Program-made: the position numbers and the translations under genes
Notes under the pieces: generated by a model
The model's input: only the letters and a program-made list of their open reading frames with translations
The model's database searches: none
Told to the model about the DNA's origin: nothing
Assembly: GCA_024672315.1 (NCBI GenBank)
Contig: GCA_024672315.1_4714.1
Direction: 5' to 3' (one strand)
Source: a phage
Length of the DNA stretch: 64,000 nucleotides
Part shown: piece after piece, positions 1-64,000 of the stretch
Position numbering within the stretch: position 1 is the stretch's first letter
How the letters are laid out: each line of letters opens with the position of its first letter

Positions 1-1137
1 CACCATCGCCAGAGCACCTGGGTTATGCGGACCAATACCACGAGCCGCGTTGCTGATTAAAGACTGTGCCCATGCCATGCCGCTGTTCAGCGTAGCGATG
101 GTACCAATCAGACCCAGCACGAAGCTGTTCGGTGTGAACGCATCCAGCTCCAGCGGGTAAACGCTGGTCATCACGTAACGCGGCTGGTACTGTACAGTCG
201 GCGGTACCGGATAGCCGTTAACCAGAACAGGGCCTTGGTTGAAGGTCGGGTTCTGCGGGCTGTAGGTCAGGTCAATGTAACCGGTGGTGGCGACCAGACG
301 CTGTTGACTATCGTAATCGCTCATCGCTTGACGGATGCGGTTAGAGATAGTTACAGTGATGTCAGAACGCACAGGGTTACCAACAATATCGCTGTCCTGC
401 ATACCGCTGGTGTTGTACTGAACGCTGCTGATTGGCTGATCGCTTGCCATCATGCCCAGGTTGAACTGCGGCAGACCCAGTTTATCACCGAGACGGATTT
501 CGATCGCGGTTTGGATTGCGTTATCTGCAGCAGACAGCAGGGTGGTTGCCAGATGCGCAGATTCAGCGGTGATTTCATTGGTCACCACAGCCAGACCAGC
601 GATACGAACAGTACCGTTAGACTTACCGCCAATAGCTGAATACATTGCCGCCATGACTTCGTTGATGAACGTACCGTTCAGGTTATCAACCCAGGTACGC
701 GGTACCAGAATGTTACCATGCGGACCTTGTTCTTCACGACGCGGCAGCGGAGCCAGACCAGCAACCAGCGGCAGGACGTAACCGAAGAAGTGGTTATGAT
801 CACCAACTTTTGCACCGCTCATAACAACCAGGGTCGGATACGGTACGCTGTACTGGTTCGGGTCAACCGCAACAAAGATGAAGTCGTCTTTGAACTGGGT
901 ATCTTCCAGATATTTCTCCATCAGACGACGGAGATTCAGTACCTGCTCGGAGCCGGTATTACGGCTGATACGACGGCTCAGTGTACGGTTGATCGTACGC
1001 ATCGTATGAGTTACTTTAGGACGGTCGGCAAAATCTGCAGCGGTTTCCAGCGCCTCATCAGCACGTTGTGCGGTGCGGGTTTCAGCTGCACGAATTTCTA
1101 CATTATCGTTACCGTTATTACGTACGTCTAAGCCCAT
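1..1137 (-). CDS. Highly expressed protein of unknown function, truncated by the window edge (at least 378 aa, N-terminus MGLDVRNNGND)
   Basis: Uninterrupted minus-strand reading frame from ATG at 1137 to the window edge; strongly biased codon usage (CGT, CTG, GGT, AAC) typical of abundant proteins; plus-strand ORFs listed here are shadow ORFs. Preceded by early-promoter-like motif at 1208-1240. Confidence 0.7.
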   Translation of the reverse strand, partial: MGLDVRNNGNDNVEIRAAETRTAQRADEALETAADFADRPKVTHTMRTINRTLSRRISRNTGSEQVLNLRRLMEKYLEDTQFKDDFIFVAVDPNQYSVPYPTLVVMSGAKVGDHNHFFGYVLPLVAGLAPLPRREEQGPHGNILVPRTWVDNLNGTFINEVMAAMYSAIGGKSNGTVRIAGLAVVTNEITAESAHLATTLLSAADNAIQTAIEIRLGDKLGLPQFNLGMMASDQPISSVQYNTSGMQDSDIVGNPVRSDITVTISNRIRQAMSDYDSQQRLVATTGYIDLTYSPQNPTFNQGPVLVNGYPVPPTVQYQPRYVMTSVYPLELDAFTPNSFVLGLIGTIATLNSGMAWAQSLISNAARGIGPHNPGALAMV

Positions 1138-1207
1138 TTGGGATTCCTCTTTTCTTAAACTTTATTAAATGACGTCATTGAATCAGCTTCTACTCGCTCA
1201 TTCACCT

Positions 1208-1240
1208 AGGTAATATAACCCTGAAATTTTTTTCAATATT
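1208..1240 (-). promoter_or_regulatory. Early-promoter-like motif copy 1 (minus-strand reading TATTGAAAAAAATTTCAGGGTTATATTACCTA)
   Basis: One of three near-identical ~33-nt elements (A-tract plus TATATTAC), about 70 nt upstream of the leftward gene start at 1137. Confidence 0.5.
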
Positions 1241-1391
1241 GGTGTAACCGCATTGAACGATATAAACCCCTAGGCGAACGCTGCCGAGAAGCAACATTCT
1301 TTCTACATATAATCAGGATATGTCTGTAAACTTTTACTTCTCTTATTGAGAGTAATGTCATATCCGTTTACCATCTTCTTACGGAGTTCGT

Positions 1392-2486
1392 ATGTTTCGT
1401 GTTTTAAATAACCTCCCGCGAACATCATCGGGTGTGCAACCCGTCCCTCAGAAAGACTATCTAATACGCGAAGTTCAAAGAAACCTACAGACAATCCAGA
1501 ACCACTATCAAGGTTTTACCTTCGCGGTTCAGAGCGATCACATCCTTGCGTTGCTGCTCGCACAGCTCCCTATGAGATACGACATCTCAGTACAAACTTA
1601 CTACGACATGATTCTCGATCTTACCCCAGAATTGGGTAATCGTGTCAAGTTGACAACATCAAGATACGCGGGTAAGTTATTCGACGGTGCTTTCTATCCG
1701 GGATTGCACGAAGCTATTATTGCAACCGGTGAAAGTCGTCTTATTTCACGTGACGTTCTTGATAACTGGCGTAATTGGTCACCAGTTAGAATCGTGACGC
1801 ATCCATACGCAAATCTTCGTTACATTCCTCTTCACCGAAAGCAGATTGAAGAAGGACGAGGTTTTGCGGTTATTATGGTTGATGTGCCTTTATTAGCGCT
1901 ACAGTATCGAATGTGGTCTTTGGTCATGGGTCATAACGACGACGGTAAATGGGTGGTTAAAGAACCGGTTACAAGCTTCCTTGCGAGTTTTCCGTTGGTT
2001 AACGCATTATACTCACACAACGATGTTGTTATACGCAATCGTTGTTTATGGATATCTCCGGCTAAGAATCCACTCAAATCACCAATTTACGTTAACGACC
2101 TTGATAACGTATTCAGCCAAGTCGTTCTGTCCGTACAGCATCATTTATTACGAAGAAGACGAAGCTACACCGACATGCTTAAACAGATACCGAGTTTATA
2201 CGGAGATCAGTACCAAGCAACCCGAATGGGCTACACCGTCGATCTTCGACAAACACGATGGGCAAGGGATCTGGGTTGTCTGTCATTATGGCAACAACTC
2301 GTCACATTGCAAAACGTATCTGAAAGCGTCGGGTTCAGCAGTCAAATCGATAATGACCTGTATCGTGCTGCCGACCGAAGTCTAAAAGAAGGTAACTGGG
2401 AGTCCTCTCCGTTACCTGGCGATTTAAGACGTGAAGTTATTGCACAGGTTGCCGACCTCTTAAAAATTCTTCCTGCTGGTGCATAA
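1392..2486 (+). CDS. Hypothetical protein (364 aa)
   Basis: Long ORF with ATG start preceded by a purine-rich RBS-like sequence (ACGGAG); no recognisable motifs. Confidence 0.6.
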   Translation: MFRVLNNLPRTSSGVQPVPQKDYLIREVQRNLQTIQNHYQGFTFAVQSDHILALLLAQLPMRYDISVQTYYDMILDLTPELGNRVKLTTSRYAGKLFDGAFYPGLHEAIIATGESRLISRDVLDNWRNWSPVRIVTHPYANLRYIPLHRKQIEEGRGFAVIMVDVPLLALQYRMWSLVMGHNDDGKWVVKEPVTSFLASFPLVNALYSHNDVVIRNRCLWISPAKNPLKSPIYVNDLDNVFSQVVLSVQHHLLRRRRSYTDMLKQIPSLYGDQYQATRMGYTVDLRQTRWARDLGCLSLWQQLVTLQNVSESVGFSSQIDNDLYRAADRSLKEGNWESSPLPGDLRREVIAQVADLLKILPAGA

Positions 2487-2489
2487 TCA

Positions 2490-2535
2490 CCTCCCTCTTC
2501 CCTTGCATCCTCCCAACCCGTAAGGGAAGGGAGGA
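2490..2535. terminator. Imperfect pyrimidine/purine-arm hairpin between convergent genes (candidate bidirectional terminator)
   Basis: CCTCCCTCTTCCCTT ... AAGGGAAGGGAGG inverted repeat between the + gene ending at 2486 and the - gene ending at 2553. Confidence 0.4.
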
Positions 2536-2552
2536 TGGGGTGGTGGATTATG

Positions 2553-4706
2553 TTACTCTGTGGTTTCTCGCTTCGGTAAATAACTTGCTGCAATGTCTTG
2601 GGCTAACAATGTATTGTTTTTATTCGAGATGAAAATACCGTAACTTTCCATTAACGCGTAATACGAACGCACGAGCGTAGAGATCAATCGACGAATATCC
2701 ATACCTTGAATAAAGATATCGGGAAGCCCGGAGGCTTCGATCACCGGTAATGGTATCGTTAAGTTGCTTATCGTTTTCTTATCGTTACGTACAATCCAAT
2801 CACGGAAACGTTGTTGTAACCCTTTATCCTCCCAGGAATCAATCCAATCGTTAAGAAGCGTTTTGTTCTTCGTCGCCAACGGCACACGAACCCCAACATA
2901 GGGTGGTTCCTGGCAATGGCCGTACGATTGAGCAAACACCTCTTCCCACATATCGTAAGACTGTTTCGTTACTGCAACATGCGGTTTCACTTTAACACGT
3001 GTTAAGAAATCAGGATCACCACGTTTCATGGACTCAACGATTTCGTTTTCTAACGAGATAATATCGTCAAGAACCAATCGAATGCTGATCTTCTCATTAC
3101 GTAACAGCTTATCCATGATACCGCACATCATGCGTTCAACACGTTTGACGATCATTTTTGGTGCTGACGCATCGCGCATAACCGGACCTTTCAATTCCAG
3201 CTTCGGTGGATTGATAGGAACCCCTTCACGCATGGTCATGTAACCGTAATAGTTTTTACCCATCGAGGTTAACGACAGAATCAAGAACATATATTCGTTC
3301 TTCATTTCCATCACGTACATATGCTCTTTCGCCACACCGATATTACCAGAACACATCGCCATCAGATGGACTGTAATCTGCGTAACCAGATAGATAAGCG
3401 TGTTTGCTAAGCGCGTCGAAACTGGATTGATCTCCATATTTCCAAATCGCCACTGAACCCACTCCTGGCAGGTAAACACTGTCGAGTCGGTATCAGACAA
3501 CACACCCACTTCACGGATTGCTGATGGGAAAGCATAAACGCCAGCCGGTTGATTCTCGGTACGCCAGAACGCCATAATCAAATCAGCGTAGCTTTGGATA
3601 CGCTGTAGCATTAATTTTGTCGTTGCTGCGGTAAGACGATAACCAAGTTCATTTCCTTTTTCTAGCGCTACGTAAATCGCCTCCCCATTCAAGAACTCCG
3701 TGCATTGTGCTGTAATCCAAGCAACCGTGTTGTTATCCATGGAAGCAATAATGGCTTTAGCCTCTTCCATCGTTTCAACAGGTTCGGATGCCAGTTCACA
3801 TAACGAGTCAAGAAAATCTCGAACAAATTCAGGATTAAGCTCACGTAACGAGTACAGGTTATTGCTGTACATGTAGCAGGCGCGTTCTAATGGCGTTAAA
3901 CCGGTAATTAGCTCCCGGATGGTCAGCTCTTTCTCTGGGTCGAAAGTATATCGATGCAAGCATTTCGATACGTTAGCCCAAACCTCTTCCGGCGTAGGGT
4001 AATGCAGTTTGTATTTTACCATTACCTGCTCAATGGCTTTACGATCGCTATTACGAACAATGCTCACGATGTTTTCAATTGCGATATCACAATCGTAATA
4101 ATGGAAATTGCCCGCAAGGAAGCGTTCGTTGTTCGCATTGGCTGAACCTGAAGCACAGCGACATGTTGTCGTTAAGCTTGGATGCGCAATCGGATTATAA
4201 AAAGGGTTGAACTTGGACGCCTGGGTTCCTGACAAACTGTTGTTATCTAACTTGGTGTTGGTTTGTCGCTTATCGTGTAACTCAGCTTCATCTTTACGTC
4301 CGTGTGCTTGTGCTATCGACATTTGTTTCTTTTGTTTCTTACGCAACTTACCGTTTTCAACCGCAAAGTCGCTTAGCACACTGGAGCGTGTCTCACGTGG
4401 ATAACAGTTAGCCCACACCGGCGTGATAATTAAATTATTTTCTTTAATATCGTTGAAGTATTGGCTGAACTTGATGACTTCTTTTTCACGATTTCCTTCG
4501 GTACGCTGTGTTAATACCAGGCAGTCGGGATCAACCATCCCGTATTTTCCACCAGGACGAACCGTTTCAAGAACAAACTGCAACGCTTCCTGCTGAGATA
4601 TCCCACGCATGCGCATTAAGAATAGGGTATAATCCTGTACCGCTTCTTTGGTCATATCCAACGTACGACCATATCCGTTTTCATCGTAAAAGAACGGATT
4701 TTCCAT
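2553..4706 (-). CDS. Hypothetical protein (717 aa)
   Basis: Long ORF; ATG at 4706 preceded by TGGAGGATTT (RBS); no motifs confidently recognised. Confidence 0.7.
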   Translation of the reverse strand: MENPFFYDENGYGRTLDMTKEAVQDYTLFLMRMRGISQQEALQFVLETVRPGGKYGMVDPDCLVLTQRTEGNREKEVIKFSQYFNDIKENNLIITPVWANCYPRETRSSVLSDFAVENGKLRKKQKKQMSIAQAHGRKDEAELHDKRQTNTKLDNNSLSGTQASKFNPFYNPIAHPSLTTTCRCASGSANANNERFLAGNFHYYDCDIAIENIVSIVRNSDRKAIEQVMVKYKLHYPTPEEVWANVSKCLHRYTFDPEKELTIRELITGLTPLERACYMYSNNLYSLRELNPEFVRDFLDSLCELASEPVETMEEAKAIIASMDNNTVAWITAQCTEFLNGEAIYVALEKGNELGYRLTAATTKLMLQRIQSYADLIMAFWRTENQPAGVYAFPSAIREVGVLSDTDSTVFTCQEWVQWRFGNMEINPVSTRLANTLIYLVTQITVHLMAMCSGNIGVAKEHMYVMEMKNEYMFLILSLTSMGKNYYGYMTMREGVPINPPKLELKGPVMRDASAPKMIVKRVERMMCGIMDKLLRNEKISIRLVLDDIISLENEIVESMKRGDPDFLTRVKVKPHVAVTKQSYDMWEEVFAQSYGHCQEPPYVGVRVPLATKNKTLLNDWIDSWEDKGLQQRFRDWIVRNDKKTISNLTIPLPVIEASGLPDIFIQGMDIRRLISTLVRSYYALMESYGIFISNKNNTLLAQDIAASYLPKRETTE

Positions 4707-4767
4707 AAATCCTCCAAAAGTTATTTAGTCTGTCTACATCATCTCGTATATCTGTTAAAAAAGAAGG

Positions 4768-4809
4768 ACGGCATAAAAAAGAACCGATCCAGCCGAAGCC
4801 AGATCGGTT
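4768..4809 (-). promoter_or_regulatory. Hairpin plus TTTTTTATGCCGTCC element upstream of the 717-aa gene (candidate terminator/late-promoter module)
   Basis: 8-bp stem AACCGATC/GATCGGTT followed on the coding strand by the U-rich TATGCCG motif, about 60 nt upstream of the ATG at 4706. Confidence 0.45.
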
Positions 4810-5005
4810 AAAAAGGATAATAACTGACAGAAAGATATCGATGATGTTCGTGAAACAAGATCTTCTCTCGTGCACAATGATGCTAGATCAGAGGGAGGTT
4901 GTAACACGAGAGGCGATTCGCCAAAGAAGGAATAAAAAACACGAATCTATCTTATTTCACTGATGGCACTAACCACTCAAAATATATAGTACTGTATGTA
5001 AAAGT

Positions 5006-5419
5006 TTACTGATTAATCAAGTCGTTAGCAACAATCTTAGTGTAACCTGCCTGATTAAGAATCTGATTAATTTTCGTCACGTCGGTCGCATCCTCAATAA
5101 CGATGCTGGGTTTATAGATCAGCGTCTTGGTAACGACGATTGTACTCTCCTTAATCCAAGGAATCCCTAGAATCACATACTCGCCATCGGCTGTAATGAC
5201 CTCGACGTAATTGTATCTCGTCGGATCGTTCGGTACACTAGACGGGAGCCGGGAATAAATCTGTTGGTGAATGGCGTCTACATCACGGCCGTTGCGCACA
5301 GCCGTACGATAATTGTACACGGCGCTAATTTCTACTCCGTTGAAGTTAACCCCAAGTTCTGGGGCGTATACATCAAAACTCACAACAGAGCCAATCTTTT
5401 CTAAATCAGAAGCTGGCAT
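5006..5419 (-). CDS. Hypothetical protein (137 aa)
   Basis: ORF in a co-directional minus-strand gene array. Confidence 0.55.
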   Translation of the reverse strand: MPASDLEKIGSVVSFDVYAPELGVNFNGVEISAVYNYRTAVRNGRDVDAIHQQIYSRLPSSVPNDPTRYNYVEVITADGEYVILGIPWIKESTIVVTKTLIYKPSIVIEDATDVTKINQILNQAGYTKIVANDLINQ

Positions 5420-5430
5420 AATAGCATCCT

Positions 5431-5952
5431 TTATTTAAAAATGTATTCGTATCCGAAGGTCGTCGCCGACCAGACCCGGATAGATGATAGTGTTCCGCCA
5501 CGATAAAACGTTTTTGTGAATTCCATATCCTGGGCAACACGATAATAAACACGTCCGATAATACGCACGATAAGGTTTCGTGATAACGATCTCTCCTCGC
5601 AGTACTCATCGATAAAGTCATCGTCGATATCCGATAAGACAACATCTGCAATTTCTTGCAGTAGATTCCTCATCAGCATCTGCCTTCCTTCGGTACCCCA
5701 CCCAGACAAACAGTAATCGTCTTCTGCCTGACTATAGATGTCGTTAACCGCCTGTTCGAGCAGTTGCTCAAGATAGTAGTCATCGCGTTTTATAACGTGG
5801 CGACGGCGCTCAGTGGCGTATTTTTCCATCCTGTGTTTCTCTTGTTCGGCGTATGTATTAACGACGCCACAGTCTTTTCTGGATCGTCCCACAATGCACG
5901 ACGAAAACTGGATACTACCATAACGGTAGGATAGATTTGTACAACCTCCCAT
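5431..5952 (-). CDS. Hypothetical protein (start uncertain; may begin at internal Met near 5829)
   Basis: ORF overlaps the upstream ORF 5790-6278 by 163 nt in another frame; an internal ATG (MEKYATERR) would reduce the overlap to about 40 nt. Confidence 0.4.
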   Translation of the reverse strand: MGGCTNLSYRYGSIQFSSCIVGRSRKDCGVVNTYAEQEKHRMEKYATERRRHVIKRDDYYLEQLLEQAVNDIYSQAEDDYCLSGWGTEGRQMLMRNLLQEIADVVLSDIDDDFIDEYCEERSLSRNLIVRIIGRVYYRVAQDMEFTKTFYRGGTLSSIRVWSATTFGYEYIFK

Positions 5953-6278
5953 CCGTAACGATGTGCGTTAGTCGTACGTCCGACATTGAACAGACATAGC
6001 TGATTTAAGAAACAGAGCTGCATCTTCGTAAACAACACCATGTCTTCACGTTTAACGTATCCGAGGATATACGCATTCTCGAACGCCTCGCGTGACAAGA
6101 CGGGACGATTAAGATACCGCAACGCCAGTACCAACAACGTTGTTATGCGCAACGGATCTTCTGGGTCATTCATGGTGCTCAGCTCTGCTTGTAACCAGTC
6201 AGGGATAGTAACCGTCAGACGATAGGTATCTGTTCCACGATCAACCACATTCAATGTTGAAAAAGGCAACATATCCAT
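5790..6278 (-). CDS. Hypothetical protein (162 aa)
   Basis: ORF in minus-strand array; small overlaps with neighbours. Confidence 0.45.
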   Translation of the reverse strand: MDMLPFSTLNVVDRGTDTYRLTVTIPDWLQAELSTMNDPEDPLRITTLLVLALRYLNRPVLSREAFENAYILGYVKREDMVLFTKMQLCFLNQLCLFNVGRTTNAHRYGWEVVQIYPTVMVVSSFRRALWDDPEKTVASLIHTPNKRNTGWKNTPLSAVATL

Positions 6279-6735
6279 GAATTCCTTCTAGCTCGAGGTT
6301 GTTCTCGCCGGTCTTCGGTAATAACCCACTGGCCGTTAACATCTGTGTCATCGAGTAGTCAAAGCACGGAAATATCAGGTTAACGGTTTCCTGGATCGCG
6401 TCAACATAACTATAAATGGCTTCATAATACTCACCATCATGATCTACGCTAACCAGTTCCTGACACAGTTCTTCGCTTATCATTTCATATACCGGTGGAT
6501 ACCACGATTGAAATGGTCGCTGCATACGTAACGACCAATACTCGTACGTCGTATACTGAAGCACGTCATATGCCGATACGTTAATGCGGTCGAAGAAAGT
6601 ATACTTGTCCATATGCTGATACAACATCGCCAGCACGGTTTCCAAGCACACCGATATCCGCACGCCGTCATCTTTCCCGTTAAGAAAATTAGGTTTCTGC
6701 CGATAACGCACAAATGCCGACGGCTTCGATTGCAT
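6241..6735 (-). CDS. Hypothetical protein (165 aa, start MQSKPSAFV)
   Basis: ATG at 6735 overlaps the upstream stop in a TAATG arrangement (translational coupling); the track start at 6816 would overlap the upstream gene. Confidence 0.55.
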   Translation of the reverse strand: MQSKPSAFVRYRQKPNFLNGKDDGVRISVCLETVLAMLYQHMDKYTFFDRINVSAYDVLQYTTYEYWSLRMQRPFQSWYPPVYEMISEELCQELVSVDHDGEYYEAIYSYVDAIQETVNLIFPCFDYSMTQMLTASGLLPKTGENNLELEGIHGYVAFFNIECG

Positions 6736-7418
6736 TATTCCACCACCAACCATAACGTCATACTCGTATCTAACGTAAAATTGAAATGCCACCAATCTTC
6801 TACACGTGGAATCCACGTACGAAGGATTTGGTTAACTTCGCTTCGCATCACCGATAAACGACAACGAAAATCGAACTTCTCATCATGGCCGTAGTCTTCA
6901 TGCATGAAAACTTCATCCAGAACGAACTCAAGTTGCATGTCGACATCACGGCCAGAGATATTCCGTTTGTACAAATACAACTCAATCGTGTCGTAAAGCA
7001 ACGTATGAATATCATAATTTCCGTTCGGTGAGAAATAAGGTAACCGCTCATCGAGCATCGAAAACAGATATTCGCTGTAGTTTAATAACGGGATGATGTA
7101 CCGACGCCCTGTCTGTGGTGTGCGAATATGTATCGAAACCTGACTTGGGCGCGGAATAACCGACGGCTTAGAATCGTCTCTCTGAAATTGCTCTAAAGAT
7201 CGCAACAAAGGTGGCCGCATTGTAACTCTCCAACGCCCAATTGTAAGGCCCTTCCAACATGTGTTCCCATACGTGAATAAACTCACTACCGAAGACAGGC
7301 TCCAGCGCCATGGTGAGATTCGTAAGTTCTGACGCGGCCGCATGGTAAGCATCAACATGTCTTTCCATTGACGGATCGTCTTCATTGAAAATACGTTCTG
7401 TATCGCCAGCCCGCTCAA
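6735..7418 (-). CDS. Hypothetical protein; only the C-terminal ~108 codons (from ATG near 7058) look protein-like
   Basis: N-terminal 120 codons of this frame are W/R-rich and low-complexity, while the overlapping frame 7168-7797 looks coding across the same region; see frameshift finding. Confidence 0.35.
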   Translation of the reverse strand: MSGLAIQNVFSMKTIRQWKDMLMLTMRPRQNLRISPWRWSLSSVVSLFTYGNTCWKGLTIGRWRVTMRPPLLRSLEQFQRDDSKPSVIPRPSQVSIHIRTPQTGRRYIIPLLNYSEYLFSMLDERLPYFSPNGNYDIHTLLYDTIELYLYKRNISGRDVDMQLEFVLDEVFMHEDYGHDEKFDFRCRLSVMRSEVNQILRTWIPRVEDWWHFNFTLDTSMTLWLVVE

Positions 7419-7797
7419 TAAGTTCGGTAATGAGATCTGTCCATGTCTCGTGACACGTCATCATTTCCTGCTCTCGACTTAGTATGCCGATGTCTGCGTG
7501 GACGCTGGACTCGAACCGGTCTAAAAGGACCCGAAGAACGTGCACCTTGTCGATGTATTTCACCGTTATCCAAGAAAGCGGTTGCCATCGACTCAACATC
7601 CATCCGGTACTCGGGAACCCCAAACTCATATAGTACGGGTTGCACCGGACCGAAGACGGAGCGACGTTGTTTAAATCGTTCCTTAAGGGCAAGGCCTTGT
7701 TTAATATAAACGGGTTCATTGGCGAGCTGTTCCGCTTTTCGTTTTGCGTGAGCCAATCGAAGTTCTTCCAATTGCCCAAGCCATTCAAATTGTTCAT
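7168..7797 (-). CDS. Hypothetical protein or C-terminal portion of the upstream gene after a frame change
   Basis: Protein-like translation through its stop at 7168; overlaps 7415-8392 by about 380 nt, and that ORF has a low-complexity basic C-terminal tail over the same region. Confidence 0.4.
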   Translation of the reverse strand: MNNLNGLGNWKNFDWLTQNEKRNSSPMNPFILNKALPLRNDLNNVAPSSVRCNPYYMSLGFPSTGWMLSRWQPLSWITVKYIDKVHVLRVLLDRFESSVHADIGILSREQEMMTCHETWTDLITELIERAGDTERIFNEDDPSMERHVDAYHAAASELTNLTMALEPVFGSEFIHVWEHMLEGPYNWALESYNAATFVAIFRAISERRF

Positions 7798-8392
7798 CTG
7801 TTAGCTCCTGGGGACGTTCAACAATCGCGCCAGACGGGCAGATATTGATCGTAATGTTAATTGACGGCATCGCCATCACTCGAGGATTACTATTACGTAC
7901 GCGGACAACGTGTTCGGTTGCTGATTTACGATCGACGCAATACTCTGTTTCTTGGAACTCAAATGCTTTTAACGGCGTTGGTTTTGTTTGACGTTTAGGA
8001 ACGCGGCCAAGATCAACAATATAGGCATAATCGCACACACGTTCTATTCCGTAAATACGGTTATCCGACCAGTTCTTACCAAACAGCTTATTGTGATGAT
8101 AAGACAGATATTCGGTTACCATACCCTGGACAACATCGAAGTCTTCTCGAAATTCAGGTTGGTACCAAATCGGGCCGAGAATATCTGCGAACGATTCATG
8201 ACGATATCGAGGATCATGTCGAGTCCAGGTCATTCTCTGGTTAAGATCGAAATCCACCAACAACTCGGTTAATTGCAATTTTTCCTTCGGAGAAAGCTGG
8301 CGTTGATGATGCAAACTCAGGCAATCGATAAGCGGTAATGAAACCCACGATGCTAATGTGTACAAATCGATCCTGGCTAATCTCTTGGTCAT
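7415..8392 (-). CDS. Hypothetical protein (325 aa)
   Basis: Long ORF; the C-terminal ~45 residues are basic and low-complexity (possible frame artefact). Confidence 0.55.
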   Translation of the reverse strand: MTKRLARIDLYTLASWVSLPLIDCLSLHHQRQLSPKEKLQLTELLVDFDLNQRMTWTRHDPRYRHESFADILGPIWYQPEFREDFDVVQGMVTEYLSYHHNKLFGKNWSDNRIYGIERVCDYAYIVDLGRVPKRQTKPTPLKAFEFQETEYCVDRKSATEHVVRVRNSNPRVMAMPSINITINICPSGAIVERPQELTDEQFEWLGQLEELRLAHAKRKAEQLANEPVYIKQGLALKERFKQRRSVFGPVQPVLYEFGVPEYRMDVESMATAFLDNGEIHRQGARSSGPFRPVRVQRPRRHRHTKSRAGNDDVSRDMDRSHYRTY

Positions 8393-8483
8393 ACTCTTTT
8401 CCTAAGTCCCCATTGTTTATACACACGATATCTGGGAATAGTTAAAATATACGGCGTAAAACGAAGCAGGAGAGTTTCTGACG

Positions 8484-8804
8484 TCATTTTCTCCCTCTTC
8501 GAATACCACCGATACCTCTTTCGTCTAAGACGTCCCAGGCACGCTTTATTTCATCCTCCGTTGCTCTGGTATCTGGAGGGACAACCATAACACAGTCGTG
8601 GAATGGCCAATGTGTAGGTCTGGGATTAGCGAACAAATCATCCCATTCAAATGTCCATTCTTTCTTTGAGCGATTGTAATAGAGCGTAAGGTACGTGTTG
8701 GTATACGCCGGATAACCACGCATAACCTCAATATCCTTGCGATCTTGCCGTTCCTGATTCCAATCGTTAAACCGCTTTCTTATTTTCTCCCACCACTTTC
8801 CCAT
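8484..8804 (-). CDS. Hypothetical protein (106 aa)
   Basis: ATG at 8804 preceded by TAGGAGAAAGC (RBS) and the hairpin/TATGCCG element. Confidence 0.6.
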   Translation of the reverse strand: MGKWWEKIRKRFNDWNQERQDRKDIEVMRGYPAYTNTYLTLYYNRSKKEWTFEWDDLFANPRPTHWPFHDCVMVVPPDTRATEDEIKRAWDVLDERGIGGIRRGRK

Positions 8805-8817
8805 GCTTTCTCCTACG

Positions 8818-8848
8818 CGGCATAAAAGCCTGCCCCGAAGGACAGGCT
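8818..8848 (-). promoter_or_regulatory. Hairpin plus TTTTATGCCGCG element (candidate terminator/late-promoter module)
   Basis: Short GC hairpin followed on the coding strand by TTTTATGCCG about 20 nt upstream of the ATG at 8804. Confidence 0.45.
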
Positions 8849-8857
8849 CGATAGAAC

Positions 8858-9058
8858 TTAATAACCATCCAATTTCAATGAAGGATGGTTGACGATATGT
8901 GCGTGTTTTGCTGGGTCATATAGCTGATATGGAAAATAGCCATGCCATTGACGGCCTTGGCATTTCGTACACAGGAACTGACCAGCACTTTGTCGATTCT
9001 CGTAAGCGAGTTCGGTACTATCAACATGACCGCAACGTTCGCAGATAAACAGCGACAT
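8858..9058 (-). CDS. Small zinc-ribbon protein (66 aa)
   Basis: Two CxxC pairs (CERC ... CTKC) spaced about 20 residues apart. Confidence 0.5.
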   Translation of the reverse strand: MSLFICERCGHVDSTELAYENRQSAGQFLCTKCQGRQWHGYFPYQLYDPAKHAHIVNHPSLKLDGY

Positions 9059-9095
9059 AGCGCATCCCCATTCACTTGAACTTTTTGGTTCGGTG

Positions 9096-10076
9096 TTAGA
9101 AAAGCAAGAAACCGCTATTCTTCGCTTCCGCTACAGTTTCGTCACCAACTTTCGGTGCCTGTTGACGTGCGTTACGATGTTCGATGTAACGTTTCGCTTC
9201 GTCCGCGATCTGTTTGATAATACCCCCTAAACGATCGGTACTTAAAACAAACGACGTCGCTTCACGAATCGGGCTGCTTTCAGGCACAAAACCATCACAG
9301 CTGTAAATAGCGCTAACGCCCATGACTTTGGTCGCGTCTTTCGGATAAAGCGTACAGAAAGCAATCGGGCTATCGTTCTCTTTCGTCCAATCGTATCCCA
9401 TGAACGTATTCAGTTCGGTGATCGTTGGTTCCAAACCGGTAACACGCGGATGGTTTAAGAAGTTTTCCAGGTCGGCGCTGTCAAGACGACGGTTCTCGCC
9501 AGAAAACAGAACACAAAGCTGGCTAATAACAACCTGCACGTCCAGGTTGACATCCTGCTCCGATTTCCCATTTTCGCCATTCATGTGATAGCTAACAATC
9601 ACTGGACGTTTCAACCCTTCTGCGGCTGCCATCAGTCCTTTGAAGGTGCGATCGGCGTTGATCGTCTGACGCTCATCATCGAACGAGGCAACGATACAAC
9701 ACACCACACGTTCACCGCGTTCCAGCAGATTAGCAACCAACGCAGGACCGGCAACAGAACCTGAACCACCGCTCAAACTAAAGACCACGATATTAAATTT
9801 ACCTGGCGTATGCTTATTGAGAATACCTGGGATTTGTGAACAGATCAGCTCAGCGTTCTCATCACGCTTCTTACCGGAACCGTCTAGCTCACGACCAGCT
9901 GCATCTTTAAAGATGTAAATATGATCGTCGCCCAGTGTGCTATCGCGTAGGTTAGCGCGGCTGGTATCAACATACGTCATGCTGTGTAATCCTTTCGCGA
10001 CTTCGCCTTCAAATGCTGAGCCGATTTCGCCACCACAACCACCGACAGCCCAAATATGTACTTGGTTCTCTTGCAT
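9096..10076 (-). CDS. phuZ: Phage tubulin/FtsZ-like GTPase (PhuZ-like)
   Basis: N-terminal IWAVGGCGGEIGSAF (GGxG nucleotide-binding loop) and FSLSGGSGSVAGPALVANL matching the tubulin GGGTGSG signature; 326 aa, as for PhuZ of phiKZ-like phages. Confidence 0.85.
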   Translation of the reverse strand: MQENQVHIWAVGGCGGEIGSAFEGEVAKGLHSMTYVDTSRANLRDSTLGDDHIYIFKDAAGRELDGSGKKRDENAELICSQIPGILNKHTPGKFNIVVFSLSGGSGSVAGPALVANLLERGERVVCCIVASFDDERQTINADRTFKGLMAAAEGLKRPVIVSYHMNGENGKSEQDVNLDVQVVISQLCVLFSGENRRLDSADLENFLNHPRVTGLEPTITELNTFMGYDWTKENDSPIAFCTLYPKDATKVMGVSAIYSCDGFVPESSPIREATSFVLSTDRLGGIIKQIADEAKRYIEHRNARQQAPKVGDETVAEAKNSGFLLF

Positions 10077-10140
10077 GTGAACTCCTAACTTAATATGTAT
10101 TTAACGCACAATGAATCTTACTTTGCTAAAGGGGTGACCC

Positions 10141-10983
10141 ATGGGTGCTATTGACTACAGTGTAGATCGTATCTGTCGTACAATACCGGCAGATATCCTA
10201 CAGTATTGCTATATCGATCGTTACGACTGGCGTAATCGCTATCCTCGTTCCGTAGAAGACATCATTACCGATTGGGTAATCCGTAAACGGGTTATCGGCG
10301 ACATCGATATCTACGGGGGACTACAAACCGTTATTCCCCTTGATGATGCCGGTGTCACTATCGAAGAAGTCACCATTAACTGTTATGTTTTCCACATCCC
10401 GTTGGAAGCCACGCAGGGACGTTATATCACGTCTGCATTATCCATTATTTCAGGGAGCGTGAACAACTACGGAATAAACTATAACGGTCAATGGGGCGCT
10501 TTCAACCAAACCCAATTTCAACGTCAGCTTTGCGGATGGAACCCCGCAAGCAACACATTACAGCAAGGGATGAACGCGTTCGGTCCCATGAACGTTCTTA
10601 GTACAGCCAACGTTGATATCATCGCCCCTAACACCATCATGGTGAACAACGTCACGCCTGTACAATTTCCCCTGAGTCTACGTTGTTTCCTTGCCCACGA
10701 TCCGGAACTTACTAACCTCAGCATGGAGGTTTGGAACGACTTCTACAAACTCTGTTTATACGCCACACAAAGTGACATCTACAACAGAACCGTTATCCGT
10801 CTTGATAGAGGTGTTACAGCACAAGGACAAGAAGTCGGTGCATTCAAGGAATACATCGATCGCTTTGCTGATGCTGAAAACACATATCAGGAATTCCTGA
10901 ACGAAACGTGGGCTGGCGTTGCTGCCTGGAACGATCCACAAACTAAACGTCGCGCCATTCGTTTGCAAACCGGTTACTTCTGA
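10141..10983 (+). CDS. Hypothetical protein (280 aa)
   Basis: ORF divergent from phuZ. Confidence 0.6.
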   Translation: MGAIDYSVDRICRTIPADILQYCYIDRYDWRNRYPRSVEDIITDWVIRKRVIGDIDIYGGLQTVIPLDDAGVTIEEVTINCYVFHIPLEATQGRYITSALSIISGSVNNYGINYNGQWGAFNQTQFQRQLCGWNPASNTLQQGMNAFGPMNVLSTANVDIIAPNTIMVNNVTPVQFPLSLRCFLAHDPELTNLSMEVWNDFYKLCLYATQSDIYNRTVIRLDRGVTAQGQEVGAFKEYIDRFADAENTYQEFLNETWAGVAAWNDPQTKRRAIRLQTGYF

Positions 10984-11510
10984 TTAACGATAGCTTCCTC
11001 CCTCGGTGTTTTCGAGGGAGGTATTTGCCGTTTAAACACTTTCAGCACGTTCGTAAATTCAGCAGCAATAATACAGGCCGAGGTTGATAGCTTATTGCTG
11101 AAAATGAGATCGTCCGGTAAACAATCGAACTGAATACCGTATTGCGTCTTTGTCTCATCAACGATCAATGACGGTGTCGATCTTGTCTTCGCAATGTCGG
11201 TGATATACAAACGTAAAAATAATTCACCGTCTTCGCTATCCATAAAACGATAGGCGTTACCAGAAAACGCAACACATGGTGTAACGATAAATTGAACACG
11301 ATCGTCGATCGGATGGATATTTAACCAACGTTCGATATCATTACTACTCACATTTTGCATATTTACTACGGTAAAAGCAAATAGCGTATCGTGATGCTTG
11401 GAATAATGCAGCACATACGCCGCACCTTTCTTTTTGTGAATCCCTTCAATGTATTCTATTGTCGTATAGCCGGATTTATATAGCTTTACTTGCGGTTTCT
11501 CACTCATCAT
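10974..11510 (-). CDS. Hypothetical protein (start re-assigned to MMSEKPQV)
   Basis: ATGATGA overlap with the upstream stop at 11507-11509; the track start at 11591 would overlap the upstream gene by 85 nt. Confidence 0.5.
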   Translation of the reverse strand: MMSEKPQVKLYKSGYTTIEYIEGIHKKKGAAYVLHYSKHHDTLFAFTVVNMQNVSSNDIERWLNIHPIDDRVQFIVTPCVAFSGNAYRFMDSEDGELFLRLYITDIAKTRSTPSLIVDETKTQYGIQFDCLPDDLIFSNKLSTSACIIAAEFTNVLKVFKRQIPPSKTPREEAIVNQK

Positions 11511-11806
11511 AACAGCCCTTCCCGTTTCATCGCAGCGCGCATACTTGCGTAAAGCGCATTCTTCATCGCACCTGGACGCAACGGATAACAAATCTCATAT
11601 CGACGTCCTTGTTTTACAGCAATTTTCCTTCCGTTCAGAAACAACGTGCCATTATCCAACAACAACTCACCTTGTAGTATCATGAGTCCTGCTTTAACAT
11701 GACGTCCTTCTTCTTTCGTTAAGACCTTATAGCCGTGTTTATCCAATAACCACAATTCGTAGATACCATGCGCAGCCTTCGGCATTACTTTCTTCTTCGT
11801 CGTCAT
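11507..11806 (-). CDS. Hypothetical protein (99 aa)
   Basis: ORF in minus-strand operon. Confidence 0.5.
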   Translation of the reverse strand: MTTKKKVMPKAAHGIYELWLLDKHGYKVLTKEEGRHVKAGLMILQGELLLDNGTLFLNGRKIAVKQGRRYEICYPLRPGAMKNALYASMRAAMKREGLL

Positions 11807-11818
11807 GGAAGATCCTCC

Positions 11819-12193
11819 TTAAACTCCTTGTCGGATCATCACCAACCGGAGCATGTTGTATTCCAATGTAGCGCTTTCTAATTCGAATTCATATCGATAC
11901 CAGAAATTCGGCTCTAATTGACCTACAACACATTTACGAACATCTGTCTGCACCTTCCTCGACAGCACCTGTAACAGTTGTGTTATCTCCGGCTTGAAGT
12001 AATGCGCCAAACCTAACTGATCAGAATAAAACAGGCCACAATCAAAGATGGCCTGTAAAATAACATATTCAACCATCAGGTGACGCGCATCGGGGTCAGG
12101 GAATGGCGAACGTAAAGCGAGGTCTAACACATCGACGATTGGGCCGACATAAATGGCGGCGCGGTACTCACGAATAACACTGATGTTATCCAT
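11819..12193 (-). CDS. Hypothetical protein (124 aa)
   Basis: ORF in minus-strand operon. Confidence 0.55.
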   Translation of the reverse strand: MDNISVIREYRAAIYVGPIVDVLDLALRSPFPDPDARHLMVEYVILQAIFDCGLFYSDQLGLAHYFKPEITQLLQVLSRKVQTDVRKCVVGQLEPNFWYRYEFELESATLEYNMLRLVMIRQGV

Positions 12194-12206
12194 GGTAGCC
12201 TATTCA

Positions 12207-13031
12207 TTAACTATCGCTTTCTGATGTATCGACGTAGTTGAAAATACGATCCCGTAAACACTCGTAACGAGGCAACGCGCTAAGAATGATCATCTTCAAC
12301 TGCATCGCGATCGATACGCGTTCTTCATCCGATGCATCATCTCCCCATTTACCCGGCTTAACCTGAATAGGTTCATGCGGATCCTGCGGGAATATAAAAC
12401 TTAACAACAGATAATCCGTACGGAACTCCCACACTTCTCGACCGTCGTTATCGGTTTCTTTACGTAACGTGAAGAGTTGACGTTCGGTGGTTGGATCCAG
12501 CATCAGCGGTCGACCACGAACAATCTCCAGTTTACGTGGGCTGACGAACGTCGTACGTTCGGGAAGGTATTTTTCAACATCATCCGTATCCAACAAGAAC
12601 AAAATGATGTCGTCGAAATACTTCGGTGCGTACGTGTGTATCGGTTCACCGTCGCTATACGAAGAGATCTCTTGGAGTATTGGTGTCTTACACGAAAAGT
12701 TCTGGCATGAACCACGGGTGATCGGTAAGGTGGTCCATTGATGTTCTGTAGACAATTCAACAGGCACCAACGGATAGTCATCAATGAATACCACACACGT
12801 TGTGCTAATGGGTATTCTTCCGTCATTACCCGGTTCAAAAACCAAACGTATCTTACCAGTAATCAGCGCCATCTCATCTGGCATTAAATGGCTTGCTGAC
12901 CGGGCAAGTCTGAAACCGCTCGCCTGTTTATAAGGTTCGGGTTTATAGCCACGGACAATAAGAGAGACATCCGCAAGTTCAACGCTCACGAATGCATCTT
13001 TGGTGTCTTCATTGTTCGTCGTTAACGTCAT
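12207..13031 (-). CDS. Hypothetical protein (274 aa)
   Basis: ORF in minus-strand operon. Confidence 0.6.
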   Translation of the reverse strand: MTLTTNNEDTKDAFVSVELADVSLIVRGYKPEPYKQASGFRLARSASHLMPDEMALITGKIRLVFEPGNDGRIPISTTCVVFIDDYPLVPVELSTEHQWTTLPITRGSCQNFSCKTPILQEISSYSDGEPIHTYAPKYFDDIILFLLDTDDVEKYLPERTTFVSPRKLEIVRGRPLMLDPTTERQLFTLRKETDNDGREVWEFRTDYLLLSFIFPQDPHEPIQVKPGKWGDDASDEERVSIAMQLKMIILSALPRYECLRDRIFNYVDTSESDS

Positions 13032-14046
13032 TGTTCATTTTCTCCATTGCAACGAATCGTTCAAGCTCGCGTAATAAACGCTCTTTTAACGCAGGATCAA
13101 CTTCCGGAGCATGTTTATCACGATACCATTCGGTCCCGTTGTATTGCAGGCTAACATGCCACGTTCCTAACGGGCTTTCCTCTGCAGCAGCGATGAAATT
13201 CTTAACGCCGGTTTTGGTAGGATACTCCATGATAGGAACAGCCTGCTTCAGATCCATTACGGTAAGATCCTGGAAGTTATAATCCAGAAGCGTTAACGCA
13301 CGTTTGTCGCGTAACAGTAACCCGCAATCCAAGATGGTGAAATCAATACCCCAGAAACGTAACTTACCTCCAACCCCAACAGGAGTGTGACCACGATAAA
13401 CCGCGAGATAAATCTCACCTTTATCGGTTTCTTTGTTGTATCCAGCAATAAAAGCGGCTGTGATTAATGGTTGGTGTCCTTTCGCTAAGAAGACAGGGTG
13501 GTTATGATACAACCAGTCACTACGAATCAGATCGGTAACCTGACCTAAACGTGCTGTTGGTACCATCACCGATCCCAGAGTCTCATCAACAGGAACCTGG
13601 TAATATTCAAACAGAACACCATCGATTTCTTCGGTAGCGTAAGGCGTACGTGTAGGATCGTTAAGGAGTTTACGGAGTTTTGTGTCGATTTCGTTAACAC
13701 GGCTACCCTGCTCTTTCTCACGACTGCCGATAACAAAAGCAACAAGATTGCGCACGCTAACAAAAACATCATCTTTCTCAGTGTCGCTGAGATCAGCTTC
13801 ATCCGGCATTGTTGTCCAATGTAACGGACCTTCAACAACCTTAAGCCATTTATCTTCACGTTCAGGATAAACAAAAGGCTTATGCACAGGAACACTGGTG
13901 TGCTGAACTCGCAATAACAGGCTACATAACGGCGGTAATGTTTTCTCTAGAGGAGGAACAATACCTGAGGTAACGGAAATAACGTAACGATTAAGAACAA
14001 GAGAAGCTGAATAAGTGATGTTATCTAATCCTGGTAATTGATCCAT
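13009..14046 (-). CDS. Hypothetical protein (345 aa)
   Basis: ORF; a 305-nt AT-rich intergenic region lies upstream. Confidence 0.6.
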   Translation of the reverse strand: MDQLPGLDNITYSASLVLNRYVISVTSGIVPPLEKTLPPLCSLLLRVQHTSVPVHKPFVYPEREDKWLKVVEGPLHWTTMPDEADLSDTEKDDVFVSVRNLVAFVIGSREKEQGSRVNEIDTKLRKLLNDPTRTPYATEEIDGVLFEYYQVPVDETLGSVMVPTARLGQVTDLIRSDWLYHNHPVFLAKGHQPLITAAFIAGYNKETDKGEIYLAVYRGHTPVGVGGKLRFWGIDFTILDCGLLLRDKRALTLLDYNFQDLTVMDLKQAVPIMEYPTKTGVKNFIAAAEESPLGTWHVSLQYNGTEWYRDKHAPEVDPALKERLLRELERFVAMEKMNNDVNDEQ

Positions 14047-14301
14047 GATAGAAATCCTTAGTATATTTGATATGTTGTTTAATTGACATATTAAGTTTAA
14101 AAGAGGTTATGTTTTACGTATTGTTAATAACGTATTCTTATCTCTATTAAGTTATGTTCTATCTAAAGATAGTAAACAGATATAATGCTCCCCACCTCCC
14201 CATTCTCCCAAGTAATACTGGCCTACCGGCCCTCTCCTTTTTAAGGGAGAGAGTAAGCATTCAGTATTGCTCAAATGAATAAGCAAAACAGTATAAACTT
14301 A

Positions 14302-14325
14302 CCGTCTCGAGATAACTCGAGACGG
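14302..14325 (-). terminator. Perfect 10-bp hairpin CCGTCTCGAG-ataa-CTCGAGACGG (candidate intrinsic terminator)
   Basis: Located 27 nt downstream of the stop of gene 14352-14705 on the minus strand, followed by a moderately U-rich tract. Confidence 0.5.
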
Positions 14326-14351
14326 CGTAGTATCTGTTTATCTCTTTTATG

Positions 14352-14705
14352 TTAACAGCCTATTTCTGCATGAACCTTTAACGATTCGAATACATCTTCC
14401 TTCTTTATCATCGTCTTGTATAAACGTGATTGAGCAATGATCTTTATCCATTGTTGCGGATCGCGTAAATTCACATTTTCAAAACGGGGTGGGGTATTAT
14501 CTCCGTCGAGTCGGATATACCCTAAGAGCAATCCTTCATGGTGTCCTCGACGGATTTCGATATGCGGTTTGAGGAAGATGCGGTTATCTGGTGGATACCA
14601 GCTTACGGTGTAATAATGGTTTCCTGAAACAACGAACTCATGAACGGTTTTTGTTTCATCATCAATGACCGCGTTTACGCTGGGAATCATTAATTTTTGA
14701 AGCAC
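14352..14705 (-). CDS. Hypothetical protein (117 aa)
   Basis: ORF. Confidence 0.55.
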   Translation of the reverse strand: MLQKLMIPSVNAVIDDETKTVHEFVVSGNHYYTVSWYPPDNRIFLKPHIEIRRGHHEGLLLGYIRLDGDNTPPRFENVNLRDPQQWIKIIAQSRLYKTMIKKEDVFESLKVHAEIGC

Positions 14706-15289
14706 GGGACATAAACCTCCATCAACATCGCATAAAGCGCACCAAGCCCATGCAGGACTTGGTTAGGTGCAAAGGTCGGTGTGTAACATACTTGTTCGGT
14801 TGGTGCTTGTTGACGTAAGTCTAGCGGATCCCCGTTAATAAGCATCTGCAGGAGATCGGCGTCATCTTGCAATGTGTCTTCATCGATGTATGCGTCAACA
14901 CAAAGCAGTCGGTGTAACTGTTCTGGTTTAATTGAAATACCGACAACCATGCAGTTGTTGTAAGTGGCGTTGTCCAGAAAGAAGTGAATGACACCCGCCT
15001 GAGGATCGCCACCGTAGTGGAGCCAACGCGTAAAGCCAGCCGACATCATCCATAGCGGGTTGTGTTGTAACGCACTGACGACGCGGGTCTCGAATTCCAA
15101 ACCAAACTTCTGGAAGATCGCACCCATCTGGAAACGATCTTCATCGAGACGGTAGCGGAATATACAAGCATCCGATCCCGTTGAGTTGTCGTACACCGAA
15201 AGATACCCACGATGGATTTCCACGGTAACATTGTTGTCGTCAAGCGTAGCGCTCGCAACGCCGTTAGAAAAGGTTGGAACAAAGCTCAT
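14690..15289 (-). CDS. Hypothetical protein (199 aa)
   Basis: ORF. Confidence 0.55.
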   Translation of the reverse strand: MSFVPTFSNGVASATLDDNNVTVEIHRGYLSVYDNSTGSDACIFRYRLDEDRFQMGAIFQKFGLEFETRVVSALQHNPLWMMSAGFTRWLHYGGDPQAGVIHFFLDNATYNNCMVVGISIKPEQLHRLLCVDAYIDEDTLQDDADLLQMLINGDPLDLRQQAPTEQVCYTPTFAPNQVLHGLGALYAMLMEVYVPCFKN

Positions 15290-15837
15290 CTTGTAATCCT
15301 TAATTTACCTGAATGAATTATTGTTGACGGGTCCACGACGCGACCGTATTTCGCATTACGTAATACACGATGTCCAAAGAAGTCGGCGGTTTCCAAAACA
15401 ACCGTGTAACAACCCAGCTGATGTTGATGTCCCCAAAACCGTTCAATGGGAATCCAGCAGGGCGACATGCCTTTGTGTCGCCAATCCGTAACACAACCGA
15501 ATTCAGCAAACTGTTCAGTAAACCACTCGTCAATGTCGGTATCCGTAAAGAGAAATACGTGGTTTTTAACCAGATAAGCGAACCCAGGATAAAAAAGCTG
15601 AGGGTCATCCGGGTCACGTAGATAAACACGAAGTTTGTCTAGCGTACCCTCGACAACGATTGTATCGGGTAATCCTGGCGGCGTGAACCGAAGTTGGAAG
15701 TTATCCTCGTTTGCCGAGGCGTTAACCAAATACCCCAGTTGAAGGGGTCGATGCAGTTCGAAAAGGTTAAACGTTAATGCATATTCGATATACTCTAATC
15801 CTATATTCATGTCTGACCTATGTGGTATGGACGGCAT
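15286..15837 (-). CDS. Hypothetical protein (183 aa; start could be ATG at 15810)
   Basis: ORF; a GHQHQ histidine motif is noted but not assigned to a family. Confidence 0.55.
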   Translation of the reverse strand: MPSIPHRSDMNIGLEYIEYALTFNLFELHRPLQLGYLVNASANEDNFQLRFTPPGLPDTIVVEGTLDKLRVYLRDPDDPQLFYPGFAYLVKNHVFLFTDTDIDEWFTEQFAEFGCVTDWRHKGMSPCWIPIERFWGHQHQLGCYTVVLETADFFGHRVLRNAKYGRVVDPSTIIHSGKLRITR

Positions 15838-15942
15838 TGCATTGCCTTCCGCGAGTGTAATCAGGAAGGTAATGTAGGTTTATTTTAATCTCCATTTCGC
15901 GATGATATGACAGTCTTTATTACGTTTACCATCTGAGGGAGC

Positions 15943-17187
15943 ATGCTCATGTCTTCTATTTTACAGGTGTTTAATGCGCATGCGGAAGGCATTGACATCG
16001 ACGAGTATTTTGTTAATCAGGTTATCCGTTACGCGACACGCTTCCGTACGCAAGACCAAGAACATATGCGTTTTTTCGGTGGGGTTCTGTTAGGTGTACA
16101 GAAAATCCGATTCACAACAAGACATAACGATATGTGGTTTTCCGACGTCTTGATGATGGATGAAGAAAGCTTACGGCGCGATTTGAGTAAACTGCCCTTT
16201 TACAATACACAGACCAACCGTGTCGCCTCGAACGCCTTTAATCTAAGTTGCTGTTGGTTGCTTTATGCGATCTTCCACAGCAAACAAATCAAAAAAGAAA
16301 AGGTTCGTGAAGCCGGGATGCTTGCAGCAATGCAAGTCCTCCATTATAAATTCATTTGCGGTCTGGTAGCACGACGTTATCCTTATAACGCTGATCCGGC
16401 TATCGCTATTAAGGCGTACGATGAGTTAACACTCAAATCAGGCATCAAGCGCATGAATAGCTGGAATGAGTACATCGACGAACGCTGTAATGCCATCATT
16501 GCGCGCAATAGTACACATTTCAGTCGCTGGTCAACCCTGGAACCTGATAGTGTCGCCGAACGTTTTGTACGTGATGTGAATACTGGAATCCGTAAGGTTA
16601 TCAACCGTATCACCGATACGTACTACGCGATGTACGAAGAAGGTAAGAAGATAGGCACGTCTTCTCAAACTGTAGAATTAGACGATGGTCTCGCTGTTCG
16701 CGATATTAAACGCAACGAAACCACTTATCGTCAATATCTGTTCGAGATCGCTTATGACCGAACAAGTTTCGTTAAACGTGAACTCATGGTCGTCATCCTC
16801 GACGTGCATCATACGACCAATCTTTTATCCCTTGAGCGAGCGTTAAGCTATATCAGCGCTAACGTAGAACGACCGACAAGAGACGGAAAACAGGTCTCTC
16901 AGATGTTGCGGCTTGTAATGGAACATGCTATCGAGTATATCATCTTGAATAAGGTCGATATGCGCGATCTCACGTTCTTATTCTACATGCGTAACGTGTA
17001 CACGTCTAACCGTACCAGCAACCCGAAACTGTTAGAGCTGCGTAAACTCGGCTCTGAAGTCATTAAGAAAGCAACCAACGCGAGAAACGACGCTGAAGCC
17101 GCAGCGACACGTACCGGTGTCTTTCTGTATATCCTGCTTCGGGTGTTTAGCCGTAACTATTACGTTCGACGTGCGATGTCACGTTAA
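15943..17187 (+). CDS. Hypothetical protein (414 aa)
   Basis: ORF with a GGGAGC RBS-like sequence upstream. Confidence 0.6.
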   Translation: MLMSSILQVFNAHAEGIDIDEYFVNQVIRYATRFRTQDQEHMRFFGGVLLGVQKIRFTTRHNDMWFSDVLMMDEESLRRDLSKLPFYNTQTNRVASNAFNLSCCWLLYAIFHSKQIKKEKVREAGMLAAMQVLHYKFICGLVARRYPYNADPAIAIKAYDELTLKSGIKRMNSWNEYIDERCNAIIARNSTHFSRWSTLEPDSVAERFVRDVNTGIRKVINRITDTYYAMYEEGKKIGTSSQTVELDDGLAVRDIKRNETTYRQYLFEIAYDRTSFVKRELMVVILDVHHTTNLLSLERALSYISANVERPTRDGKQVSQMLRLVMEHAIEYIILNKVDMRDLTFLFYMRNVYTSNRTSNPKLLELRKLGSEVIKKATNARNDAEAAATRTGVFLYILLRVFSRNYYVRRAMSR

Positions 17188-17339
17188 CAATGTAACGGTA
17201 AAACTTTACTGACGTTGGTTATTATTTGAAGCATAGGGCTTCACCCAGGAGTACCATCCCTTTAAGTCGTTTGTCCTCTCCTGGTTAACTGTCGTTCTCT
17301 CACAGTGCTCGACAGACCAAAAATGCTCAGGCCTCATAG

Positions 17340-17368
17340 CCTCCTCTGGGAATGGAACCCAGAGGAGG
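17340..17368 (+). terminator. Perfect 11-bp hairpin CCTCCTCTGGG-aatggaa-CCCAGAGGAGG
   Basis: Downstream of the + gene ending at 17187; followed by ACTATGTTTGCC. Confidence 0.5.
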
Positions 17369-17380
17369 ACTATGTTTGCC

Positions 17381-17689
17381 TTAAAATTCAATGCGACCTT
17401 TTGTCGTAAACAATACACCTCTTTGCCAACAGAAAAGATCCTCCGATTGAGCACAAACACGAATACCCGCATCGAATAGATGTTTTGTTCTGGCGCTTAA
17501 ACAATCTGGATCTTCTACATACAACAGAAGACGTTGGCATTTATTTTGAATGCGTTCGACAAGGATATTCTTATCGCTTAAAATAAAATGCGCGTTATCT
17601 GTTAAGTTATCGTCGGTTTCCAGCTGCTTGACAAGTTTGATTAAAATACGTAATTGCTCAAGTGTGTCATGATCAAGTGAATCACCCAT
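17381..17689 (-). CDS. Hypothetical protein (start re-assigned to MGDSLDHD)
   Basis: ATG at 17689 preceded by TGAGGTACGCC (RBS). Confidence 0.5.
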   Translation of the reverse strand: MGDSLDHDTLEQLRILIKLVKQLETDDNLTDNAHFILSDKNILVERIQNKCQRLLLYVEDPDCLSARTKHLFDAGIRVCAQSEDLFCWQRGVLFTTKGRIEF

Positions 17690-17774
17690 GGCGTACCTCA
17701 ACGTTATACGTCGTTTGTATTATAATACGCTATAGTCTCCCCGCCTATATTAACGGGGAGTCTGCAGACTACTC

Positions 17775-20006
17775 TTAGAAAAAACCGCCCGGACGGTATT
17801 GACCCATCGTCATCCACGCATTACGAGAAATATTCCGTTCATTCGAAGAGCGGCTTATTTGACGATAAGTATTCGCTCGTTCCTCCCTTGCTTTCGTGAT
17901 CATCGCATCAATAGAAACAGCCGCTGAATCCTCCCCACGTATTTTTCCTTTATACGTAAGAAGCTCTGCCTCCAATCGATCCAAGATAAGGCCGTTGGTT
18001 TCGGTCTTAAGCAACTCATAAATTTCAGCAACGCGCTGACGTAGCTTCGCTTGCTGTTGGTTAAGATACGCTTCATACGGATCGATTTCACCCGTCACAG
18101 ATGCCGGTAAACGACTCATGACTTTAAGCGGATCGATACCGTAATGAATCTGTTTCTTAGCACGCTTGATGAACCACATCGCTAACATCCAGGCGAACGT
18201 CATGTCATCATGCATTCCATCCTGGTGATCGACACGCCCATCTTTGATAACCAATCCAAGGATCTCGGAACACAACATCTTGTCGCGTAATTGCCCGCGA
18301 GTTTCTACAATACCTTCCATCAAGATGTCGGAATACAACTCCATACGTTTGCGTGCATCCGTTGTGAAGCCCAAATGCCGTTTACGTTGAGCGTACCAAC
18401 TTTCATCACGCATGCTCAATGGCAGTTTCAGGTCTTCGAACATCGCTGGGTTATCAGCATGTCTGTCCACAATCGTGTTGTATACACGTTTGAACACGTC
18501 GATGCCCGCTTGTCTCAGGAACTCTTCAATTGCGTCTAACAACATGATTGCACTGCTTTTACGTTCAGGAATCAACGTAACGTTCTTAAAACGCATCATG
18601 AAGTTGGCCATCCAACGAGCAAAAGAAAGCAGGCTCAGTTTATTAAAACGTCCTGTCGCAACAACTTCTGCTGTTTCCACATCCACCATCACCAAACCGA
18701 TAGCGTCACGACCTATCGCATCACTGGTATCTAAACCAGCAACCACCTTATTGTTCTGCATGTATGTCTCGATTTGACCTCGAGGTATATACCAGTTAAT
18801 GCAGTAGCCTTCAGGTGAGATCTCGATATGGTCGATTTCACGTTGTCCCGCCATGATCATCTCAACCATCTCAGCGGTTAACGGACTTTCTGCTGAACCG
18901 TTGGTCCAAATGTTCATGTAGTCGCGGTCTTTCTGAAGTTTATCACCTTCCGTTTCGTTCATGGTTTTTGCTAACCATTCGTCACTGAAGCCCAGCTGAG
19001 CATGGTTCCATTGTGCCCCGATCCTGACGGTCGCTTTGCTGAGCTCGCACGGTACGTTGTTCAATACCGTCTGATGCAGATGCTTTTCGTTACGGCAGTC
19101 AAAGAAACTTTCAGAGAACGGCGCTGAACGCATGAAAACTTCATAAGCCCATTTACCTTCACGTTTATCCAATTCACCTGCCGTTGTCGTATAGATGATA
19201 CTTGTCAGGTCGCCGTTGCTTAATGCTTCGTCACGTGCTGCACCCATCGCACCGATACCAGCAGGAACAATGATTTCGATGTATTTCGTAAACGCGGTTT
19301 CGTCGCTGTGGAATAGCGGGGTTGTTAGACCACGACCGATGTTTGTTGCTTGTTTCTTATCCGAACGCGGAATCTTTACCGATAACTTGTTCTTAAACCG
19401 CGTGTAGGTTACGTTCTCTTTGTTCGATGAATCGCGACTATCCAGCGTCCAGAGATATGCAGGCAACAGATCGCGTATACTACGCACGTCTTCTACCGTT
19501 TTCGTACGGGCATCACCGTCTTTTGTTAACTGAATAACCTCGGTGTTTCGACTACGAACATAGGTTAGATAACAGAACAATCCTAACATGGTCATGGATT
19601 TACCGGTCTGACGTATCTGTATCTGATACCAGTTCGTTCGGGTAAATATCCCCCAAAGCATCGGAATGTTACCACGGTTAGCACGGAATGAAATTTTGTT
19701 ATCGCCCGCTTTAGCCGGAACACGCATCACTTCACGGAAGAAGTACCACGGATTAAGATAGCATTCCGCACTGATCATCTGAATCTGTTCTGACGTCAAA
19801 TTCGGTGCGTGGGGATCAACGCCAATCAATCTTGGGTTTAATAACGCCATGAAAAACGCAGAGTTCCGGACACCGAATTCACGACGATACAAGATCGCTA
19901 AATCACGCCAACTTGTGTTTGTTGTTTCCCAGTGTGGAACAGCCTGAGGAAAATAATCCCAATCTTCCTCAAACAGGATGATTTTCTTCGGATCAACAAT
20001 CGACAT
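17775..20006 (-). CDS. Terminase large subunit candidate (743 aa)
   Basis: Walker A-like IRQTGKSM motif near residue 130 (compare T4 gp17 RQLGKT), a Walker B-like LFHSDE and a plausible C-terminal nuclease region; ATG at 20006 preceded by GGAGGAG. Confidence 0.55.
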   Translation of the reverse strand: MSIVDPKKIILFEEDWDYFPQAVPHWETTNTSWRDLAILYRREFGVRNSAFFMALLNPRLIGVDPHAPNLTSEQIQMISAECYLNPWYFFREVMRVPAKAGDNKISFRANRGNIPMLWGIFTRTNWYQIQIRQTGKSMTMLGLFCYLTYVRSRNTEVIQLTKDGDARTKTVEDVRSIRDLLPAYLWTLDSRDSSNKENVTYTRFKNKLSVKIPRSDKKQATNIGRGLTTPLFHSDETAFTKYIEIIVPAGIGAMGAARDEALSNGDLTSIIYTTTAGELDKREGKWAYEVFMRSAPFSESFFDCRNEKHLHQTVLNNVPCELSKATVRIGAQWNHAQLGFSDEWLAKTMNETEGDKLQKDRDYMNIWTNGSAESPLTAEMVEMIMAGQREIDHIEISPEGYCINWYIPRGQIETYMQNNKVVAGLDTSDAIGRDAIGLVMVDVETAEVVATGRFNKLSLLSFARWMANFMMRFKNVTLIPERKSSAIMLLDAIEEFLRQAGIDVFKRVYNTIVDRHADNPAMFEDLKLPLSMRDESWYAQRKRHLGFTTDARKRMELYSDILMEGIVETRGQLRDKMLCSEILGLVIKDGRVDHQDGMHDDMTFAWMLAMWFIKRAKKQIHYGIDPLKVMSRLPASVTGEIDPYEAYLNQQQAKLRQRVAEIYELLKTETNGLILDRLEAELLTYKGKIRGEDSAAVSIDAMITKAREERANTYRQISRSSNERNISRNAWMTMGQYRPGGFF

Positions 20007-20018
20007 ATAAACTCCTCC

Positions 20019-20045
20019 GATGGAGGGTGCCCAGCACCCTCCATC
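20019..20045 (-). promoter_or_regulatory. Perfect 11-bp hairpin immediately upstream of the terminase RBS
   Basis: GATGGAGGGTG-cccag-CACCCTCCATC located between the stop of gene 20057-21796 and the terminase start; candidate terminator or translational control structure. Confidence 0.4.
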
Positions 20046-20056
20046 GTTGTATTACC

Positions 20057-21796
20057 TTATGCGACTTTACTAATAACGACTGCTGTGATACCGAGATGTA
20101 GGTCGACGCCATTCTGTACTTTAATCCAACGGATATACAGGTTAGCGTTATCCTGTCCCGTACCACCTGGGACGTTATTGTTCCTATTCCATTGCGAGAT
20201 TTCGAAACGTTTCTGCACGTTAGGACCAACCATGATTTCAAAGTGGGTCGGTTCTGGTGCTTTCGATTCCGTTTTCTCAAGATAGAGCGGATGCGTCGGG
20301 TAGTAAAGCTGCTTCAACCATTCACCCAGATCTGAGTGTTTGTTCGTCAAGTCAACATACGCGTTACCAGCAACATCGTAAGTAAACAACGCTTTCGTGT
20401 TACGACCGTACACATCCGTTGTCGTCGGCGTTGTTTGCGAGCTGAACGTTACTGTCCAGTAGTCACCGGATGTTGCCGAACCTGCTTGCAGTAGCGTCAT
20501 TCGAATAGTCTGCGTATGACGTACGCGCTTGTAAACGGTAGGATCGACTTCATCTAACCAGATGTTGTACGCAAATTCCTGAGGTTGTCCGTATTTCTTC
20601 GGATTAAACTCAGGACTGTTCAGTGCCAATTGTACTTTATCGGTTACGTTGTAGTATCGCTCACGGTCAACGTTGTACAACCAGAATACCAGCTCATATC
20701 CCACCGCATCAGATACCCATTGCGGATAGCAGAACAGTTTAACACTGTATGCCCCTTTCGCTTCTTTAGAAACAACGGTATAAGGGACACTAATATGTTT
20801 CACTGCACCAGGTAACGCGTAGGACGTGTCCTCATCGTCGTCCAGGTAGTAGTGTAACGCCAGCGGATGTTTGCTGTTGATGACCTGGGACGTGAAGACG
20901 TTAAGGCCGTCCAACACAACCTTGTTACCAGTAACCGGCCATTGTTTAATGGAGCCGTCACTGTAGGTGACTTCAGCCTGAAGGTCAACGGAGTCCAGGT
21001 TGACGTTGATCGGTAACTCGAGTAGTTTGGTATCGCTGCTGCTCAACCACGTTGACTTCAGTCGTACCCCGTCTTCCAGAATATATTTAATACCCTGGTC
21101 TGGGGTGCGTACATAGTCAGTGATACGAACGATCATGCGTTTCATGGATAGCGGCTGCGGACCGTCACCATAACCTACTACCATCACCTGCTCAAAATCT
21201 TCGACCGGCTTGATGCAGTAACCTTCGCGGGGTGCCCAGATAGCTTTATTCGTTCCGTCTTTGTAAGCGATAAGCTGGCACGGAATGAAATCGCTAATCT
21301 TATTCCCGCTGTTATCATACATCGCACTGATGATTTCGCCTTTGGCGCTAATATCAGAACCGCGGAACACCGCGATACGTCGAATATCCGAGCCGTGTAG
21401 ATGGAAACGACGATCGATGTTCATTGTAGCAGGGATCGTGTTCGTATTAATCAATACACGCCATGTGTCGTATGACCACGTAGGATCAATACCTTCGAAG
21501 GTTGTCGTCCCATCACCCTGGCCGTCGAACGGAGCAGACAGCTGACCGATAAGTTTAAGGGTACTTAGTTTAGTGCGATCGTCTACGGCGATAACGCGGT
21601 ACACCGCATTCGTATCCCAGTCTTCAACTTTATCATCCACGTTGGGAACGTAAAGTTTCCAGTCTTCTTCAACGCCATTATAGATCTCTTTATACGCATA
21701 GGTGGTATAGCGTCTGTCGAGATCCTGAATAGCGAGTTTATCCGGATGCTGTTGTGCATAAAGCACCGGATTGGTAATCTCTCTTCCCATTATCAC
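20057..21796 (-). CDS. Hypothetical protein, probable virion protein (579 aa)
   Basis: Long ORF tightly coupled to the upstream 864-aa ORF. Confidence 0.6.
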   Translation of the reverse strand: MIMGREITNPVLYAQQHPDKLAIQDLDRRYTTYAYKEIYNGVEEDWKLYVPNVDDKVEDWDTNAVYRVIAVDDRTKLSTLKLIGQLSAPFDGQGDGTTTFEGIDPTWSYDTWRVLINTNTIPATMNIDRRFHLHGSDIRRIAVFRGSDISAKGEIISAMYDNSGNKISDFIPCQLIAYKDGTNKAIWAPREGYCIKPVEDFEQVMVVGYGDGPQPLSMKRMIVRITDYVRTPDQGIKYILEDGVRLKSTWLSSSDTKLLELPINVNLDSVDLQAEVTYSDGSIKQWPVTGNKVVLDGLNVFTSQVINSKHPLALHYYLDDDEDTSYALPGAVKHISVPYTVVSKEAKGAYSVKLFCYPQWVSDAVGYELVFWLYNVDRERYYNVTDKVQLALNSPEFNPKKYGQPQEFAYNIWLDEVDPTVYKRVRHTQTIRMTLLQAGSATSGDYWTVTFSSQTTPTTTDVYGRNTKALFTYDVAGNAYVDLTNKHSDLGEWLKQLYYPTHPLYLEKTESKAPEPTHFEIMVGPNVQKRFEISQWNRNNNVPGGTGQDNANLYIRWIKVQNGVDLHLGITAVVISKVA

Positions 21797-24387
21797 TCAC
21801 CTTTGATTGTGTAAAACTTCGTGAAGTCCACGCGATCTTTCAAGAACTCACGACTGACGCGTTCTAAGAACCGCAGTTGTTTAACCGTAACTTCAAGCGG
21901 CGTCCAACTGTCGTGTGGATGAATAGAGACCATCCGCCAATCGTAATTACGTAACGCAGGATCGTAGTCATAGAACCATTTATACGGCTCCATGAAATCC
22001 ATCAGTTTAACGTCCTGCATGTCAGGATCGGGATCGATAACACCATTGATAAGATCGTACGTTACCGCCATCAACGTTGGGCTGATAAGCTGGTATTTGT
22101 TTTCAATCGTTACCGGCGTATCGTACTTCACACGAGGGAAATACAAGGACATATAGTCTTCAACGCGTTTATCGGTTTCAAGACTTTTGTCGCGTAGATA
22201 ATACGTGTCTGTGTTCACGAGACCGCGGATAGGGGCAATAACGTGGTAAATCGCATAAGGTACCCCATCGTTGACTTTGATGTCGGCAGGGTATTGCGTG
22301 TCCTCTGCGGTAACCACTTCGCTACGATCGTAAATACGTCCACCAACCACAATACGAACAACGTGATCGTCACGAACATTAAACACATCGTCGTAAGAAA
22401 GCTGATTATGCATCGTCCAACCGGTATCGTAAACGGTTTCACCGGTTAAGTCCGTACGCGGAAAACCGGTGCATCTCACGGTAACCGTGTGTGTGTTCCC
22501 TTCACTGAAATAACGTTTCGCGTTGATCACGATCGTTGGCCATTTTACGATATAGTCGATATCGCGTACCAAGCTGTAGCTTTTGGTTGCTCGCTCGTCA
22601 CCTAACCACACTTCGATTTGACCAGGTTCGAAAGGCAGCGGATATTCAACATCAATACCTGTCGTAACATCCAACCATACGGTGTGGTTACGATGTTGTA
22701 CTGTGGTCTTATACGCTAAGAAGTAGGTGTCGAACAATACTAAACCGGTTTGCTTTCTTCCATCCAACGACCATTTTATCACCCCGTTCTCTTCCGTTAC
22801 CACAGAAGCATCGTCGGTAACATCCTTCCATGTGTTCGCAACAGGTTGTCCGTTACGAAGGTTTACGCTATAGCAACGGTAGCTTGCCCATTCACGGATT
22901 GGGACGTCGGCAACACCCATTACGTAATCAAGCGTTCTCCCACCAACACCCGATCGACCCTCAACATAGGACGTGGTTTCATATTGCGGATAAAAATGTC
23001 GACCTGCCGGATGTTGCGTGATACCCAATAATAGACCGTCACTGTCGTACTCGAAAAACGTCGCATTTGCACGCAAACCCCACGGTACTTCAGCAGTAGG
23101 TGTACCCATATCGTCAGTAACGCGTTGTGGACTATCTGCAACCAGTTTCGCCATCGCGTTATACCCGTAAGCGGAGGTCACCATGTCGATCGTGATATTG
23201 CTTTCCTTATTACGCATGATGCGTGTATAATCACTGGCTTCAAGCGTACGTGCAAAGAACTCAGGTATATTAGCGTTCTGTTCTAACATCGCACCGACGA
23301 TGACGTCGTCTGGAAGTTTATACAACTCGTGGATGCGGTTATGTTCAAAGGTTAACTGCGTTTTCAAACCGCTATCACGGACAACCACTTCCAGGGTTAA
23401 ATCACGAAGCGATTCTGCGCCATCAATCCGTTCAACGAAGTAGCTGACATAATCAACAGGAATCCCGTAATCACGATGCGTGAGCATGCGGATACTATTT
23501 TCCTGGTTGGTGTGGTAATAACGTCCTTTTCCGTTAGGGCCTTTCACGTAGATATCAACGTCATCACGATACCGGATCTTGGTATCCACTTCATCTTTCG
23601 GTGGATGAATAAGATACTTCACTTTTTTGTCCAGATCGCTATTGTACGTTTTAAGATCTTCTACACGGAAGCTGTACCGATGAACAACCGTACCGTCATA
23701 GACGACCTGAATGCTATCACCAATCTTAAAACTTGACGGCGGAATGTCTTCAACCGCTTCACCGTTGATGCTGCAGTGCGTCCAGCCGATACCGGTTTCC
23801 TGGATCTTTTTACGCCAGGCGTATAGCTGGCGCTGCCACTGCAGAACCTGTGTCGAGCTGGTTACGATCCCCCCAAGGACATGCACTTCACGCCCCGTCG
23901 GTTTCGTGTATGATGGATAGCCTTCCGCGAAGTCAGCGTTGAGATAAGTGCGCCAGTAATAATCACCAACGCCAAGGTCAGCGATATTCGGTTGGTCTAG
24001 CACACAGACCAGCATCGTTTCGTTTTCCAGATTACCCGTCCACGTTAATGTCAACGGGAATTCTTTACCGTCCTCGGTATAGATATTGTAATACGATCCC
24101 TTCACTTCACAGAACTTGCTGAGTTCTCGCCACCACAACCGCCCAGCCCCGACATTAAAATCCTCTCCCATATGTCGTCCAATAACAAACACATGGAACG
24201 TATTCGTATCGTCAGGAAGATTGAATGTACGATGCCAAGCCGTAAAGTTTTTTACTGCGCCGGTCTTTCCGGTAATACGACGCATCTTGATACGATGCTG
24301 GTTGTCCATTAATGGACGACAGTTCACATTCAGCGCAGCATGATTTATCAAGTATTGCGCTGTAGGATTAGAAGCGTTCAACACCAC
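21793..24387 (-). CDS. Hypothetical protein, probable virion protein (864 aa)
   Basis: Long ORF; no motifs recognised. Confidence 0.65.
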   Translation of the reverse strand: MVLNASNPTAQYLINHAALNVNCRPLMDNQHRIKMRRITGKTGAVKNFTAWHRTFNLPDDTNTFHVFVIGRHMGEDFNVGAGRLWWRELSKFCEVKGSYYNIYTEDGKEFPLTLTWTGNLENETMLVCVLDQPNIADLGVGDYYWRTYLNADFAEGYPSYTKPTGREVHVLGGIVTSSTQVLQWQRQLYAWRKKIQETGIGWTHCSINGEAVEDIPPSSFKIGDSIQVVYDGTVVHRYSFRVEDLKTYNSDLDKKVKYLIHPPKDEVDTKIRYRDDVDIYVKGPNGKGRYYHTNQENSIRMLTHRDYGIPVDYVSYFVERIDGAESLRDLTLEVVVRDSGLKTQLTFEHNRIHELYKLPDDVIVGAMLEQNANIPEFFARTLEASDYTRIMRNKESNITIDMVTSAYGYNAMAKLVADSPQRVTDDMGTPTAEVPWGLRANATFFEYDSDGLLLGITQHPAGRHFYPQYETTSYVEGRSGVGGRTLDYVMGVADVPIREWASYRCYSVNLRNGQPVANTWKDVTDDASVVTEENGVIKWSLDGRKQTGLVLFDTYFLAYKTTVQHRNHTVWLDVTTGIDVEYPLPFEPGQIEVWLGDERATKSYSLVRDIDYIVKWPTIVINAKRYFSEGNTHTVTVRCTGFPRTDLTGETVYDTGWTMHNQLSYDDVFNVRDDHVVRIVVGGRIYDRSEVVTAEDTQYPADIKVNDGVPYAIYHVIAPIRGLVNTDTYYLRDKSLETDKRVEDYMSLYFPRVKYDTPVTIENKYQLISPTLMAVTYDLINGVIDPDPDMQDVKLMDFMEPYKWFYDYDPALRNYDWRMVSIHPHDSWTPLEVTVKQLRFLERVSREFLKDRVDFTKFYTIKGE

Positions 24388-25315
24388 GGCATGCCTCCAG
24401 GAGGTATTTCATGTTGGCTTGGAAATCATTGACGTCACGCGCCATACGACGCTGATCCGCCATGAGACGAGCCAACACGGTATCACGGTAACCACGATCG
24501 TGGTCGGCAGCAGAGCATAAAAGAATAAATGTTGGTGGATGCTCTAAAGCAATCCCAGCAACTTCTTTACTATAACCCCCAACCCAGCTGTAAGCGGTGA
24601 TTTCAAACAACAACGCTTGGGTTAACGTGTTCAAACGGGGACTAATATTACTTTCTTTTAATGCTGTTACGAAAGCTGCCATGTTAGGGATATAACCAAG
24701 GTTTTCGGTTACGATACCGATGCTCGCAAAATCGTAACGAAGCGTTGTCTGGATGGTGCGCACCATAGTTAGTCTTTCATTATTTGTAAGGCTATCTTTA
24801 AACAGGCAAAGATAATACCATGCTGTTATGATGGCAACATCACGACGTTGTTGAAGGTCCAACCCTAAACGCTGTGTGATTTGTCCGCTAATCCAATCAC
24901 AAAAGACACGCATCGGGATAGGGCCAAGACGTTCAAAAGGACGTGTGCCCAAGGATTCCCATCCTACCTGAAGATACGCACGTGATTGAAGAAAGTTATA
25001 TTCACGTTCGTTAACAACGGTAGTACGCGATCCTGGGCGTGAAGTATCTGTTGGGGTGCGCGCGTAGGCGCGTTGGTCGATAACAACGCGCTGTCCGTCC
25101 ATCACTGTTTTAATAACCAACGGATGGCCGAAAGAAGGGATATCGTCCAACGTATTTTTGTTGCCGATGACTTCGAGAACGGGAGTGTTTACGCCACTTT
25201 CTTCACCGGGTGCACTTAACAATCCGCCGACGTAAGCAACTTCGATAGCGGTTCGGATACGGTCAATGCCTTTTAGTTTTGTTCCAACAGTTGTGTCGTA
25301 AGGAGAGATGAACAT
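24368..25315 (-). CDS. Hypothetical protein (315 aa)
   Basis: ATG at 25315 preceded by the TATATGCCGTAAT element. Confidence 0.6.
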   Translation of the reverse strand: MFISPYDTTVGTKLKGIDRIRTAIEVAYVGGLLSAPGEESGVNTPVLEVIGNKNTLDDIPSFGHPLVIKTVMDGQRVVIDQRAYARTPTDTSRPGSRTTVVNEREYNFLQSRAYLQVGWESLGTRPFERLGPIPMRVFCDWISGQITQRLGLDLQQRRDVAIITAWYYLCLFKDSLTNNERLTMVRTIQTTLRYDFASIGIVTENLGYIPNMAAFVTALKESNISPRLNTLTQALLFEITAYSWVGGYSKEVAGIALEHPPTFILLCSAADHDRGYRDTVLARLMADQRRMARDVNDFQANMKYLLEACRGVERF

Positions 25316-25330
25316 ATGTAATTCCTTTAT

Positions 25331-25343
25331 TACGGCATATAAG
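25331..25343 (-). promoter_or_regulatory. TATATGCCGTAAT element (late-promoter-like) without an adjacent hairpin
   Basis: Same TATGCCG core as the hairpin-associated copies, about 20 nt upstream of the ATG at 25315. Confidence 0.35.
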
Positions 25344-25388
25344 AAAACGGGTTAAGCACACAGATTTACGCATAATTGTAATATTTTA

Positions 25389-25401
25389 CGTTATGCCTAT
25401 G
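25389..25401 (+). promoter_or_regulatory. CGTTATGCCTATG element (late-promoter-like) upstream of the 690-aa gene
   Basis: T-rich tract plus TATGCC about 55 nt upstream of the ATG at 25459. Confidence 0.35.
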
Positions 25402-25458
25402 ACATTGTGTCACGTGTGCAATTATGTCATACAATTTCCTTAAATTAAGGAGAGTTCC

Positions 25459-27531
25459 ATGAGGCTTAAGAATAGCACGCCTCGCGCGATTTTTACGGGC
25501 TTTAAAGAGGGTCTTACCACGGATCCGGTTACAGCCCCAGAGATCACGCCCATTCACCTCCCGTATGTTTTCATTCAGGGTGGTCGTGGTAAAGAGGACA
25601 CCTTGCTGTTAACAGGGGACGCCCTGTCTACAGTCTATGGTGAAGATATGCTGAACTACCGCAGTAAGTACGCTTCTCCGGCAACACTGATTGCTCGCCA
25701 GGCGGCTTCTACAGGTAGCGCGATCTTCACAAAACGTTTGGTTGCGCCGGATGCAACGGCAGCACGCATCCGTATCGGTGTTGAAGTGGTCGCCGATAAA
25801 CTGGTCGTTTACCAGCGTAACGCTGACGGGTCCTTTATGAAGGACACCGATGGCAACAAAATCCCTGACGGCGATAAAACCGTTGACGGGGTGAAAATGC
25901 GTTGGATTGTTAACCACGACAAAGATGCCGTAGCGCCTAACGCCTTCGGTAAAGATGAAGTGGTTATCGGACAAATGACCGCAGCTGATGGTACCCAGAG
26001 CAACTACTATCCTATTCTGGATGGAATGGTGAGCTGGCGTGGTGCTGAAGGGGACAACATCGGCTTACGTCTGGAAGCACCGACCGCGCTGAGCAGCAAC
26101 CCTACCCGTACCGATATCATCGAACGCATCGGTGCTTTCCTGTACCGCATTCAGTTCGTGGAACGTAAGTCTTCACGTACTGCGCCGACGGTCATTCGTA
26201 CGATCAGCGGCATGGAACAAGAAACCTTCGCGTTGCAGGAAGGTGTTATCCAGCCTGATGACGAAACCGATCTGTCCTTCGGTAAAGTGGTCGTTGATGC
26301 CTACGAGTATAATGAGACGGGTAACACCCCGATCTTTGCTCCGATGGATCAGATGCATCTTTATCAGAAGAACATCGATGAAGTCGTCAAGAAGCTGTAC
26401 GAATCTGAAAGCAAAGTTAACAAAGATCTGTTAACCGACGTTGAATTCGTCGAAGGTCAGATGAACATCTTCACCGGTGTCGATTACAACGGCATCCCTT
26501 ATCAAACCATCGAAGTTCTCGATGCGGATCAGGGCGGCGTCATCTTTGATGGTACCAGCACCTTCTACGCAATTGATGGTAGCGACGGTGACGTTGACTG
26601 GGATACCTTCGACGCGTTAGCGAAACAGCAGTTCGAATCGTTCGGCAGAATGGGCGAAGATCTGGAAGACATGGCTTTCTATCCGTTCTCCATCGTGTAT
26701 GACATTGGTTACAAAGTCGACACGAAGAAAGCGATGGCAAACGTCTTGTCTCTGCGTCCGGATGTCATGATCATTGCGTCAACCCATACCTGGAAGGGTG
26801 TGGAACTGAATGTCGATGAAGAAAGCTCCATGGGCGCAATGCTGCGTAACTACTATCGTCTGCATCCAGAAAGCGTGCTTTACAATACCCCAGCTTGCCG
26901 TGCTGCTGTATTCATGCAATACGGTGAAAGCATCGAAGCACCAAGCCTGGGTAAAGTTCCGTTGACGCTGGAAGTTGCTAATAAACTGGCAACTTACATG
27001 GGTGCTTCGGATGGTGTTATCCGTGGTACCCGCATCGATAACAACCCTGGTAACGTTGTCACAACGATGCGTAAAATCAACAAGACGTATCGTAACGCAA
27101 CGGTCCGTGATCGTGATTGGGAAAACGGCTTGAACTATGTTCAGACCTACAACCGTAATTCCAACTTCTTCCCGGCTTGGGGTACGATCTACAATAACGA
27201 CCGTTCGGTATGGCGTTCGTTGATCAACGTGATCATCGGTTGCGATCTGACTCGTGTCTGCTATCGTCTCTGGGCAGAAACCACCGGTACTACAGGAATG
27301 GATGAAACGCTGTTCCTGAAACTGATGGGCGAACGCTTCCTGGAATACACCACGGGCCGTTACAACGACCACGTGACTGTTAAGGGACGTTTCTACCTGG
27401 ATAAAGAAGACGGTTATAACGGCTTCAGCTATCACGGCGATATCAGCCTGATCGGCGATCCAGGCATGACCGTGGGTACGTTTACCATCACCGGGCTGCG
27501 TCGTAACACCGAAGCAGCAGAAGCGGCGTAA
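25459..27531 (+). CDS. Abundant late structural protein, candidate tail sheath (690 aa)
   Basis: Strong RBS (AAGGAGAG) and highly biased codon usage; the size and the immediately following ~33 kDa ORF resemble the sheath/tube pair of phiKZ-like myophages. Product assignment is by analogy, not by a recognised motif. Confidence 0.6.
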   Translation: MRLKNSTPRAIFTGFKEGLTTDPVTAPEITPIHLPYVFIQGGRGKEDTLLLTGDALSTVYGEDMLNYRSKYASPATLIARQAASTGSAIFTKRLVAPDATAARIRIGVEVVADKLVVYQRNADGSFMKDTDGNKIPDGDKTVDGVKMRWIVNHDKDAVAPNAFGKDEVVIGQMTAADGTQSNYYPILDGMVSWRGAEGDNIGLRLEAPTALSSNPTRTDIIERIGAFLYRIQFVERKSSRTAPTVIRTISGMEQETFALQEGVIQPDDETDLSFGKVVVDAYEYNETGNTPIFAPMDQMHLYQKNIDEVVKKLYESESKVNKDLLTDVEFVEGQMNIFTGVDYNGIPYQTIEVLDADQGGVIFDGTSTFYAIDGSDGDVDWDTFDALAKQQFESFGRMGEDLEDMAFYPFSIVYDIGYKVDTKKAMANVLSLRPDVMIIASTHTWKGVELNVDEESSMGAMLRNYYRLHPESVLYNTPACRAAVFMQYGESIEAPSLGKVPLTLEVANKLATYMGASDGVIRGTRIDNNPGNVVTTMRKINKTYRNATVRDRDWENGLNYVQTYNRNSNFFPAWGTIYNNDRSVWRSLINVIIGCDLTRVCYRLWAETTGTTGMDETLFLKLMGERFLEYTTGRYNDHVTVKGRFYLDKEDGYNGFSYHGDISLIGDPGMTVGTFTITGLRRNTEAAEAA

Positions 27532-27546
27532 TGAGAGGAGTCCATA

Positions 27547-28437
27547 ATGCGTCCTGATAATACCCTACTCGGTGAACAGGGTGTTGGTGCTCTTAGCAAC
27601 GCGGCTATGGTCGATATTCGTGCGGGTGCCCAAAACGGGTACATCAGCAATATCGGTACGTACGTTGCTAACGCCAACTACATTCCGAACCAAATGTTCT
27701 GTCTCCTGCTGGAGGCACCACGTGGTTTCAACTATCTGCCTAACCCGGATGTACAGATTGGTTATCTGAAGGCGTTGGTAGAAGAAGTTGCGCATTCGAT
27801 TACCGGTCTGCAACGCGGATTGGAAGTTGAATTCGTTAGCGTCCCGGTTTCTGGTTCCGGTGAAATCCAGGAAGAAGTCTCTGACGTTAAACGTCCTCGC
27901 TCTAACCCGACTTTCGGGATCTATGAGAAAGAAGGTCGTTCCGTTAGCTACTTCCTGGAACAATGGATCACGTATCTGTTGATGGATCCGGATGCCAAAT
28001 ATCCGATGTTGTCGTCTATCGTATCCACCGGTGGTCCAACCGACCTGCTGGCGGATTATCGTAGCGCAACAATGCTGTTCGTTGAGCCAGACCGTCAACA
28101 CAAGAAAGTGGTTAACGCCTGGCTGTGCACGAACATGATGCCTCACGGTACCGGTGACTGGACATCACGTCGTAACAAGAACGATGCGCCAAACGTGGTA
28201 GAATTGAGCATTCAGTTCACCGCGTTAACACAGACCAACTACGGCGTGCGTGCTTTTGCACAACGTCTGCTGGATAAGATGAACCTGCTTAAAGTGAACC
28301 CGGATTTCCGTCCGGCTTATCTGAGCGACATCGATCCGGCTGTGGCAGCGCAGAAGGTTGGCTACACCTTCGACTTTGATAACAACGATACCTTTGAGGT
28401 ACCGAATACTTATCAAAACGTAACACCTCGCGTGTAA
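27547..28437 (+). CDS. Abundant late structural protein, candidate tail tube (296 aa)
   Basis: RBS GAGGAG 6 nt upstream; biased codon usage; tightly coupled to the upstream gene. Confidence 0.55.
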   Translation: MRPDNTLLGEQGVGALSNAAMVDIRAGAQNGYISNIGTYVANANYIPNQMFCLLLEAPRGFNYLPNPDVQIGYLKALVEEVAHSITGLQRGLEVEFVSVPVSGSGEIQEEVSDVKRPRSNPTFGIYEKEGRSVSYFLEQWITYLLMDPDAKYPMLSSIVSTGGPTDLLADYRSATMLFVEPDRQHKKVVNAWLCTNMMPHGTGDWTSRRNKNDAPNVVELSIQFTALTQTNYGVRAFAQRLLDKMNLLKVNPDFRPAYLSDIDPAVAAQKVGYTFDFDNNDTFEVPNTYQNVTPRV

Positions 28438-28462
28438 CGTAAAAAAAAAGCATATTAACCTC

Positions 28463-28499
28463 CCTTCCTTCCCTAGCCGTCAAGGCCGGGGAAGGAAGG
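28463..28499. terminator. Perfect 11-bp hairpin CCTTCCTTCCC ... GGGAAGGAAGG followed by TTTATGG
   Basis: Between convergent genes (27547-28437 + and 28512-29051 -); preceded by an A9 run. Confidence 0.55.
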
Positions 28500-28511
28500 T
28501 TTATGGTTTAT

Positions 28512-29051
28512 TTACTGTGTGTTCTTAGCTTCACGAATGAAAATAACATCAGGATATTCTTGGGATTCAATGAATTCAGGATTACGATAACGACGAATAT
28601 GACGCATCGTCGTACAAGCAAGTTTGTAAAGATGTTCCTCCTCACGTTGTGTTAATAACATCAGTTGCGCGTCTGGGATCACGAATGGGAGTCTTTCACT
28701 CACGTATTCTCGAAGGTCATCGAGATCATCGTGATGAATGCCCTCTGAGAGCTTATATAACGCTTCCAGCAATTCTAATCCACCGAACTGGTAACTTCCT
28801 ATTGTTGTCTTAAACAATGCGCCAGAACGCGTGGTGGATGCTCTATCGGCGACATCGTATTGTTCTAACATATATCCGTAGACCATGCTACGTCGATCCA
28901 GTGTATCCGTAACGAGATTACGCCACCGTTCCAGTCTTTCGAGCGCTTTGTCGATAGAGTAAACGATCATGCCATGTTCATCCAACTCTTCCGCAATACC
29001 CAATAGTTCATTGTTGTTAGGTTTTGCTGCACCGATAAGAAAAACACTCAT
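28512..29051 (-). CDS. Hypothetical protein (179 aa)
   Basis: ORF. Confidence 0.55.
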   Translation of the reverse strand: MSVFLIGAAKPNNNELLGIAEELDEHGMIVYSIDKALERLERWRNLVTDTLDRRSMVYGYMLEQYDVADRASTTRSGALFKTTIGSYQFGGLELLEALYKLSEGIHHDDLDDLREYVSERLPFVIPDAQLMLLTQREEEHLYKLACTTMRHIRRYRNPEFIESQEYPDVIFIREAKNTQ

Positions 29052-29464
29052 TACTCAAACTCCTTATTCCAAAACTCGATTAATGAATCGAGCTGTTCCT
29101 TACTGGTTATCTCACCTCCCCTAACAAAATGAAATCGTTCTTGAATGGCGATCTTTTCCAGGATATCGGTAAGCAAATGACGGTGACAGAAATTTCCTGC
29201 AGGACAATAACACCCTAACACCACAACCGGATGGGAGAATAAAGCCAACCATTCCGGTGTATGATCAACAAAGCTTTTGCGCATAAGCGTGTAGTAGCCT
29301 GCGGTATATTCATCCTCGGTTAACGTTTTTGATTTGATTCCTGTAACAAGTTCCCATGAAGGTGCGAAGAGTGGGTTACCTGTTTTCACCGTCGTGTCCA
29401 GTAGGAACGCTCGTGTGTCTGAAAGCCAACGATGTTTGGCTAATTGAAGGGTGTATAAAAACAC
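29051..29464 (-). CDS. DUF488-like protein (137 aa)
   Basis: LGCYCPAGNFCHRHLL resembles the Cys/His motif of DUF488-family proteins; recalled from memory, unverified. Confidence 0.45.
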   Translation of the reverse strand: MFLYTLQLAKHRWLSDTRAFLLDTTVKTGNPLFAPSWELVTGIKSKTLTEDEYTAGYYTLMRKSFVDHTPEWLALFSHPVVVLGCYCPAGNFCHRHLLTDILEKIAIQERFHFVRGGEITSKEQLDSLIEFWNKEFE

Positions 29465-29567
29465 AGCGCTAACCCCAAAGGATAAAAATAAAACCTTGAC
29501 ATAACCACCACCGCAACCCCATACAGGGCTACGGTGGGGTCATACAGAGAGACGTGTTAGGTTACAA

Positions 29568-30047
29568 TCAGTCTTTCAGCAGCTCAGCTGCATACGCACT
29601 GATGTTGTCGCGAATATGCTTAACCTGAGTTGTTGGGAAAGATTTCTTATACGCGGTGGTCAGGCGTCCGTAAACCTGTTTCTTCTCGTTAGAGCCGAAA
29701 CCAACTTCAGCGCTGCGTTGAACGGTTGCGGACACAACGTCTTTGCCCAGCGGCAGGGTTACAGAAACAACGTCAACCTGTTTGTTATCCGCCATGAACT
29801 GCGCGCCAACGCGGCCAACCGCCAGACCGTGAGCCAGACCGATATCGGTGGTCAGTTTCTGTGCTTTTTCCAGGATTTCTTTTTCTTCCGGTGTTACCAG
29901 AGTACCCAGGAAATCACTGCCTAGCTTCTGGCTACCAGATTCGTCCAGTTTAATACCAGCGGCGATTTTATCAGAAAGAGCCTGAACTTCCGGACGTACG
30001 TTAGAAGTGGTTTCAGTCGCTACGGTGGTTTCTACAGCTTCAGACAT
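29568..30047 (-). CDS. Highly expressed small protein of unknown function (159 aa)
   Basis: Very biased codon usage; preceded by early-promoter-like motif copy 2. Confidence 0.7.
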   Translation of the reverse strand: MSEAVETTVATETTSNVRPEVQALSDKIAAGIKLDESGSQKLGSDFLGTLVTPEEKEILEKAQKLTTDIGLAHGLAVGRVGAQFMADNKQVDVVSVTLPLGKDVVSATVQRSAEVGFGSNEKKQVYGRLTTAYKKSFPTTQVKHIRDNISAYAAELLKD

Positions 30048-30167
30048 GTTAATACTCCAATTAGTTTTTTCGATCGATCAAAAGGATAAAATCAGAAGAT
30101 TCTTTCTTCATAGGGAAAACACAAGTCGGTTAAGGTTTACTTCTTAAACTCCTTGCGTTCTATCAGT

Positions 30168-30201
30168 TAGGTAATATAGACCTCAACTTTTTTCCAATAA
30201 T
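30168..30201 (-). promoter_or_regulatory. Early-promoter-like motif copy 2 (minus-strand reading TATTGGAAAAAAGTTGAGGTCTATATTACCTA)
   Basis: Near-identical to copies 1 and 3; about 125 nt upstream of the leftward gene start at 30047. Confidence 0.5.
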
Positions 30202-30983
30202 GCCGCAACGTTCCGTGCGAAGCGAATCACCTTGTAATTGCGGGTCTGTTTGATATCTTCTTCCCCATCACTGTCACCTTCAGACGGATCTTCCCACATG
30301 AAGTCTTGTTCGTCCGCTTTCTGTAAGTAGCGGTATAACTGCACCATGCTGCGTGCGGTCGGAGAGATAGCGCGAAGCTCATCCAATTCTTCATCCGTCA
30401 ACAGAACGTGCGATGAACGCAGCGGCTCCATTGTCGTATTACACAACAGACGAATCAGCAGATCGACGCACGGAATAACAGAACCTGGTGCGGCGATTTC
30501 TGGGTGTAACGTATAACCCCAATATACGGTGTTAAAATACGTCAAAACAGCAGGTAGTGACGGATGTTCCATCGCACGACCAATTTGTTGTCTTACGATA
30601 GATGCACGATCGTTCAATACATCGAAAGTAATCTGCTGCGGTTCCATAACCGCAAGTGAAATACCGTATGCGTCAGCCACGCCCAGGATTTCATGAAGGG
30701 CCGAACGTTCTTCTTCGGCGGATATTGTCCCGATTGCTTTACGCCCTGCAAGGTCAATCAGCATCGGTGAAACAGCTTCTTTAACCGCATTAAAAGAAGC
30801 CTGGTAAGCGTGTTTGTGAATATACAATGTCCACGCTAATGCGCGTTCAGCCGCATGAAGCAGATCGACATAAGACAGTTCTTGATGGCATGGGCCATAC
30901 ACGCTCACAGCAAGCTTGGTGGCTTTCTCAGAGGCTTGCATAATAACATCCGGTGATTTAGGCATATCGCGTTCTTCTTGCAT
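30183..30983 (-). CDS. Hypothetical protein (266 aa)
   Basis: ORF; its 3' end overlaps motif copy 2. Confidence 0.6.
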   Translation of the reverse strand: MQEERDMPKSPDVIMQASEKATKLAVSVYGPCHQELSYVDLLHAAERALAWTLYIHKHAYQASFNAVKEAVSPMLIDLAGRKAIGTISAEEERSALHEILGVADAYGISLAVMEPQQITFDVLNDRASIVRQQIGRAMEHPSLPAVLTYFNTVYWGYTLHPEIAAPGSVIPCVDLLIRLLCNTTMEPLRSSHVLLTDEELDELRAISPTARSMVQLYRYLQKADEQDFMWEDPSEGDSDGEEDIKQTRNYKVIRFARNVAALLEKS

Positions 30984-31060
30984 CTTTTAAATTCCTACTT
31001 AACAATAAAGTTCATATACGGCGTATGTATCCGTAGAATAATGGGTTCTGGTAAGATCTT

Positions 31061-31103
31061 ACATCAAAATGACGGCATAAAAAGTACCTCCTTACCCACA
31101 TGG
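31061..31103 (-). promoter_or_regulatory. Perfect 12-bp hairpin plus ACTTTTTATGCCGTC element
   Basis: ACCTCCTTACCC-acat-GGGTAAGGAGGT followed on the coding strand by TTTTTATGCCGTC, about 90 nt upstream of the ATG at 30983. Confidence 0.5.
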
Positions 31104-31244
31104 GTAAGGAGGTTCGTCCATCACGACGAAAGGACGTTATGTGACGCGGTGTCCATAACGGCCCTGGTAGCAGGCATCAAAGATAACAAAAAGGATGTAA
31201 GTTGAGCTAAACCACCTAAATACGGTAACGATTACTTCCGTACA

Positions 31245-31274
31245 CAATATAACGTAACGTATTTTTTTACCAAT
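31245..31274 (-). promoter_or_regulatory. Degenerate fourth copy of the early-promoter-like motif
   Basis: CAATATA-N8-ATTTTTTTACCAAT matches the A-tract and spacing of copies 1-3 but reads TATATTGT instead of TATATTAC; it overlaps the 3' end of gene 31267-32076. Confidence 0.3.
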
Positions 31275-32076
31275 GATTAAAGCTGCCCGCTTTAACGACG
31301 TCACAACGTAGGTGGTTACGTAACTGATCCAGGAAGACAACCGGACTGTCGCCAGACAACATGGCCAGCGCGTGTTGACCACCTGAACGAACAACAAGCT
31401 CATCAACCATTGGTGCTGTAATCGGAAGATCATACGCGTCCATGATTGCTTTGGCTTCCTGTTCTACGTCTTTCTGGAACCCTTCCATCGTCGGAGAGTC
31501 ATATTTGGTTGCAAACTCGATCCCAGGCAAGTTAACGTAATCGTAAGTCATGACACGGGTCATAACACGACGGCGCTCACGTTGCCAGATCTGAGGATCA
31601 GTTAATGCGCGAACCGAAAAACATACGTTCACCAGCGGTGTTTCAAAATCTTTACGTAATGGATCACCGTACGGTCCGCAAGGAATAACATCCCCCATCA
31701 CCATTACGACAGGACGACCACGACGATCGCGTCCAGCTTCCTCTAACCAAATCTTAGAAAAACAATGGCTCACCTTCGTTTCTTCGATTCGTAATGCTCG
31801 CTGTAAAAAGCTGGTTGCATCCTGACCGATCTCCGGTTTAGGGTGACCGTATTCACCTTTCAACGAACGATTGCGCGCGTTTGTTTGCAATAAACTGTTT
31901 TCCAGGAACAGCGGTTTCGAACGCTCAAGTTCGTAATATTCTTCGGTATTGTTAAAACAGTTAAATCCGCCGATAACACAGGTGTAGGCACCGTCAGCAT
32001 TAGGACGGATAATACCTTTCTTATTCACACCAAGATAACTGGTGCAAACAAGATTACTAATTGGTGGTTGCATCAT
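31267..32076 (-). CDS. Hypothetical protein (269 aa)
   Basis: ORF. Confidence 0.6.
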   Translation of the reverse strand: MMQPPISNLVCTSYLGVNKKGIIRPNADGAYTCVIGGFNCFNNTEEYYELERSKPLFLENSLLQTNARNRSLKGEYGHPKPEIGQDATSFLQRALRIEETKVSHCFSKIWLEEAGRDRRGRPVVMVMGDVIPCGPYGDPLRKDFETPLVNVCFSVRALTDPQIWQRERRRVMTRVMTYDYVNLPGIEFATKYDSPTMEGFQKDVEQEAKAIMDAYDLPITAPMVDELVVRSGGQHALAMLSGDSPVVFLDQLRNHLRCDVVKAGSFNHW

Positions 32077-32154
32077 AACCCCTTTATAAGCAACTGAATG
32101 AAAAAGCGTTACCTTCCCACTTTTACGTCAAGAAGGCGACGTGTAAGCGTTATA

Positions 32155-32886
32155 TCACCATTCATACGATCCGGCGCACTGATGCCCCAATAGTACCAAC
32201 GCGTCGTCTTTGGCCGCCAGATATTTTTCTAACGTTATCCGTGAAACAGACACATTAGAGAAATCCATCACGCCTAAGCGATGATCGTAATGGTTAATTT
32301 GCATCCGGTAATAACCTTTCTTTACCACCAGAAACTCGCCTTGACGCAACCATAGCGGAACGTTGTCAACCTCCGCATGGATATAAAACACCGGACATTC
32401 TGTCGTAACGGAGTTTTCCTTCCCATCGCTATCTGTAATCTTCCCTTTGGGAACAGCCGCGATAAAACATTCACCGATACGCTCGGTTTGGTACCCGTTT
32501 GGATAACGCGGATCGTGAAATAACCAATGCTCATCGCTAATATCAACATCGGATAATAACGTACGATGTGGACGTAAGGCGATATCAAACGGAACACGAT
32601 AGATAACGTACCCGCCTAACCAATGGGCTAAGTGACCGCCGGAATAGTACTGCTTGATTGCGGTACTGTAACCGTATATACACCCCATCAAACTGCTGGA
32701 TACACAGATCCTTGGAAACGACCCGTCTTCCATACGCAAGGTACGTTGTGGGATACGCGGCATCATCGTTTTCAGTTCGGTGTCGGTGCTGATATGCAAT
32801 AAACCGAAAGGAAGCGTTTTACTCGGTACCCACGCGCAACGTTCCATGATCGCTCTTGGGACAATAGTCTCGATAGACGATAACAT
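32155..32886 (-). CDS. Hypothetical protein (243 aa)
   Basis: ORF in an operon with abutting stop/start codons. Confidence 0.6.
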   Translation of the reverse strand: MLSSIETIVPRAIMERCAWVPSKTLPFGLLHISTDTELKTMMPRIPQRTLRMEDGSFPRICVSSSLMGCIYGYSTAIKQYYSGGHLAHWLGGYVIYRVPFDIALRPHRTLLSDVDISDEHWLFHDPRYPNGYQTERIGECFIAAVPKGKITDSDGKENSVTTECPVFYIHAEVDNVPLWLRQGEFLVVKKGYYRMQINHYDHRLGVMDFSNVSVSRITLEKYLAAKDDALVLLGHQCAGSYEW

Positions 32887-32887
32887 A

Positions 32888-33598
32888 TCACCCCCTCAGA
32901 ATCGCTTCTGTTTCGCTGATCGTATCCGCAGGATAAACCAAACTACTATCGATTGCGTTATTCACGTAACCACCCATTAAGTTGGTGATGGTGTTTGTAC
33001 CACTATCGATAATGTTTCGTAATCCGATGTCGATGGCTTTTAACGTACTGCGTTCCTCATCCGAAAGCAGACGCCACGCTCGACGACGATCGTTGGGGTC
33101 GCGTGTGGTGATAGAAGCCAGAACAGAATAGATGCTGCTGTCTGCGTTCAATTTAACGCCAGCCAATTTCGCTGACGTGTAGAGCAGCTGATATTTTTCT
33201 TTCTCAGTGTACCACCATGGCACTTTACCGAGCGTATAGATCTCGTTATACATCAGCCATGGGAAAGAGTTTCGCATCACGACATCGGTCGACACCAACA
33301 CCGTGTCGCCGGGAAGAAACACAAATTCATAAAACGGCTGACCATCCATGGTAATCTCACGGATGTCAGACGGGTCGATATGGAGCTGGGTCAATGCGTG
33401 GCTGACACCATACTGTCCATCAGGAAGAATAATCGGGCAGCACGCACAAACCCGGTTCTCACTCCCGATGATAGATAAACCCAATCCCTCGTAACGGACG
33501 GGTGTCAGAATCGAACACCCGCCACGAGTAACAACAGATTTATCTTCTTGTATGTCCCAGTCCGCAAGCACCGCAGCACCGTTGCGGACAAGCGCCAT
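32888..33598 (-). CDS. Hypothetical protein (236 aa)
   Basis: ORF in the same operon. Confidence 0.6.
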   Translation of the reverse strand: MALVRNGAAVLADWDIQEDKSVVTRGGCSILTPVRYEGLGLSIIGSENRVCACCPIILPDGQYGVSHALTQLHIDPSDIREITMDGQPFYEFVFLPGDTVLVSTDVVMRNSFPWLMYNEIYTLGKVPWWYTEKEKYQLLYTSAKLAGVKLNADSSIYSVLASITTRDPNDRRRAWRLLSDEERSTLKAIDIGLRNIIDSGTNTITNLMGGYVNNAIDSSLVYPADTISETEAILRG

Positions 33599-35122
33599 TT
33601 ACACCTCGCTAATCTGGATAACGTAAAGCTGCTGGGCCACGTAATCGGTGGTCAGATGCATCGTTGCGATGGTCGCTGCTTCGAACACCGTGAGTTCAGG
33701 ACGTTCACGCATAATCAAATCGATCTCGTCGATGAGACGGTTAACGCCTTGAGCGTCTTCATGATGCATCGTTTTCACGTAGAGTGTACGGAAATACTGC
33801 TGGAAGTTAGCTACGTCGGTATCGGTAAGGTTAGCAACTTCACCACGCACAATTTCCATGACCTTCTTACGGGTATCTTCATCGAGGTCTACCGTAATCA
33901 GGTCAGCAAATACACCCTGCAATGCCAGCGCGTATGCACGTAAGCGGTTTGCGGCTTGCTGGCTGGCTTTCATGTTGATGTAGTTACGGTAATGCTGCAT
34001 GAAGCCAGCACCGTTAGCCAGCAGTTCATCTTTACTGATGAGTTCACGCTCTAACAGGACAGCTGCGGTTAATGCTTCCGGTGAACCGCCTTCTTGCAGA
34101 TAACCCATGTAGACATCTGCGTTAACGAAAATCGTCATCGCTGACGCGTCTTCAGCACGTTGAATCTGAGAAGCTGACGGTGCAGAAAGAATCAGTTCAC
34201 CACGCTCCATACGCAGGATACGATCACGACCGACGCGTGCCATCCCGTTAATCGCTGCAGCACGAGCTTGTTGCATTTTAGCGCGGTAGTTTTCAAGCAT
34301 CATGTCGTTGCCGTCCTGGATATCTTCCAGCAGGTTAACGGCCCACATATAGCAGAGGAATGCAGGAGTTGCCGCAGCGCGGGAACCGTGGAATGCAACG
34401 TTATCGCTATCCGGATACGTAATCAGATAAGCGGTGTTGTTCGAAGAAGGAGCGGAACCACGGAAGAAATAGTTGTAGATGTCTTCCAGTGCCTGGTCGC
34501 TCATCCCTTCCGTCGCTTGCTGTACAAAGCGATCCAGGTTTTCATTACCGGTATACAGCAACGTACGCAGCTTATCACCGGTGATAAACGCAAGCTTTCC
34601 GGTTGGAGTGAAATCGTTATTAATCGAAATCAAGCCGTTAAGATCGTAATCGCTAACTAAGGCCTGGTACTCTTCGGAGTTATAAAACTCAGGATAGTAA
34701 CTCAGACTTACTGTCGGGATCAGTTTCGGTGCCAGGATGATCGAATCGATGCGTTTTTCCAGTTCCGGGTACAGCGCACGGCATTTCGGCAGGATGGTAT
34801 TACGCGCCAACTCTTTGGCATACACCACTTTTTCCACCACGTCTTGAACTGCGGTCTGTAAAACTTCATCGTGGATATAAACCTCGCGTTCGCTGGCAGG
34901 TGCTACAACGCCATCTTCGGTTTCATCAAGTGTTTCAGCAACAACCATACGTTCAGCACTAAGCTGCACCAACGCATCTGCGTCTTCCGGTGGCTGGTTC
35001 CAATGCATGGTTTCACAAACCGCGGCTAACGGGGTACCTGGAATGGCTGCGACGATTTGGTTACGTTTGATAAACCCTTCGACAATAGGCTCAACGGCAT
35101 AAACGGTTTTATTGGTGATCAT
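33599..35122 (-). CDS. Hypothetical protein (507 aa), possibly virion-associated
   Basis: ORF immediately downstream of the RNAP beta gene in the same operon. Confidence 0.65.
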   Translation of the reverse strand: MITNKTVYAVEPIVEGFIKRNQIVAAIPGTPLAAVCETMHWNQPPEDADALVQLSAERMVVAETLDETEDGVVAPASEREVYIHDEVLQTAVQDVVEKVVYAKELARNTILPKCRALYPELEKRIDSIILAPKLIPTVSLSYYPEFYNSEEYQALVSDYDLNGLISINNDFTPTGKLAFITGDKLRTLLYTGNENLDRFVQQATEGMSDQALEDIYNYFFRGSAPSSNNTAYLITYPDSDNVAFHGSRAAATPAFLCYMWAVNLLEDIQDGNDMMLENYRAKMQQARAAAINGMARVGRDRILRMERGELILSAPSASQIQRAEDASAMTIFVNADVYMGYLQEGGSPEALTAAVLLERELISKDELLANGAGFMQHYRNYINMKASQQAANRLRAYALALQGVFADLITVDLDEDTRKKVMEIVRGEVANLTDTDVANFQQYFRTLYVKTMHHEDAQGVNRLIDEIDLIMRERPELTVFEAATIATMHLTTDYVAQQLYVIQISEV

Positions 35123-35355
35123 TACTGCGCTCCCTCCAACGCATTACTACCTACGGGTTCTTTGGTTTCCAGACGGCTGTTTAAGCGCGCAGCAACCGCA
35201 TCTTCCAATCCCAACGGCATAACCTTTTTGTTCACGTCGGGATCGGCGGCATCATTACCAACGGTTTGACGTACGACCTCAGCAACCAACGTTACCGCGT
35301 TCGTCAGCGCAACAAAGCTCGCTGCCCGAGCCGTGTTAAGTTGTTCTTGGTTCAT
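35122..35355 (-). CDS. Small hypothetical protein (77 aa)
   Basis: ATG preceded by AAAGGAAAAGTGA (RBS). Confidence 0.45.
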   Translation of the reverse strand: MNQEQLNTARAASFVALTNAVTLVAEVVRQTVGNDAADPDVNKKVMPLGLEDAVAARLNSRLETKEPVGSNALEGAQ

Positions 35356-35430
35356 TCACTTTTCCTTTTAATGTCAGAGCATCGCATTCTTGACATGCGT
35401 CAAGAAGGTATTGCGTTCAGCGAAATAAAC

Positions 35431-35456
35431 GAGCAGGGGCATGACGCCCCCTGCTC
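35431..35456 (-). terminator. Perfect 11-bp hairpin GAGCAGGGGGC-atgac-GCCCCCTGCTC directly after the beta gene stop
   Basis: Followed on the minus strand by GTTTATTTCGC (U-rich). Confidence 0.55.
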
Positions 35457-38400
35457 TTATTTAGCGTCGTTAAAGTAAATATCAACAGCTCGTTCCGTTG
35501 CGTAGAGGAGACCAAGATTCACAGTCCCAACCACTTCCGGTGAACCGATGATACGGTTAGCGATACTGGTGCCACTGAAGATAGCATCAAGGGTGTGCCC
35601 GTCTTCGGTTTTGTTCACACCATGACCCACGGAAGAGACAACGGATTTCGCTTGTGCTGCGAAGGTACCTTTATCACCCATCCCCGCACCAAGGTCGTAA
35701 CGCATGAAAATACGGATAGCGATCTGGTTCTCGCCTAACGGATTACCGTCTATTCTCACGTTACTGTTATTGATACGCCCTGTTGTTGCCTCGCTGAGTT
35801 TCAGTTCCTTGACGCGTTTAGCTCGCGCTTTATCCGCTTCACCGACGAGCGCCGCCATGGTTTCGCTCATATCCTCAATCTGAGCGCGGTACAGTACATC
35901 GATCTGTACAACTTCACCATGAACATCAGCACGTGGGTTATACTGACTCATACGACGTAATGCTTCAACGGCTTCCTGACTCTCATCACTCAGATCAGTT
36001 GCGATCGGTTCTTCCAGTGTTGCAAGAATCGTTCGCGGTTCAACGTGGTCGCCGATTTTCACAAGACCACGAATGTTGAGATGGGCGTCAACGATAAGCG
36101 TACGGCTCTTAATCGATGGTGTTACGAGACGATCAGCAAGATTGTCGAAGATATACGAACTGTCCTCGTGAGTCTCTGGAATATCCAGAATACCGACAAG
36201 AGACAGAACACCTGCGCGCCAAACAACCTGACCCGGGTTCCACCAATCGCGTTTAAAATAAAGACGATGGAAAACCACCACATCCTGATCCTTAACGCGA
36301 TCCCCGACTTTATAATCGGTAATGAGATCATGGGGATAATACTTACCTGGTCCTTTCCCGATTATCGTACCGAGCTGGAAAACCTCTTCCCCTAACTCTG
36401 GATCGTCGTATTGTATCGTAAGCGCGGTTTTGGTGACCTTCTTCACAACACCATCGCCTTGGGCAGCTGCTGCGAAGAGCTTACCAACACGATGCGCGAT
36501 GACAGTCTCACCACCTGTACGCCACGGTTGTACATCGTAACCTTCAGCAGCAATCATGCGGTTGTGTTGGATCCCGACAAAGACCAGACGTTTTCCATCG
36601 TCGCGGTCTACAGCCGGAACAGCTAACGCTGACGTACTCATTACCGATGAAATGCCGTCTGTCTTTTCATCGAATGGTCGTGTTTCACCATATACCGACA
36701 CGATATTAGCATTAGGTGCGAGGTAAGCAGAAATACCTACGTCCCCGCTATCTTTCGTACCCTCTGACACAATACCAACATCGGACTTGTCGTATTCACG
36801 ATCGCGTGCGCGTCGAAGCGATGTCTTTGAACGACCTCCGATACCGGTCATCGTCGCTTCTTCACCCTGCTTGATATCCAACATCGGGTTGGTTTCATCA
36901 ATCACGATGGAAGCACTGTCGTCGAGAATCTGGTTCCAGACACTTACCGGACTGATTGATATTTTCTGGCGATTTCCTTGACTGCTGTTCTCATTCTGAC
37001 GAATAGCACCAACCAGGTCCTTATACACCAATTCAGCGAACTTATCGTACGTTTTAAAACGTTGGTAGTTCACATCGTTCGTGTTAGGAGCCCAATCATC
37101 CAGAAGCAGTTCAACAGCACGCAGTAACAACATGGCGAAATCGGTAGGTTCTCCCATGTTCTGTAGCAACGTACGGCTTACCGGATCAACGAAAAGACGC
37201 TCCATGAGTTCAAGTTCGCGTAAATGACGAACCTTAAGTCCAGCACCATCGACAACGTTAAAATAGATATCTCGATTGTCAAAAGCGCCGCGAGCGTAAC
37301 CGATGTAGTTACGGTATTCGTTAAACCCACCCAGCAACAACGTCGTCATGCGATCGTCTTTACTGAAGATCAAACTTTCGTCATCAAAGCTCACCGCGAA
37401 TTCATCGGGTGCTAGACCCATACGAGAACCGCGAGGTACCGTACGATAGTTCGCTTTAAGATGTTCTAATAACGGGGTAAGTCCACCCAGATAACTTAGA
37501 ACAACACCGACCGGAATACGTACACCCATGAATTCAAGATCGGCGGCTTCGATCGGCATCTTAGCCGCATTGATACCGAAGAAATCAGGGAACGTCCCTA
37601 CAGGTGTTGGTGTTTGTCCTGACTGACAGATATAGAGCTGATTGCGTTTATCGATTGCTAAGAATTCACCCAGCGTGTTACGCGCAAACGTCAGGAGCCC
37701 TTCGGCTAACTGTTCGTTGAACCGATCTTCCCCGATGAACTCCGGCAATGTCTTTGTATCGAGACGTATATCCCAATCAGCAAATTGGATTTGGGTATAG
37801 TTGCGTGCAAGCACAGCGAAGTAATACGGAACTTTGACGGCCGGATCAAAGACGTTACCGCGTTTCAACGTGGTTAAGGGTGAGGATTTATCGTAATACA
37901 TCGCCGTAAGTTGACGTGTTAGCCAACGACCGGCGTTATTAACGACGCGCTCTGAACGTTTAACAAACACCTTACCGTAGGCGGTACTCAACGCAACTTC
38001 AGATGACGATACCTTTCTAATAGGTTTATCAACACGTTGTTTACGCATCCGGTATTTGATGCCGTTAACGACATAAATGCCATCCTTACGAACCTTCGGC
38101 AACATCACCGGGAACGTGGTCGGGACACCGCCTACGGGAGCCAGTTTAATCGTGATGACTTGATAATCCCCCATCACGTCAACAACATCTTCGACTTTAT
38201 ATCCCGTAACAGGGTAACCCGCCTGCTGTACCGCAACAACAGCGGCTGCGATGTCCTTTTGCATTACGTGTTCAACGTAATGTTTATCCCACACCGCAAG
38301 CGTCGATTTACACAGGCTCTTATCGACGATAACATCCGCTTCCGGCATAACCTTTGCAGGAGCTAATTTCGCGGCTTTTGGTTTAACTTCAACATACTCG

Positions 38401-39803
38401 GCAAGTGTTAATCCAGAACCGTCGGGTGCTTCGATTTCATGGATGGCGTCAGCATTACGCATCGCTGCTTTATATTGGACACCGCTTAACTGACCTGCAT
38501 CGGCCAGATCGCTCGCGCGCACCAACACCGCATCCGATAACGACTGAATATACTCACCGTGTGTTTTTGGTAACGTTGTCGCGTCAAAGACATCAACCTT
38601 TTCTTCTTCGGTATCGTCGGTAACGACTTCGAAGAGATCGTCGGTAATGTCCTGATCTTCATCAGGTTGGAAATCCGGTTGTACTTCTACCCCAGGTACT
38701 TCACGGACATCTTCGAACGAGCGTTCTACAATGGCGTTCCACGCATCAGCGTCATCGTCTTCATCCGACCCGCCGACCAACTCAGCTTCTAACTCATCGG
38801 GATCAAGAACGGTAGCCAGATCCTCACCGTTAGGAAGCACGACGTCGCGATCATCGTACTCCGCATCCGGGCTGTCCGCAAGAATATCTCGCTCCTGACG
38901 AAGAACCTGTTCCTCTTCTTGTTTCTGTTCTTCTTCATTCGCGCTCTGCGACCACAGACGTGTTACCGCCATCATCCAACGACGTTGGAAGGTTTCAAGT
39001 GTCGTTTTATCGAGTTCTTCCCCTTCCTTTACAAGTCCGGTACGCCATTCTTCCAGCAGGCCGAGATTCAGCGTAAAGAAGTACACGCCGTCTGTGAATA
39101 CAACGTTAAGCTTGTCCAGCGTGGCTCTGTCTAACGAAGCCATCGTGCTGTTCTCACGATCGGTTCCCAGCCAGCGGAAGAAGTCAAAGAACGACAGCTC
39201 CTCCGGTGTGGCGAAATTCATGAGGTTGTTACGGGTCGGTGCCTGTTGCGTGGTACGCATCAACGAAATCTTCGGCAATGTTGACGGTATACGGAACAAC
39301 AAAAAGTGTTGGCGATCGCTTTGCTGTGCGATTTCGTTGGCTTTCGACCAAATTGTTTTACGTACATTGAACCATTCATCATACCAACGGGTGAGCGTTG
39401 GACGATAAATGTACATGTGGTTAAGATGCGCGTAGTTAGCAACGATCTGAGCGTTGATGTTTTTCTCCACCGTGCTTAGATCGGTAACCAAACGAAAACG
39501 ACGATGTGATGCACGATAATCCAATTTCGCTCGTGGGAGTTGGAATCGTTGATCGCGTCGAGGTGCACCCTGTTTGGTTGCGAGATCATCAGCAAACGAA
39601 ATCCATAGTTGAGCATTTTCTTTACTCAGCATGTATTCGTTTTCTGGAGGACCTATCAATGAAGGATCCGTTGCGATGTAATGATAGACAGCATAACGCG
39701 GCAGCTGCAATAGCTGCACTAAACGTAATCTTGGTGATAGTAACTCTTGGTAGCGTCTGACACCAAACTGTCGGTAGTAATCAAGGTATTTAAGTTTTGC
39801 CAT
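35457..39803 (-). CDS. Multisubunit RNA polymerase beta-like subunit (N-terminal part of beta; 1448 aa)
   Basis: TGIGGRS..RRARDREYD..VGIVSEGTKDSGDVGISAYLAPNA aligns with E. coli RpoB [40 protein letters not shown]; downstream AVPAV and GDKG segments align with beta NMQRQAVP and GDKxAGRHGNKG. No GEME region, so the beta C-terminal part is presumably encoded elsewhere. ATG at 39803 preceded by GGAG and an in-frame stop 2 codons upstream. Confidence 0.8.
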   Translation of the reverse strand: MAKLKYLDYYRQFGVRRYQELLSPRLRLVQLLQLPRYAVYHYIATDPSLIGPPENEYMLSKENAQLWISFADDLATKQGAPRRDQRFQLPRAKLDYRASHRRFRLVTDLSTVEKNINAQIVANYAHLNHMYIYRPTLTRWYDEWFNVRKTIWSKANEIAQQSDRQHFLLFRIPSTLPKISLMRTTQQAPTRNNLMNFATPEELSFFDFFRWLGTDRENSTMASLDRATLDKLNVVFTDGVYFFTLNLGLLEEWRTGLVKEGEELDKTTLETFQRRWMMAVTRLWSQSANEEEQKQEEEQVLRQERDILADSPDAEYDDRDVVLPNGEDLATVLDPDELEAELVGGSDEDDDADAWNAIVERSFEDVREVPGVEVQPDFQPDEDQDITDDLFEVVTDDTEEEKVDVFDATTLPKTHGEYIQSLSDAVLVRASDLADAGQLSGVQYKAAMRNADAIHEIEAPDGSGLTLAEYVEVKPKAAKLAPAKVMPEADVIVDKSLCKSTLAVWDKHYVEHVMQKDIAAAVVAVQQAGYPVTGYKVEDVVDVMGDYQVITIKLAPVGGVPTTFPVMLPKVRKDGIYVVNGIKYRMRKQRVDKPIRKVSSSEVALSTAYGKVFVKRSERVVNNAGRWLTRQLTAMYYDKSSPLTTLKRGNVFDPAVKVPYYFAVLARNYTQIQFADWDIRLDTKTLPEFIGEDRFNEQLAEGLLTFARNTLGEFLAIDKRNQLYICQSGQTPTPVGTFPDFFGINAAKMPIEAADLEFMGVRIPVGVVLSYLGGLTPLLEHLKANYRTVPRGSRMGLAPDEFAVSFDDESLIFSKDDRMTTLLLGGFNEYRNYIGYARGAFDNRDIYFNVVDGAGLKVRHLRELELMERLFVDPVSRTLLQNMGEPTDFAMLLLRAVELLLDDWAPNTNDVNYQRFKTYDKFAELVYKDLVGAIRQNENSSQGNRQKISISPVSVWNQILDDSASIVIDETNPMLDIKQGEEATMTGIGGRSKTSLRRARDREYDKSDVGIVSEGTKDSGDVGISAYLAPNANIVSVYGETRPFDEKTDGISSVMSTSALAVPAVDRDDGKRLVFVGIQHNRMIAAEGYDVQPWRTGGETVIAHRVGKLFAAAAQGDGVVKKVTKTALTIQYDDPELGEEVFQLGTIIGKGPGKYYPHDLITDYKVGDRVKDQDVVVFHRLYFKRDWWNPGQVVWRAGVLSLVGILDIPETHEDSSYIFDNLADRLVTPSIKSRTLIVDAHLNIRGLVKIGDHVEPRTILATLEEPIATDLSDESQEAVEALRRMSQYNPRADVHGEVVQIDVLYRAQIEDMSETMAALVGEADKARAKRVKELKLSEATTGRINNSNVRIDGNPLGENQIAIRIFMRYDLGAGMGDKGTFAAQAKSVVSSVGHGVNKTEDGHTLDAIFSGTSIANRIIGSPEVVGTVNLGLLYATERAVDIYFNDAK

Positions 39804-39806
39804 GGG

Positions 39807-39986
39807 TTAGGCTCCACGAGGTCCCGTTAAGTTGCGTAATAGGAACGCAACCGTATCGTAACCAATATCGATGTTGAATTTATTTTTACCACTTACCCAG
39901 AAAGCACGCTTCTTGTGCGAGTTGGTAATTTCGTCAATGGCTTCCATGGAATAAAGAACGTTAACCGAGACCGTATCGCCGTCGAA
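39807..39986 (-). CDS. RNA polymerase beta-prime-like subunit, exon 2 (59 codons: FDGDTVSVNVLYSMEAIDEI...)
   Basis: Translation aligns with E. coli RpoC [21 protein letters not shown] immediately after the catalytic aspartates; the exon stop is 3 nt before the beta start codon. Splice boundary inferred, plus or minus a few nt. Confidence 0.6.
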   Translation of the reverse strand, partial: FDGDTVSVNVLYSMEAIDEITNSHKKRAFWVSGKNKFNIDIGYDTVAFLLRNLTGPRGA

Positions 39987-40505
39987 CCTTGTCTTCGCCT
40001 CAGGTCGCTACGCTGAGACCGCCTGCGTGGATACGTACATCACAGGCTGCTTGCACTTTCATGCAAGAGGAGACTATATCAAACCGTCAGCTTCACCTGC
40101 TACGGTAACCTACACTTCGAAGACGCTTGTCCTCTACAGGGTGGTAAATCCCTTAGTCGTTGAACCTGCGTTGTTTCACATTCTTGTTTGCAAGAATGCC
40201 GTATTGCTACGCAACAACCAGGCTGCTGATTGCCCATTATCACGCACCTTAGCACCGCTTACGCGGCTTTTCTTTCAGCCTAAGCCTCCGTGGGAGGTAG
40301 TGCATCTCAACTGTTGTTTCCGCCTTTCGGCACCTCATGGGTTGTTGAGCTTTAGGGGTTCCCAGCAATTCGTAGGTTTTTCAAGCACTCCCTTTCGGGA
40401 ATACCGGACCAATTCAGTTAGTAAACAACATTATTACCATCCCTCATTCTTAAGGGTTAATTTTTTAAAATGATAAAATTAATGTGTTTTTGGGCTAACT
40501 CGAAG
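39987..40505 (-). other. Group I self-splicing intron (about 519 nt) within the RNAP beta-prime gene
   Basis: On the minus strand in canonical order: P-like AATTGCTGGGAAC (plus 40358-40370), Q-like AATCAGCAGCC (40221-40231), R-like GTTCAACGACTAAGG (40151-40165) and S-like GATATAGTC (40072-40080); exon 1 ends in U, the intron ends in G; no long ORF on the intron coding strand. Confidence 0.75.
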
Positions 40506-41972
40506 ATCACCGCCTAAACCGGCGAGGTATGGCGCAGGAACAATAGTCGTTTCTACGAACGAAGCATTAGGTAACCAGTCGGGGTATTCCCATGCGATAA
40601 ATCGTTCATCCGTTATTGGTTCCCAGTTACTATCCAGTTCGGTTTTCGGTTTTGCAGCGACGGTTGTACGCGCGTAACAGGTTAACGGGATAACGGATTG
40701 CATACCCGATACCGGATAACGTGTTACCATCGCAGCCAGGTTATTCCAGTACTTATATCCGGCGATATAGATAAGCTCGGTGTAAGTAATGGGGTGAACA
40801 TCCGCACCAGGTTTATTCAACATCTCTGGGGGTAATTCACTCATACCACGGAATAACCGAAACGAATCGTTGTTCACATAGACGAGGCAAAGATAACGTC
40901 CATTAACCATGATAGGCTCGTTACGCACACCAGGATCGCTTAAGGTGTTCAATAAACGTTCTATTCCGTCCCATGTTGTAAAGTCATCGATGGTATCTGG
41001 GTCTAACGTGACACGTTCACGTTCCATCGTTTCGATATCGATAAGTTCAACTTCTGTAACATCACGGACAAATATTTCCTGCAAAATCCCCGTACGTAGC
41101 GCATGTTGCGTTACAGGGAGAGCAGCTTTACTCATCTGGTATAACCCTAACTGAACCGCGGTACAGGAAGGCTGGTTAGGCGACCCTAATACCTCCGTTG
41201 TGGGGTTAATTGCCGAAATAACGTTACGGGTTGAGTTCCAAACGCGACGTGAGCCGAACTTACCTTGGAAGATCCCTTTCTTACCCTGGAACATATCCAA
41301 CAGTAAAGCGTAGATATCGTTAAATGTTCTCTGTAAGCTCCAACGTTGACCGTCGTAAACGGGATCAGAATAATCTTTTAATCCATCAGGGACGGTGTTA
41401 GAAATTGCAAGGAAACGACGATACAACTCCGTGATTTCTTGCTCGCTTTCATACCCACCTTCTTTTACTTCTATTTCACGTAAGCCTGCAGGCAATACCA
41501 GTAAGTGACGGGTCATCGCTTTGAACATGTTCTCTTCGACAACTTTAATTCGTAGCTCTCGTTGAGCTGAACCCGTTGAAACGAACTTGATATCAGCGAC
41601 GTGTTGTGCAAAGAACCCGTATCCTGTTTGTCCTGTTAATGCATCAGACGCAACGAAGTCGCGTTGTTCAGGATCCCAACGAGCATACGCCTTTCCCGAC
41701 ATGATATCACCATAGAGGTGTTTTAGTCGAATGAGGCGGTCGTAAATGACGGGATGCAGGATTTCAACTTTGCATTCAATCACCGCAAATCGACGGTCTC
41801 GATCTTCACTACCTGCGCTACCAAAGATGGTGTAAGAATAGAAACCATCATCGTGGAAATTACCGGTGCTTGGGTCACGAATGCTCATGCTCGTGATCTT
41901 GGGGAGAAAACGTAACTGCTGTTTATCGAGGTGTAAAATGCTAATGTTAAACGGCTCTCTGACTTTAGCCAT
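40506..41972 (-). CDS. RNA polymerase beta-prime-like subunit N-terminal part, exon 1
   Basis: AVIECKVEILHPVIY (compare GHIELAAPVAH), LLVLPAGLREIEV..EITELYRRFLAISN (compare VLPVLPPDLRPL..DLNDLYRRVINRNN) and FQGKKGIFQGKFGSRRVWNSTRNVIS (compare [23 protein letters not shown]); ATG at 41972 preceded by AAGAGGAG. The unspliced frame runs 8 codons into the intron to a stop at 40479. Confidence 0.8.
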
Positions 41973-42217
41973 GGAGACACTCCTCTTTACCACCACCGGC
42001 TGCGGCGGTATCATCTGAACACACGAGAGACGTAATGGGTGATGGCGTCACCCATCGCTTCCTTGCCTGATGCCAGGAAGTTATTAGGTTACGTACCGGC
42101 TTGATAAAATCAAGCAGGCGATGTGTGAAGTTACGCTTCAACATTATCAATGCCGAAGGTAAGCTTCGTGCATCACGTTCCAACGTAACATGGGAACGTA
42201 TCGAACTGGAGGTATAC

Positions 42218-45200
42218 ATGGTAGATAAAACCCGTGTTGAGGGTGATGATAATTGGGATAACTGGGATGAAGACTTCTCCCTGGATCTCGATTTCAACGA
42301 ACCCAAAGACGATCGTAAACCGATAACACGCTTTGCGATAGGAGCGGTTAAAGGTGCCGCTGAGGATCTTACTTCCTACGAAAGAATGAAGGAGATCGCC
42401 AGAAACGCATTGCCTAAGGGCTACAGCGACGGTATGGATCTTATCGATTCCGCCGTCGGATCCACGAAGGAACTATACAATGAAGCCGTTCGTGACGTTC
42501 TTCCTAAGGTCCAAAGCTCAAAACGGTTAGCTGCACAACTGACCAAGAAATACCGCGCGAGCATGCCCGATTTCTCGAAGAAAATTCTCGAGCAATGGGA
42601 GCGAGAAGCCAAGGAAGAAGACGAACGTAAACATGCTGAAGAAACCCTTCGTCAACGCATGGCGAGCGCGGGGGACGATGAGATTGCCCGCAAGGTTGCC
42701 GAGGCATTAGGCGAATCAGCAAACCAAAACGCGGATCAGTTCGCTGAACAGCAAGCGAAAGAGAGTATCCGTGACGATATCGCTGATAAACGGTACGCTG
42801 TAACCAACAAACAAATGAGTGCGATGCAAGAAGGCGTCGCCAAGATGGTTGGTTTCAACAACGAATTCGCTGCACGTTACATGCGTAAAAGCCTGGAACT
42901 GAAATATCGTTCCTTAGCGATTCAACGTGCAAGTTTTGATCAGCATAAAAAGTTAGCCGAAGTCTATATCGGTTTATTACAAAACATCCAGAAGAATACG
43001 GCTTTACCTGATGCGGCTAAAGCGAAAATGTCGGAAGAATTCCGTCGTAGCGCATACCAACGTTTCTTTGGTAATGCGTTAGATGCGATGGGTTCTTTCG
43101 AGAACCGTTTCTTTGCCGATGTTAAGAAGAACCTTGCCACCAACGCATTAGGTGCTTTAAAAGGCGTCGTGTCTGGCGCAAACGATGCGTTATACGGTTT
43201 AAACGAAGCGCGTGACTCGATGTCCATGATGGACGGGATGGGGTCAGAAGGCGATATTAAGGAAATGCAAGGAAAGATGTTGGGTCAGTTCATTGGCTCA
43301 ACTGTCGCACCATGGATGGCTAATAAAGGCAGGATGGCGTTACGTGATTTAGCAAAACGCCACCCCAATGCTAAATTCGCAAGTGCGTTAAAAGCCGTGG
43401 ATCAAGGTGGTGAGGCTGCCGCTTACACGACGCGTAATCTCGGTAAACTGCTCCAGGAAGATATTCGTAAAAACGAATTCAATCTTAGCGATCCGTTTTA
43501 CAAGCAATTAATACGCGGCGCAGGGCGTTGGGCGTTCAACATGGACAGCGGACGTAACTTCCGTGTGATGAACGACACCGCTGAAACGCTGGCGGAGCAA
43601 ACGTCTTTCGACGGTTTAACCTACCGCAGCATCAACGAGGTTATTCCAGGCTTTCTTGCACGCATTCTGAAAAGCAGTGAAGGTATCCGCACCGGAAACA
43701 GCGATCCTGACTACGAGGTCTATGACGGCATCAGCGGGCAATTCGTGTCTCAGCGCACGCGTGAGCAAAGCGTCAACGACACACTGTTTAACAAACGTAC
43801 GTTTGGTTATTACGCCAGCCGTTTCAACGAGGTTATCTCGGTCATCGATCCCGATAAGAAATTATCGGAAAAAGCCAGGAAGGCACTGGCTAAGCAGCTG
43901 GCACGAGATAGCGACGCAAACATCGCATTCGACCCAGCTCGTTTTACGGATGAAAGCAACTTCGATCGTAGTATTGACCGCGACGCTATTAAGGAACTTT
44001 CCACGTACTTTCGTGATCGTTACGGTATTCGTGACGATATCAACGATAAGGGCGAACGTCATCAGGTCATTGGAAACCGCGGGCAATATTACACGGAACG
44101 TAACCGAGCTGACCTTCGCTACGGTAATCTGAAATCTTTACAGCCGGATATTCAGCGTAACCTTAACCTACTGAAACGTACTGGTGACGTCCAATATCTG
44201 GAACGTATTGGTATCGTAACGAGAAATAGCGACGGAAGCTACTCGGTTAATCACGATCGGTATTTCTCTGAAATCGATCGATACATCGACCGACCGGAGT
44301 ACGCTGAACGTAACGACGTTAATACGCGATTAACCGCTCAGGAAACAAGAGCGCTGGCGTTGGGTTATCGTGACGCAAAACCATCAGCTGATGACGTCCA
44401 AAATGCGGGTCTGCCACACATCGGTCGTAAGGCTGTTGGAACAGTAACCGTTGATGAAAACATCGGCTACGATAAATGGTGGAACGACACAGGTGTTATC
44501 ACCACATCGCTTGAAGAACAGAATCGAGCGTGGCAAGAACTCTATCTCGAAGCGTTATCTGAAGCATCCGAACAACGTACTGAAATGCTTGCGTTACTGA
44601 AAGCCATTTCTGAGAAAGACCGGTCTAATAACGTTTCGTTGGACGGCGAAGATGTACCTGAAGGTACGGCACCCATTTCATTTATCGATCGTGCCAAACA
44701 AAAACTCGGTGCACGCAACCCCTTTAAAGGCGGCCGTAATCTCCTCTGGAAAGGAATTAAAAATACCGCACGTTGGGGTGTTAAAGGCGCGCGCTGGGGT
44801 GCAGAACGCACGTTGGGTAGTTTGGTAAATTCTGGCCGTCGCATTATCAATTTCAACCGTTTTGTGTTCGGTGCATTATCCAAAGTCGATCAGGTTCCGT
44901 TTGACATTTACGTTAAAGGGGAATCCCAACCACGCATACTGGCTGCTAAACTTCGTCAGGGGTTATACTTCGACGAAGCGACAGGAAAAGCCGTAAAACG
45001 GATGAAGGATATCAAAGGCCCACTCGTTGATGCTGATGGAAACATCGTAATCAGCAACGAGGATATCGAGAAAGGGTTGGTCACTCGCGCGGGTCGTGCC
45101 TTTGAGAATTCAGGACTTAAGGCGTGGGCACGTGAAGGTCTTAATGGAATCACGACGGTATTAAGTCTACCACGGATGTTAAAACGCGGTGCGGTCGAGA

Positions 45201-48200
45201 TCTACAAACAGCTTGACAAGACGCCCGACGTTTACGTCAAGGGAGAATCAACGCCTCGTCTGTTGTCCATGGTGTTAGCAGCGGGTGGGTATTTCCGTCG
45301 GTCGGATGGACAAGTCATCAAAAATCTTGAAGACATCGATGGTGATGTTGTTGATGCACAAGGTAACGTCGTACTTACGCTTGCCGACATGCAGAAAGGA
45401 CTTGTCGATAAATACGGTAAAGCGATTCGTCGCTTAAAAGAAAAGCTCATCAACTTCGGTGTAAAAGCTTTTACGTTACCGTTAACGCTGCTACGTAAGA
45501 CAAAGGACATCCTTAAAGCCCTTCCAGGTAAAGCCGTTAACGGTCTACGACGGATGGGATTAAACTTCCAATCACCTGACGCATTACTGGTGGGAACAAC
45601 GTCGAGTATGGTAGATCGTCTCGATGCGATTTACCAGCTTCTTGACCAGCGTATGCCGGGTGGTGATAAGGATTACCGCGATTGGAATGGCGATGGTGTT
45701 CGAGAAGGATCGCTGGAAGACCTAAAACGTAAGCGTGAAGCCAAGGAAAACGGTAAGGACGACACCGGCAAAGATTCCAATAAAGGGGAAGAAAAGGAGA
45801 AGAAACGAGGATTACTCGGAAGCCTTTTCGATATGCTCGGCGATACCGCATTAGGCAAACGACTCATGGCGAGTCCGCTTGGAAAAATTCTAGGTGGTCT
45901 TGGGGCGGTGTTAAGCGGCGGTGCATCGTTAACCGGGTTGTTGGGCAAGGGTCTCATTAGTGGAACCGGCGCGCTGGTCAAGGGGGGACTAAGTGCGGCA
46001 GGATGGTTAGGACGTGGTGCGTTAATGGCGGGTGGGGCCGCGTTGAACGCCGTTGGTGGGTTATCGGGATTAGGTGCATTCCTTATCTCACCTGTTGGGC
46101 TTGCTATCGCTGGCGGTGCATTGGCTGCTTATGCTGGATGGAAGATCTATCAGCATTTCGCTGAGAAGCCTGACCCGATGCAGAAACTCCGTCTTATTGC
46201 ATACGGTGCAAAAGGGGACGATAAAGACTTCAATAAGAAGCTGCTTGCGACAGAAACATACCTCACCGATCACGTGGTTATGACCGGGGATACCATCGGA
46301 TTCGATCCGAAAGCGGATTCTGAAAAGATTCTCGAAATCTGGGAATTGTCCCTGGAAGATTCCGACCGAATGAACGAATGGAAACGCTGGTATCTGCATC
46401 GTTTTATTCCTGTTTTCGCTCGTGCGTACAAACTCTGGAAAGAGCATATGCCGGACGAGAAGAAATACATGGAAATGGATAAATATCCGAACGGTGAGAA
46501 CAAAGTGAAATGGTCGGAAGCGTTTATCTGGCCTTCCGATAGTCCTGACGGTCCGTATTACGTCGAAGCTAACCCGTTGGGTTCTTCTGGTGCGACGCGT
46601 TATATTGCTGGTCAAGACGTCAAAACCTTGATGCTGAAACAACTCGAAGCCATCAAGAAAGAGTACCAGAATCAGATTAAGCAATACACTCATGATGAGG
46701 CTATTGCTGATTGGTCACGGATGTCTGACACGCAACGTAAATCCGTTGCGCCTAACGCATTACGCGGTCAGAAAGCGTCGTTACGTTTTAACGATAAACG
46801 TTACAACAGTGCTGGCGCTAAAGGACGACAGAAGCTTGACGCAACCGCGGTTATTGAAAGCGTAGACCGTCGTGGTAGAAAATGGGTTGCCGGTGGATAC
46901 ATCGATGAACTCACCAGTCTCCGTGTTCGTGCGTACGGTATCAAGGTTCCGTTGTTAAGTCAGATAAAAGTGCTGATGGAACTCGAAGACGCTGTAGAAC
47001 CTGGCGTAGTCGCTGAAGGTAAAGGTGTTAAATACGGTGGCGATCTTGTTGCGCTCTACAAGAAATTCGCGACGAAGTTCGGAAGAGACGTTAACAGCAA
47101 GCGGGATCAGGATATCTGGTTCGCTTGGATGAATAACCGTTTCCTGCCCGTCTTTTTAACCTATTACCAACAAGTTAGCGACATGGGCGGTCAAGGACTT
47201 CTGTCCGACGTGGTACAGAACCTGAAAGACAGCCAACGCTGGGAAATCGGTGAAGCACTTGTCGCAACGCAATACCGTGATGAGAAAGGTACACTGCAGC
47301 CTGTATGGTCCTGGAATAGTTGTGGTTTCTCCGGTACTGAAGCTAACACCACCAGCAGTTCAACAAAGAGCCAGCTCGATCTGTTAAAAGAATATGCGGA
47401 TAAAGAGAAGGTTCGTGAGAAGAACGCGGAAGCATCGCAAGAGGATGCCGATAAATTATCGAAGATCCAAGAGCTGATGATGAAGCAGGCTGGGTACGAG
47501 AAGAAAGACGGTGTCTGGCAGAAGAAATCACGCATTACCGGCGGGATGAGTAACGCCGAAGCGAATTACAACCCCAATGGGAATAGGGTAGGTGCAAGCA
47601 GCTTTACTGCTTCGGCTACTTCCAGTGCTGGGTTGGGGTCAACCGGCGATCTTACTGGATTGCCTAACATGGGCTTACAGAAACCTGCAATGGGACCAGG
47701 TCCTGAAGCTGGACGTCGTGCGCTTGTTAAATCCGCTGTAAAACGCGGCATTACCGATCCAATGGAAATGGCGATGTTCCTCGCGAACATCGAACATGAA
47801 TCAGGGAACTACACTCACGTACGTGAGGGGAACTATAAGACACCAGAGCGTCTTAAACAGGTCTTCCCTTACAAATTCCGTGATGTACAGGATGCCGCAC
47901 AGACGATCAGCATGGGGCCGGAAGCGGTATTCGAACGTGTGTATGGTAATCGTAAAGATCTCGGGAACACACAGAAAGGGGACGGGGCGAAGTATTTAGG
48001 ACGTGGCTTCATTCAGGTTACCGGTAAAGCTAACTACGCTCGTCTGTCCAAGACCTTGAATAAGGATCTTGTCAGCGATCCGACATACCTGGAAACGCCG
48101 GAAGGTGCGGCGGAAGGTAGTGTCGCATGGTGGCTCAACCGAGGTAACGTGTTACGCGATCCCGCAAAACGGGGTGATGTACGCCAAGTTCGTTATCTGG

Positions 48201-48883
48201 TTAACGGCGGTTTTAACGGATTACGCGATGTTGAACAACGTTCAGCTTATTGGATTCAGGCGGCTAAGAATGGCACCCTGAAGAGAATGATGGACGAGTT
48301 ATCAGGGTCAACATCAGACGATCAAGCTGAAGGACCGACCACTGCCGAACAGGTGAAGAACGAAGCAGCACAAGAGGCAAACGGAACACCTGCTGTAAGC
48401 AACGATCCGCAAGCCCCAGTATCTTCTACTACCCCTGAAGCTAAACCGTCTGCGGCTGCCGGGACGGCCCCAGCACCTGGAGAAGCATCACCAACGCCTG
48501 GAAGTTTCGAAACAGCAAAAGCCGCGGCAGGACAACCGACATCAACTCCAGCACCTAGCGATTTGCCGTCAAACCCGGGCGCAAATCGAGGGATATCGGT
48601 TCCGAATACGCCTGCACAGGTTGCGCAGTCTGCGACACAAACATCGGTTGCAAGTGAGAACTTCTACGGTAGCGCAGGTGAAATTCTCCGACAGCAGCTG
48701 ACCACGCAGCAGAACATCGAGAAGAACACCGGTAGAACGAATGAACTTATTTCGGAATTAATCCAAGCCGTTAAGGGTTCTTCTATCGGTAAGGGTTCTG
48801 CAGGTCCTTCTCAACAACAGACGATGTCGCTACCTAATCGTCCGCAAGGAATCTCTCCAACACGGACAAGGTACGCACAGTAG
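42218..48883 (+). CDS. Giant virion protein (2221 aa) with glycine-zipper membrane segment and C-terminal GH19-like muralytic domain
   Basis: Start re-assigned to ATG at 42218 (GGAGGTATAC RBS). Gly-rich hydrophobic segment at about 45900-46150; GH19/chitinase-like motifs ANIEHESGNY and YLGRGFIQVTGKANY at about 47760-48270; P/A/S/T-rich linker at 48290-48600. Size and domain order resemble the ~2237-aa phiKZ gp181 family. Confidence 0.8.
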   Translation: MVDKTRVEGDDNWDNWDEDFSLDLDFNEPKDDRKPITRFAIGAVKGAAEDLTSYERMKEIARNALPKGYSDGMDLIDSAVGSTKELYNEAVRDVLPKVQSSKRLAAQLTKKYRASMPDFSKKILEQWEREAKEEDERKHAEETLRQRMASAGDDEIARKVAEALGESANQNADQFAEQQAKESIRDDIADKRYAVTNKQMSAMQEGVAKMVGFNNEFAARYMRKSLELKYRSLAIQRASFDQHKKLAEVYIGLLQNIQKNTALPDAAKAKMSEEFRRSAYQRFFGNALDAMGSFENRFFADVKKNLATNALGALKGVVSGANDALYGLNEARDSMSMMDGMGSEGDIKEMQGKMLGQFIGSTVAPWMANKGRMALRDLAKRHPNAKFASALKAVDQGGEAAAYTTRNLGKLLQEDIRKNEFNLSDPFYKQLIRGAGRWAFNMDSGRNFRVMNDTAETLAEQTSFDGLTYRSINEVIPGFLARILKSSEGIRTGNSDPDYEVYDGISGQFVSQRTREQSVNDTLFNKRTFGYYASRFNEVISVIDPDKKLSEKARKALAKQLARDSDANIAFDPARFTDESNFDRSIDRDAIKELSTYFRDRYGIRDDINDKGERHQVIGNRGQYYTERNRADLRYGNLKSLQPDIQRNLNLLKRTGDVQYLERIGIVTRNSDGSYSVNHDRYFSEIDRYIDRPEYAERNDVNTRLTAQETRALALGYRDAKPSADDVQNAGLPHIGRKAVGTVTVDENIGYDKWWNDTGVITTSLEEQNRAWQELYLEALSEASEQRTEMLALLKAISEKDRSNNVSLDGEDVPEGTAPISFIDRAKQKLGARNPFKGGRNLLWKGIKNTARWGVKGARWGAERTLGSLVNSGRRIINFNRFVFGALSKVDQVPFDIYVKGESQPRILAAKLRQGLYFDEATGKAVKRMKDIKGPLVDADGNIVISNEDIEKGLVTRAGRAFENSGLKAWAREGLNGITTVLSLPRMLKRGAVEIYKQLDKTPDVYVKGESTPRLLSMVLAAGGYFRRSDGQVIKNLEDIDGDVVDAQGNVVLTLADMQKGLVDKYGKAIRRLKEKLINFGVKAFTLPLTLLRKTKDILKALPGKAVNGLRRMGLNFQSPDALLVGTTSSMVDRLDAIYQLLDQRMPGGDKDYRDWNGDGVREGSLEDLKRKREAKENGKDDTGKDSNKGEEKEKKRGLLGSLFDMLGDTALGKRLMASPLGKILGGLGAVLSGGASLTGLLGKGLISGTGALVKGGLSAAGWLGRGALMAGGAALNAVGGLSGLGAFLISPVGLAIAGGALAAYAGWKIYQHFAEKPDPMQKLRLIAYGAKGDDKDFNKKLLATETYLTDHVVMTGDTIGFDPKADSEKILEIWELSLEDSDRMNEWKRWYLHRFIPVFARAYKLWKEHMPDEKKYMEMDKYPNGENKVKWSEAFIWPSDSPDGPYYVEANPLGSSGATRYIAGQDVKTLMLKQLEAIKKEYQNQIKQYTHDEAIADWSRMSDTQRKSVAPNALRGQKASLRFNDKRYNSAGAKGRQKLDATAVIESVDRRGRKWVAGGYIDELTSLRVRAYGIKVPLLSQIKVLMELEDAVEPGVVAEGKGVKYGGDLVALYKKFATKFGRDVNSKRDQDIWFAWMNNRFLPVFLTYYQQVSDMGGQGLLSDVVQNLKDSQRWEIGEALVATQYRDEKGTLQPVWSWNSCGFSGTEANTTSSSTKSQLDLLKEYADKEKVREKNAEASQEDADKLSKIQELMMKQAGYEKKDGVWQKKSRITGGMSNAEANYNPNGNRVGASSFTASATSSAGLGSTGDLTGLPNMGLQKPAMGPGPEAGRRALVKSAVKRGITDPMEMAMFLANIEHESGNYTHVREGNYKTPERLKQVFPYKFRDVQDAAQTISMGPEAVFERVYGNRKDLGNTQKGDGAKYLGRGFIQVTGKANYARLSKTLNKDLVSDPTYLETPEGAAEGSVAWWLNRGNVLRDPAKRGDVRQVRYLVNGGFNGLRDVEQRSAYWIQAAKNGTLKRMMDELSGSTSDDQAEGPTTAEQVKNEAAQEANGTPAVSNDPQAPVSSTTPEAKPSAAAGTAPAPGEASPTPGSFETAKAAAGQPTSTPAPSDLPSNPGANRGISVPNTPAQVAQSATQTSVASENFYGSAGEILRQQLTTQQNIEKNTGRTNELISELIQAVKGSSIGKGSAGPSQQQTMSLPNRPQGISPTRTRYAQ

Positions 48884-48894
48884 TCATTAGTTAA

Positions 48895-48913
48895 GGGCGG
48901 GAGATTCCCGCCC
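48895..48913 (+). terminator. Short GC hairpin GGGCGGG-agatt-CCCGCCC after the giant gene
   Basis: Located 12 nt after the stop at 48883; a weak U-tract suggests attenuation rather than a strong terminator. Confidence 0.35.
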
Positions 48914-48932
48914 TCTTCTTGAGGAATGTTAC

Positions 48933-51074
48933 ATGGGTATTCTTGTTCAAAACGCCCTAATAACCAAACAAGCGTTTTTATTACCTGGCGATAGCAGCAC
49001 GCTTAGTGCTGACATGATTAAAGCGAGACATACACCGTATTCCTACGATAACGTCGATGATACCACCTTAGGTGGGAACTGGGTGCTTAACCCGCCACCG
49101 CAATATACCAAATTTGCCGACATCAAAGAACGCCGACGTGCGGTTATGCCGGGATCAACGGGCATGGGCCGAGGCTATAGTGAAAGCATTAACAGCTTTA
49201 AAGAAGTCGTTACCTTACGATTCGGTAAACCTCGCTTTACAGGCGCAAGTATCTTCTTTACCGATTTCTACGACGCCGATGTTGCCGTAACGGTTAAAAC
49301 CGGTCGCGATCCCGGTATTCTTTATTACGCAGCCAAAGCGTATACCACCGTTCTTTCTTACCTCACACCGCTACCTTACCTGTATATGGTTGGACGTATC
49401 GGTCGATATTTCCTGGGTAAGCCTACCAGTCAATATTACTATCAAGTACCAACCATGCACGTGTATTGGGCGTCTTTCCAGACGCTGGTAAACCAAACAG
49501 CGATAAACATGGGTCTTATCGCCGGTGCCGGTAAAGATAAAGGCTACGTGGAAGAAGGGGGTACCGTACTCCATCAATATTCAATCGGTGGTCAGAACGT
49601 TGAAGAATTCATCAACTACGCCTCTAAGACGCTACCGGGGATTTATAAGAAAGGTGGTGGGATCGATATCTACCAGATTGCAACACGTCGTCAGCGTATA
49701 CAAAACGCATGGGTACGTCGTATTCAATCCATGATGGAAAACGATTACTCGTCTTACGAGGAGTTCTGGAACGATCTTGATAAACGACTTGATAGCGGAG
49801 CATTTCCATCGGATGTAACCGGTCGTACGTTAACGCAGTATCTCGCCGACACACAGAAGTCTGCTGTTTACAGTGCGACAGCTGGTGATAATAAACAAAC
49901 GATGGACGACCTTTTATTCGGAAGGGCCTCATACACCAACAAGGATGCTGATGCTAACTTCAATGTCTCAGCGGCTACCTCCGACGGCGGTACGTCAACA
50001 CAGAGTCAGGGTACAACAGCCAATGTCGGTAATTCAACATCGGGGACAACGCAGGCTTCAACAGCAGCATCCACGGCTGGAGGCGCGAACGTACAGAGCA
50101 AAGGAATCGGACAAACGAATGCAGCCGAAGAAGCTACGTTTCTTGATCTGATGGACGCTGAATTGGCCGACGGTGCTCAGTTCATCAGTTTTCGAGTCGA
50201 TTCTGTCACCAGTGTAACCGAAACGTTTTCAAACAGTGCTTCAGAAAGTTCAATCGCACAGACGATGAACAGCCGTGCACAAGCGAACATCGAACGTCGT
50301 TTCACCCTCTCCGGCGGTAATACAGGTTGGGCTGTACTGGACGAAGCCATCAAAGCCGGTTCCGACCTCGTTAATGGCGCTATTTCCGGGATGGGTTTGG
50401 ATGGTATTTTTGGTGCCTTCATGGGTTCCGGCTTCGCTGACATTCCGAAATTCTATTCTGGGTCTTCGGTAAGTCTACCGCGTGCGGATCTGACGATGGA
50501 ATTGCGTTCCTGGAGTGGGGATCGTTGGTCGATCTTTACGAACCTCATGGTACCTCTTTTAGCGATCCTTGCAGGTGGTTTACCTCAGGCTACCGGTAAA
50601 TCGTCCTACGGGATGCCATTCATGTGTGAGTGTTATATTCCCGGTAAAGTCCAGATTAAAATGGGTCTTATCGATAACATCACTGTGACGCGTCATGTTG
50701 GGAACGTACCATCAACGCGTGAGCGATTACCGTTGGGTATCGATGTCAGCTTCAGTGTTTATGACCTGTCGTCCATCGTCGCCATGCCGATCACAACGAC
50801 AGCCGCATCGATCGCAAAACTGGATCCTCGTGGCTTCTTAAGTGATCTTCTTGCTGATGATACCCCACTCAACAACTATCTTGCTGTATTATCGGCATTG
50901 ACACTTACGGAACAAGTTTACATGATTCCTGATTTAAGTCGTCGTATGCATAAAACCATGGCCGATATCGATAGTTTCTGGAGCAAAGGTAATTTTGCTA
51001 GCTGGTTATCTGACACCATGCCAGGCAGGATAGCATCAGGGCTGTTATGGAAACGTACAGAACGACCGTTCTGA
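48933..51074 (+). CDS. Hypothetical protein, probable virion protein (713 aa)
   Basis: Long ORF immediately downstream of the giant gene; contains a Ser/Thr/Gly-rich low-complexity region. Confidence 0.7.
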   Translation: MGILVQNALITKQAFLLPGDSSTLSADMIKARHTPYSYDNVDDTTLGGNWVLNPPPQYTKFADIKERRRAVMPGSTGMGRGYSESINSFKEVVTLRFGKPRFTGASIFFTDFYDADVAVTVKTGRDPGILYYAAKAYTTVLSYLTPLPYLYMVGRIGRYFLGKPTSQYYYQVPTMHVYWASFQTLVNQTAINMGLIAGAGKDKGYVEEGGTVLHQYSIGGQNVEEFINYASKTLPGIYKKGGGIDIYQIATRRQRIQNAWVRRIQSMMENDYSSYEEFWNDLDKRLDSGAFPSDVTGRTLTQYLADTQKSAVYSATAGDNKQTMDDLLFGRASYTNKDADANFNVSAATSDGGTSTQSQGTTANVGNSTSGTTQASTAASTAGGANVQSKGIGQTNAAEEATFLDLMDAELADGAQFISFRVDSVTSVTETFSNSASESSIAQTMNSRAQANIERRFTLSGGNTGWAVLDEAIKAGSDLVNGAISGMGLDGIFGAFMGSGFADIPKFYSGSSVSLPRADLTMELRSWSGDRWSIFTNLMVPLLAILAGGLPQATGKSSYGMPFMCECYIPGKVQIKMGLIDNITVTRHVGNVPSTRERLPLGIDVSFSVYDLSSIVAMPITTTAASIAKLDPRGFLSDLLADDTPLNNYLAVLSALTLTEQVYMIPDLSRRMHKTMADIDSFWSKGNFASWLSDTMPGRIASGLLWKRTERPF

Positions 51075-51092
51075 TATTCACCGCATAAACCC

Positions 51093-51124
51093 CCCTCTCC
51101 CTTCCCTGATGGGTCGGGAGAGGG
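51093..51124. terminator. Perfect 9-bp hairpin CCCTCTCCC-TTCCCTGATGGGTC-GGGAGAGGG
   Basis: Between convergent genes; loop nearly identical to the hairpin at 63955-63986. Confidence 0.55.
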
Positions 51125-51130
51125 ATTATG

Positions 51131-52198
51131 TTAACCTAACGTCACTGTCGGTAAATCAGGATAAAGTTTCTTCAATCCCGCCATCGTGGTGGTAGTCGTA
51201 TAATTCTTACCCATCACAGCAAGAGATGCGTATTTCCTACTGCGGGAGAAAAGGGAATAAAACCCACTGGATGTTTCCATCCACATCGTGAGGAGTTCTG
51301 CATCCTTACCGTGATAGTTCGTTTTACCCCATCCGGGTTTAAACGCATCGGCAAAATCAATTAAACGCGAGGCTTCAGCGTCGTATTCTTTAAGGGTAAG
51401 GTACGATGGGATACGGTAGTTACGGAACAGTAACGTAATGAGTTCAGGGACAACGCTACGGGCACGTTCAGCCGTAATGAGTTCGGTGATAACAGCAGCT
51501 GTACGGAAATCGCCGTTAAGACCAACGCTGCTTAACGATTCCGCTAAAGTGGTCGCCATCGCCACTTTATCCTCCGCTGACCCAGAGTCATACAGACTAC
51601 GTACATCGATATAGTTGCCTGCTAATGCGGCTTGACGAATCAACGACGTGACAACCGTCCGGTTCGTCTTATAGTCGTTGTAGCTGAATTCGGTTCGCGT
51701 TTTCCCTTGATCCTCGAGATACCGATCAACAATCGTCGACAGTTTATAATACTCATCGCCAGACATCAGACTATCGAGAAGCTTAACATTTCCATCTTTA
51801 TCGATAAGCTTCCCTAACGCACCATTGGATTGCTGGTTAATGGTGCTGTAAATCTGGTCTTTTACTTGCGATAGGATGTTATCGGTTGACGATATATTCA
51901 GGCCAGTAACATCTTTGATCTTATTCATCAACGCGTTTTCATTCAGGGAGATTTTGCCTCCGCTGATATCGATGAAAGAATTAAGATCGCTTATGGAAAT
52001 CAGGTTTCCTGTTAACGCCGATAATGTACTATTGATACTGTTCGTAATACTGCTACGAAAACTGGTTAACGCATCCGCCGCTGAAACAGCGGTACCGCTA
52101 ACCGCTTTAAGGAGCGTATCACGCCCTGTCGAAAAATCGCTGGTGATGGTTTTGATCTTGGACGTATCTATACTCGGCAGTTTGTCGTAAAGACTCAT
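51131..52198 (-). CDS. Hypothetical protein (356 aa; start re-assigned to MSLYDK)
   Basis: ATG at 52198 preceded by CAGGAGGACGTG (strong RBS); the track start at 52249 lies inside the hairpin/TATGCCG element. Confidence 0.6.
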   Translation of the reverse strand: MSLYDKLPSIDTSKIKTITSDFSTGRDTLLKAVSGTAVSAADALTSFRSSITNSINSTLSALTGNLISISDLNSFIDISGGKISLNENALMNKIKDVTGLNISSTDNILSQVKDQIYSTINQQSNGALGKLIDKDGNVKLLDSLMSGDEYYKLSTIVDRYLEDQGKTRTEFSYNDYKTNRTVVTSLIRQAALAGNYIDVRSLYDSGSAEDKVAMATTLAESLSSVGLNGDFRTAAVITELITAERARSVVPELITLLFRNYRIPSYLTLKEYDAEASRLIDFADAFKPGWGKTNYHGKDAELLTMWMETSSGFYSLFSRSRKYASLAVMGKNYTTTTTMAGLKKLYPDLPTVTLG

Positions 52199-52227
52199 CA
52201 CGTCCTCCTGAAAAAGAAAAAAGAAAT

Positions 52228-52264
52228 ACGGCATAAAGCCTACCCACACAATGGTGGGTAGGCT
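52228..52264 (-). promoter_or_regulatory. Perfect 10-bp hairpin plus TTTATGCCGTATTTC element
   Basis: AGCCTACCCA-cacaa-TGGGTAGGCT followed on the coding strand by TTTATGCCGT, about 30 nt upstream of the ATG at 52198. Confidence 0.5.
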
Positions 52265-52280
52265 AAGATCAACATCGATG

Positions 52281-52793
52281 TTAAACTTCTTCGTTTTCTG
52301 AACCTAGTGATTCAGCATCTGGATCGTCAACAGGAATGGTTGCGTCAAAATACCGTTTCGTATGCGTGGTTGTATATCCTACGCTATCTGTGATGGAAAT
52401 CGTAAACGTGACTTCTCTTGCACGGATTAAGCGTAGTTTATTCATGAAGTTACGGAACGGCATCGATCCCCGATTCAACTCCTTAATGACGTTTCCCCGA
52501 ATACTGGAAATGTCTTTATTCGTTTTATCAGGATGTCGTTTCTTCACATCACGCATATGTCGGGTAATATACGAATTGAGCTGATTTGCGCCGATCCCTC
52601 TCTCCGTATAAATCTGCAACAGGAACTCCGTAAGGAAATCCTGTCTACCCGTAGGCGTCCAGAAATTGTTACCGTGATTGTAGTTAGTCGCTCGTCCTCG
52701 ATTGCTTTGAGGATTTTCATCATCGCTTTCGTCACGACGCTTAAGCGGATTAATGCGCGCGCGAAAAGAGACTTCATTATATTTATTTGTCAT
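52281..52793 (-). CDS. Hypothetical protein (start re-assigned to MTNKYNEV)
   Basis: The track start at 52838 is a TTG codon; the first ATG is at 52793 and overlaps the upstream stop. Confidence 0.5.
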   Translation of the reverse strand: MTNKYNEVSFRARINPLKRRDESDDENPQSNRGRATNYNHGNNFWTPTGRQDFLTEFLLQIYTERGIGANQLNSYITRHMRDVKKRHPDKTNKDISSIRGNVIKELNRGSMPFRNFMNKLRLIRAREVTFTISITDSVGYTTTHTKRYFDATIPVDDPDAESLGSENEEV

Positions 52794-53305
52794 AATACAC
52801 CAGTGTACTGACTGAGTGCGAAGGTTAGGAGTTCGCAACAGTCTCTCGCTAGTTTCCTTGTTTTGCGTAATCCATAAGCCGCATCCAAATCGTCACGTTC
52901 CGCCAGCGCGTCTAACCACGTCGCAAGTATGCGTCCATACTCGATAACGTCACGCATGAGAACGTCGAACTGGATAACACGACCATCGGCATCAGCAAGC
53001 CAACGATTGAATGTGATTTGTGGTGCTAGTATTGCATATGTTCTCTCCTCTAATGCTATTATGTTTATGTTGCCTTCGTTATCGAACGCTTGATGCCAAC
53101 GGCGAAGGTCAAGCATCAACGACTCAGCGTCCATATACCACAACGGTAAATACGTTTTACGTGCAACGCGTATATCGTAGATGTTGTGAACCCAGGACGT
53201 TGTTTTGTAAAGCAACAAGAGTTCGTTTAACCGTTGCCTATCATCTTGAAACGTCTTCCTTTTATAACGTTGGAACGCACGCCTCAAGAAAAAGCGATGT
53301 AACAT
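52790..53305 (-). CDS. Hypothetical protein (171 aa)
   Basis: ATG at 53305; first gene downstream of early-promoter-like motif copy 3. Confidence 0.6.
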   Translation of the reverse strand: MLHRFFLRRAFQRYKRKTFQDDRQRLNELLLLYKTTSWVHNIYDIRVARKTYLPLWYMDAESLMLDLRRWHQAFDNEGNINIIALEERTYAILAPQITFNRWLADADGRVIQFDVLMRDVIEYGRILATWLDALAERDDLDAAYGLRKTRKLARDCCELLTFALSQYTGVL

Positions 53306-53394
53306 GGCATCACCTATGTATCATTCTTGCAGGCATCAATGAAGCCATCACAAGAAGGTAACGTTATACGTCGCCTTCATGACTGTCATCATGA

Positions 53395-53426
53395 AGGTAA
53401 TATAGTCCTGTTATTTTTTTCAATAC
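53395..53426 (-). promoter_or_regulatory. Early-promoter-like motif copy 3 (minus-strand reading TATTGAAAAAAATAACAGGACTATATTACCTT)
   Basis: Near-identical to copies 1 and 2; about 95 nt upstream of the leftward gene start at 53305, in a divergent intergenic region. Confidence 0.5.
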
Positions 53427-53438
53427 GGAGAATGTAAA

Positions 53439-54068
53439 ATGAGCGAATATGGTGTTGCCCCCGTAGATGATGAACCGCAAGAAGCACCTGATAAATTCGA
53501 GGTCCGTCTTGACGAAACCCGTAATATCCGCCAACGATTTATTCAACGCCTTGAAATGCTGTTAGATAGCGAATTCAAAGAATTTGAGCATAACCCCGGT
53601 GCTGATAATAAAGCCATCGTTGACGTCGAAAACGTCGACCGCATAGGTAAGCTGTTATTGAAATCGTTGGGTGATAACGACAAAGTCGACTTAACGTTGA
53701 AACGTATCAGCGCCGACCAGGCCATGAACGACAGCGCATTGAAAACAGCACAGGCCCTAACCGAAACCATGCTGCGCCGCTTAGGTCAGATGGATCAACA
53801 TCCTCTCGCAGCAGGGGCTGTTTATGAAGGCGAAGTCGTGAAGCCAGTCACGCCTGAAGAACGTGATCGTCGACTTGGTTTTGCGTCATTGGAAGAGTTC
53901 GACAGCAAGGAGTTTTCACCAGGCGTTCTCATCCAGGGACGTGTCGAAGAAACCAGCGATGCTTTCTATGCTAGAATGGCTCAACTGACGGCGTCGGTTC
54001 GTGAGGAGGTATCTCAGAAGATGGCTGCAGATCATCAGTCTTCGGAGGCGTCACACGAGGAGGAATAA
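53439..54068 (+). CDS. Acidic hypothetical protein (209 aa)
   Basis: ATG preceded by GGAGAATGTAAA; the 3' end overlaps the convergent ORF 53971-54759. Confidence 0.6.
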   Translation: MSEYGVAPVDDEPQEAPDKFEVRLDETRNIRQRFIQRLEMLLDSEFKEFEHNPGADNKAIVDVENVDRIGKLLLKSLGDNDKVDLTLKRISADQAMNDSALKTAQALTETMLRRLGQMDQHPLAAGAVYEGEVVKPVTPEERDRRLGFASLEEFDSKEFSPGVLIQGRVEETSDAFYARMAQLTASVREEVSQKMAADHQSSEASHEEE

Positions 54069-54759
54069 AATAACTGAACCATTTTATTCCAAAGAACCGC
54101 ATGAACATCACAGGTGCGTTAGAAAGTTCGATTGCTTCGTAAAGTTTGTCATAAGCCAGATCGGAATCAGGGATGGTTTCGCTGATTCGTCTGGCTACAA
54201 CCAGTACGTTACAAATCGGATTGTCTTCTAACAGCATCTGATTGGGGAGGTGCCAGCGTTTGAAATCGTAAAAGAACATCGCGTTATACGTCTTACGGAT
54301 TTCTGACGGATGCAGTGTGGCCGGATGACGGTAAATAATCTCGACGCTATCTTGCGCACCGAGGTATTGCTGGATGCCTTCTTTTAACGCAATTGCAGCA
54401 TCTCCCACAAATTCAAACGGGTACGTATTCACATGAACCGAAAAATCCGGTGCAGCAATCCCTGTCAAGCGGTCTTTCATGTAATCCGCGACCACGTAAC
54501 ATAATCGCCACATCAACTCCGTCGGAATGCATTTATCGAGAATGGTTTCGTCGATATTTGCCATCGCGTCCTTAAACTCTTCGTAAGTGTAAGTAACACC
54601 CGCCTGCTTCTCCGGCTCCAGGTTATAGGGTCGGTAATGCCATTTCTTCCCCCACTTTCTGATAGCCTCAGGATCCAACGTTGTTGCTACCGCCATTTCG
54701 ATATCAAGCAGCGCCTCGAGTTCTACGTACACCGTCACTAACGCCGCATTTCCAGTCAT
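53971..54759 (-). CDS. Hypothetical protein (262 aa)
   Basis: ORF; the C-terminal ~30 codons are proline-rich and overlap the convergent + gene. Confidence 0.5.
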   Translation of the reverse strand: MTGNAALVTVYVELEALLDIEMAVATTLDPEAIRKWGKKWHYRPYNLEPEKQAGVTYTYEEFKDAMANIDETILDKCIPTELMWRLCYVVADYMKDRLTGIAAPDFSVHVNTYPFEFVGDAAIALKEGIQQYLGAQDSVEIIYRHPATLHPSEIRKTYNAMFFYDFKRWHLPNQMLLEDNPICNVLVVARRISETIPDSDLAYDKLYEAIELSNAPVMFMRFFGIKWFSYFIPPRVTPPKTDDLQPSSEIPPHEPTPSVEPF

Positions 54760-55463
54760 CGTTGCTCTCCAGCTTCACCGGTTAACATCTGCATATCGGG
54801 AGACATTTTAATTTTCTTCTCGTACTCTTTTGTTTGTTTGAATACCAATTCACCGATTTCTTCCAATTCTTCAACGGTAACGGTATGCAAATAAAGCAAT
54901 GGAATAAACCAGGTATTCGCACGAAGCATATCCCGAATATCATCAACGGTGGGTAATTCCGTAAAGAACTGTTCGTCTACCGCGAATAAATCCCGTGCGA
55001 TACCATCCACCAGTTTATGATTGCTTTCATGGATCCATGCAAAACTTCCAGCAAGATGATCGATAAGCATATCGATGTCCTCGTCCGTTGAGAACACTGT
55101 ACGGCGAACATGCGTTGTGAGGTCCATCGTAAAACCCATTAACGAAGGGGTTTCCTCAGAACGGAGTTCACGCCAAAGACGGAGCATGTTTTCAGGGATA
55201 AACAAATCGTGGATGAACGTCACACTGAATTTCGTAACCCAGTCACGAATTGTTGCACCTTTGGCATATTGTTGCGGTGGGGAATACAAATACACCCAAC
55301 GTTTTGTGTACGCGATAACTTCCTTTCGCATCACCGCATCTAAAACAAGCACGTAACGATCGGAAGCAAGCTCTTCTAATAAAAGCTCGAACGCATCATC
55401 ACTCTCTGGAGAGAACGATCGTTTTATTTCTGCGATACGTCGTGATAACCGACCACGTAACAT
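54756..55463 (-). CDS. Hypothetical protein (235 aa)
   Basis: ORF with ATGA stop/start overlap with the downstream gene. Confidence 0.6.
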   Translation of the reverse strand: MLRGRLSRRIAEIKRSFSPESDDAFELLLEELASDRYVLVLDAVMRKEVIAYTKRWVYLYSPPQQYAKGATIRDWVTKFSVTFIHDLFIPENMLRLWRELRSEETPSLMGFTMDLTTHVRRTVFSTDEDIDMLIDHLAGSFAWIHESNHKLVDGIARDLFAVDEQFFTELPTVDDIRDMLRANTWFIPLLYLHTVTVEELEEIGELVFKQTKEYEKKIKMSPDMQMLTGEAGEQR

Positions 55464-55465
55464 AA

Positions 55466-56140
55466 TTAGCCCTCATCAAGGTTATTCTGGAGATGCATCG
55501 CGGTGAGGATAACACCAACCGCCGAAACCGATTTTGCCTTGCTGTCTTCAGGGAGCTGCTCCAAGCTTACGGTACCTGTCTCTAACAGCATGCGGTTCAT
55601 CGCGTTGAATTTCTTATCGTCACCACCACGAGCCTGCATCAACTCTCTGTTCACGTTCGGCATCGACCGTCCTAACGTCGCTTGCATTTCCGGCTGGCTC
55701 CAAGTGGAACCTTTACTATCACCCGTCGGCTGATTAGTCAGCTGGTCCTTGGTGTTGTTGTTTTTCGGAATCGAAATTTTAGCACTCAACGTTTCGGCTT
55801 GTCGGCGGTTTGGAATCAGGTACAATCTGGTTGGGCGGTCACGAAGCACCAATTGCCCTGTTTTCTGGTCGGTGAGATAAATACGCTGGAAGAAGGGGAA
55901 ACCGTATTTCTTACCGACTTCCAACGCACGTTTTATCGTCACCTCGTTTTTGTTCATGTTGGGTACCCAGATGGGTAGAATCTCTTTCTTATCCCGACAT
56001 AAACGCATATAGGCATCAAACGTCTCATCATCGATTTCAGCAAAACGTTTTTTGTAAATAGCGTAAGTCGGGCTCGATTCACCCACCAGGTCTTTGATAT
56101 ACCCAAGAATGAATTTTTCTGCTGCAGCGCGGTTGGACAT
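55466..56140 (-). CDS. Hypothetical protein (224 aa)
   Basis: ORF. Confidence 0.6.
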   Translation of the reverse strand: MSNRAAAEKFILGYIKDLVGESSPTYAIYKKRFAEIDDETFDAYMRLCRDKKEILPIWVPNMNKNEVTIKRALEVGKKYGFPFFQRIYLTDQKTGQLVLRDRPTRLYLIPNRRQAETLSAKISIPKNNNTKDQLTNQPTGDSKGSTWSQPEMQATLGRSMPNVNRELMQARGGDDKKFNAMNRMLLETGTVSLEQLPEDSKAKSVSAVGVILTAMHLQNNLDEG

Positions 56141-56149
56141 AAACGTCTC

Positions 56150-56491
56150 CTATTGTCGTGTCTGTTGCGGAAATACCCGAAACACCTGGACAATGATGTT
56201 CTTGTCCTCGCGGTTGGCGATGTCGATCATGTGTTTTGTTCCAGGACTTTTGAAATCCCAGAACGCAATTAGATGCGTAATGACATCGCCCATCCACTCA
56301 TTGCGTCTGAATCCAGCACCTTTACGATAAGGGCCATCCCAATCGGCAGGAAACGTGGTGTATTTAAACCCGTAATCCTTCGCGTAGCGGCGCACATGCA
56401 AATCAGCGCCTGAATGCGCACCGCCAGCAATGAGATGAACTTTGTCGTGAGGAAGGTTGTGTAACATCTGGTTCATACGCTTTTCGAACAA
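56150..56491 (-). CDS. DUF2493/SLOG-like small protein (113 aa)
   Basis: IAGGAHSGADLHVRRYAKDYG..FPADWDGPYRKGAGFRRNEWM matches the recalled DUF2493 pattern (GGAxGAD ... W ... AGxxRN); unverified. Confidence 0.45.
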   Translation of the reverse strand: MFEKRMNQMLHNLPHDKVHLIAGGAHSGADLHVRRYAKDYGFKYTTFPADWDGPYRKGAGFRRNEWMGDVITHLIAFWDFKSPGTKHMIDIANREDKNIIVQVFRVFPQQTRQ

Positions 56492-56544
56492 GGGATAATC
56501 ATCCCAGTAGCGTGATCCTGATACCCCTACACGATAGGGTTCGC

Positions 56545-56865
56545 TTATCTTCCACCGCGCAATGACTTTACGTTACGTGCAATAAAGGGTGCAACATAAT
56601 CACGGAAATTATGGATCCATCCTTTAATGGGTTGGTTGTCGAGTAAGCACTCACGTACCGAAAACGTACTTACTTCTAACACACCAAACTGCAGTCGCCA
56701 ATAGCGATTGATTTCAGCTTGGGTATGTTCTAATGTCATGTACTCAGGAACACGAGCCAGTAGGTCGTGTTTAAATTGCTCAGCAATCGCTGGTTGATGT
56801 GACGCAATTGTCTGCGTGATAACATCAATCAGTTCATGTGCATGCTTGATAGCAGGTGCGGTCAT
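56545..56865 (-). CDS. Hypothetical protein (106 aa)
   Basis: ORF. Confidence 0.5.
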   Translation of the reverse strand: MTAPAIKHAHELIDVITQTIASHQPAIAEQFKHDLLARVPEYMTLEHTQAEINRYWRLQFGVLEVSTFSVRECLLDNQPIKGWIHNFRDYVAPFIARNVKSLRGGR

Positions 56866-56877
56866 TTATTTAGCCTT

Positions 56878-58368
56878 TTATTTTTTACTCGGACGATTCA
56901 ATGCGGGTACCGGGTTCTTTGGTTGCTTTGTCTTTTCATCCATCCAGTACGGGAAGTACTCACCAGTACGCATACGCAATAAGTCCATTGTAGACAGGAA
57001 CGGCAGTGGGTTAGGATCGTCCAAATACGTCCAGTAACCACGCGTGTTTAACAATACATCCCAATCGAAACCTTTTGCTTTAAGATCGTCGTATAGTTCC
57101 TGTGGGGTGCAATACAGCTGTGGGTTTTCGTAAACCTCTTGACGCCAGAGATTATGCATCTGACACAGCTCCGACGTGATTTCCAGAGCACGCTGTAAAT
57201 ACTCATCCTCTTCGCAGAGAGAACGAATGGTCGTACGCTGCAACGCAACATCCGGATAAATATCCAAATATACCGTTGAAGCACCATCCGCTGACTTACC
57301 ACCTGACGCATGCATACCCCAACCACGCATCCAATCTTTATCACGCAGGTAGTGGTATTCCGTTAATGATGGTTTAACCCCTTCGCTCTGACTAACCACA
57401 ATCGGGAACGGTAAACCGGTAGGTCCGTTTTTAGCGCGCATGTTGAAGACTTGAATCAACTGCAGATCGGTATCCCCGATAAGGTTGTCACCAGGCCCAC
57501 GCGGATAAAGGACGCGTTTATCGGCGTTCTGAAGAATCGTCAGTTTATCGATTTTCCAGAGGTTATTCGTATAAAACGTGAAGCGTTCCGGGACGTTCTT
57601 AAACTTCTCATCGCCCTTAAACCCTTTCAGTTTTCGTACCGGCTGCTGGCCTGGCATACCACCAACGTTTACACCGTCACCAAGGTGGGCGGTCATGGTA
57701 ATGTAGATACCCGCCGACGCTGTGAGTACCGGCATCTGTGATAGAATCTGGCTTTTCGCTGCGGCTGAACGCATCGCTTCGGCATTCAGTTTTGCACCAC
57801 CTGCGGTTTCTTTATCGAACAGTGCATCAACGGCGTCGATTGGTAATCCAGAGAAACTGTCGATGAGTACAACGGTTGGCAACCACCAGGTATAGTTCTC
57901 ACCGTGTTTATTAATGAACGGAACGGCTTTGCGTTGAGATTTATCTTTGACCTTGTCATCACGGAATTTCTTAATCGCATCAAACCAAATGTTACCGCTC
58001 ATCTGAACAGCATCGGTGATAAACACACGTTCTTCTTCGAAAAGATCGACGCCTGCGATATTAGACATGTTCATCGCAAGCGTTAAGATACGTGTCGTCG
58101 TTAACGACATTTCTGTGTCGTAAACGCTACTATTGCTGTTTGCGTAACGATCGATAACGCGTAACAAGCGAAACATTATGAACGTGGTTTTGTTCATGTT
58201 GCCGCGAGCGCCTGCGCCCTCAACAAGCATCATACCGCCGTTACAAATGCTTTCACCGTGTTTACCGACATAGTACCGACCACCAGATGTGGGAATATCC
58301 ATTAAGCAGCCAATGTTGAGATTAAAACGCATCTCTTCACCGGGAGAAAGGTACTTATTAAGATTCAT
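56878..58368 (-). CDS. Hypothetical protein (496 aa)
   Basis: Long ORF; no motifs recognised with confidence. Confidence 0.65.
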   Translation of the reverse strand: MNLNKYLSPGEEMRFNLNIGCLMDIPTSGGRYYVGKHGESICNGGMMLVEGAGARGNMNKTTFIMFRLLRVIDRYANSNSSVYDTEMSLTTTRILTLAMNMSNIAGVDLFEEERVFITDAVQMSGNIWFDAIKKFRDDKVKDKSQRKAVPFINKHGENYTWWLPTVVLIDSFSGLPIDAVDALFDKETAGGAKLNAEAMRSAAAKSQILSQMPVLTASAGIYITMTAHLGDGVNVGGMPGQQPVRKLKGFKGDEKFKNVPERFTFYTNNLWKIDKLTILQNADKRVLYPRGPGDNLIGDTDLQLIQVFNMRAKNGPTGLPFPIVVSQSEGVKPSLTEYHYLRDKDWMRGWGMHASGGKSADGASTVYLDIYPDVALQRTTIRSLCEEDEYLQRALEITSELCQMHNLWRQEVYENPQLYCTPQELYDDLKAKGFDWDVLLNTRGYWTYLDDPNPLPFLSTMDLLRMRTGEYFPYWMDEKTKQPKNPVPALNRPSKK

Positions 58369-58466
58369 TGGGTAAAGACTCCTTCGATTCTTCGACTAAT
58401 TCTTAGTGTTCAGAGAATAACTATTTTTAGTTAAGACTGACAACCACTATTTCCACGAGGACCATC

Positions 58467-59309
58467 ATGCATAAATTTACCATTCCTGAAGACCCGATTA
58501 CACTGCAGACCCTTTGGGATTCACATCGTGCTTTATCAATGGAAGGCTTTGCGCAAGACTTCGCTTCACTTACCGCAGTAACGAATCTTCGTAGCATGTT
58601 TACCAACGGTAAGAAGTTTGTTACCGATTGGCTTAAGAAACGTGATGTGACGGTTTATCCTAAAGTCTTCGATGACCTCGATACCATCTTTAGCAACAAC
58701 GCTTACAGCGATCTCATTGGGTATCGCGCTTTTATTCCGAATGGTTTAAATGCGCCGATGTCAGATTATGTTGTTGCTTTAACCCAGAGTCTGGATAGCG
58801 TAATTGGCACCATCCTACCTGATTTGGATAAGTTGACCGTAACGTGCGCTAAAGCCGTCAACGACGTTAACTTCCGTCGCAGTAGTGGTATGGCTCAAAC
58901 GCTACCTAAAAACGATCCAGAGAACGTTCTAGAGACGTTACGTGCGATGTTCAAACAAGGGACGGTAACACAGACCACTGTAGGCCGTGCATATAAGAAC
59001 GAAGATGATATTCGTCAGATCGGAAAAGATCTGGATGCTTCCCGTATCCGTGCGCTTGACGTTAATCCTAAAGACGTGAAGAAGGCAATCGAACGTTTCA
59101 TGGAGGTGGCTGACCGTTTAACCGAAATCCTGGTTCAAGACTACAATGAAGGTGCGGTGAGCAACGCGATGATTCGCGATATTAGCGATGCTATCTACCA
59201 AACAGCCAAGCAGGCTGAACTGTATGCGTTTCTCGTGAACGCTTTGGCTGAGGCGATCATCGCATATAACGATACCTGGGACGCCGTTAAAAAGAACGCG
59301 AAAAAATAA
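58467..59309 (+). CDS. Hypothetical protein (280 aa)
   Basis: ORF. Confidence 0.6.
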   Translation: MHKFTIPEDPITLQTLWDSHRALSMEGFAQDFASLTAVTNLRSMFTNGKKFVTDWLKKRDVTVYPKVFDDLDTIFSNNAYSDLIGYRAFIPNGLNAPMSDYVVALTQSLDSVIGTILPDLDKLTVTCAKAVNDVNFRRSSGMAQTLPKNDPENVLETLRAMFKQGTVTQTTVGRAYKNEDDIRQIGKDLDASRIRALDVNPKDVKKAIERFMEVADRLTEILVQDYNEGAVSNAMIRDISDAIYQTAKQAELYAFLVNALAEAIIAYNDTWDAVKKNAKK

Positions 59310-59317
59310 CATAATAA

Positions 59318-59353
59318 CCCACCCTACTACCCCGTTAAGGGCGGTAGGGTGGG
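59318..59353. terminator. Perfect 10-bp hairpin CCCACCCTAC ... GTAGGGTGGG followed by GGTTTATTTGCCGTATAG
   Basis: Between convergent genes 58467-59309 (+) and 59361-59792 (-). Confidence 0.55.
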
Positions 59354-59360
59354 ATAAGGT

Positions 59361-59792
59361 TTATTTGCCGTATAGATGTACCACTCGTTGTGTCGTAGGA
59401 ACGCAGACTCTTACCAGAAGCTTCTTAATCTCCTGACGAATCGTTGCTTTATCATCATAATAAAGCCATGGTGGAACGCGCTGCATTATGCACTGCACGG
59501 CTTCATCGTAGTTCGTCGTCTCATTGAGTAACGTCTCACTATCCAAATCTTTCCATGCAGTAATACCAAGTCGCGCAGCAAACATCAACGCTGAAACCGA
59601 CTCAGCTATCTCCAATCGCTCATTCATATCCGCAAGACCTTTTAGCATGATGTAATTATCATCATGCTGATGTAAAGTGCCATACAAACTTCCGAAGAGA
59701 AGTATACGTTTAGCTTTTGCGGTTAAGAGGAACGACAGGAGAGCGTGTTTCAACGGTTGTTTCTCACGTTCTACCTGTTCGACCATCACCAT
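59361..59792 (-). CDS. Hypothetical protein (143 aa)
   Basis: ORF. Confidence 0.5.
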   Translation of the reverse strand: MVMVEQVEREKQPLKHALLSFLLTAKAKRILLFGSLYGTLHQHDDNYIMLKGLADMNERLEIAESVSALMFAARLGITAWKDLDSETLLNETTNYDEAVQCIMQRVPPWLYYDDKATIRQEIKKLLVRVCVPTTQRVVHLYGK

Positions 59793-59795
59793 TGA

Positions 59796-61322
59796 TTACT
59801 CCAACACATAACGTGGGTTACTGTATATGTTAGCCCATATACCAACGTCGTCTCCTGATTCGATAATCACAGCGAAACGAAACGCAACATCAGATTCACG
59901 ATAAGTTACCGCGTACGCTTTCGTTTCTGGAGATGCTAAATAGCTCAAGTTCAGACGTTGAGGTAGGTCTAACCCCAAGGACATGGTACAAGACGTAACG
60001 CCCTGCTTATCAGGGTTCAGTCTGTAATTCACGTCCACCTTCAGGCTTTTCGTAACCTGCGTAATCGCACTATGCACTTTGGTAACCGTTTTGCCTTTCT
60101 TATCCTTTTCTGTTTCGAAAAGAACATCGGTAATTTCGGTTACAACCAGGCGTGGTGTGGATTCGCGGTTAGCGTCAAGCCATTCATCCAGTAACGTCTT
60201 TAAGAAGTTCAAGGAATCAATCGCACGCCAAGCAAGGTTAGGCGGATTACATGCTTCCATTAAAATGGCTGTGTTCGATCCACCTAGCGGAAGATGCACG
60301 CTCTTACCGAGGCCTGTCGGACGCATCGTAAGATCGCACTCACCCTCAAGAATATCGCGATGATATTGACGATGATGAAGGTTATCCGTGTATGCGATAT
60401 ACACTGACTCCGTTGTCCCATGCTCTAATACCCGAGACGCATGCGTACGCATAATCTCAACAGCATCATCCGGCTTGCTTAAATAGATAACACTGTACGC
60501 ACTATCGCTAATCCTTTTCCCTAACTCAAGACGTCCCTTGTTGTCTTTATCGGTGTTACCACCGAAATAGATGTAGCGGCCATCTTTCGCACGCTCTTGC
60601 TGCTGGTTGGTGGTAAAGTAGCAGCGCGAGAACGTAAAGAACGGGCTTATTTCCGGTTCGGGACTCCAATACCCCTTAGCCGGAAGTTCGCGACGTATTT
60701 GGGTTCTTACAGCCCAGTCCTGGTTTTGTGACAGATATGTTCCACGCGTTGCCAGCATATCCGCACGTTCGTTACCAACATTGCCCTCATGTCCAGGAAC
60801 GTAGCGCAGCGAAATATCGATAGCGTCGCGCTTCGCATCCCTTATCACGCTATCGAGTTTCCGCCACCGTTCCGCATTCATTAACGGTTTATTGTCGGAT
60901 TTAACCCAGTTGTTCTCTCGCCAGTTAGCAAGATGGTTGGTGGCACCTACAACAACATATTGGCTGTCCGACAACAGCTGGATCCGTTTTGCCCCCTTTG
61001 CTTTTCCAAGTTCAATCGCACGTATTGCAGCATCCAACTCAGCCTGATTGTTAGTTACGTTGAAACCCAAAGCCTCTAACTCATCCACGTATTCCTTGGG
61101 TTCGACCAGCACAGCGTCTTTAGGAAAGTCGAGTTTAGGGTCAACATAACCGTATTGCGTTGGTTTGGGCTTCCCACTTTTTGAGGGTTCCAAGGTGCCT
61201 TTTATTTCTTTCACCATATCGTAGGTGTAGCCGTGCACGCCGTAGCCACCATACCCACTCGATGTTGGACGGGATCCTCCATCACAGTAGAAAACGGCAC
61301 CGAGCTCAGTATTTCCTGCCAT
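59796..61322 (-). CDS. RNase HI-domain protein fused to a ~300-aa C-terminal domain of unknown function
   Basis: N-terminal ~200 aa carry RNase HI motifs: YCDGG, TNNQAELDAAIRAIE, LLSDSQYVV and VPGHEGNVGNERADMLATRG (compare E. coli RnhA NNRMELMAAI, TDSQYV, VKGHAGHPENERCDELAR). Start re-assigned to ATG at 61322 (GAGG RBS). Confidence 0.75.
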   Translation of the reverse strand: MAGNTELGAVFYCDGGSRPTSSGYGGYGVHGYTYDMVKEIKGTLEPSKSGKPKPTQYGYVDPKLDFPKDAVLVEPKEYVDELEALGFNVTNNQAELDAAIRAIELGKAKGAKRIQLLSDSQYVVVGATNHLANWRENNWVKSDNKPLMNAERWRKLDSVIRDAKRDAIDISLRYVPGHEGNVGNERADMLATRGTYLSQNQDWAVRTQIRRELPAKGYWSPEPEISPFFTFSRCYFTTNQQQERAKDGRYIYFGGNTDKDNKGRLELGKRISDSAYSVIYLSKPDDAVEIMRTHASRVLEHGTTESVYIAYTDNLHHRQYHRDILEGECDLTMRPTGLGKSVHLPLGGSNTAILMEACNPPNLAWRAIDSLNFLKTLLDEWLDANRESTPRLVVTEITDVLFETEKDKKGKTVTKVHSAITQVTKSLKVDVNYRLNPDKQGVTSCTMSLGLDLPQRLNLSYLASPETKAYAVTYRESDVAFRFAVIIESGDDVGIWANIYSNPRYVLE

Positions 61323-61372
61323 TGTAAACCTCATTAATCATTGTCCGTATGATAGCCCAAAGTTGTACGGTA

Positions 61373-61924
61373 TTACCGATTACCGTCGGTTGACGTTGGT
61401 TGATCGCGATCGACTTTCATTGACCGCAGTTTTCCGCCGTTAATTACACATTGATTGCGTTGTTTGGCGGAGGTCAGACTATTACAGACGTAATAGGTAT
61501 CGATAAAACGTTCAACGCGTTCTTGAAACTCCCTCTCGTCAACTTTATCTTTTTCAAAGGTTCGTAACGCTCGATCAACCTCACCCTGGAGAATCCGGTT
61601 CTGTTCAACCATACTGTCGATTAAACGGCCTCGTACTTCGTTCGATGTGTAGAGTTGACGAATCAGTTCTCGGTTGGTGTCTCGCGCATAACGCAATGTT
61701 GCATTTTCCTGACGTAAACTCGTCACGTCAGCCATCAAGGTAATGATTTTTTCGCCAGCGAATAACGTCACGATACCCAATACGATGAAAAAGCCCGTAA
61801 TCAAGAATATCGAGGACTGTCGAGCTCCATCTCGACGATAGCGTGTGGGCGGTCGCTTACTTCGCCGAAACAACTCGCGAAGAAAAGGGAAAAGCCAGGG
61901 CAACGCCTTGAGTGTAGTAAACAT
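61373..61924 (-). CDS. Membrane-anchored coiled-coil protein (184 aa; start re-assigned to MFTTLKA)
   Basis: Basic N-terminus, one hydrophobic helix (IFLITGFFIVLGIVTLFAG), then a charged coiled-coil-like region; ATG at 61924 preceded by AAGGA. Confidence 0.5.
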   Translation of the reverse strand: MFTTLKALPWLFPFLRELFRRSKRPPTRYRRDGARQSSIFLITGFFIVLGIVTLFAGEKIITLMADVTSLRQENATLRYARDTNRELIRQLYTSNEVRGRLIDSMVEQNRILQGEVDRALRTFEKDKVDEREFQERVERFIDTYYVCNSLTSAKQRNQCVINGGKLRSMKVDRDQPTSTDGNR

Positions 61925-61978
61925 GCGTGTGTCCTTGATAGTATGAAATTTCCAATACAACTTAACCGAGGACGTCGA

Positions 61979-63319
61979 ATGATTAGTATTTTTGGTTTTT
62001 ATACGTACAAAGGGTACGCTAATAACCACCCAAAAACCACGGCGAAATTCGGTGAGTTCAGTCAGCACAGTGCTACGTTCAGTCGCGAGATCGGCATCTA
62101 TTCCAACACGGCGTACGCACGTACGACCTTATTAGTGTTGAATGCCGAAAACGAAGCTGGTGAAGCACAAACGCTGAATGACGACACCGCAGGCCGTATT
62201 CTTCAGGTTGGTCAATGGTTGCTGGAAAAAGCCGCATCGGGCGAAATCCAGGAAGACCGAGACCAGGTTATCAGTTACCTAAAAGACGACTTCACAACGT
62301 ATCTGGATTCTATCGACATCCCAACACCCACCACCGATGGTACAGTCTATCTACCGGCGTGGATCAGTTTCAAGATAACCGCCACCGGCGATGTTGTCAA
62401 GATTTGGTTGTCTGATAGCGTATTCCAAAGTCAATATCCAAAATACGAATATGAAGTCGTTCCCCCTGTTCCTAAGGATCAGTTAGATACCTTCTTCGAA
62501 GATCTGGCAACATTGAAGAAACTGGTTGACAGTCGAAGCAGCGAGAAACTGACCGAAGAAATCAACGAGGTGCGCGACCAATTCCCAGACACACAATTGT
62601 GGACGAAAACCTATAAAGCGTATGATTACACCGACGATTCGAAATACATTAATACCGATTGGACGGTGATTATCTACGGTGCGGCAGGTAACAACATTGA
62701 TAATATCAAGGAGTTCCTGCAAAACTGGATTCTTAGCAATAGCACACACGGACGTCCAGACTGGGAAATCGTTCTGCCGGATCTTTTTATTCCGACAGAA
62801 CACATCTTCATCCCGATCTGGAACCGCCACAGTGCTCCAGAGATGACCAATCAGGCACGTATCTATAGTCCTATCTTCGATGATTCGTTGATGGATACCT
62901 ACCTGAAAAACTTTGCTGATGGTTACGGCGAAACCGCCGAAGTCCGTAAGTCGCTTCAAGCGGTGCCGACGCTGTGGCGCTCGATCGGTTTCTTAAGTGT
63001 TGGTAACTCACGTAACCGAGACGGTAAACTTAAGTTCTACGATCGTTGGCCGCAATACGCGCTCATCAGCACAACCAGCATCGACATTAACCGTATCGAT
63101 GATGCGACACGTGAATTCATCACGTTCACTTACGAAATGCTGAAACTGGCAGAATCGCTCACCGAAGACGACCCGGTACCGTTGGGTTATAGTCGTGTTA
63201 CGCGCGGTAGCAATAGCTTCTTAGCGAAAAGCCACAACGATGTTCAGTATCTCTTCTTAACAAAAGAAGCGTTCCTGAAGAAAATGCCGGATGAAGCCGA
63301 CACACCCGTTGGAGGTTGA
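61979..63319 (+). CDS. Hypothetical protein (start re-assigned to MISIFGFY)
   Basis: ATG at 61979 preceded by GAGGACGTCGA; the track start at 61943 leaves only an 18-nt divergent intergenic gap. Confidence 0.55.
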   Translation: MISIFGFYTYKGYANNHPKTTAKFGEFSQHSATFSREIGIYSNTAYARTTLLVLNAENEAGEAQTLNDDTAGRILQVGQWLLEKAASGEIQEDRDQVISYLKDDFTTYLDSIDIPTPTTDGTVYLPAWISFKITATGDVVKIWLSDSVFQSQYPKYEYEVVPPVPKDQLDTFFEDLATLKKLVDSRSSEKLTEEINEVRDQFPDTQLWTKTYKAYDYTDDSKYINTDWTVIIYGAAGNNIDNIKEFLQNWILSNSTHGRPDWEIVLPDLFIPTEHIFIPIWNRHSAPEMTNQARIYSPIFDDSLMDTYLKNFADGYGETAEVRKSLQAVPTLWRSIGFLSVGNSRNRDGKLKFYDRWPQYALISTTSIDINRIDDATREFITFTYEMLKLAESLTEDDPVPLGYSRVTRGSNSFLAKSHNDVQYLFLTKEAFLKKMPDEADTPVGG

Positions 63320-63948
63320 TTATGGCTGTAACACGCATGACGCCAAGTCCCGGTGCGGTCGGGGTATTCACAGTATCAGCGCCGTTTACCGTTGGTGCGT
63401 CGACGCTATATACCGTTACAGCGTTGCGAAGATTTAGCGAAGTCATCGGTAGTGGAATCGATCTATTTACGGAACTGTACGAACCGTTATCGATAGACAA
63501 ATCCACTTTCGAAGCGCATCTCGAAGCGAATGCTTATCTCGTCACGTTGCAACCAGATTATGGTGCGCCCGTACTGGTACCCGACACGTATATCACGTCG
63601 TACCCAAAGAACGATTCCTTGCGGTATCGTCGCATTATTCTGGGTATCGATTTCGGGCCTCTTCCTCCCGGTCTTGACCTTTCGTATTTAACAACGATAT
63701 TGAAAGGTAAGGCCAGTGATATTCTTGGTGTCGAACCTGAAGTTAAAACGATGGAAATCACGCTCGATGATACCGTTACTCAGGAACAACATCAGATAAA
63801 CGAAGCCCGTCGTCAGGCTGCGATAAAAGAGCGAGATACCATTTACGCACGCTGTGAAACGCAAGAGAAGCAGATAACGGCTTTACTTGCAACCCAAAAG
63901 CAACTTATCAAATTGCTTCAAGACGCCGGAATCAATCCGACACCTTAA
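63316..63948 (+). CDS. Hypothetical protein (210 aa)
   Basis: ATGA-overlapped with the upstream gene; C-terminal coiled-coil-like region. Confidence 0.6.
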   Translation: MIMAVTRMTPSPGAVGVFTVSAPFTVGASTLYTVTALRRFSEVIGSGIDLFTELYEPLSIDKSTFEAHLEANAYLVTLQPDYGAPVLVPDTYITSYPKNDSLRYRRIILGIDFGPLPPGLDLSYLTTILKGKASDILGVEPEVKTMEITLDDTVTQEQHQINEARRQAAIKERDTIYARCETQEKQITALLATQKQLIKLLQDAGINPTP

Positions 63949-63954
63949 CATATT

Positions 63955-63986
63955 CCCTCCTCCTTCCCTGTTGGGTTGGAGGAGGG
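63955..63986 (+). terminator. Perfect 9-bp hairpin CCCTCCTCC-TTCCCTGTTGGGTT-GGAGGAGGG followed by GTTATGCCGTC
   Basis: Immediately after the stop at 63948; same loop family as 51093-51124 and followed by the TATGCCG element. Confidence 0.55.
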
Positions 63987-64000
63987 TTATGCCGTCAAGC

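Follow-up and report, generated by a model that had tools for sequence, protein, structure and literature searches.

The questions raised by this locus are which RNA polymerase its beta- and beta-prime-like genes encode, whether the interrupted beta-prime gene can still yield a complete catalytic loop, and what the giant protein encoded back to back with them is. The DNA analysed, called the window, is a stretch of 64,000 nt. The whole of it is collinear with positions 171.8-237.3 kb of Escherichia phage Goslar (Chimalliviridae), at ~96% nucleotide identity and with a single large indel in all 64 kb, the intron endonuclease region. The gene identities, the motif content, the intron boundaries, the synteny, and the near-identity to Goslar were determined in this analysis. 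The module very probably holds the core genes for the virion RNA polymerase (vRNAP) of a nucleus-forming, Goslar-like jumbo phage (Chimalliviridae); a gene that encodes a giant muralytic tail protein lies back to back with it. The features are as follows:

32888-33598, minus strand: fifth vRNAP subunit, 236 aa (Goslar gp210, phiKZ gp176, SPN3US gp244; PHROG 2926, E=3.7e-56)
35431-35456, minus strand: terminator-like hairpin directly after the beta stop codon, 9-bp stem with 7 G-C pairs and a T-rich tail
35457-39803, minus strand: vRNAP beta-like large subunit, 1448 aa (Goslar gp207, phiKZ gp178; PHROG 3148, E=0, full length)
39807-39986, minus strand: beta-prime-N exon 2, 59 codons plus stop, beginning FDGDTVSVNVLY... 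(FDGDTVS...), from tblastn continuity across the junction
39987-40505, minus strand: group I intron, 519 nt, without an ORF (Rfam RF00028; boundaries from protein continuity)
40506-42014 (or from 41972), minus strand: beta-prime-N exon 1, ending ...APYLAGLGGD (PHROG 2986, AR9 beta-prime PDB matches, RpoC alignment)
42015-42217, no strand: divergent intergenic region between beta-prime-N and the giant gene, with two hairpin-forming inverted repeats
42218-48883, plus strand: giant virion tail protein, 2221 aa (Goslar gp204, phiKZ gp181; PHROG 3201, PHROG 181)
55466-56140, minus strand: vRNAP beta C-terminal subunit, 224 aa (Goslar gp196; PHROG 3233, E=1.1e-65)

The reading frames given in the preliminary description were correct, i.e. 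35457-39803 (minus strand, 1448 aa), 40479-42014 (minus strand, 511 aa), and 42101-48883 (plus strand, 2221 aa from ATG 42218). The 511-aa frame runs 9 codons into the intron. For beta-prime, the ATG at 41972 (489 codons), which has GAGGAG 7 nt upstream, is a more likely start than the ATG at 42014 (503 codons), which gives the longest ORF. The stop codon of exon 2 lies 3 nt ahead of the beta ATG.

A Pfam search found an RNAP domain neither in the beta nor in the beta-prime-N protein, and both are assigned as putative polymerase chains from small family profiles and motifs. Profile searches, which had been proposed as a check, recovered RpoB- and RpoC-type chains for the beta and the beta-prime-N families, respectively. 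For the 1448-aa family, 25 of 25 PDB matches were bacterial RNAP beta chains, with T. thermophilus beta as the best match (E=4.7e-10; profile positions 1050-1389 correspond to beta residues 535-852). The active-site motifs DRDDGKR, HEDSS, and GMGDKG can be read in the sequence (compare HDDANR, ED, and GDK...K), and no cellular counterpart was detectable for the first ~500 aa, part of which is an acidic low-complexity stretch. The protein reaches the GDK...K motif and then ends, so that the GEME C-terminal/clamp region is missing, as had been described. Its equivalent was located in the same window, in the separate 224-aa gene at 55466-56140. The product of this gene contains the GEME-equivalent SQPEMQATLG, is collinear with E. 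coli RpoB 1158-1335 in BLASTP (E=0.003 against a single subject), and has matches in 290 phage records.

The beta-prime-N family profile had 78 matches in the PDB at E<=0.01; the 60 listed are without exception beta-prime or cyanobacterial gamma chains, with AR9 beta-prime at the top (E=7.6e-14). The spliced protein covers positions 3-538 of the 539 positions of PHROG 2986 (E=1e-178). Exon 1 contains the clamp-core motif GKxGxxRxxxxGxRxxxSxRxVI as GKKGIFQGKFGSRRVWNSTRNVI. The catalytic Mg-binding loop GGDFDGD, which aligns with E. coli NADFDGD, is intact only after removal of the 519-nt intron. The spliced protein has four cysteines in total (81, 284, 376, and 446). Where E. coli has 37 aa with the N-terminal zinc ribbon (C70, C72, C85, C88), it has 9 aa and no cysteine, and none of the four aligned phage sequences (window, phiKZ, RAY, and a metagenomic relative) has residues opposite the C70-C88 segment. 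The zinc-finger cysteines had already been described as apparently absent, in agreement with the deletion of this segment in the alignment with E. coli RpoC. From the alignment, loss of the zinc ribbon looks like a common trait of the aligned phage vRNAP sequences, and the protein like a beta-prime-like, non-canonical one.

An intron in the beta-prime gene had been proposed, and both an Rfam group I match and the continuity of the protein across the junction bear this out. The intron is inserted between the D and F codons of the catalytic motif GGD|FDGD. The RF00028 match has a score of 63.6 bits (threshold 50) at 40050-40434 on the minus strand and covers model positions 1-253. The elements placed in the intron are as follows:

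40407-40410, minus strand: proposed guide sequence GGUC, intron positions 96-99
40154-40158 and 40072-40076, minus strand: the two halves of P7
40051-40066, minus strand: P9

The final base of exon 1 is U and that of the intron is G. GGUC could pair with the exon bases GAU plus the base that opens the intron, giving a P1 with only three exon base pairs in a model built by inspection. An equivalent P1 pairing, together with a distal helix of differing sequence, is predicted for the Goslar, phiKZ, and OMKO1 introns (RNAfold and RNAduplex; four introns).

Ligation of the exons is in frame and yields a protein of 562 aa (from ATG 42014) or 548 aa (from 41972), which aligns end to end with intron-less homologues; the predicted ligated junction is ...GGCGGTGAT|TTCGACGGC.... 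The alignment is unbroken across the junction in 58 of the 58 non-Goslar records listed, of 312 matching records. It is also unbroken against the intron-less 547-aa gene of the metagenomic relative, whose beta is 60% identical. The similarity to phiKZ gp180 is 38% identity at E=2e-95 (local tblastn). Exon 2 differs between the window and Goslar by four synonymous and no non-synonymous changes, and judged from these differences it is under purifying selection. The beta gene differs from Goslar gp207 by 169 synonymous and 12 non-synonymous codon differences. Exon 2 cannot be translated alone together with its motif, because the stretch from the upstream stop codon to FDGD has no start codon. Its equivalent has been left unannotated in the Goslar and phiKZ records. 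In the part of the Goslar mass spectrometry supplement that was searched, no exon 2 peptides turned up. The annotated Goslar proteome lacks exon 2, and a mass spectrometry search against that annotation is therefore blind to its peptides, of which FNIDIGYDTVAFLLR is an example from the spliced sequence.

Four of the five vRNAP subunits have orthologues inside the window. The fifth-subunit gene product is 100% identical to Goslar gp210 and 28.6% identical to phiKZ gp176, matches 275 phage records, and gave no match in a sequence search of the PDB. Its family has been named a vRNAP subunit (PMC7618050; PMC5105663; Goslar virion mass spectrometry preprint), and its proposed identity is the C-terminal-most segment of beta-prime. 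Of the remainder of beta-prime, this candidate segment lies at 32888-33598, and the middle piece (Goslar gp78), which has weak matches to the beta-prime bridge helix, falls outside the window, its gene being at 88 kb in the Goslar genome. The phiKZ vRNAP consists of gp178, gp149, gp180, gp80, and gp176, with gp149 named as the counterpart of the beta C-terminal subunit and with homologues of alpha and omega reported absent (PMC7618050). The orthology to phiKZ gp180 and gp178 and the separate beta C-terminal gene match the earlier proposal of a split-subunit polymerase of the phiKZ type.

The giant gene is preceded by a GGAGGT ribosome-binding site ahead of ATG 42218. The product matches PHROG 3201, "tail fiber protein", over aa 11-1170 (E=1.5e-295), and the PHROG 181 endolysin profile over aa 1836-2058 (nt 47723-48391; E=7.8e-53), in line with its earlier description as muralytic. 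Pfam GH19 scored 18.1 bits, under the cut-off of 25.5, and the C-terminal domain is therefore best described as a predicted muralytic, lysozyme/GH19-like domain. The giant protein belongs to the tail; its Goslar counterpart gp204 carries a tail-protein flag and was represented by 34 peptides in purified virions.

The assignment to the virion enzyme was weighed against the non-virion polymerase (nvRNAP), which is made early and works inside the phage nucleus. In such phages, the beta and beta-prime chains of both polymerases are split, and the best match to a solved structure, AR9 nvRNAP beta-prime, is non-virion. However, the orthologues are phiKZ gp180 and gp178, those in RAY are labelled "vRNAP beta-prime subunit 1" and "beta subunit 1", and the cluster lies amid head and tail genes (head maturation protease, gp176/gp177-like head proteins, tail sheath). 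Furthermore, Goslar has another gene annotated as beta-prime-like, gp247 beside chimallin, presumably for an nvRNAP subunit; its end lies ahead of the window start. Mass spectrometry of purified Goslar virions identified gp78, gp196, gp205, gp207, and gp210 as vRNAP subunits (preprint and supplementary table); the window counterparts of gp205 and gp207 differ by 2 and 12 residues, respectively. In phiKZ, gp180-mCherry was incorporated into the vRNAP and progeny virions. Packaging of the window polymerase is predicted by analogy with the near-identical Goslar orthologues and with phiKZ gp180. The preliminary description had suggested a virion-packaged polymerase and had named absence from purified virions together with exclusively late expression as evidence to the contrary; the five subunits are present in Goslar virions, and the nvRNAP assignment is close to refuted. 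The giant protein could alternatively be a tail fibre, i.e. a receptor-binding protein, that is encoded beside the polymerase genes without functional significance. RefSeq and PHROG label it "tail fiber protein", and the conserved adjacency could be mere inheritance of a block of structural genes. Against this, the single recognisable domain is lysozyme/endolysin-like and close to the C-terminus, phiKZ gp181 is annotated as "tail-associated endolysin", ~3-8 copies per virion fit a central tail protein better than fibres, and the Goslar structure paper gives the fibres and filaments to gp25, gp29, gp90, and DUF7941. We regard the fibre assignment as unlikely.

For the intron, the alternative to a splicing element is a dead remnant, with a truncated 511-aa beta-prime-N product and an exon 2 that is unused or otherwise supplied. 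It would fit with the loss of the endonuclease gene, with database annotations that end the gene within the intron, and with long-read transcriptomics of phiKZ, in which the homologous gp179 intron showed no evidence of being spliced under the conditions used there (PMC10914365). Yet truncation would leave a presumably essential polymerase with one catalytic aspartate instead of three, and exon 2 carries the signature of purifying selection and keeps its frame throughout the family. In addition, the ribozyme core is above the Rfam threshold in both ORF-less introns (63.6 bits in the window and 88.4 bits in OMKO1), and the helix that extends P1 pairs in different lineages despite differing sequences. 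A dead intron is therefore very unlikely, and the preferred reading is an intron that is removed.

We infer self-splicing in vivo, the operon structure, the timing, and a penetration role of the giant protein, which together would give the following order of events. Transcription of the minus-strand unit would start in the divergent intergenic region, which presumably holds the promoters of both units, pass through exon 1, the intron, exon 2, and beta, and end at the hairpin at 35431-35456. This hairpin is probably the end of the beta-prime-N/beta transcription unit, and a terminator is annotated at the equivalent place in the Goslar record. Sigma-70-like sites are not enriched over 35100-42300 (8 found versus 9.7 expected from shuffles), as expected because the phage uses its own polymerases. 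Self-removal of the intron would join the D codon to the F codon and rebuild the Mg-binding GGDFDGD loop, while the unspliced product would stop 9 codons into the intron, before the second and third catalytic aspartates. The 1448-aa beta and the spliced beta-prime-N of 548 or 562 aa would assemble with the 224-aa, the 236-aa, and the out-of-window beta-prime middle pieces into a multisubunit polymerase of five polypeptides. The enzyme would be packaged in capsids, be ejected with the DNA, and transcribe early genes without the host enzyme; the C-terminal lysozyme-like domain of the giant tail protein would open the peptidoglycan at entry. The presence in Goslar virions and early transcription by the vRNAP are taken from the literature and would apply here by analogy.

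The vRNAP cluster of Goslar/phiKZ-type giant phages and the adjoining giant cell-wall-cutting tail protein are an already known module. The one fresh detail is that the HNH endonuclease gene is gone from the intron that cuts the catalytic motif of the polymerase. The gene set, order, and strands are identical to those of gp204-gp207, gp196, and gp210 of Goslar (vB_EcoM_Goslar, NC_048170), and the proteins differ by 0-12 residues, except for 46 in the giant protein. The Goslar intron has 2044 nt, including the 1.5-kb HNH/NUMOD1 endonuclease gene gp206 (490 aa) in the P1 loop; the window intron has an unrelated 73-nt loop in its place, and the P8 loop of Goslar is 49 nt longer.

The closest solved structure by profile is the nvRNAP beta-prime N-terminal subunit of Bacillus phage AR9 (PDB 7S00/7S01; E=7.6e-14); a sequence search of the PDB found no solved vRNAP subunit. 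The AR9 protein resembles that of the window in being a split subunit of a jumbo-phage multisubunit RNAP with a DxDGD loop, but it belongs to a non-virion enzyme of a distant phage lineage and has low similarity. In PhiPA3 (gp211/gp210/gp209; PMC11620839), a conserved active-site codon of a chimallivirus vRNAP gene is likewise interrupted by a group I intron with an HNH homing endonuclease. There, the intron follows a DD of the beta gene that corresponds to D675 of E. coli RpoB in the alignment, whereas that of the window is in beta-prime. The PhiPA3 endonuclease is active, and its harm to a co-infecting phage has been demonstrated (Birkholz et al. 2024, PMC11620839), while the window intron has no endonuclease.

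The adjacency in the window had been likened to the phiKZ gp178/gp180/gp181 neighbourhood, and order and orientation are indeed identical. In phiKZ, a phage of Pseudomonas with ~32-38% protein identity to the window, gp178 (beta, 1451 aa), gp179 (HNH), and gp180 (beta-prime-N) are followed by the divergent gp181 (2237 aa, tail-associated endolysin). Erwinia phage RAY and the metagenomic relative (contig L007) have the window gene order, too, and the neighbourhood of head protease, gp176-like, gp177-like, beta, beta-prime-N, and divergent gp181-like giant gene is conserved in phiKZ, RAY, Goslar, and contig L007. The gp180 gene of phiKZ has a group I intron (Rfam 92.2 bits) at the identical D|F boundary, with gp179 inside. 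OMKO1, a phiKZ-like phage, has a 481-nt ORF-less deletion derivative at the same codon (Rfam 88.4 bits), and KTN4 has no intron. The contrast between phiKZ and OMKO1, i.e. introns with and without an ORF at the same codon, parallels that between Goslar and the window.

The sole megablast match of 35457-42014 was Escherichia phage vB_EcoM_Goslar (95.6% identity), and in local alignment the window was collinear over its full length with Goslar 171,763-237,291, at 96-97.6% identity. Goslar, a jumbo phage, is nucleus-forming and belongs to the Chimalliviridae. Within 64 kb, the two sequences differ by a single large indel, which lies between the two polymerase ORFs. The ORFs of the preliminary description were all found at the positions reported there, i.e. 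35457-39803(-), 40479-42014(-), and the plus-strand giant ORF. The cluster is the already known module of the virion RNA polymerase (vRNAP) and a gp181-type protein of a Goslar-like phage. The module is textbook biology of nucleus-forming jumbo phages, so that its confirmation adds little. The novelty is modest and concerns the exact exon structure, including an exon with two catalytic aspartates that is omitted from public annotations, the location of two further vRNAP subunits within the window, and the absence of an ORF from the intron of the window phage. The features are:

32888-33598, minus strand, fifth vRNAP subunit, 236 aa, homologous to phiKZ gp176 and Goslar gp210
33599-35122, minus strand, flanking virion gene, 507 aa, Goslar gp209, at the phiKZ position of gp177 ("structural head protein")
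35457-39803, minus strand, beta-like subunit, 1448 aa
39807-39986, minus strand, predicted exon 2 of the N-terminal part of the split beta-prime (beta-prime-N)
39987-40505, minus strand, predicted intron
40506-41972, minus strand, predicted exon 1 of beta-prime-N, from its probable start
42218 (ATG), plus strand, start of the giant protein, 2221 aa, with a GGAGGT ribosome-binding site 6 nt upstream
48933-51074, plus strand, flanking virion gene, 713 aa, Goslar gp203, a tail-tube initiator component (2026 cryo-EM preprint)
55466-56140, minus strand, C-terminus of vRNAP beta, 224 aa, PHROG 3233 (E=1.1e-65)

Neither of the polymerase ORFs gave a Pfam match to an RNAP domain, and therefore the assignments were tested by family profiles. 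A word-index protein search gave only three relatives, so that the profiles were built from phage loci. The beta profile comprised five sequences, i.e. the window protein, two metagenomic relatives, phiKZ gp178, and gp164 of Erwinia phage RAY. Compared with PDB sequences, it matched solely bacterial RNAP beta chains, with Thermus thermophilus beta as the best match (E=4.7e-10, profile positions 1050-1389 versus beta residues 535-852). The active-site motifs HDDANR, ED, and GDK...K, which lie within the matched stretch, read DRDDGKR, HEDSS, and GMGDKG in the window protein. The five-sequence profile was required, as the single 1448-aa sequence yielded a chance-level PDB match to a reverse transcriptase. 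PHROG 3148 ("RNA polymerase beta subunit") spans the entire protein, and thus the N-terminal extension of ~500 aa and its acidic stretch are a conserved family feature. This extension has no counterpart in cellular beta, and its residues from about 290 to 400 are strongly acidic and of low complexity (EEEQKQEEEQ..., DEDDDADAW...). The 90%-identity cluster of P0001, a sequence identical to the window beta, has 665 members from Logan assemblies of public runs, indicating an ample presence of Goslar-like phages, or of laboratory samples of Goslar, in public read archives.

The 1448-aa protein ends soon after the GDK...K motif and lacks the GEME C-terminal region, as had been described, and a separate gene for the beta C-terminus was found in the window at 55466-56140(-). 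Its 224-aa product is 100% identical to Goslar gp196 and collinear with E. coli RpoB 1158-1335, with SQPEMQATLG opposite FGEMEVWALE; this similarity is weak (E=0.003 versus a single subject, 20% identity). Neither the 224-aa nor the 236-aa protein alone had a meaningful PDB sequence match, and chance-level matches of the former to type VI secretion and Rab proteins were discarded.

The 511-aa ORF (40479-42014(-)) alone matched the beta-prime N-terminal subunit of the AR9 phage RNAP in the PDB (E=2e-3). With a five-sequence beta-prime-N profile, 78 PDB matches had E<=0.01, and all 60 listed are beta-prime or cyanobacterial gamma chains. The best match was AR9 (E=7.6e-14), in which a further block aligned over the DxDGD loop.

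The frame of exon 1 closes with ...APYLAGLGGD at base 40506, and that of exon 2 begins with FDGDTVSVNVLY... at base 39986 and spans 59 codons, with its stop 3 nt ahead of the beta ATG. Excision of 39987-40505 (519 nt; the first base follows U, the last base is G) is in frame and yields GGDFDGD, aligned with the magnesium loop (NADFDGD) of E. coli beta-prime; the predicted ligated junction is GGCGGTGAT/TTCGACGGC. At the sequence level, four independent comparisons validate this predicted junction: the spliced protein gives one uninterrupted alignment across it in 58 non-Goslar phage records listed, of 312 matching; it matches the intron-less 547-aa gene of a metagenomic relative (beta 60% identical); it covers positions 3-538 of the 539 of PHROG 2986; and the PDB profile match extends over the DxDGD loop. 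Exon 2 bears two of the three catalytic aspartates. There is no start codon between the upstream stop and FDGD, so that the motif could be made only via splicing, and we infer that the intron is indeed removed. The four codon differences between exon 2 and its Goslar counterpart are all synonymous, and the encoded protein is identical. Translation of beta-prime-N probably starts at ATG 41972, which is preceded by GAGGAG 7 nt upstream, equals the annotated Goslar start, and fits the N-termini of the homologues; ATG 42014 is less likely. The spliced protein would therefore have 548 rather than 562 aa. It contains four cysteines, none of them in the zinc-ribbon segment, in agreement with the earlier impression that the zinc-finger cysteines are absent. 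The 37 residues of E. coli, including C70, C72, C85, and C88, compare with a 9-residue linker in the window protein, and this linker is common to all four aligned phage sequences (the window protein, phiKZ gp180, RAY gp163, and the metagenomic homologue).

The phiKZ vRNAP consists of gp178, gp149, gp180, gp80, and gp176 (PMC7618050), and work on SPN3US led to the proposal that the gp176 family represents the C-terminal segment missing from beta-prime (PMC5105663). The gene for the middle beta-prime piece, Goslar gp78, lies outside the window, at 88 kb of the Goslar genome; its matches are weak, and all are to the beta-prime bridge-helix region. The proposed split-subunit organization is supported, with the beta C-terminus and the fifth subunit as separate genes in the window and the middle piece elsewhere in Goslar.

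The cluster had been proposed to encode the virion-packaged polymerase, the alternative being the non-virion enzyme (nvRNAP). Beta-prime-N matches phiKZ gp180 with E=2e-95, and the RAY orthologues are annotated as vRNAP beta-prime subunit 1 and beta subunit 1. The beta-prime-like gene adjoining chimallin in Goslar, which we take to encode an nvRNAP subunit, is distinct from the genes described here and stops before the window start. Tagged phiKZ gp180 co-purifies with gp178, gp80, and gp149 and is present in progeny virions (PMC10612078). In mass spectrometry of purified Goslar virions, gp78, gp196, gp205, gp207, and gp210 were listed as vRNAP subunits. The supplementary table lists 47 peptides for gp207 (beta) and 10 for gp205 (beta-prime-N), with an estimated roughly 5-20 copies per virion. 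Virion proteomics of the 96% identical Goslar thus favors the virion enzyme. No solved structure of a vRNAP was found.

PHROG 3201 covers aa 11-1170 of the giant protein, aa 1836-2058 match an endolysin profile (E=7.8e-53), and the Pfam GH19 match is under threshold. The endolysin match and the divergent orientation relative to beta-prime-N agree with the description of a muralytic protein beside the RNAP genes. The resemblance to phiKZ is also correct: phiKZ encodes gp178 (beta, 1451 aa), gp179, gp180, and the divergent gp181 (2237 aa, "tail-associated endolysin"), and the same layout is present in RAY and the metagenomic relative contig L007. The Goslar counterpart gp204 was found in virions by mass spectrometry (34 peptides, tail protein flag), and its estimated 3-8 copies are more in keeping with a central tail protein than with fibres. 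As the flanking genes encode virion proteins, the polymerase genes are embedded in a structural-gene block. A strong terminator-like hairpin directly follows the beta stop, and a scan there revealed no enrichment of sigma-70-like promoters. Two hairpin-forming inverted repeats, ATGGGTGA-TGGCG-TCACCCAT and CTTCCT...AGGAAG, are located in the divergent intergenic region (42030-42085).

Rfam identified a complete group I intron at 40050-40434(-), with 63.6 bits versus a threshold of 50. The intron has 519 nt in the window and 2044 nt in Goslar, where it additionally contains the 490-aa ORF gp206 (HNH_3 and NUMOD1 matches) and a P8 loop that is 49 nt longer. From GGUCCGG on, the two introns are alike (298/315 and 109/110 identical positions). 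In contrast, the distance from the 5' splice site to GGUCCGG is 94 nt in the window and 1570 nt in Goslar, with no detectable homology: the alignment of the first 94 window and first 90 Goslar bases is only 2.1 SD above shuffles (z=2.1), so that an ORF remnant is not demonstrated in the window intron. Both introns could form P1 by pairing of exon GAU plus the first intron base with GGUC. Beyond P1, positions 2-11 could pair with 85-93 in the window and 4-13 with 1558-1567 in Goslar, i.e. the pairing is kept while the sequences differ. By this model, the endonuclease gene would lie in the loop of an extended P1 in Goslar, and this loop would be short and ORF-free in the window phage. A window-specific P1 (exon UGAU/intron GUUA) with P10 (UCGA/UCGA) was dropped, because Goslar has the same exon and cannot form it; the GGUC guide sequence is shared. 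A second HNH/NUMOD1 protein of Goslar, the phiKZ gp179-like gp69 (Goslar locus L006 21280-22470, outside the window), adjoins a DNA polymerase fragment gene and may mark another intron or a free-standing endonuclease site.

Goslar gp205 and phiKZ gp180 are annotated in public records as stopping inside the intron, and exon 2 (56-59 codons, with FDGD) is left unannotated (Goslar locus L001 13351-13530 and 15533-15574; phiKZ locus L004 10179-10346). Proteomic searches against these records can therefore not detect exon 2. Exon 2 or junction peptides were not found in the portion of the Goslar mass-spectrometry supplement that was covered; as the annotated Goslar proteome lacks exon 2, this negative result carries no information. 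The peptides expected from exon 2 include AFWVSGK, FNIDIGYDTVAFLLR, and NLTGPR, and the spliced sequence should serve structural, proteomic, or genetic work on the vRNAP.

In phiKZ, a group I intron that scores 92.2 bits in Rfam and harbors gp179, an HNH gene, splits gp180 exactly at this D/F boundary. At the same boundary, OMKO1, a phiKZ-like phage, bears a group I intron of 481 nt without an ORF (88.4 bits; L009 1747-2227), in which ~89 nt from the start of the ORF region, with the gp179 start codon, and ~108 nt from its end are retained. It is a clear internal-deletion derivative that lost the endonuclease gene; no such ORF remnant is demonstrated in the window intron. The intron is absent from KTN4 and from most other relatives. 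In a survey with a junction-spanning fragment, 18 of 288 records had a split match, and several alignments end exactly at D/F. In Aeromonas phage PS1 (L010 about 1722-1980) and also in ZPAH34, the interruption of beta-prime-N is a stretch of about 250 nt that lies a few codons further downstream, behind GGDFDG, and is followed by a small annotated ORF. No Rfam family was above its threshold for the PS1 interruption, for which either another type of small intron or a split gene could account.

Splicing of the intron is called into question chiefly by phiKZ, for which the gp179 intron has been predicted since 2002 and long-read transcriptomics saw no splicing (PMC10914365). Completion of catalytic beta-prime could be restricted in time, e.g. 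to late infection.

Three states exist among the Goslar-like phages, i.e. an endonuclease-bearing intron (Goslar), an ORF-less intron (window), and none (contig L007), and the same three among the phiKZ-like phages (phiKZ, OMKO1, and KTN4, respectively). Their presence in two separate lineages indicates that the catalytic codon of vRNAP beta-prime is a recurrent homing site. A tentative and rather doubtful reading is that the ORF-less intron is a "disarmed but immune" allele: by occupying GGD/FDGD it would remove the target of a gp206-type HNH endonuclease and protect during co-infection with Goslar-like phages without the cost of an endonuclease, as part of an ongoing homing cycle. If true, this cycle would affect the catalytic codon of a virion enzyme that is essential. 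The idea that an intron endonuclease is a competition weapon was raised in 2024 for PhiPA3, where it resides in the beta gene and thus at a different site (PMC11620839). Together with phiKZ, OMKO1, and KTN4, the window phage and Goslar (~96% identical) are a natural pair for studying intron endonucleases as competition weapons and immunity conferred by empty introns.

Follow-up and report, generated by a model that had tools for sequence, protein, structure and literature searches.

In silico identification of an ORF-less group I intron at the catalytic DFDGD motif of a virion RNA polymerase gene in a Goslar-like jumbo phage

Group I introns at the D|FDGD boundary of the virion RNA polymerase (RNAP) beta-prime gene are found in phiKZ (gp179), OMKO1, Xanthomonas RTH11 and two Vibrio phages. 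Introns of the phiKZ type occur with an HNH gene (phiKZ) and without any ORF (OMKO1, fMGyn-Pae01). PMC11512511 and PMC10914365 cite the gp180 / gp179 intron of phiKZ to Mesyanzhinov 2002 and Ceyssens 2014; introns are not mentioned in Yakunina 2015. A mobile intron, gp210, lies in gp211/209 of PhiPA3 (Birkholz et al. 2024, Science, PMC11620839). It encodes an HNH endonuclease homologous to phiKZ gp179 and provides the experimental model for what such introns do. A close relative of the intron described here is present in Goslar (vB_EcoM_Goslar, NC_048170 / MK327938), where it is annotated as Intron_gpI (HOV27_gs002 / Goslar_00229). Only the RNA core is annotated in that record, the joined CDS and exon 2 being left out, and two papers on Goslar contain neither a mention of the intron nor protein evidence for the beta-prime gene. 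Goslar, carrying this same intron, is a cultured and viable phage.

The locus analysed here lies on the minus strand of a 64-kb stretch of phage DNA (the window). An ORF at 40479-42014 ends ...YLAGLGGD followed by LRVSPKTH*, eight codons that read into a gap, and 675 nt separate its stop from the start of the next gene (39803). An earlier note on this sequence had read the ORF in the same way and proposed that the gap is not intergenic, the beta-prime gene being split by a group I intron. We consider it very probable that this is a single gene with a 519-nt ORF-less group I intron. It would encode the N-terminal, beta-prime-like subunit of the multisubunit RNAP packaged in the virion of a nucleus-forming jumbo phage of E. 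coli that resembles Goslar. The parts of the gene and its neighbour are as follows.

40506-41972, minus strand: exon 1 of the virion RNAP beta-prime N-terminal subunit gene, 489 codons, ending ...YLAGLGG-D (GAU); from translation.
39987-40505, minus strand: group I intron, ORF-less, subgroup IA architecture, 519 nt; recognised by Rfam RF00028, with ends set by the L043 allele and the break in homology with Goslar.
39807-39986, minus strand: exon 2, FDGDTVSV...TGPRGA plus stop codon (39807-39809); from translation and homologue alignment.
35457-39803, minus strand: downstream gene, 1448 aa, orthologue of phiKZ gp178 (virion RNAP beta subunit), starting 3 nt past the exon 2 stop codon.

Pfam searches of the spliced protein and of the downstream 1448-aa protein found no families. 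The identity of the gene rests on a PDB profile search and on synteny, which together with annotation matches gp180/gp212. A profile of five orthologues found AR9 RNAP beta-prime (7s00_d, E 2e-16), with DFDGD aligned to AR9 DYDGD, and bacterial beta-prime at E about 3e-7. On these grounds the gene is assigned as the orthologue of phiKZ gp180 / PhiPA3 gp212, the virion RNAP beta-prime N-terminal subunit. Exon 1 starts where the Goslar CDS starts, and its alignment with contiguous homologues runs over its whole length. Read from 39986, the sequence gives FDGDTVSVNVLYSMEAIDEI...GA*; this frame supplies the second and third catalytic aspartates and encodes peptides that include AFWVSGK and FNIDIGYDTVAFLLR. 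In a five-way alignment, the spliced protein and four contiguous orthologues align end to end with D-F-D-G-D invariant, and the DFDGD region is contiguous in >200 phage records.

We regard an intron-less allele as the decisive evidence for the intron call. In L043, a viral contig 95% identical to the window, the gene is contiguous over 1647 nt and equals exon 1 (41972-40506) plus exon 2 (39986-39807) in length and register, reading ...LGGD|FDGDTVS. This is the junction that the earlier note had predicted, with GAU joined to UUC to give ...GGDFDGDTVS. Moreover, homology between the window and Goslar stops where the intron begins, at 40505. The last base of exon 1 is U (40506) and that of the intron is G (39987), again as predicted, and an omega G ends all 7 introns compared at this site. 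The insertion is phase 0: in the catalytic DFDGD it separates the codon of the first Asp from that of Phe, and its flanks read GGCGGTGAT|TTCGACGGC. Codon -1 is GAU in all eight intron-containing alleles and GAC in three of five intron-less ones. Public records show two separate CDS with exon 2 unannotated, as might be expected if the gap were plain intergenic DNA harbouring a structured regulatory RNA, with 39807-39986 an unrelated small ORF. However, in contiguous gp180 orthologues the C-terminal 59 residues are homologous to exon 2, the L043 allele joins both parts, and the Rfam match described below is to a full-length group I intron. The intergenic reading has practically no chance of being correct, and we consider it already refuted by the homologue alignment and the L043 allele.

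A covariance-model search, suggested in the earlier note for the minus strand, gave a single Rfam match in the whole window: RF00028 (Intron_gpI) at 40434-40050, minus strand, with 63.6 bits (gathering score 50) and E 8.7e-14, covering model positions 1-253 and not truncated. The Goslar core scores 67.7 bits. The four elements already recognised, P (AATTGCTGGGAAC, 40358-40370), Q (AATCAGCAGCC, 40221-40231), R (GTTCAACGACTAAGG, 40151-40165) and S (GATATAGTC, 40072-40080), each occur once on the minus strand and follow one another as P-Q-R-S, the canonical order. The whole window holds no further copy of P, Q or R and one of S, on the plus strand; the exact R sequence is found in 36 viral contigs. 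The predicted elements of the intron, from its 5' to its 3' end, are as follows.

40505-40508, minus strand: P1 5' strand (exon GAU plus intron C), with the 5' splice site between 40506 and 40505; pairs with GGUC.
40411-40504, minus strand: hypervariable P1 extension/loop, 94 nt, closed by AGUUAG (within 40493-40502) with CUAACU (within 40413-40423).
40407-40410, minus strand: internal guide sequence GGUC, directly 5' of P2; xGUC(C) is kept in all 7 introns.
40384-40405, minus strand: P2 hairpin GGUAUUCCC-GAAA-GGGAGUGCU; from the helix check.
40358-40378, minus strand: P3 5' strand ACCUAC (40377-40372), J3/4 and P4 5' strand UGCUGG (40367-40362); contains the P element.
40221-40231, minus strand: Q element, P4 3' strand UCAGCA (40229-40224) and start of P6; covariance model and helix check.
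40151-40165, minus strand: R element, end of P6 and P7 5' strand GACUA (40158-40154); covariance model and helix check.
40119-40153, minus strand: hairpins P7.1 (40138-40153; AGGG...CCCU) and P7.2 (40119-40134; GAGGAC/GUCUUC), between P7 and P3'.
40072-40118, minus strand: P3 3' strand GUAGGU (40113-40108), P8 (40083-40106), J8/7, and S with P7 3' strand UAGUC (40076-40072); covariance model and helix check.
39987-40067, minus strand: P9 (40050-40067), P9.1 (40021-40047), P9.2 (39997-40019), 3' tail and terminal G (39987); fold and helix check.

Helices were checked in 7 introns at the same site, extracted at fixed offsets from invariant anchors. The strands of P4 (UGCUGG/UCAGCA), P7 (GACUA/UAGUC) and P3 (ACCUAC/GUAGGU) are all complementary, forming the P3/P7 pseudoknot, and the P-Q and R-S pairings expected upon folding hold as P4 and P7. 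P3 is built from five different complementary sequence pairs among the seven introns, i.e. it covaries in five lineages, and the P2, P7.1, P7.2, P8 and P9-P9.2 hairpins are present in every one of them. A MAFFT alignment of the seven cores went out of register at the guide sequence, P3' and P8, owing to differing peripheral insertions, and was excluded from the pair counts. P7.1 and P7.2, seen as a 37-nt insertion relative to the Rfam model, are a hallmark of subgroup IA, and these predicted hairpins put the intron in that subgroup.

P1 is predicted to be short, with three exon base pairs and one intron base pair (G-C, A-U, U.G, C-G). The first three are constant in the 7 introns, and the +1 pair covaries, its compensatory changes giving C-G, A-U or U-A. 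The guide sequence is not close to the intron's 5' end, sitting ~95 nt inside it, and in the predicted fold the intervening segment closes on itself as a long AU-rich stem. The P1 loops of the window, Goslar and L045 are unrelated in sequence, each closing into a stem beside the same guide sequence. A first model of P1, in which exon UGAU paired with GUUA at intron nt 8-11 to form a hairpin of 4 bp that had the splice site at its loop, was rejected because this pairing is not kept in Goslar (GCUA) or L045, and because AGUUAG pairs better with CUAACU as the P1 extension. P10 is weak in the window copy: only UUC/GAA is possible, 2 nt off the canonical register, whereas other lineages have a canonical 2-bp UU/AA. 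The window copy is also short of ~49 nt of distal P8 relative to Goslar and L045, a loss judged to be probably harmless.

The identity, boundaries, fold and spliced reading frame of the intron are thus established in silico, and we infer self-splicing, catalytic activity and the consequences in vivo from the sequence. In the pre-mRNA, the guide GGUC (40410-40407) would pair with exon GAU and intron C to form P1, with a U.G wobble formed by the U at the splice site. An exogenous guanosine, bound within P7, would attack after U40506, the terminal G (39987) would then occupy the G site, and exon ligation would yield ...GGU GAU|UUC GAC..., i.e. ...GGDFDGD.... The spliced product would be a protein of 548 aa with all three Mg-binding aspartates. 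If the transcript stayed unspliced, translation would halt 8 codons into the intron, giving a read-through product of 497 aa and leaving exon 2, with the second and third aspartates, unjoined.

Could the intron instead be a splicing-dead relic, the gene being a pseudogene in a possibly defective, metagenome-derived genome or the polymerase being made of two separate polypeptides? The endonuclease ORF and part of P8 are gone from the window copy, and for the orthologous phiKZ intron a long-read ONT-cappable-seq study reported no spliced reads under its conditions (PMC10914365). However, both exons are intact and in frame, with nearly no amino acid changes despite 5% nucleotide divergence. In the exons of the four genomes compared there are 67-90 nucleotide differences against 0-3 amino acid differences, a sign of strong purifying selection. 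The core helices and junction sequences are likewise all intact over the full Rfam model, and Goslar is viable with the same core. At its 5' end, exon 2 lacks both a start codon and a ribosome-binding site, and 8 codons upstream its frame is closed by a stop; a separate polypeptide with FDGD could not be made from it. Moreover, we know of no precedent for a polypeptide break that parts the first catalytic Asp from the second. A relic is therefore very unlikely, and a functional intron within one gene remains the preferred reading.

Goslar and the window share the gene, insertion point, guide sequence and 3' splice site, and their intron cores are 94-98% identical. However, the Goslar intron is 2044 nt long against 519 nt in the window; it has ~49 nt more in P8, and its P1 loop is a 1.57-kb segment with an ORF (gp206) for a 490-aa HNH_3 + NUMOD1 endonuclease, where the window has an unrelated 94-nt loop. 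A homing endonuclease ORF is present in the introns of Goslar, MS31, TSL-2019 and phiKZ. That none exists in the window copy had been noted earlier and is borne out here: the two ORFs that it contains, of 148 aa (antisense) and 51 aa (sense), match no PHROG, and tblastn of Goslar gp206 against the whole window returned nothing at E<=10. A mini-ORF in the 94-nt 5' segment, ATGTTGTTTACTAACTGA, resembles the start of the Goslar protein (ATGTTTAAATGG), but reading it as an endonuclease remnant is unsupported since the local alignment score of 33 was reached by 97 of 500 shuffles. The window intron could thus be mobile only through an endonuclease acting in trans, e.g. the HNH enzyme of the Goslar copy, whose target site would be destroyed by the presence of the intron.

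L045, with a genome ~95% identical, carries an ORF-less intron like that of the window. A second intron site, in the beta subunit gene (36597|36596 in the window, ...DRDD|GKRL...), is empty in the window and occupied in L043 and L045. At two neighbouring sites in polymerase genes, four ~95%-identical Goslar-like genomes between them show the whole homing cycle, stage by stage: intron plus endonuclease, ORF-less intron and empty site. As Goslar infects E. coli, they form a natural series in which the homing of introns in nucleus-forming phages could be tested, together with co-conversion and interference competition mediated by the endonuclease.

It is possible, though we hold it only tentatively, that the ORF-less intron is kept as protection, occupying and destroying the homing site and so giving immunity to the HNH endonuclease of co-infecting Goslar-type phages. 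Splicing would still occur, and protection would add a selective rationale rather than a different mechanism. Consistent with this, ~95%-identical genomes coexist with intron and HNH enzyme (Goslar), with the ORF-less intron (window, L045) and without the intron (L043). Around the site, L043 and the window differ at 9 of 30 nt where 1.6 would be expected (p 1.6e-5), and all 9 changes are synonymous, as expected from target-site escape or co-conversion. Interference competition by an intron HNH endonuclease is also known from the neighbouring gene in PhiPA3 (Birkholz et al. 2024). However, a purely selfish homing cycle of invasion, endonuclease loss and intron loss predicts the same pattern with no benefit to the phage, and the cluster of substitutions could be a co-conversion tract.

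As annotated, the catalytic subunit of the virion RNAP appears truncated, with two of its three catalytic aspartates missing. This mis-annotation affects the phage group of the window and the public records of phiKZ, OMKO1, Goslar, RTH11, MS31 and TSL-2019, and any modelling, expression or knock-down of gp180 orthologues needs the joined CDS.

The introns of T4 td, nrdB and sunY are also phage group I introns, of subgroup IA2 with P7.1/P7.2, and are inserted, some with endonuclease ORFs and some without them, in genes of essential enzymes at conserved codons of the catalytic site. However, their host genes belong to nucleotide metabolism and not to a polymerase, and their ORFs lie in P6 or P9 loops, not in P1. 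Splicing in T4 was reportedly found by Sandegren and Sjoberg in 2007 to be coupled to translation. Such coupling cannot apply to transcripts made inside a phage nucleus: since nucleus-forming phages separate transcription from translation physically, folding and splicing of the intron would have to proceed with no ribosomes to clear the exon upstream of it, which is not so for the introns of T4. Splicing of this kind could conceivably be rate-limiting and condition-dependent, gating the catalytic virion polymerase subunit, with the ORF-less copy serving also as immunity against a Goslar-type HNH endonuclease; we think this combination unlikely. Were splicing to gate the subunit, the absence of spliced reads from the long-read data on phiKZ would be consistent with splicing that is rare or late.

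A further likeness is seen in a different lineage, of Bacillus/Staphylococcus phages, where the same subunit of the same kind of polymerase has been invaded by self-splicing introns with homing endonucleases. The endonuclease family is a different one, and the likeness is drawn at the level of the subunit. The PhiPA3 gp210 intron shares with the one described here its group I nature, a virion RNAP gene as host, a nucleus-forming phage and a position at conserved acidic residues, but it lies one gene away, in that of the beta subunit (gp178 orthologue), where it follows a conserved DD. The phiKZ intron sits in the orthologous gene at the identical codon boundary (...GAD|FDGD...), with the same P1 scheme (GAU / GUC) and IA architecture. 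Peripheral helices and P3 differ in sequence, and the host proteins are ~38% identical. OMKO1 keeps the first 9 codons of gp179, whereas the window copy has no detectable remnant of this kind. The intron is thus not new in kind, being annotated in Goslar and having its phiKZ counterpart in the literature, and it reveals no new mechanism. Taken together, these comparisons identify the window copy, on sequence grounds, as a new ORF-less case of a known intron type.

Escherichia phage vB_EcoM_Goslar, a jumbo phage that forms a nucleus, shares ~95% identity with the window. A minus-strand ORF running to 40479 reads ...YLAGLGGD and then LRVSPKTH before a stop, the next long gene begins at 39803, and a frame from 39986, within the apparent gap of 675 nt, translates as FDGDTVSVNVLYSMEAIDEI...GA and a stop. 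The earlier note had read these eight codons as intron, and had placed a group I intron in the gap with the short FDGD-bearing frame 3′ of it; all of these elements were found. Three independent lines of evidence place the intron at 40505-39987. Firstly, similarity between the window and Goslar ends at the first intron base and picks up again within the intron, the two sharing ...GGCGGTGAT ahead of the break and ...GACAAGG/TTCGACGG beyond it. Secondly, contiguous orthologues align over the full length of the predicted 548-aa product, with D-F-D-G-D invariant, and the junction is covered without interruption in more than 200 phage records. Thirdly, an intron-less allele in L043, a 237.5-kb Goslar-like viral contig, has a 1647-nt gene equal to exon 1 plus exon 2, with 90 substitutions and no indel. 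Removal of the intron recreates the conserved reading frame, and the proposed joint restoring ...GGDFDGD is the one seen in the orthologues and in L043. From these alignments the insertion is placed in phase 0, directly after the first Asp codon.

Features of the interrupted gene and its intron
41972-40506, minus strand: exon 1, matched by the contiguous L043 gene
40505-39987, minus strand: group I intron, 519 nt
40410-40407, minus strand: guide sequence GGUC, pairing with exon GAU and the first intron base
40384-40405, minus strand: P2
40358-40370, minus strand: P element, one minus-strand copy
40221-40231, minus strand: Q element, one minus-strand copy
40151-40165, minus strand: R element, one minus-strand copy
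40072-40080, minus strand: S element (9 nt), one minus-strand copy, repeated once on the plus strand
Minus strand: P3 (ACCUAC/GUAGGU), P4 (UGCUGG/UCAGCA), a long multi-hairpin P5 extension with GNRA loops, P6, P7 (GACUA/UAGUC), P8, P9, P9.1, P9.2 and the terminal G of the intron
Minus strand, between P7 and P3′: P7.1 and P7.2, the subgroup IA signature
40027-40473, plus strand: antisense ORF, 148 aa, GTG start, crossing the intron core
39986-39807, minus strand: exon 2, matched by the contiguous L043 gene

By synteny and homology the interrupted gene corresponds to PhiPA3 gp212 and phiKZ gp180, and the 1448-aa gene downstream is the gp178 counterpart. A profile built from the spliced protein and four orthologues matches the beta-prime of AR9 phage RNA polymerase (7s00_d, E 2e-16) as well as bacterial beta-prime subunits, and aligns AR9 DYDGD with DFDGD of the window protein. 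On this basis, the gene encodes the N-terminal, beta-prime-like subunit of the RNA polymerase packaged in the virion, with DFDGD as its catalytic Asp triad. The exons have 0-3 amino-acid changes per 67-90 nucleotide changes, and such strong purifying selection speaks for a gene in use.

Of the Rfam families, only the group I intron model RF00028 was found in the window; it matches 40434-40050 on the minus strand over the whole model length (63.6 bits against a threshold of 50, E 8.7e-14). The four core elements proposed in the earlier note occur there in the canonical order P-Q-R-S. Helices were assigned by hand and then checked by script; complementary P4 and P7, together with the Rfam match, bear out the group I identity. 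These analyses show that the RNA possesses all the sequence and pairing features of a group I intron. The antisense ORF, unmatched in PHROG, is most likely spurious. P8 is a simple 8-bp hairpin in the window and is extended and branched in Goslar and L045 (a Goslar-like viral contig); its distal part has a ~49-nt indel (window 40083-40106 versus ~11362-11402 of the allele L044). The exact 16-nt R element, GGTTCAACGACTAAGG, recurs in 36 viral contigs (L007-L042) of very different sizes, most otherwise without similarity to the window intron, which points to a widespread phage IA intron family with a common core sequence.

The 5′ intron segments of the window (94 nt), Goslar (1.57 kb, carrying an HNH/NUMOD1 endonuclease ORF) and L045 (32 nt) are unrelated in sequence. 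A stem closes each of them (window, AGUUAG/CUAACU; Goslar, AGGAAAG(G)CUA/UAGCUUUUCU, on either side of the ORF; L045, CCUUGAAAAA/UUUUUCAAGG), and in all three the same short sequence then adjoins P2 on its 5′ side. This comparison ruled out a guide sequence near the intron 5′ end. The P1 pairs in the window are G-C, A-U, U.G and C-G; L045 has A-U in place of C-G at +1, and its exon G at -4 gives a further pair. The codon at -1 is GAU in 8/8 intron-containing alleles, as the U.G pair requires, and GAC in 3/5 intron-less alleles. P10 in the window is weak (UUC/GAA) and displaced by two bases.

Tblastn matches from several phages end at residue 75 or begin at residue 76 of the junction query, that is, between D and FDGD. 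Rfam group I matches (52-88 bits) were found at this site in 4/4 phages examined (OMKO1, Xanthomonas RTH11, Vibrio MS31 and Vibrio 2 TSL-2019), between exon 1 ...G(A/G)D and exon 2 (F/Y)DGD. Across lineages, P4 and P7 are conserved, P3 has five different sequence pairs, each complementary, and the P1 +1 pair occurs in three Watson-Crick variants; the peripheral hairpins are all present with differing sequences. In phiKZ (NC_004629), annotated gp180 ends ...LAPLGAD and a stop, followed by gp179 (HNH), a 92.2-bit group I core and an unannotated exon 2, FDGDTVSF...; this core matches that of OMKO1 and occurs at the same locus in at least 12 Phikzvirus records. The intron ORFs of MS31 and TSL-2019 encode HNH_3 proteins, like Goslar gp206. 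In the ORF-less OMKO1 intron (L046 3020-3125 versus phiKZ L050 2938-3030), the pre-ORF hairpin of phiKZ is retained together with gp179 codons 1-9 (ATGTTAAATAAATCTATTGAAAATCTTTGA), direct evidence that the ORF-less form arose by deletion of the endonuclease gene. In RTH11, a 433-aa ORF without a Pfam match lies immediately downstream of exon 2, between the two polymerase genes (L047 4321-5622), and may be a free-standing endonuclease or other mobile-element gene. In public records, gp180 orthologues appear as truncated proteins that stop at the first catalytic Asp. Exon 2 is unannotated in phiKZ (L050 4381-4550), OMKO1 (L046 3501-3665) and Goslar (L001 ~6640-6820) and covered by a short 'hypothetical protein' CDS in RTH11, MS31 and TSL-2019; none of the records has a joined CDS. 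The annotation correction extends to many public records.

The window intron cannot home on its own; it has no endonuclease ORF, as the earlier note had held, and neither an ORF of this kind nor a remnant was found anywhere in the window. Four Goslar-like genomes carry intron plus endonuclease, an ORF-less intron (twice, with different P1 loops) or an empty site; this natural series of polymorphic states, in a group of coliphages, lends itself to experiments on homing and competition. Around the insertion site, 9 of 30 nt differ between the window and L043 (1.6 expected, p 1.6e-5), all synonymous, a cluster that fits co-conversion or target-site escape. When the flanks (window 40491-40520 and 39972-39986) were compared with L043, L044 and L045, each pair among the four alleles showed synonymous substitutions concentrated in the 15 nt on each side of the site. 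The L045 5′ exon flank (CTTCAGGGGCTAGGAGGGGAT, an A-to-Q change) and P1 loop differ en bloc from the other Goslar-like alleles, a pattern suggestive of recombination breakpoints within the intron. The gp178 orthologue contains a second group I intron site (...DRDD/GKRL..., window 36588-36608, minus strand, junction 36597/36596). This site is empty in the window and Goslar and holds insertions of ~1.6 kb in L043 (~12830-14443, Rfam 51.4 bits) and ~0.5 kb in L045 (~13330-13831, 54 bits).

Guanosine-initiated self-splicing in the late transcript would restore all three aspartates to the beta-prime subunit; a 497-aa product lacking exon 2, the source of two of them, would be expected from unspliced RNA. 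The earlier call is right both in what it observed and in how it read it, on computational evidence about as strong as sequence alone can give. Active-site codons of essential phage genes are textbook locations for introns; the nearest relative has the same intron annotated, and a phiKZ counterpart is in the literature. The kind of intron is already known, and the novelty of the window copy, a new ORF-less example, is modest. In the literature searched, neither a description of the Goslar-group intron nor a statement naming the DFDGD motif as the insertion site was found. According to papers citing Mesyanzhinov 2002 and Ceyssens 2014, phiKZ introns are associated with gp56, gp72 and gp179, and also with RNA polymerase subunits gp55 and gp180. 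A 2025 preprint describes gp72 and gp179 as intron-encoded homing endonucleases in RNA polymerase operons, both deletable, and an ONT-cappable-seq study (PMC10914365) detected no splicing in its reads at these loci of phiKZ under the conditions used. In PhiPA3, an intron with gp210 is inserted after a conserved DD in the neighbouring gene (Birkholz et al. 2024, PMC11620839), in agreement with the site in the gp178 orthologue. The GenBank record of Goslar already has an Intron_gpI feature at the DFDGD position.

Follow-up and report, generated by a model that had tools for sequence, protein, structure and literature searches.

A probable Goslar-lineage orthologue of the giant jumbo phage tail protein phiKZ gp181, carrying a GH19 endolysin-type domain

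In the literature, the protein family of phiKZ gp181 and SPN3US gp239 counts as a peptidoglycan hydrolase associated with the tail; more recent work regards it as a likely tape measure (PMC5380687, PMC5105663, bioRxiv 10.1101/2025.11.23.690004). As reviewed in PMC5380687, Briers 2008 measured muralytic activity of phiKZ gp181, a lysin that is part of the virion structure, and the older literature placed it in the cell-puncturing device. Tailless particles of SPN3US are devoid of gp239, there named the tape measure protein (PMC5105663). In phage T5, Pb2 carries hydrophobic segments ahead of a C-terminal domain that digests peptidoglycan, both being expelled from the tube at infection (bioRxiv 10.1101/2022.09.20.507954).

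The DNA analysed here, the window, is a stretch of 64,000 nucleotides. It harbours a complete gene for a giant tail protein of 2,221 aa (42218..48883; plus strand, like all features below), listed as an open reading frame (ORF), which starts with ATG 42218 and is preceded by GGAGG 7 nt upstream. The gene is the orthologue of Goslar gp204, with identities of 96.4% (nt) and 97.9% (aa), and the DNA comes from a nucleus-forming jumbo phage of E. coli that resembles Goslar. The product matches PHROG 3201 (E 1.5e-295) and, in BLASTP, its homologue phiKZ gp181 (E 2e-45 and 4e-37). The synteny is identical to that of phiKZ, with the genes for the virion RNA polymerase (vRNAP) beta' subunit divergently upstream and a gp182 homologue downstream. 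The protein is thus probably the Goslar-lineage orthologue of phiKZ gp181 and SPN3US gp239, that is, a giant, essential tail-internal protein of the Chimalliviridae, the nucleus-forming jumbo phages, which would have a helical N-terminal part resembling a tape measure and also act as a virion-associated peptidoglycan hydrolase.

The original prediction had described a tandem duplication, a membrane segment, a GH19-like domain and a PAST-rich tail at 44903-48600. The observation as a whole is confirmed, as all four sequence features are present essentially where they had been placed; the ORF, however, ends at 48883 and begins far upstream of 44903. The features are real, but the protein family that carries them was already known. 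Their combination is likewise not new, because GenBank already contains an entry of 97.9% identity, with the GH19 variant annotated as 'chitinase'.

The N-terminal part is dominated by very long predicted alpha-helices (aa ~118-443; 42569..43546). The AlphaFold2 (AF2) model of aa 112-1311 contains helices of 141, 75, 35, 21, 10 and 18 residues at low confidence (pLDDT 35-68), and such helices are what a tape measure should show. They are followed by a conserved globular alpha/beta domain of unassigned function (aa ~500-700; 43718..44320; pLDDT 80-92), which falls within the part that aligns with residues 46-704 of phiKZ gp181 and for which Foldseek returned no PDB match. The tail of phiKZ-type phages is ~200 nm long. 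Placed end to end, the ~500 residues predicted as helical, again with low confidence, would cover about 75 nm, far less than this tail, which counts against a role as a ruler. No lambda-type pair of tail-assembly chaperone genes adjoins the gene.

Two consecutive modules of ~108 aa had been called homologous, and this assertion holds. Copy a of module 1 (aa 889-999; 44882..45214) consists of a beta-rich core of ~65 aa (AF2 core pLDDT >90) and a helical linker, and copy b spans aa 997-1104 (45206..45529). The sequence DIYVKGES in copy a (from nt 44903, aa 896) and its counterpart DVYVKGES in copy b (from nt 45227, aa 1004) are spaced 108 aa or 324 nt apart. The full units share 38% identity across 111 aa (E 1e-22). 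Their ungapped cores have 30 identities in 60 positions and a BLOSUM62 score of 163, far better than the 23.3 +/- 4.5 obtained in 2,000 shuffles (z = 30.9). The tandem duplication is therefore real, but it is not peculiar to this protein. Of the 121 proteins searched, the query and 120 homologues, 118 contain module 1, in one to six copies each, and phiKZ gp181 has three; the repeat is an ancient, family-wide signature module rather than a local duplication.

A second duplicated module, overlooked in the original prediction, is located at aa 1317-1455 (copy a; 46166..46582; family profile E 3.5e-49) and aa 1563-1680 (copy b; 46904..47257; E 1.4e-16). Direct internal BLAST also relates aa 1319-1400 to 1563-1646 (E 0.004), and this module 2, of ~140 aa, is present twice in 70 family members. 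The distance between modules 1 and 2 is constant in the family, the copy number of module 1 being compensated (rho 0.00), as would be expected of a length-constrained protein.

Between the two modules lies a Gly/Ala/Leu-rich hydrophobic segment (aa 1197-1311; 45806..46150; G 26%, L 21%, A 17%), which is preceded by a DxDGDG motif and a charged linker. This motif, DWNGDGVRE (D-x-[DN]-G-D-G-x-R-[DE]; 45680..45706), resembles a calcium-binding loop and is found in 69 of 122 family proteins. Kyte-Doolittle values over 19 residues exceed 1.3 in only two places of the whole 2,221-aa protein, 1224-1243 and 1272-1308, both inside the segment. Both modules occur together in 107 family proteins, and all of these preserve the order module 1, hydrophobic segment, module 2. 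In 97 of them the segment exceeds 1.3 as well; Gly makes up 23% of the segment as against 10% overall. Hydropathy and positional conservation thus make aa 1197-1311 a candidate membrane-inserting element, for which AF2 gave no helices (pLDDT ~25). The original prediction of a 70-residue glycine zipper stands as regards the composition, in a stretch of 115 aa, whereas the zipper spacing does not. The segment contains a single glycine-zipper motif, compared with 4.2 +/- 2.0 in composition-matched shuffles, and three GxxxG, compared with 7.3 +/- 2.0 (z = -2.1). The glycine-zipper label was rejected because GxxxG spacing is depleted. The protein nonetheless resembles the T5 tape measure Pb2 in having a long hydrophobic segment ahead of its lytic domain.

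The muralytic domain (aa ~1836-2030; 47723..48307) had been assigned to GH19 rather than to the soluble lytic transglycosylases (SLT), and solved GH19-type endolysins indeed match it in phmmer, namely 9eoi (E 2e-24), 7r6s (1e-22) and 4ok7 (3e-19), together with 9ms6/7. It also matches PHROG 181, 'endolysin' (8e-53). Plant and bacterial GH19 chitinases match weakly, and the Pfam GH19 model stays under its gathering threshold (18.1 vs 25.5 bits). The catalytic residues E1861 (nt 47798), E1870 (nt 47825) and T1935 (nt 48020), mapped to the GH19 endolysin core (PMC8547705), are conserved along with the GRG, Q, NY and NGG positions, so that the predicted glutamates are in place; three other core positions are changed, with N in place of Q45, D in place of R109 and possibly V in place of R196. 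Judged from its sequence, the domain is of the GH19 endolysin type with an intact Glu/Glu/Thr catalytic set. Among the 120 homologues, precomputed Pfam calls gave SLT in 70, GH19 in 5, M23 in 4, VanY in 8 and CHAP in 7; still other relatives have phage-lysozyme domains in the same slot, and most family members carry PF01464. Within a fixed scaffold, this lytic cassette is exchangeable, and GH19 sits here where most relatives carry SLT.

The domain is followed by a region rich in Pro, Ala, Ser and Thr (aa 2039-2149; 48332..48664; 60% P/A/S/T). Called both a tail and a linker in the original prediction, it is a linker, since 72 aa more follow (48665..48880). This C-terminal segment is conserved in the Goslar-like clade only; phmmer matched it in P0001-P0005 alone, in each case at the extreme C-terminus.

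The mechanism proposed for such a protein is inferred from analogy with T5 Pb2 and from the data on homologues, and most likely resembles that of Pb2: expulsion from the tail tube, digestion of peptidoglycan and insertion into a membrane. The protein would be assembled within the tail tube and forced out through the baseplate upon sheath contraction. Lying close to the C-terminal end, the GH19 domain could then cut the glycan strands of peptidoglycan locally, while the hydrophobic segment may partition into a host membrane and help to form or anchor a passage for DNA and the proteins injected with it.

The protein might instead be part of the central cell-puncturing needle of the baseplate, similar in function to T4 gp5, with the lysozyme at the tail tip and the remainder forming a spike or hub. 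This was the original assignment of phiKZ gp181 (Briers 2008 and Fokine 2008, as summarised in PMC5380687), and the downstream gene encodes a baseplate-protein homologue (phiKZ gp182). Such a role is unlikely, however, as neither Pfam and PHROGs nor a fold search of aa 112-1311 revealed an OB-fold, a beta-helix or a gp27/gp5-like region, and the N-terminal third is predicted to form very long helices. The 115-aa hydrophobic segment and the length of 2,221 aa also suit a tube-lumen protein better than a spike, and homologues are called tape measures in the recent literature.

Far less probable is a head-packaged ejection protein of the inner-body type, injected with the DNA. Chimalliviruses are described as packaging many proteins in the head and injecting them (PMC5694885; bioRxiv 10.1101/2024.03.24.586471), and the gene adjoins those of the virion RNA polymerase, whose products are head-packaged. 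This reading conflicts with the data because SPN3US gp239 is among the proteins absent from tailless, head-only particles; phiKZ annotation and literature also put gp181 in the tail. The original prediction of a tape-measure or ejection protein is partly supported: the product belongs to the virion tail proteins of the gp181/gp239 family, in the literature a likely tape measure, but it is very probably not head cargo.

Endolysins are usually small, soluble proteins. A lysis enzyme of the chitinase or endolysin type, as implied by the GenBank product 'putative chitinase' (COG3179), by the Goslar genome paper (PMC6563267) and by the relationship to bona fide GH19 endolysins, is hardly credible here, as the lytic domain occupies <9% of the 2,221 aa and the rest shows homology to a family of structural virion proteins; phiKZ gp181 belongs to the virion, and SPN3US gp239 disappears with the tail. 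Equally implausible is a tail fibre or receptor-binding protein, a reading based on the RefSeq product name and the PHROG 3201 category 'tail fiber protein', since the protein revealed neither fibre-like repeats nor collagen or beta-helix features nor a receptor-binding domain, and has a lytic domain as well as a hydrophobic segment in its interior; the label appears to be automatically propagated, the phiKZ note reading 'tail-associated endolysin'.

Among the known systems, T5 Pb2 is similar in architecture, with a helical ruler, hydrophobic segments proposed as a membrane channel and a C-terminal peptidoglycan-digesting domain; no sequence relationship is expected. Pb2 belongs to a siphovirus, is about half the size, has a lytic motif of the zinc-peptidase type instead of a glycosidase and lacks modules 1 and 2. 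The GH19 endolysins (Salmonella phage SPN1S endolysin, PDB 4OK7; 9EOI; TfcB, 7R6S) have a homologous catalytic domain (E 3e-19 to 2e-24) and share the proton-donor Glu, the base Glu nine residues on, the water-coordinating Thr and the GRG..Q.T...NY and NGG core. They differ in being free lysis enzymes of ~200 aa, whereas the domain described here forms part of a 2,221-aa structural protein, close to its C-terminus, shows no evident three-helix peptidoglycan-binding insert of the SPN1S type and deviates at three conserved core positions. SPN3US gp239 is taken as a member of the same giant tail family, an equivalence drawn from the family-wide tblastn matches to Salmonella jumbo phages and from the literature.

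phiKZ gp181 (NP_803747; 2,237 aa) is alike in size, synteny and N-terminal homology, and likewise has module 1, a Gly-rich segment and module 2 (two copies) in this order, with the lytic domain, reportedly aa 1880-2042, in almost the same position. It differs in its identity of only ~25%, in its three rather than two copies of module 1, in a shorter and less hydrophobic Gly-rich segment (maximum Kyte-Doolittle 1.22) and in a lytic domain of the lytic-transglycosylase/lysozyme type, called a glycosidase in the literature, in place of GH19. Goslar gp204 (vB_EcoM_Goslar, Goslar_00232; QBO64023.1 / YP_009820915.1) is the same gene, with 46 substitutions, no indels, 2,221 aa and the same neighbours, except that the adjacent intron-associated ORF of Goslar is absent from the window. 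Its annotation places the start at a GTG lying 93 nt further upstream, and the ATG at 42218 with its GGAGG Shine-Dalgarno sequence looks better. The substitutions amount to 0.7-1.7% in the modules, the hydrophobic segment and the GH19 domain, as against 2.7-5.4% in the N-terminal part and the linkers.

The gene at 42218-48883 (+) encodes a giant tail protein of 2,221 aa. It is essentially a deposited sequence in a family that has been studied since 2008 and does not represent a new kind of system. vB_EcoM_Goslar, a nucleus-forming jumbo phage of Escherichia with a genome of 237 kb, matches 42218-48880 (6.66 kb) end to end at 96.4% nucleotide identity; the two products are 97.9% identical, differing over 2,221 aa by 46 substitutions and by no insertion or deletion. 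The open reading frame in the mechanical sense extends over 42101-48883. Within it, the ATG at 42218 is the most plausible start, since it is preceded by a canonical GGAGG Shine-Dalgarno sequence at a spacing of 7 nt. A GTG located 93 nt upstream (42125) serves as the start in the GenBank and RefSeq entries of Goslar and in the 2,252-aa cluster representative P0001. The original prediction placed its features at 44903-48600; these features are real, but the interval covers the gene only partly: 2.7 kb of the gene precede it and 283 nt follow it. The Goslar counterpart, Goslar_00232, is named "putative chitinase" (COG3179) in GenBank and "tail fiber protein" in RefSeq.

Judged by sequence similarity, the protein is a member of the phiKZ gp181 family (PHROG 3201), whose profile it matches over aa 11-1170 (E 1.5e-295). 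BLASTP aligns phiKZ gp181 (2,237 aa) with aa 35-693 and 887-1730 (E 2e-45 and 4e-37), and tblastn detects the scaffold in jumbo phages of Erwinia, Aeromonas, Serratia, Klebsiella, Vibrio, Ralstonia, Pseudomonas and others. A full-length alignment of 30 sequences was used for the family. In searches of the literature and the PDB, no family member with a solved structure turned up. The gene order is that of phiKZ, in which gp178-gp180 are followed by gp181-gp182, and both phages have two divergent virion RNAP beta' genes upstream. In the window, these are the ORFs at 35457-39803 (-) and 40479-42014 (-), for which the matching PHROGs are those of RNAP beta subunits; directly downstream lies the gp182 homologue (48933-51074 (+), 713 aa; PHROG 3181, E 6e-172). 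PHROGs gives no function for PHROG 3181. In a recent Tn-seq preprint, gp182 is described as a baseplate protein and is, like orf181, free of transposon insertions.

The neighbourhood also harbours a group I intron at 40050-40434 (-; compare positions 8308-10287 of L001), between the two virion RNAP beta'-like genes (Rfam RF00028, 63.6 bits, E 4.5e-15). The stop codon of the ORF upstream of the intron (40479-40481) lies about 45 nt before the intron 5' end. Compared with Goslar, about 1.57 kb is missing from the window. In Goslar, this stretch holds the adjacent ORF Goslar_00230, a possible homing endonuclease gene with weak similarity to phiKZ ORF179. With the adjacent ORF missing, the intron of the window is an ORF-less version.

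The central part of the giant protein contains two copies of a repeat unit of about 108 aa, here called module 1. The ungapped 60-aa cores, which the original prediction had recognised as homologous, are identical at 30 of 60 positions and score 163 with BLOSUM62, against 23.3 +/- 4.5 in 2,000 shuffles (z = 30.9). The similarity extends over the whole unit (aa 889-999 versus 997-1104, 38% identity, E 1e-22). The duplication is therefore real, but it is not local to this protein, being an ancient repeat of the entire family. An HMM built from the two copies of the window, which also defined the module boundaries, finds module 1 in nearly all of 120 homologues. According to an iterated HMM, which drifted into the flanking linkers and was taken for copy numbers only, 18 proteins have one copy, 70 have two, 12 have three, 15 have four, two have five and one has six; phiKZ gp181 has three. 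A weak BLAST extension (801-918 versus 938-1026) hinted at a third, degenerate copy upstream in the window protein, for which neither the family HMM nor AlphaFold2 gave support. When 1.84 billion representative proteins were searched with a single-module profile, 1,294 proteins were found to carry module 1 at E <= 0.001. The best 150 of these are almost all 1,800-3,450 aa long with two to six copies, making module 1 a signature of the giant-protein family, and it appears to be confined to these giant proteins. As modelled by AlphaFold2, every copy comprises a small beta-rich domain (about 65 residues, pLDDT >90) and, behind it, a less confident helical linker. Module 1 has no Pfam family and no relative in the PDB.

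Neither total protein length (rho -0.15) nor the distance between the N-terminus and the following repeat, module 2 (rho 0.00, n = 106), shows a correlation with the number of module 1 copies. The more copies a protein has, the earlier the array starts (rho -0.57, p 3e-10). Among these phylogenetically non-independent proteins, such compensation is suggestive of a constraint on overall length, as in a length-constrained ruler. What speaks against a tape measure is that the predicted helices alone would be far too short for a tail of about 200 nm, the length of that of phiKZ. No tail-assembly chaperone pair of the G/GT type with a programmed frameshift was found beside the giant gene, whose upstream neighbour is the divergent RNAP subunit gene. 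This absence carries little weight because the arrangement is not universal among myoviruses.

The helices in question are predicted mainly for the N-terminal part. For aa ~118-443, AlphaFold2 gives very long helices, the longest of 141 and 75 residues, and it places further long helices before and between the modules. The confidence is low throughout, and several folded domains are interspersed. A globular alpha/beta domain is predicted at 43718-44320 (aa ~500-700, pLDDT 80-92). It is preceded by the near-invariant motif SINEVIPGFLARI...IRTG and belongs to the part of the protein that is most conserved with phiKZ gp181. A Foldseek search of aa 112-1311, the globular domain included, returned nothing below E 0.1 from the PDB; the matches to flagellins and F-BAR domains merely reflect the long helices.

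C-terminal of the module 1 array, the nonapeptide DWNGDGVRE (45680-45706, aa 1155-1163) follows the pattern D-x-[DN]-G-D-G-x-R-[DE]. Of 122 family proteins, 69 have this pattern, and in each of them it sits between module 1 and the hydrophobic segment. The nonapeptide resembles a DxDxDG loop, which makes it a candidate calcium-binding site.

The hydrophobic segment itself, described in the original prediction as rich in Gly, Ala and Leu, occupies aa 1197-1311 (26% G, 21% L, 17% A) and contains the only two stretches of the protein with a Kyte-Doolittle value >1.3. All 107 family proteins with both modules have a Gly-rich hydrophobic stretch that separates the last module 1 from the first module 2; in 97 of these 107 it exceeds 1.3. 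Across the family, Gly accounts for 23% of the 110 residues that precede module 2 and for 10% overall. The equivalent segment of phiKZ gp181 is shorter and weaker than that of the window, with a maximum Kyte-Doolittle value of 1.22. The proposal that the segment forms a glycine zipper did not hold. Scoring the patterns (G/A/S)xxxGxxxG or GxxxGxxx(G/S/T) yielded one motif, against 4.2 +/- 2.0 expected from composition-matched shuffles, and GxxxG is depleted (three observed against 7.3 +/- 2.0 expected, z = -2.1). In the family as a whole, the zipper pattern has a median z of -0.8, with z >2 in only 2-3% of proteins. AlphaFold2 left the segment unmodelled (pLDDT ~25) and is thus uninformative on membrane insertion. 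Hydropathy, positional conservation and the analogy with other phage proteins suggest that the segment may insert into a membrane.

Beyond this segment lies module 2, a second duplicated unit of about 140 aa that had escaped the first reading of the sequence. Its copies are encoded at 46166-46582 (aa 1317-1455) and 46904-47257 (aa 1563-1680), match the module profile with E 3.5e-49 and 1.4e-16, respectively, and are characterised by the motifs LR..AYG and W..RF.PVF. Family-wide, 70 homologues have two copies, 36 have one and four have three; phiKZ gp181 has two. In some homologues, each copy has its own preceding hydrophobic segment. The order of module 1, Gly-rich segment and module 2 is kept in 107 of 107 scorable family proteins, with the C-terminal hydrolase domain coming last.

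In the window protein, this last domain (aa ~1836-2030) is of the GH19 endolysin type, as proposed, has an intact catalytic set and would be expected to act as a muramidase. It matches the solved GH19-type endolysins 9EOI (E 2e-24), TfcB (7R6S, 1e-22), PWe1/PWe2 (~1e-21) and SPN1S (4OK7, 3e-19); classical GH19 chitinases match it weakly. An SLT domain (PF01464) is not detected in the protein. In the alignment to 4OK7, both expected catalytic glutamates are present, with E1861 as the proton donor and E1870, nine residues on, as the base. Together with the water-coordinating T1935, they align to E49, E58 and T130 of the SPN1S enzyme. This alignment was read against the conserved core of the GH19 Engineering Database (PMC8547705). 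In SPN1S numbering, A40, F42, A44, H48, S50, Y106, G123-R124-G125, Q128, N134-Y135, N187-G188 (N-G-G) and the endolysin-specific G118 are kept; the exceptions are Q45, replaced by N, R109, replaced by D, and R196, aligned to V. The Pfam model PF00182 reaches 18.1 bits over a stretch of 39 residues, which is below its gathering cutoff of 25.5 bits, and as a consequence no domain shows up in the precomputed annotation of proteins from the Goslar clade. PF00182 was built mainly on chitinases. The shortfall reflects the model and not the fold, given that endolysin-type structures match at E 2e-24.

The position of the GH19 domain matches that of the lytic domain of phiKZ gp181, which reportedly comprises aa 1880-2042 (Briers 2008). 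According to precomputed Pfam annotations of the 120 homologues, this C-terminal slot is occupied by SLT (PF01464) in 70, VanY in eight, CHAP in seven, GH19 in five and M23 in four; PF18013, PF13884, PF18925 and PF21277 occur as well. The slot is thus exchangeable within the family. The alignment of relatives from Aeromonas and Erwinia phages, labelled "chitinase" or "lysozyme domain protein", runs through the GH19 region, which shows GH19 to be a variant already known in the family and no surprise. Behind the domain follows the predicted Pro/Ala/Ser/Thr-rich region (aa 2039-2149, 60% of these residues). The C-terminal 77 residues were considered as a family-wide anchor and rejected, being conserved in the Goslar clade only.

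Presence in the virion tail has been established for the homologues of phiKZ and SPN3US and would apply here by homology. The main alternative to a protein housed in the tail tube is a component of the baseplate needle. It corresponds to the older view of gp181, a structural component of the virion whose muralytic domain has been characterised and which was first placed in the cell-puncturing device (PMC5380687). A needle component seems unlikely. A lysis enzyme, as the label "chitinase" would have it, is contradicted by the small share that the lytic domain has in a structural scaffold. The label of a tail fibre was apparently propagated automatically, and the protein has no fibre features, which contradicts this assignment. 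The original prediction also offered an ejection protein; as cargo packaged in the head, this is contradicted by the tailless particles of SPN3US, in which gp239 ("tape measure protein") is lost with the tail (PMC5105663).

A more far-reaching reading concerns the block formed by the module 1 array, the DxDGDG motif, the hydrophobic segment and the module 2 array. It could be a lineage-specific membrane-remodelling device rather than a generic channel former of the tape-measure kind. Once expelled from the tail, it would seed or shape the early phage infection (EPI) vesicle, a compartment derived from the inner membrane that takes up the genome injected by nucleus-forming phages (bioRxiv 10.1101/2024.03.24.586471). 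A literature search found no paper tying the giant protein to the EPI vesicle, and this role is considered improbable. If it were true, module 1 would represent a new, structurally unassigned fold that acts specifically at the envelope or close to the membrane.

The labels "putative chitinase" and "tail fiber protein" are misleading, and the analysis corrects them for what is an essential part of the tail in a model nucleus-forming coliphage. It also yields a map of the family's domains, for which no counterpart was found in Pfam or in the searchable literature, with two ancient, unassigned repeat modules of variable copy number, a positionally invariant Gly-rich segment, the DxDGDG motif and exchanged lytic cassettes. 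Phage structural biologists should find the map moderately interesting, and the analysis bears on two processes, the crossing of the envelope by chimalliviruses and the formation of the membrane-bound EPI vesicle. The GH19 module may be of enzybiotic interest, as was the lytic domain of phiKZ gp181.

In the preferred reading, the giant protein would occupy the lumen of the tail tube and be expelled from the tail upon contraction. The GH19 domain, near its C-terminal end, would then cut the peptidoglycan, and the hydrophobic segment would insert into a membrane and help to form a conduit. The best-documented analogue of such a protein is Pb2 of phage T5. A membrane channel has been proposed to arise from its hydrophobic stretch of 46 residues, and its C-terminal domain is cleaved and digests peptidoglycan once it has been expelled from the tube (bioRxiv 10.1101/2022.09.20.507954).
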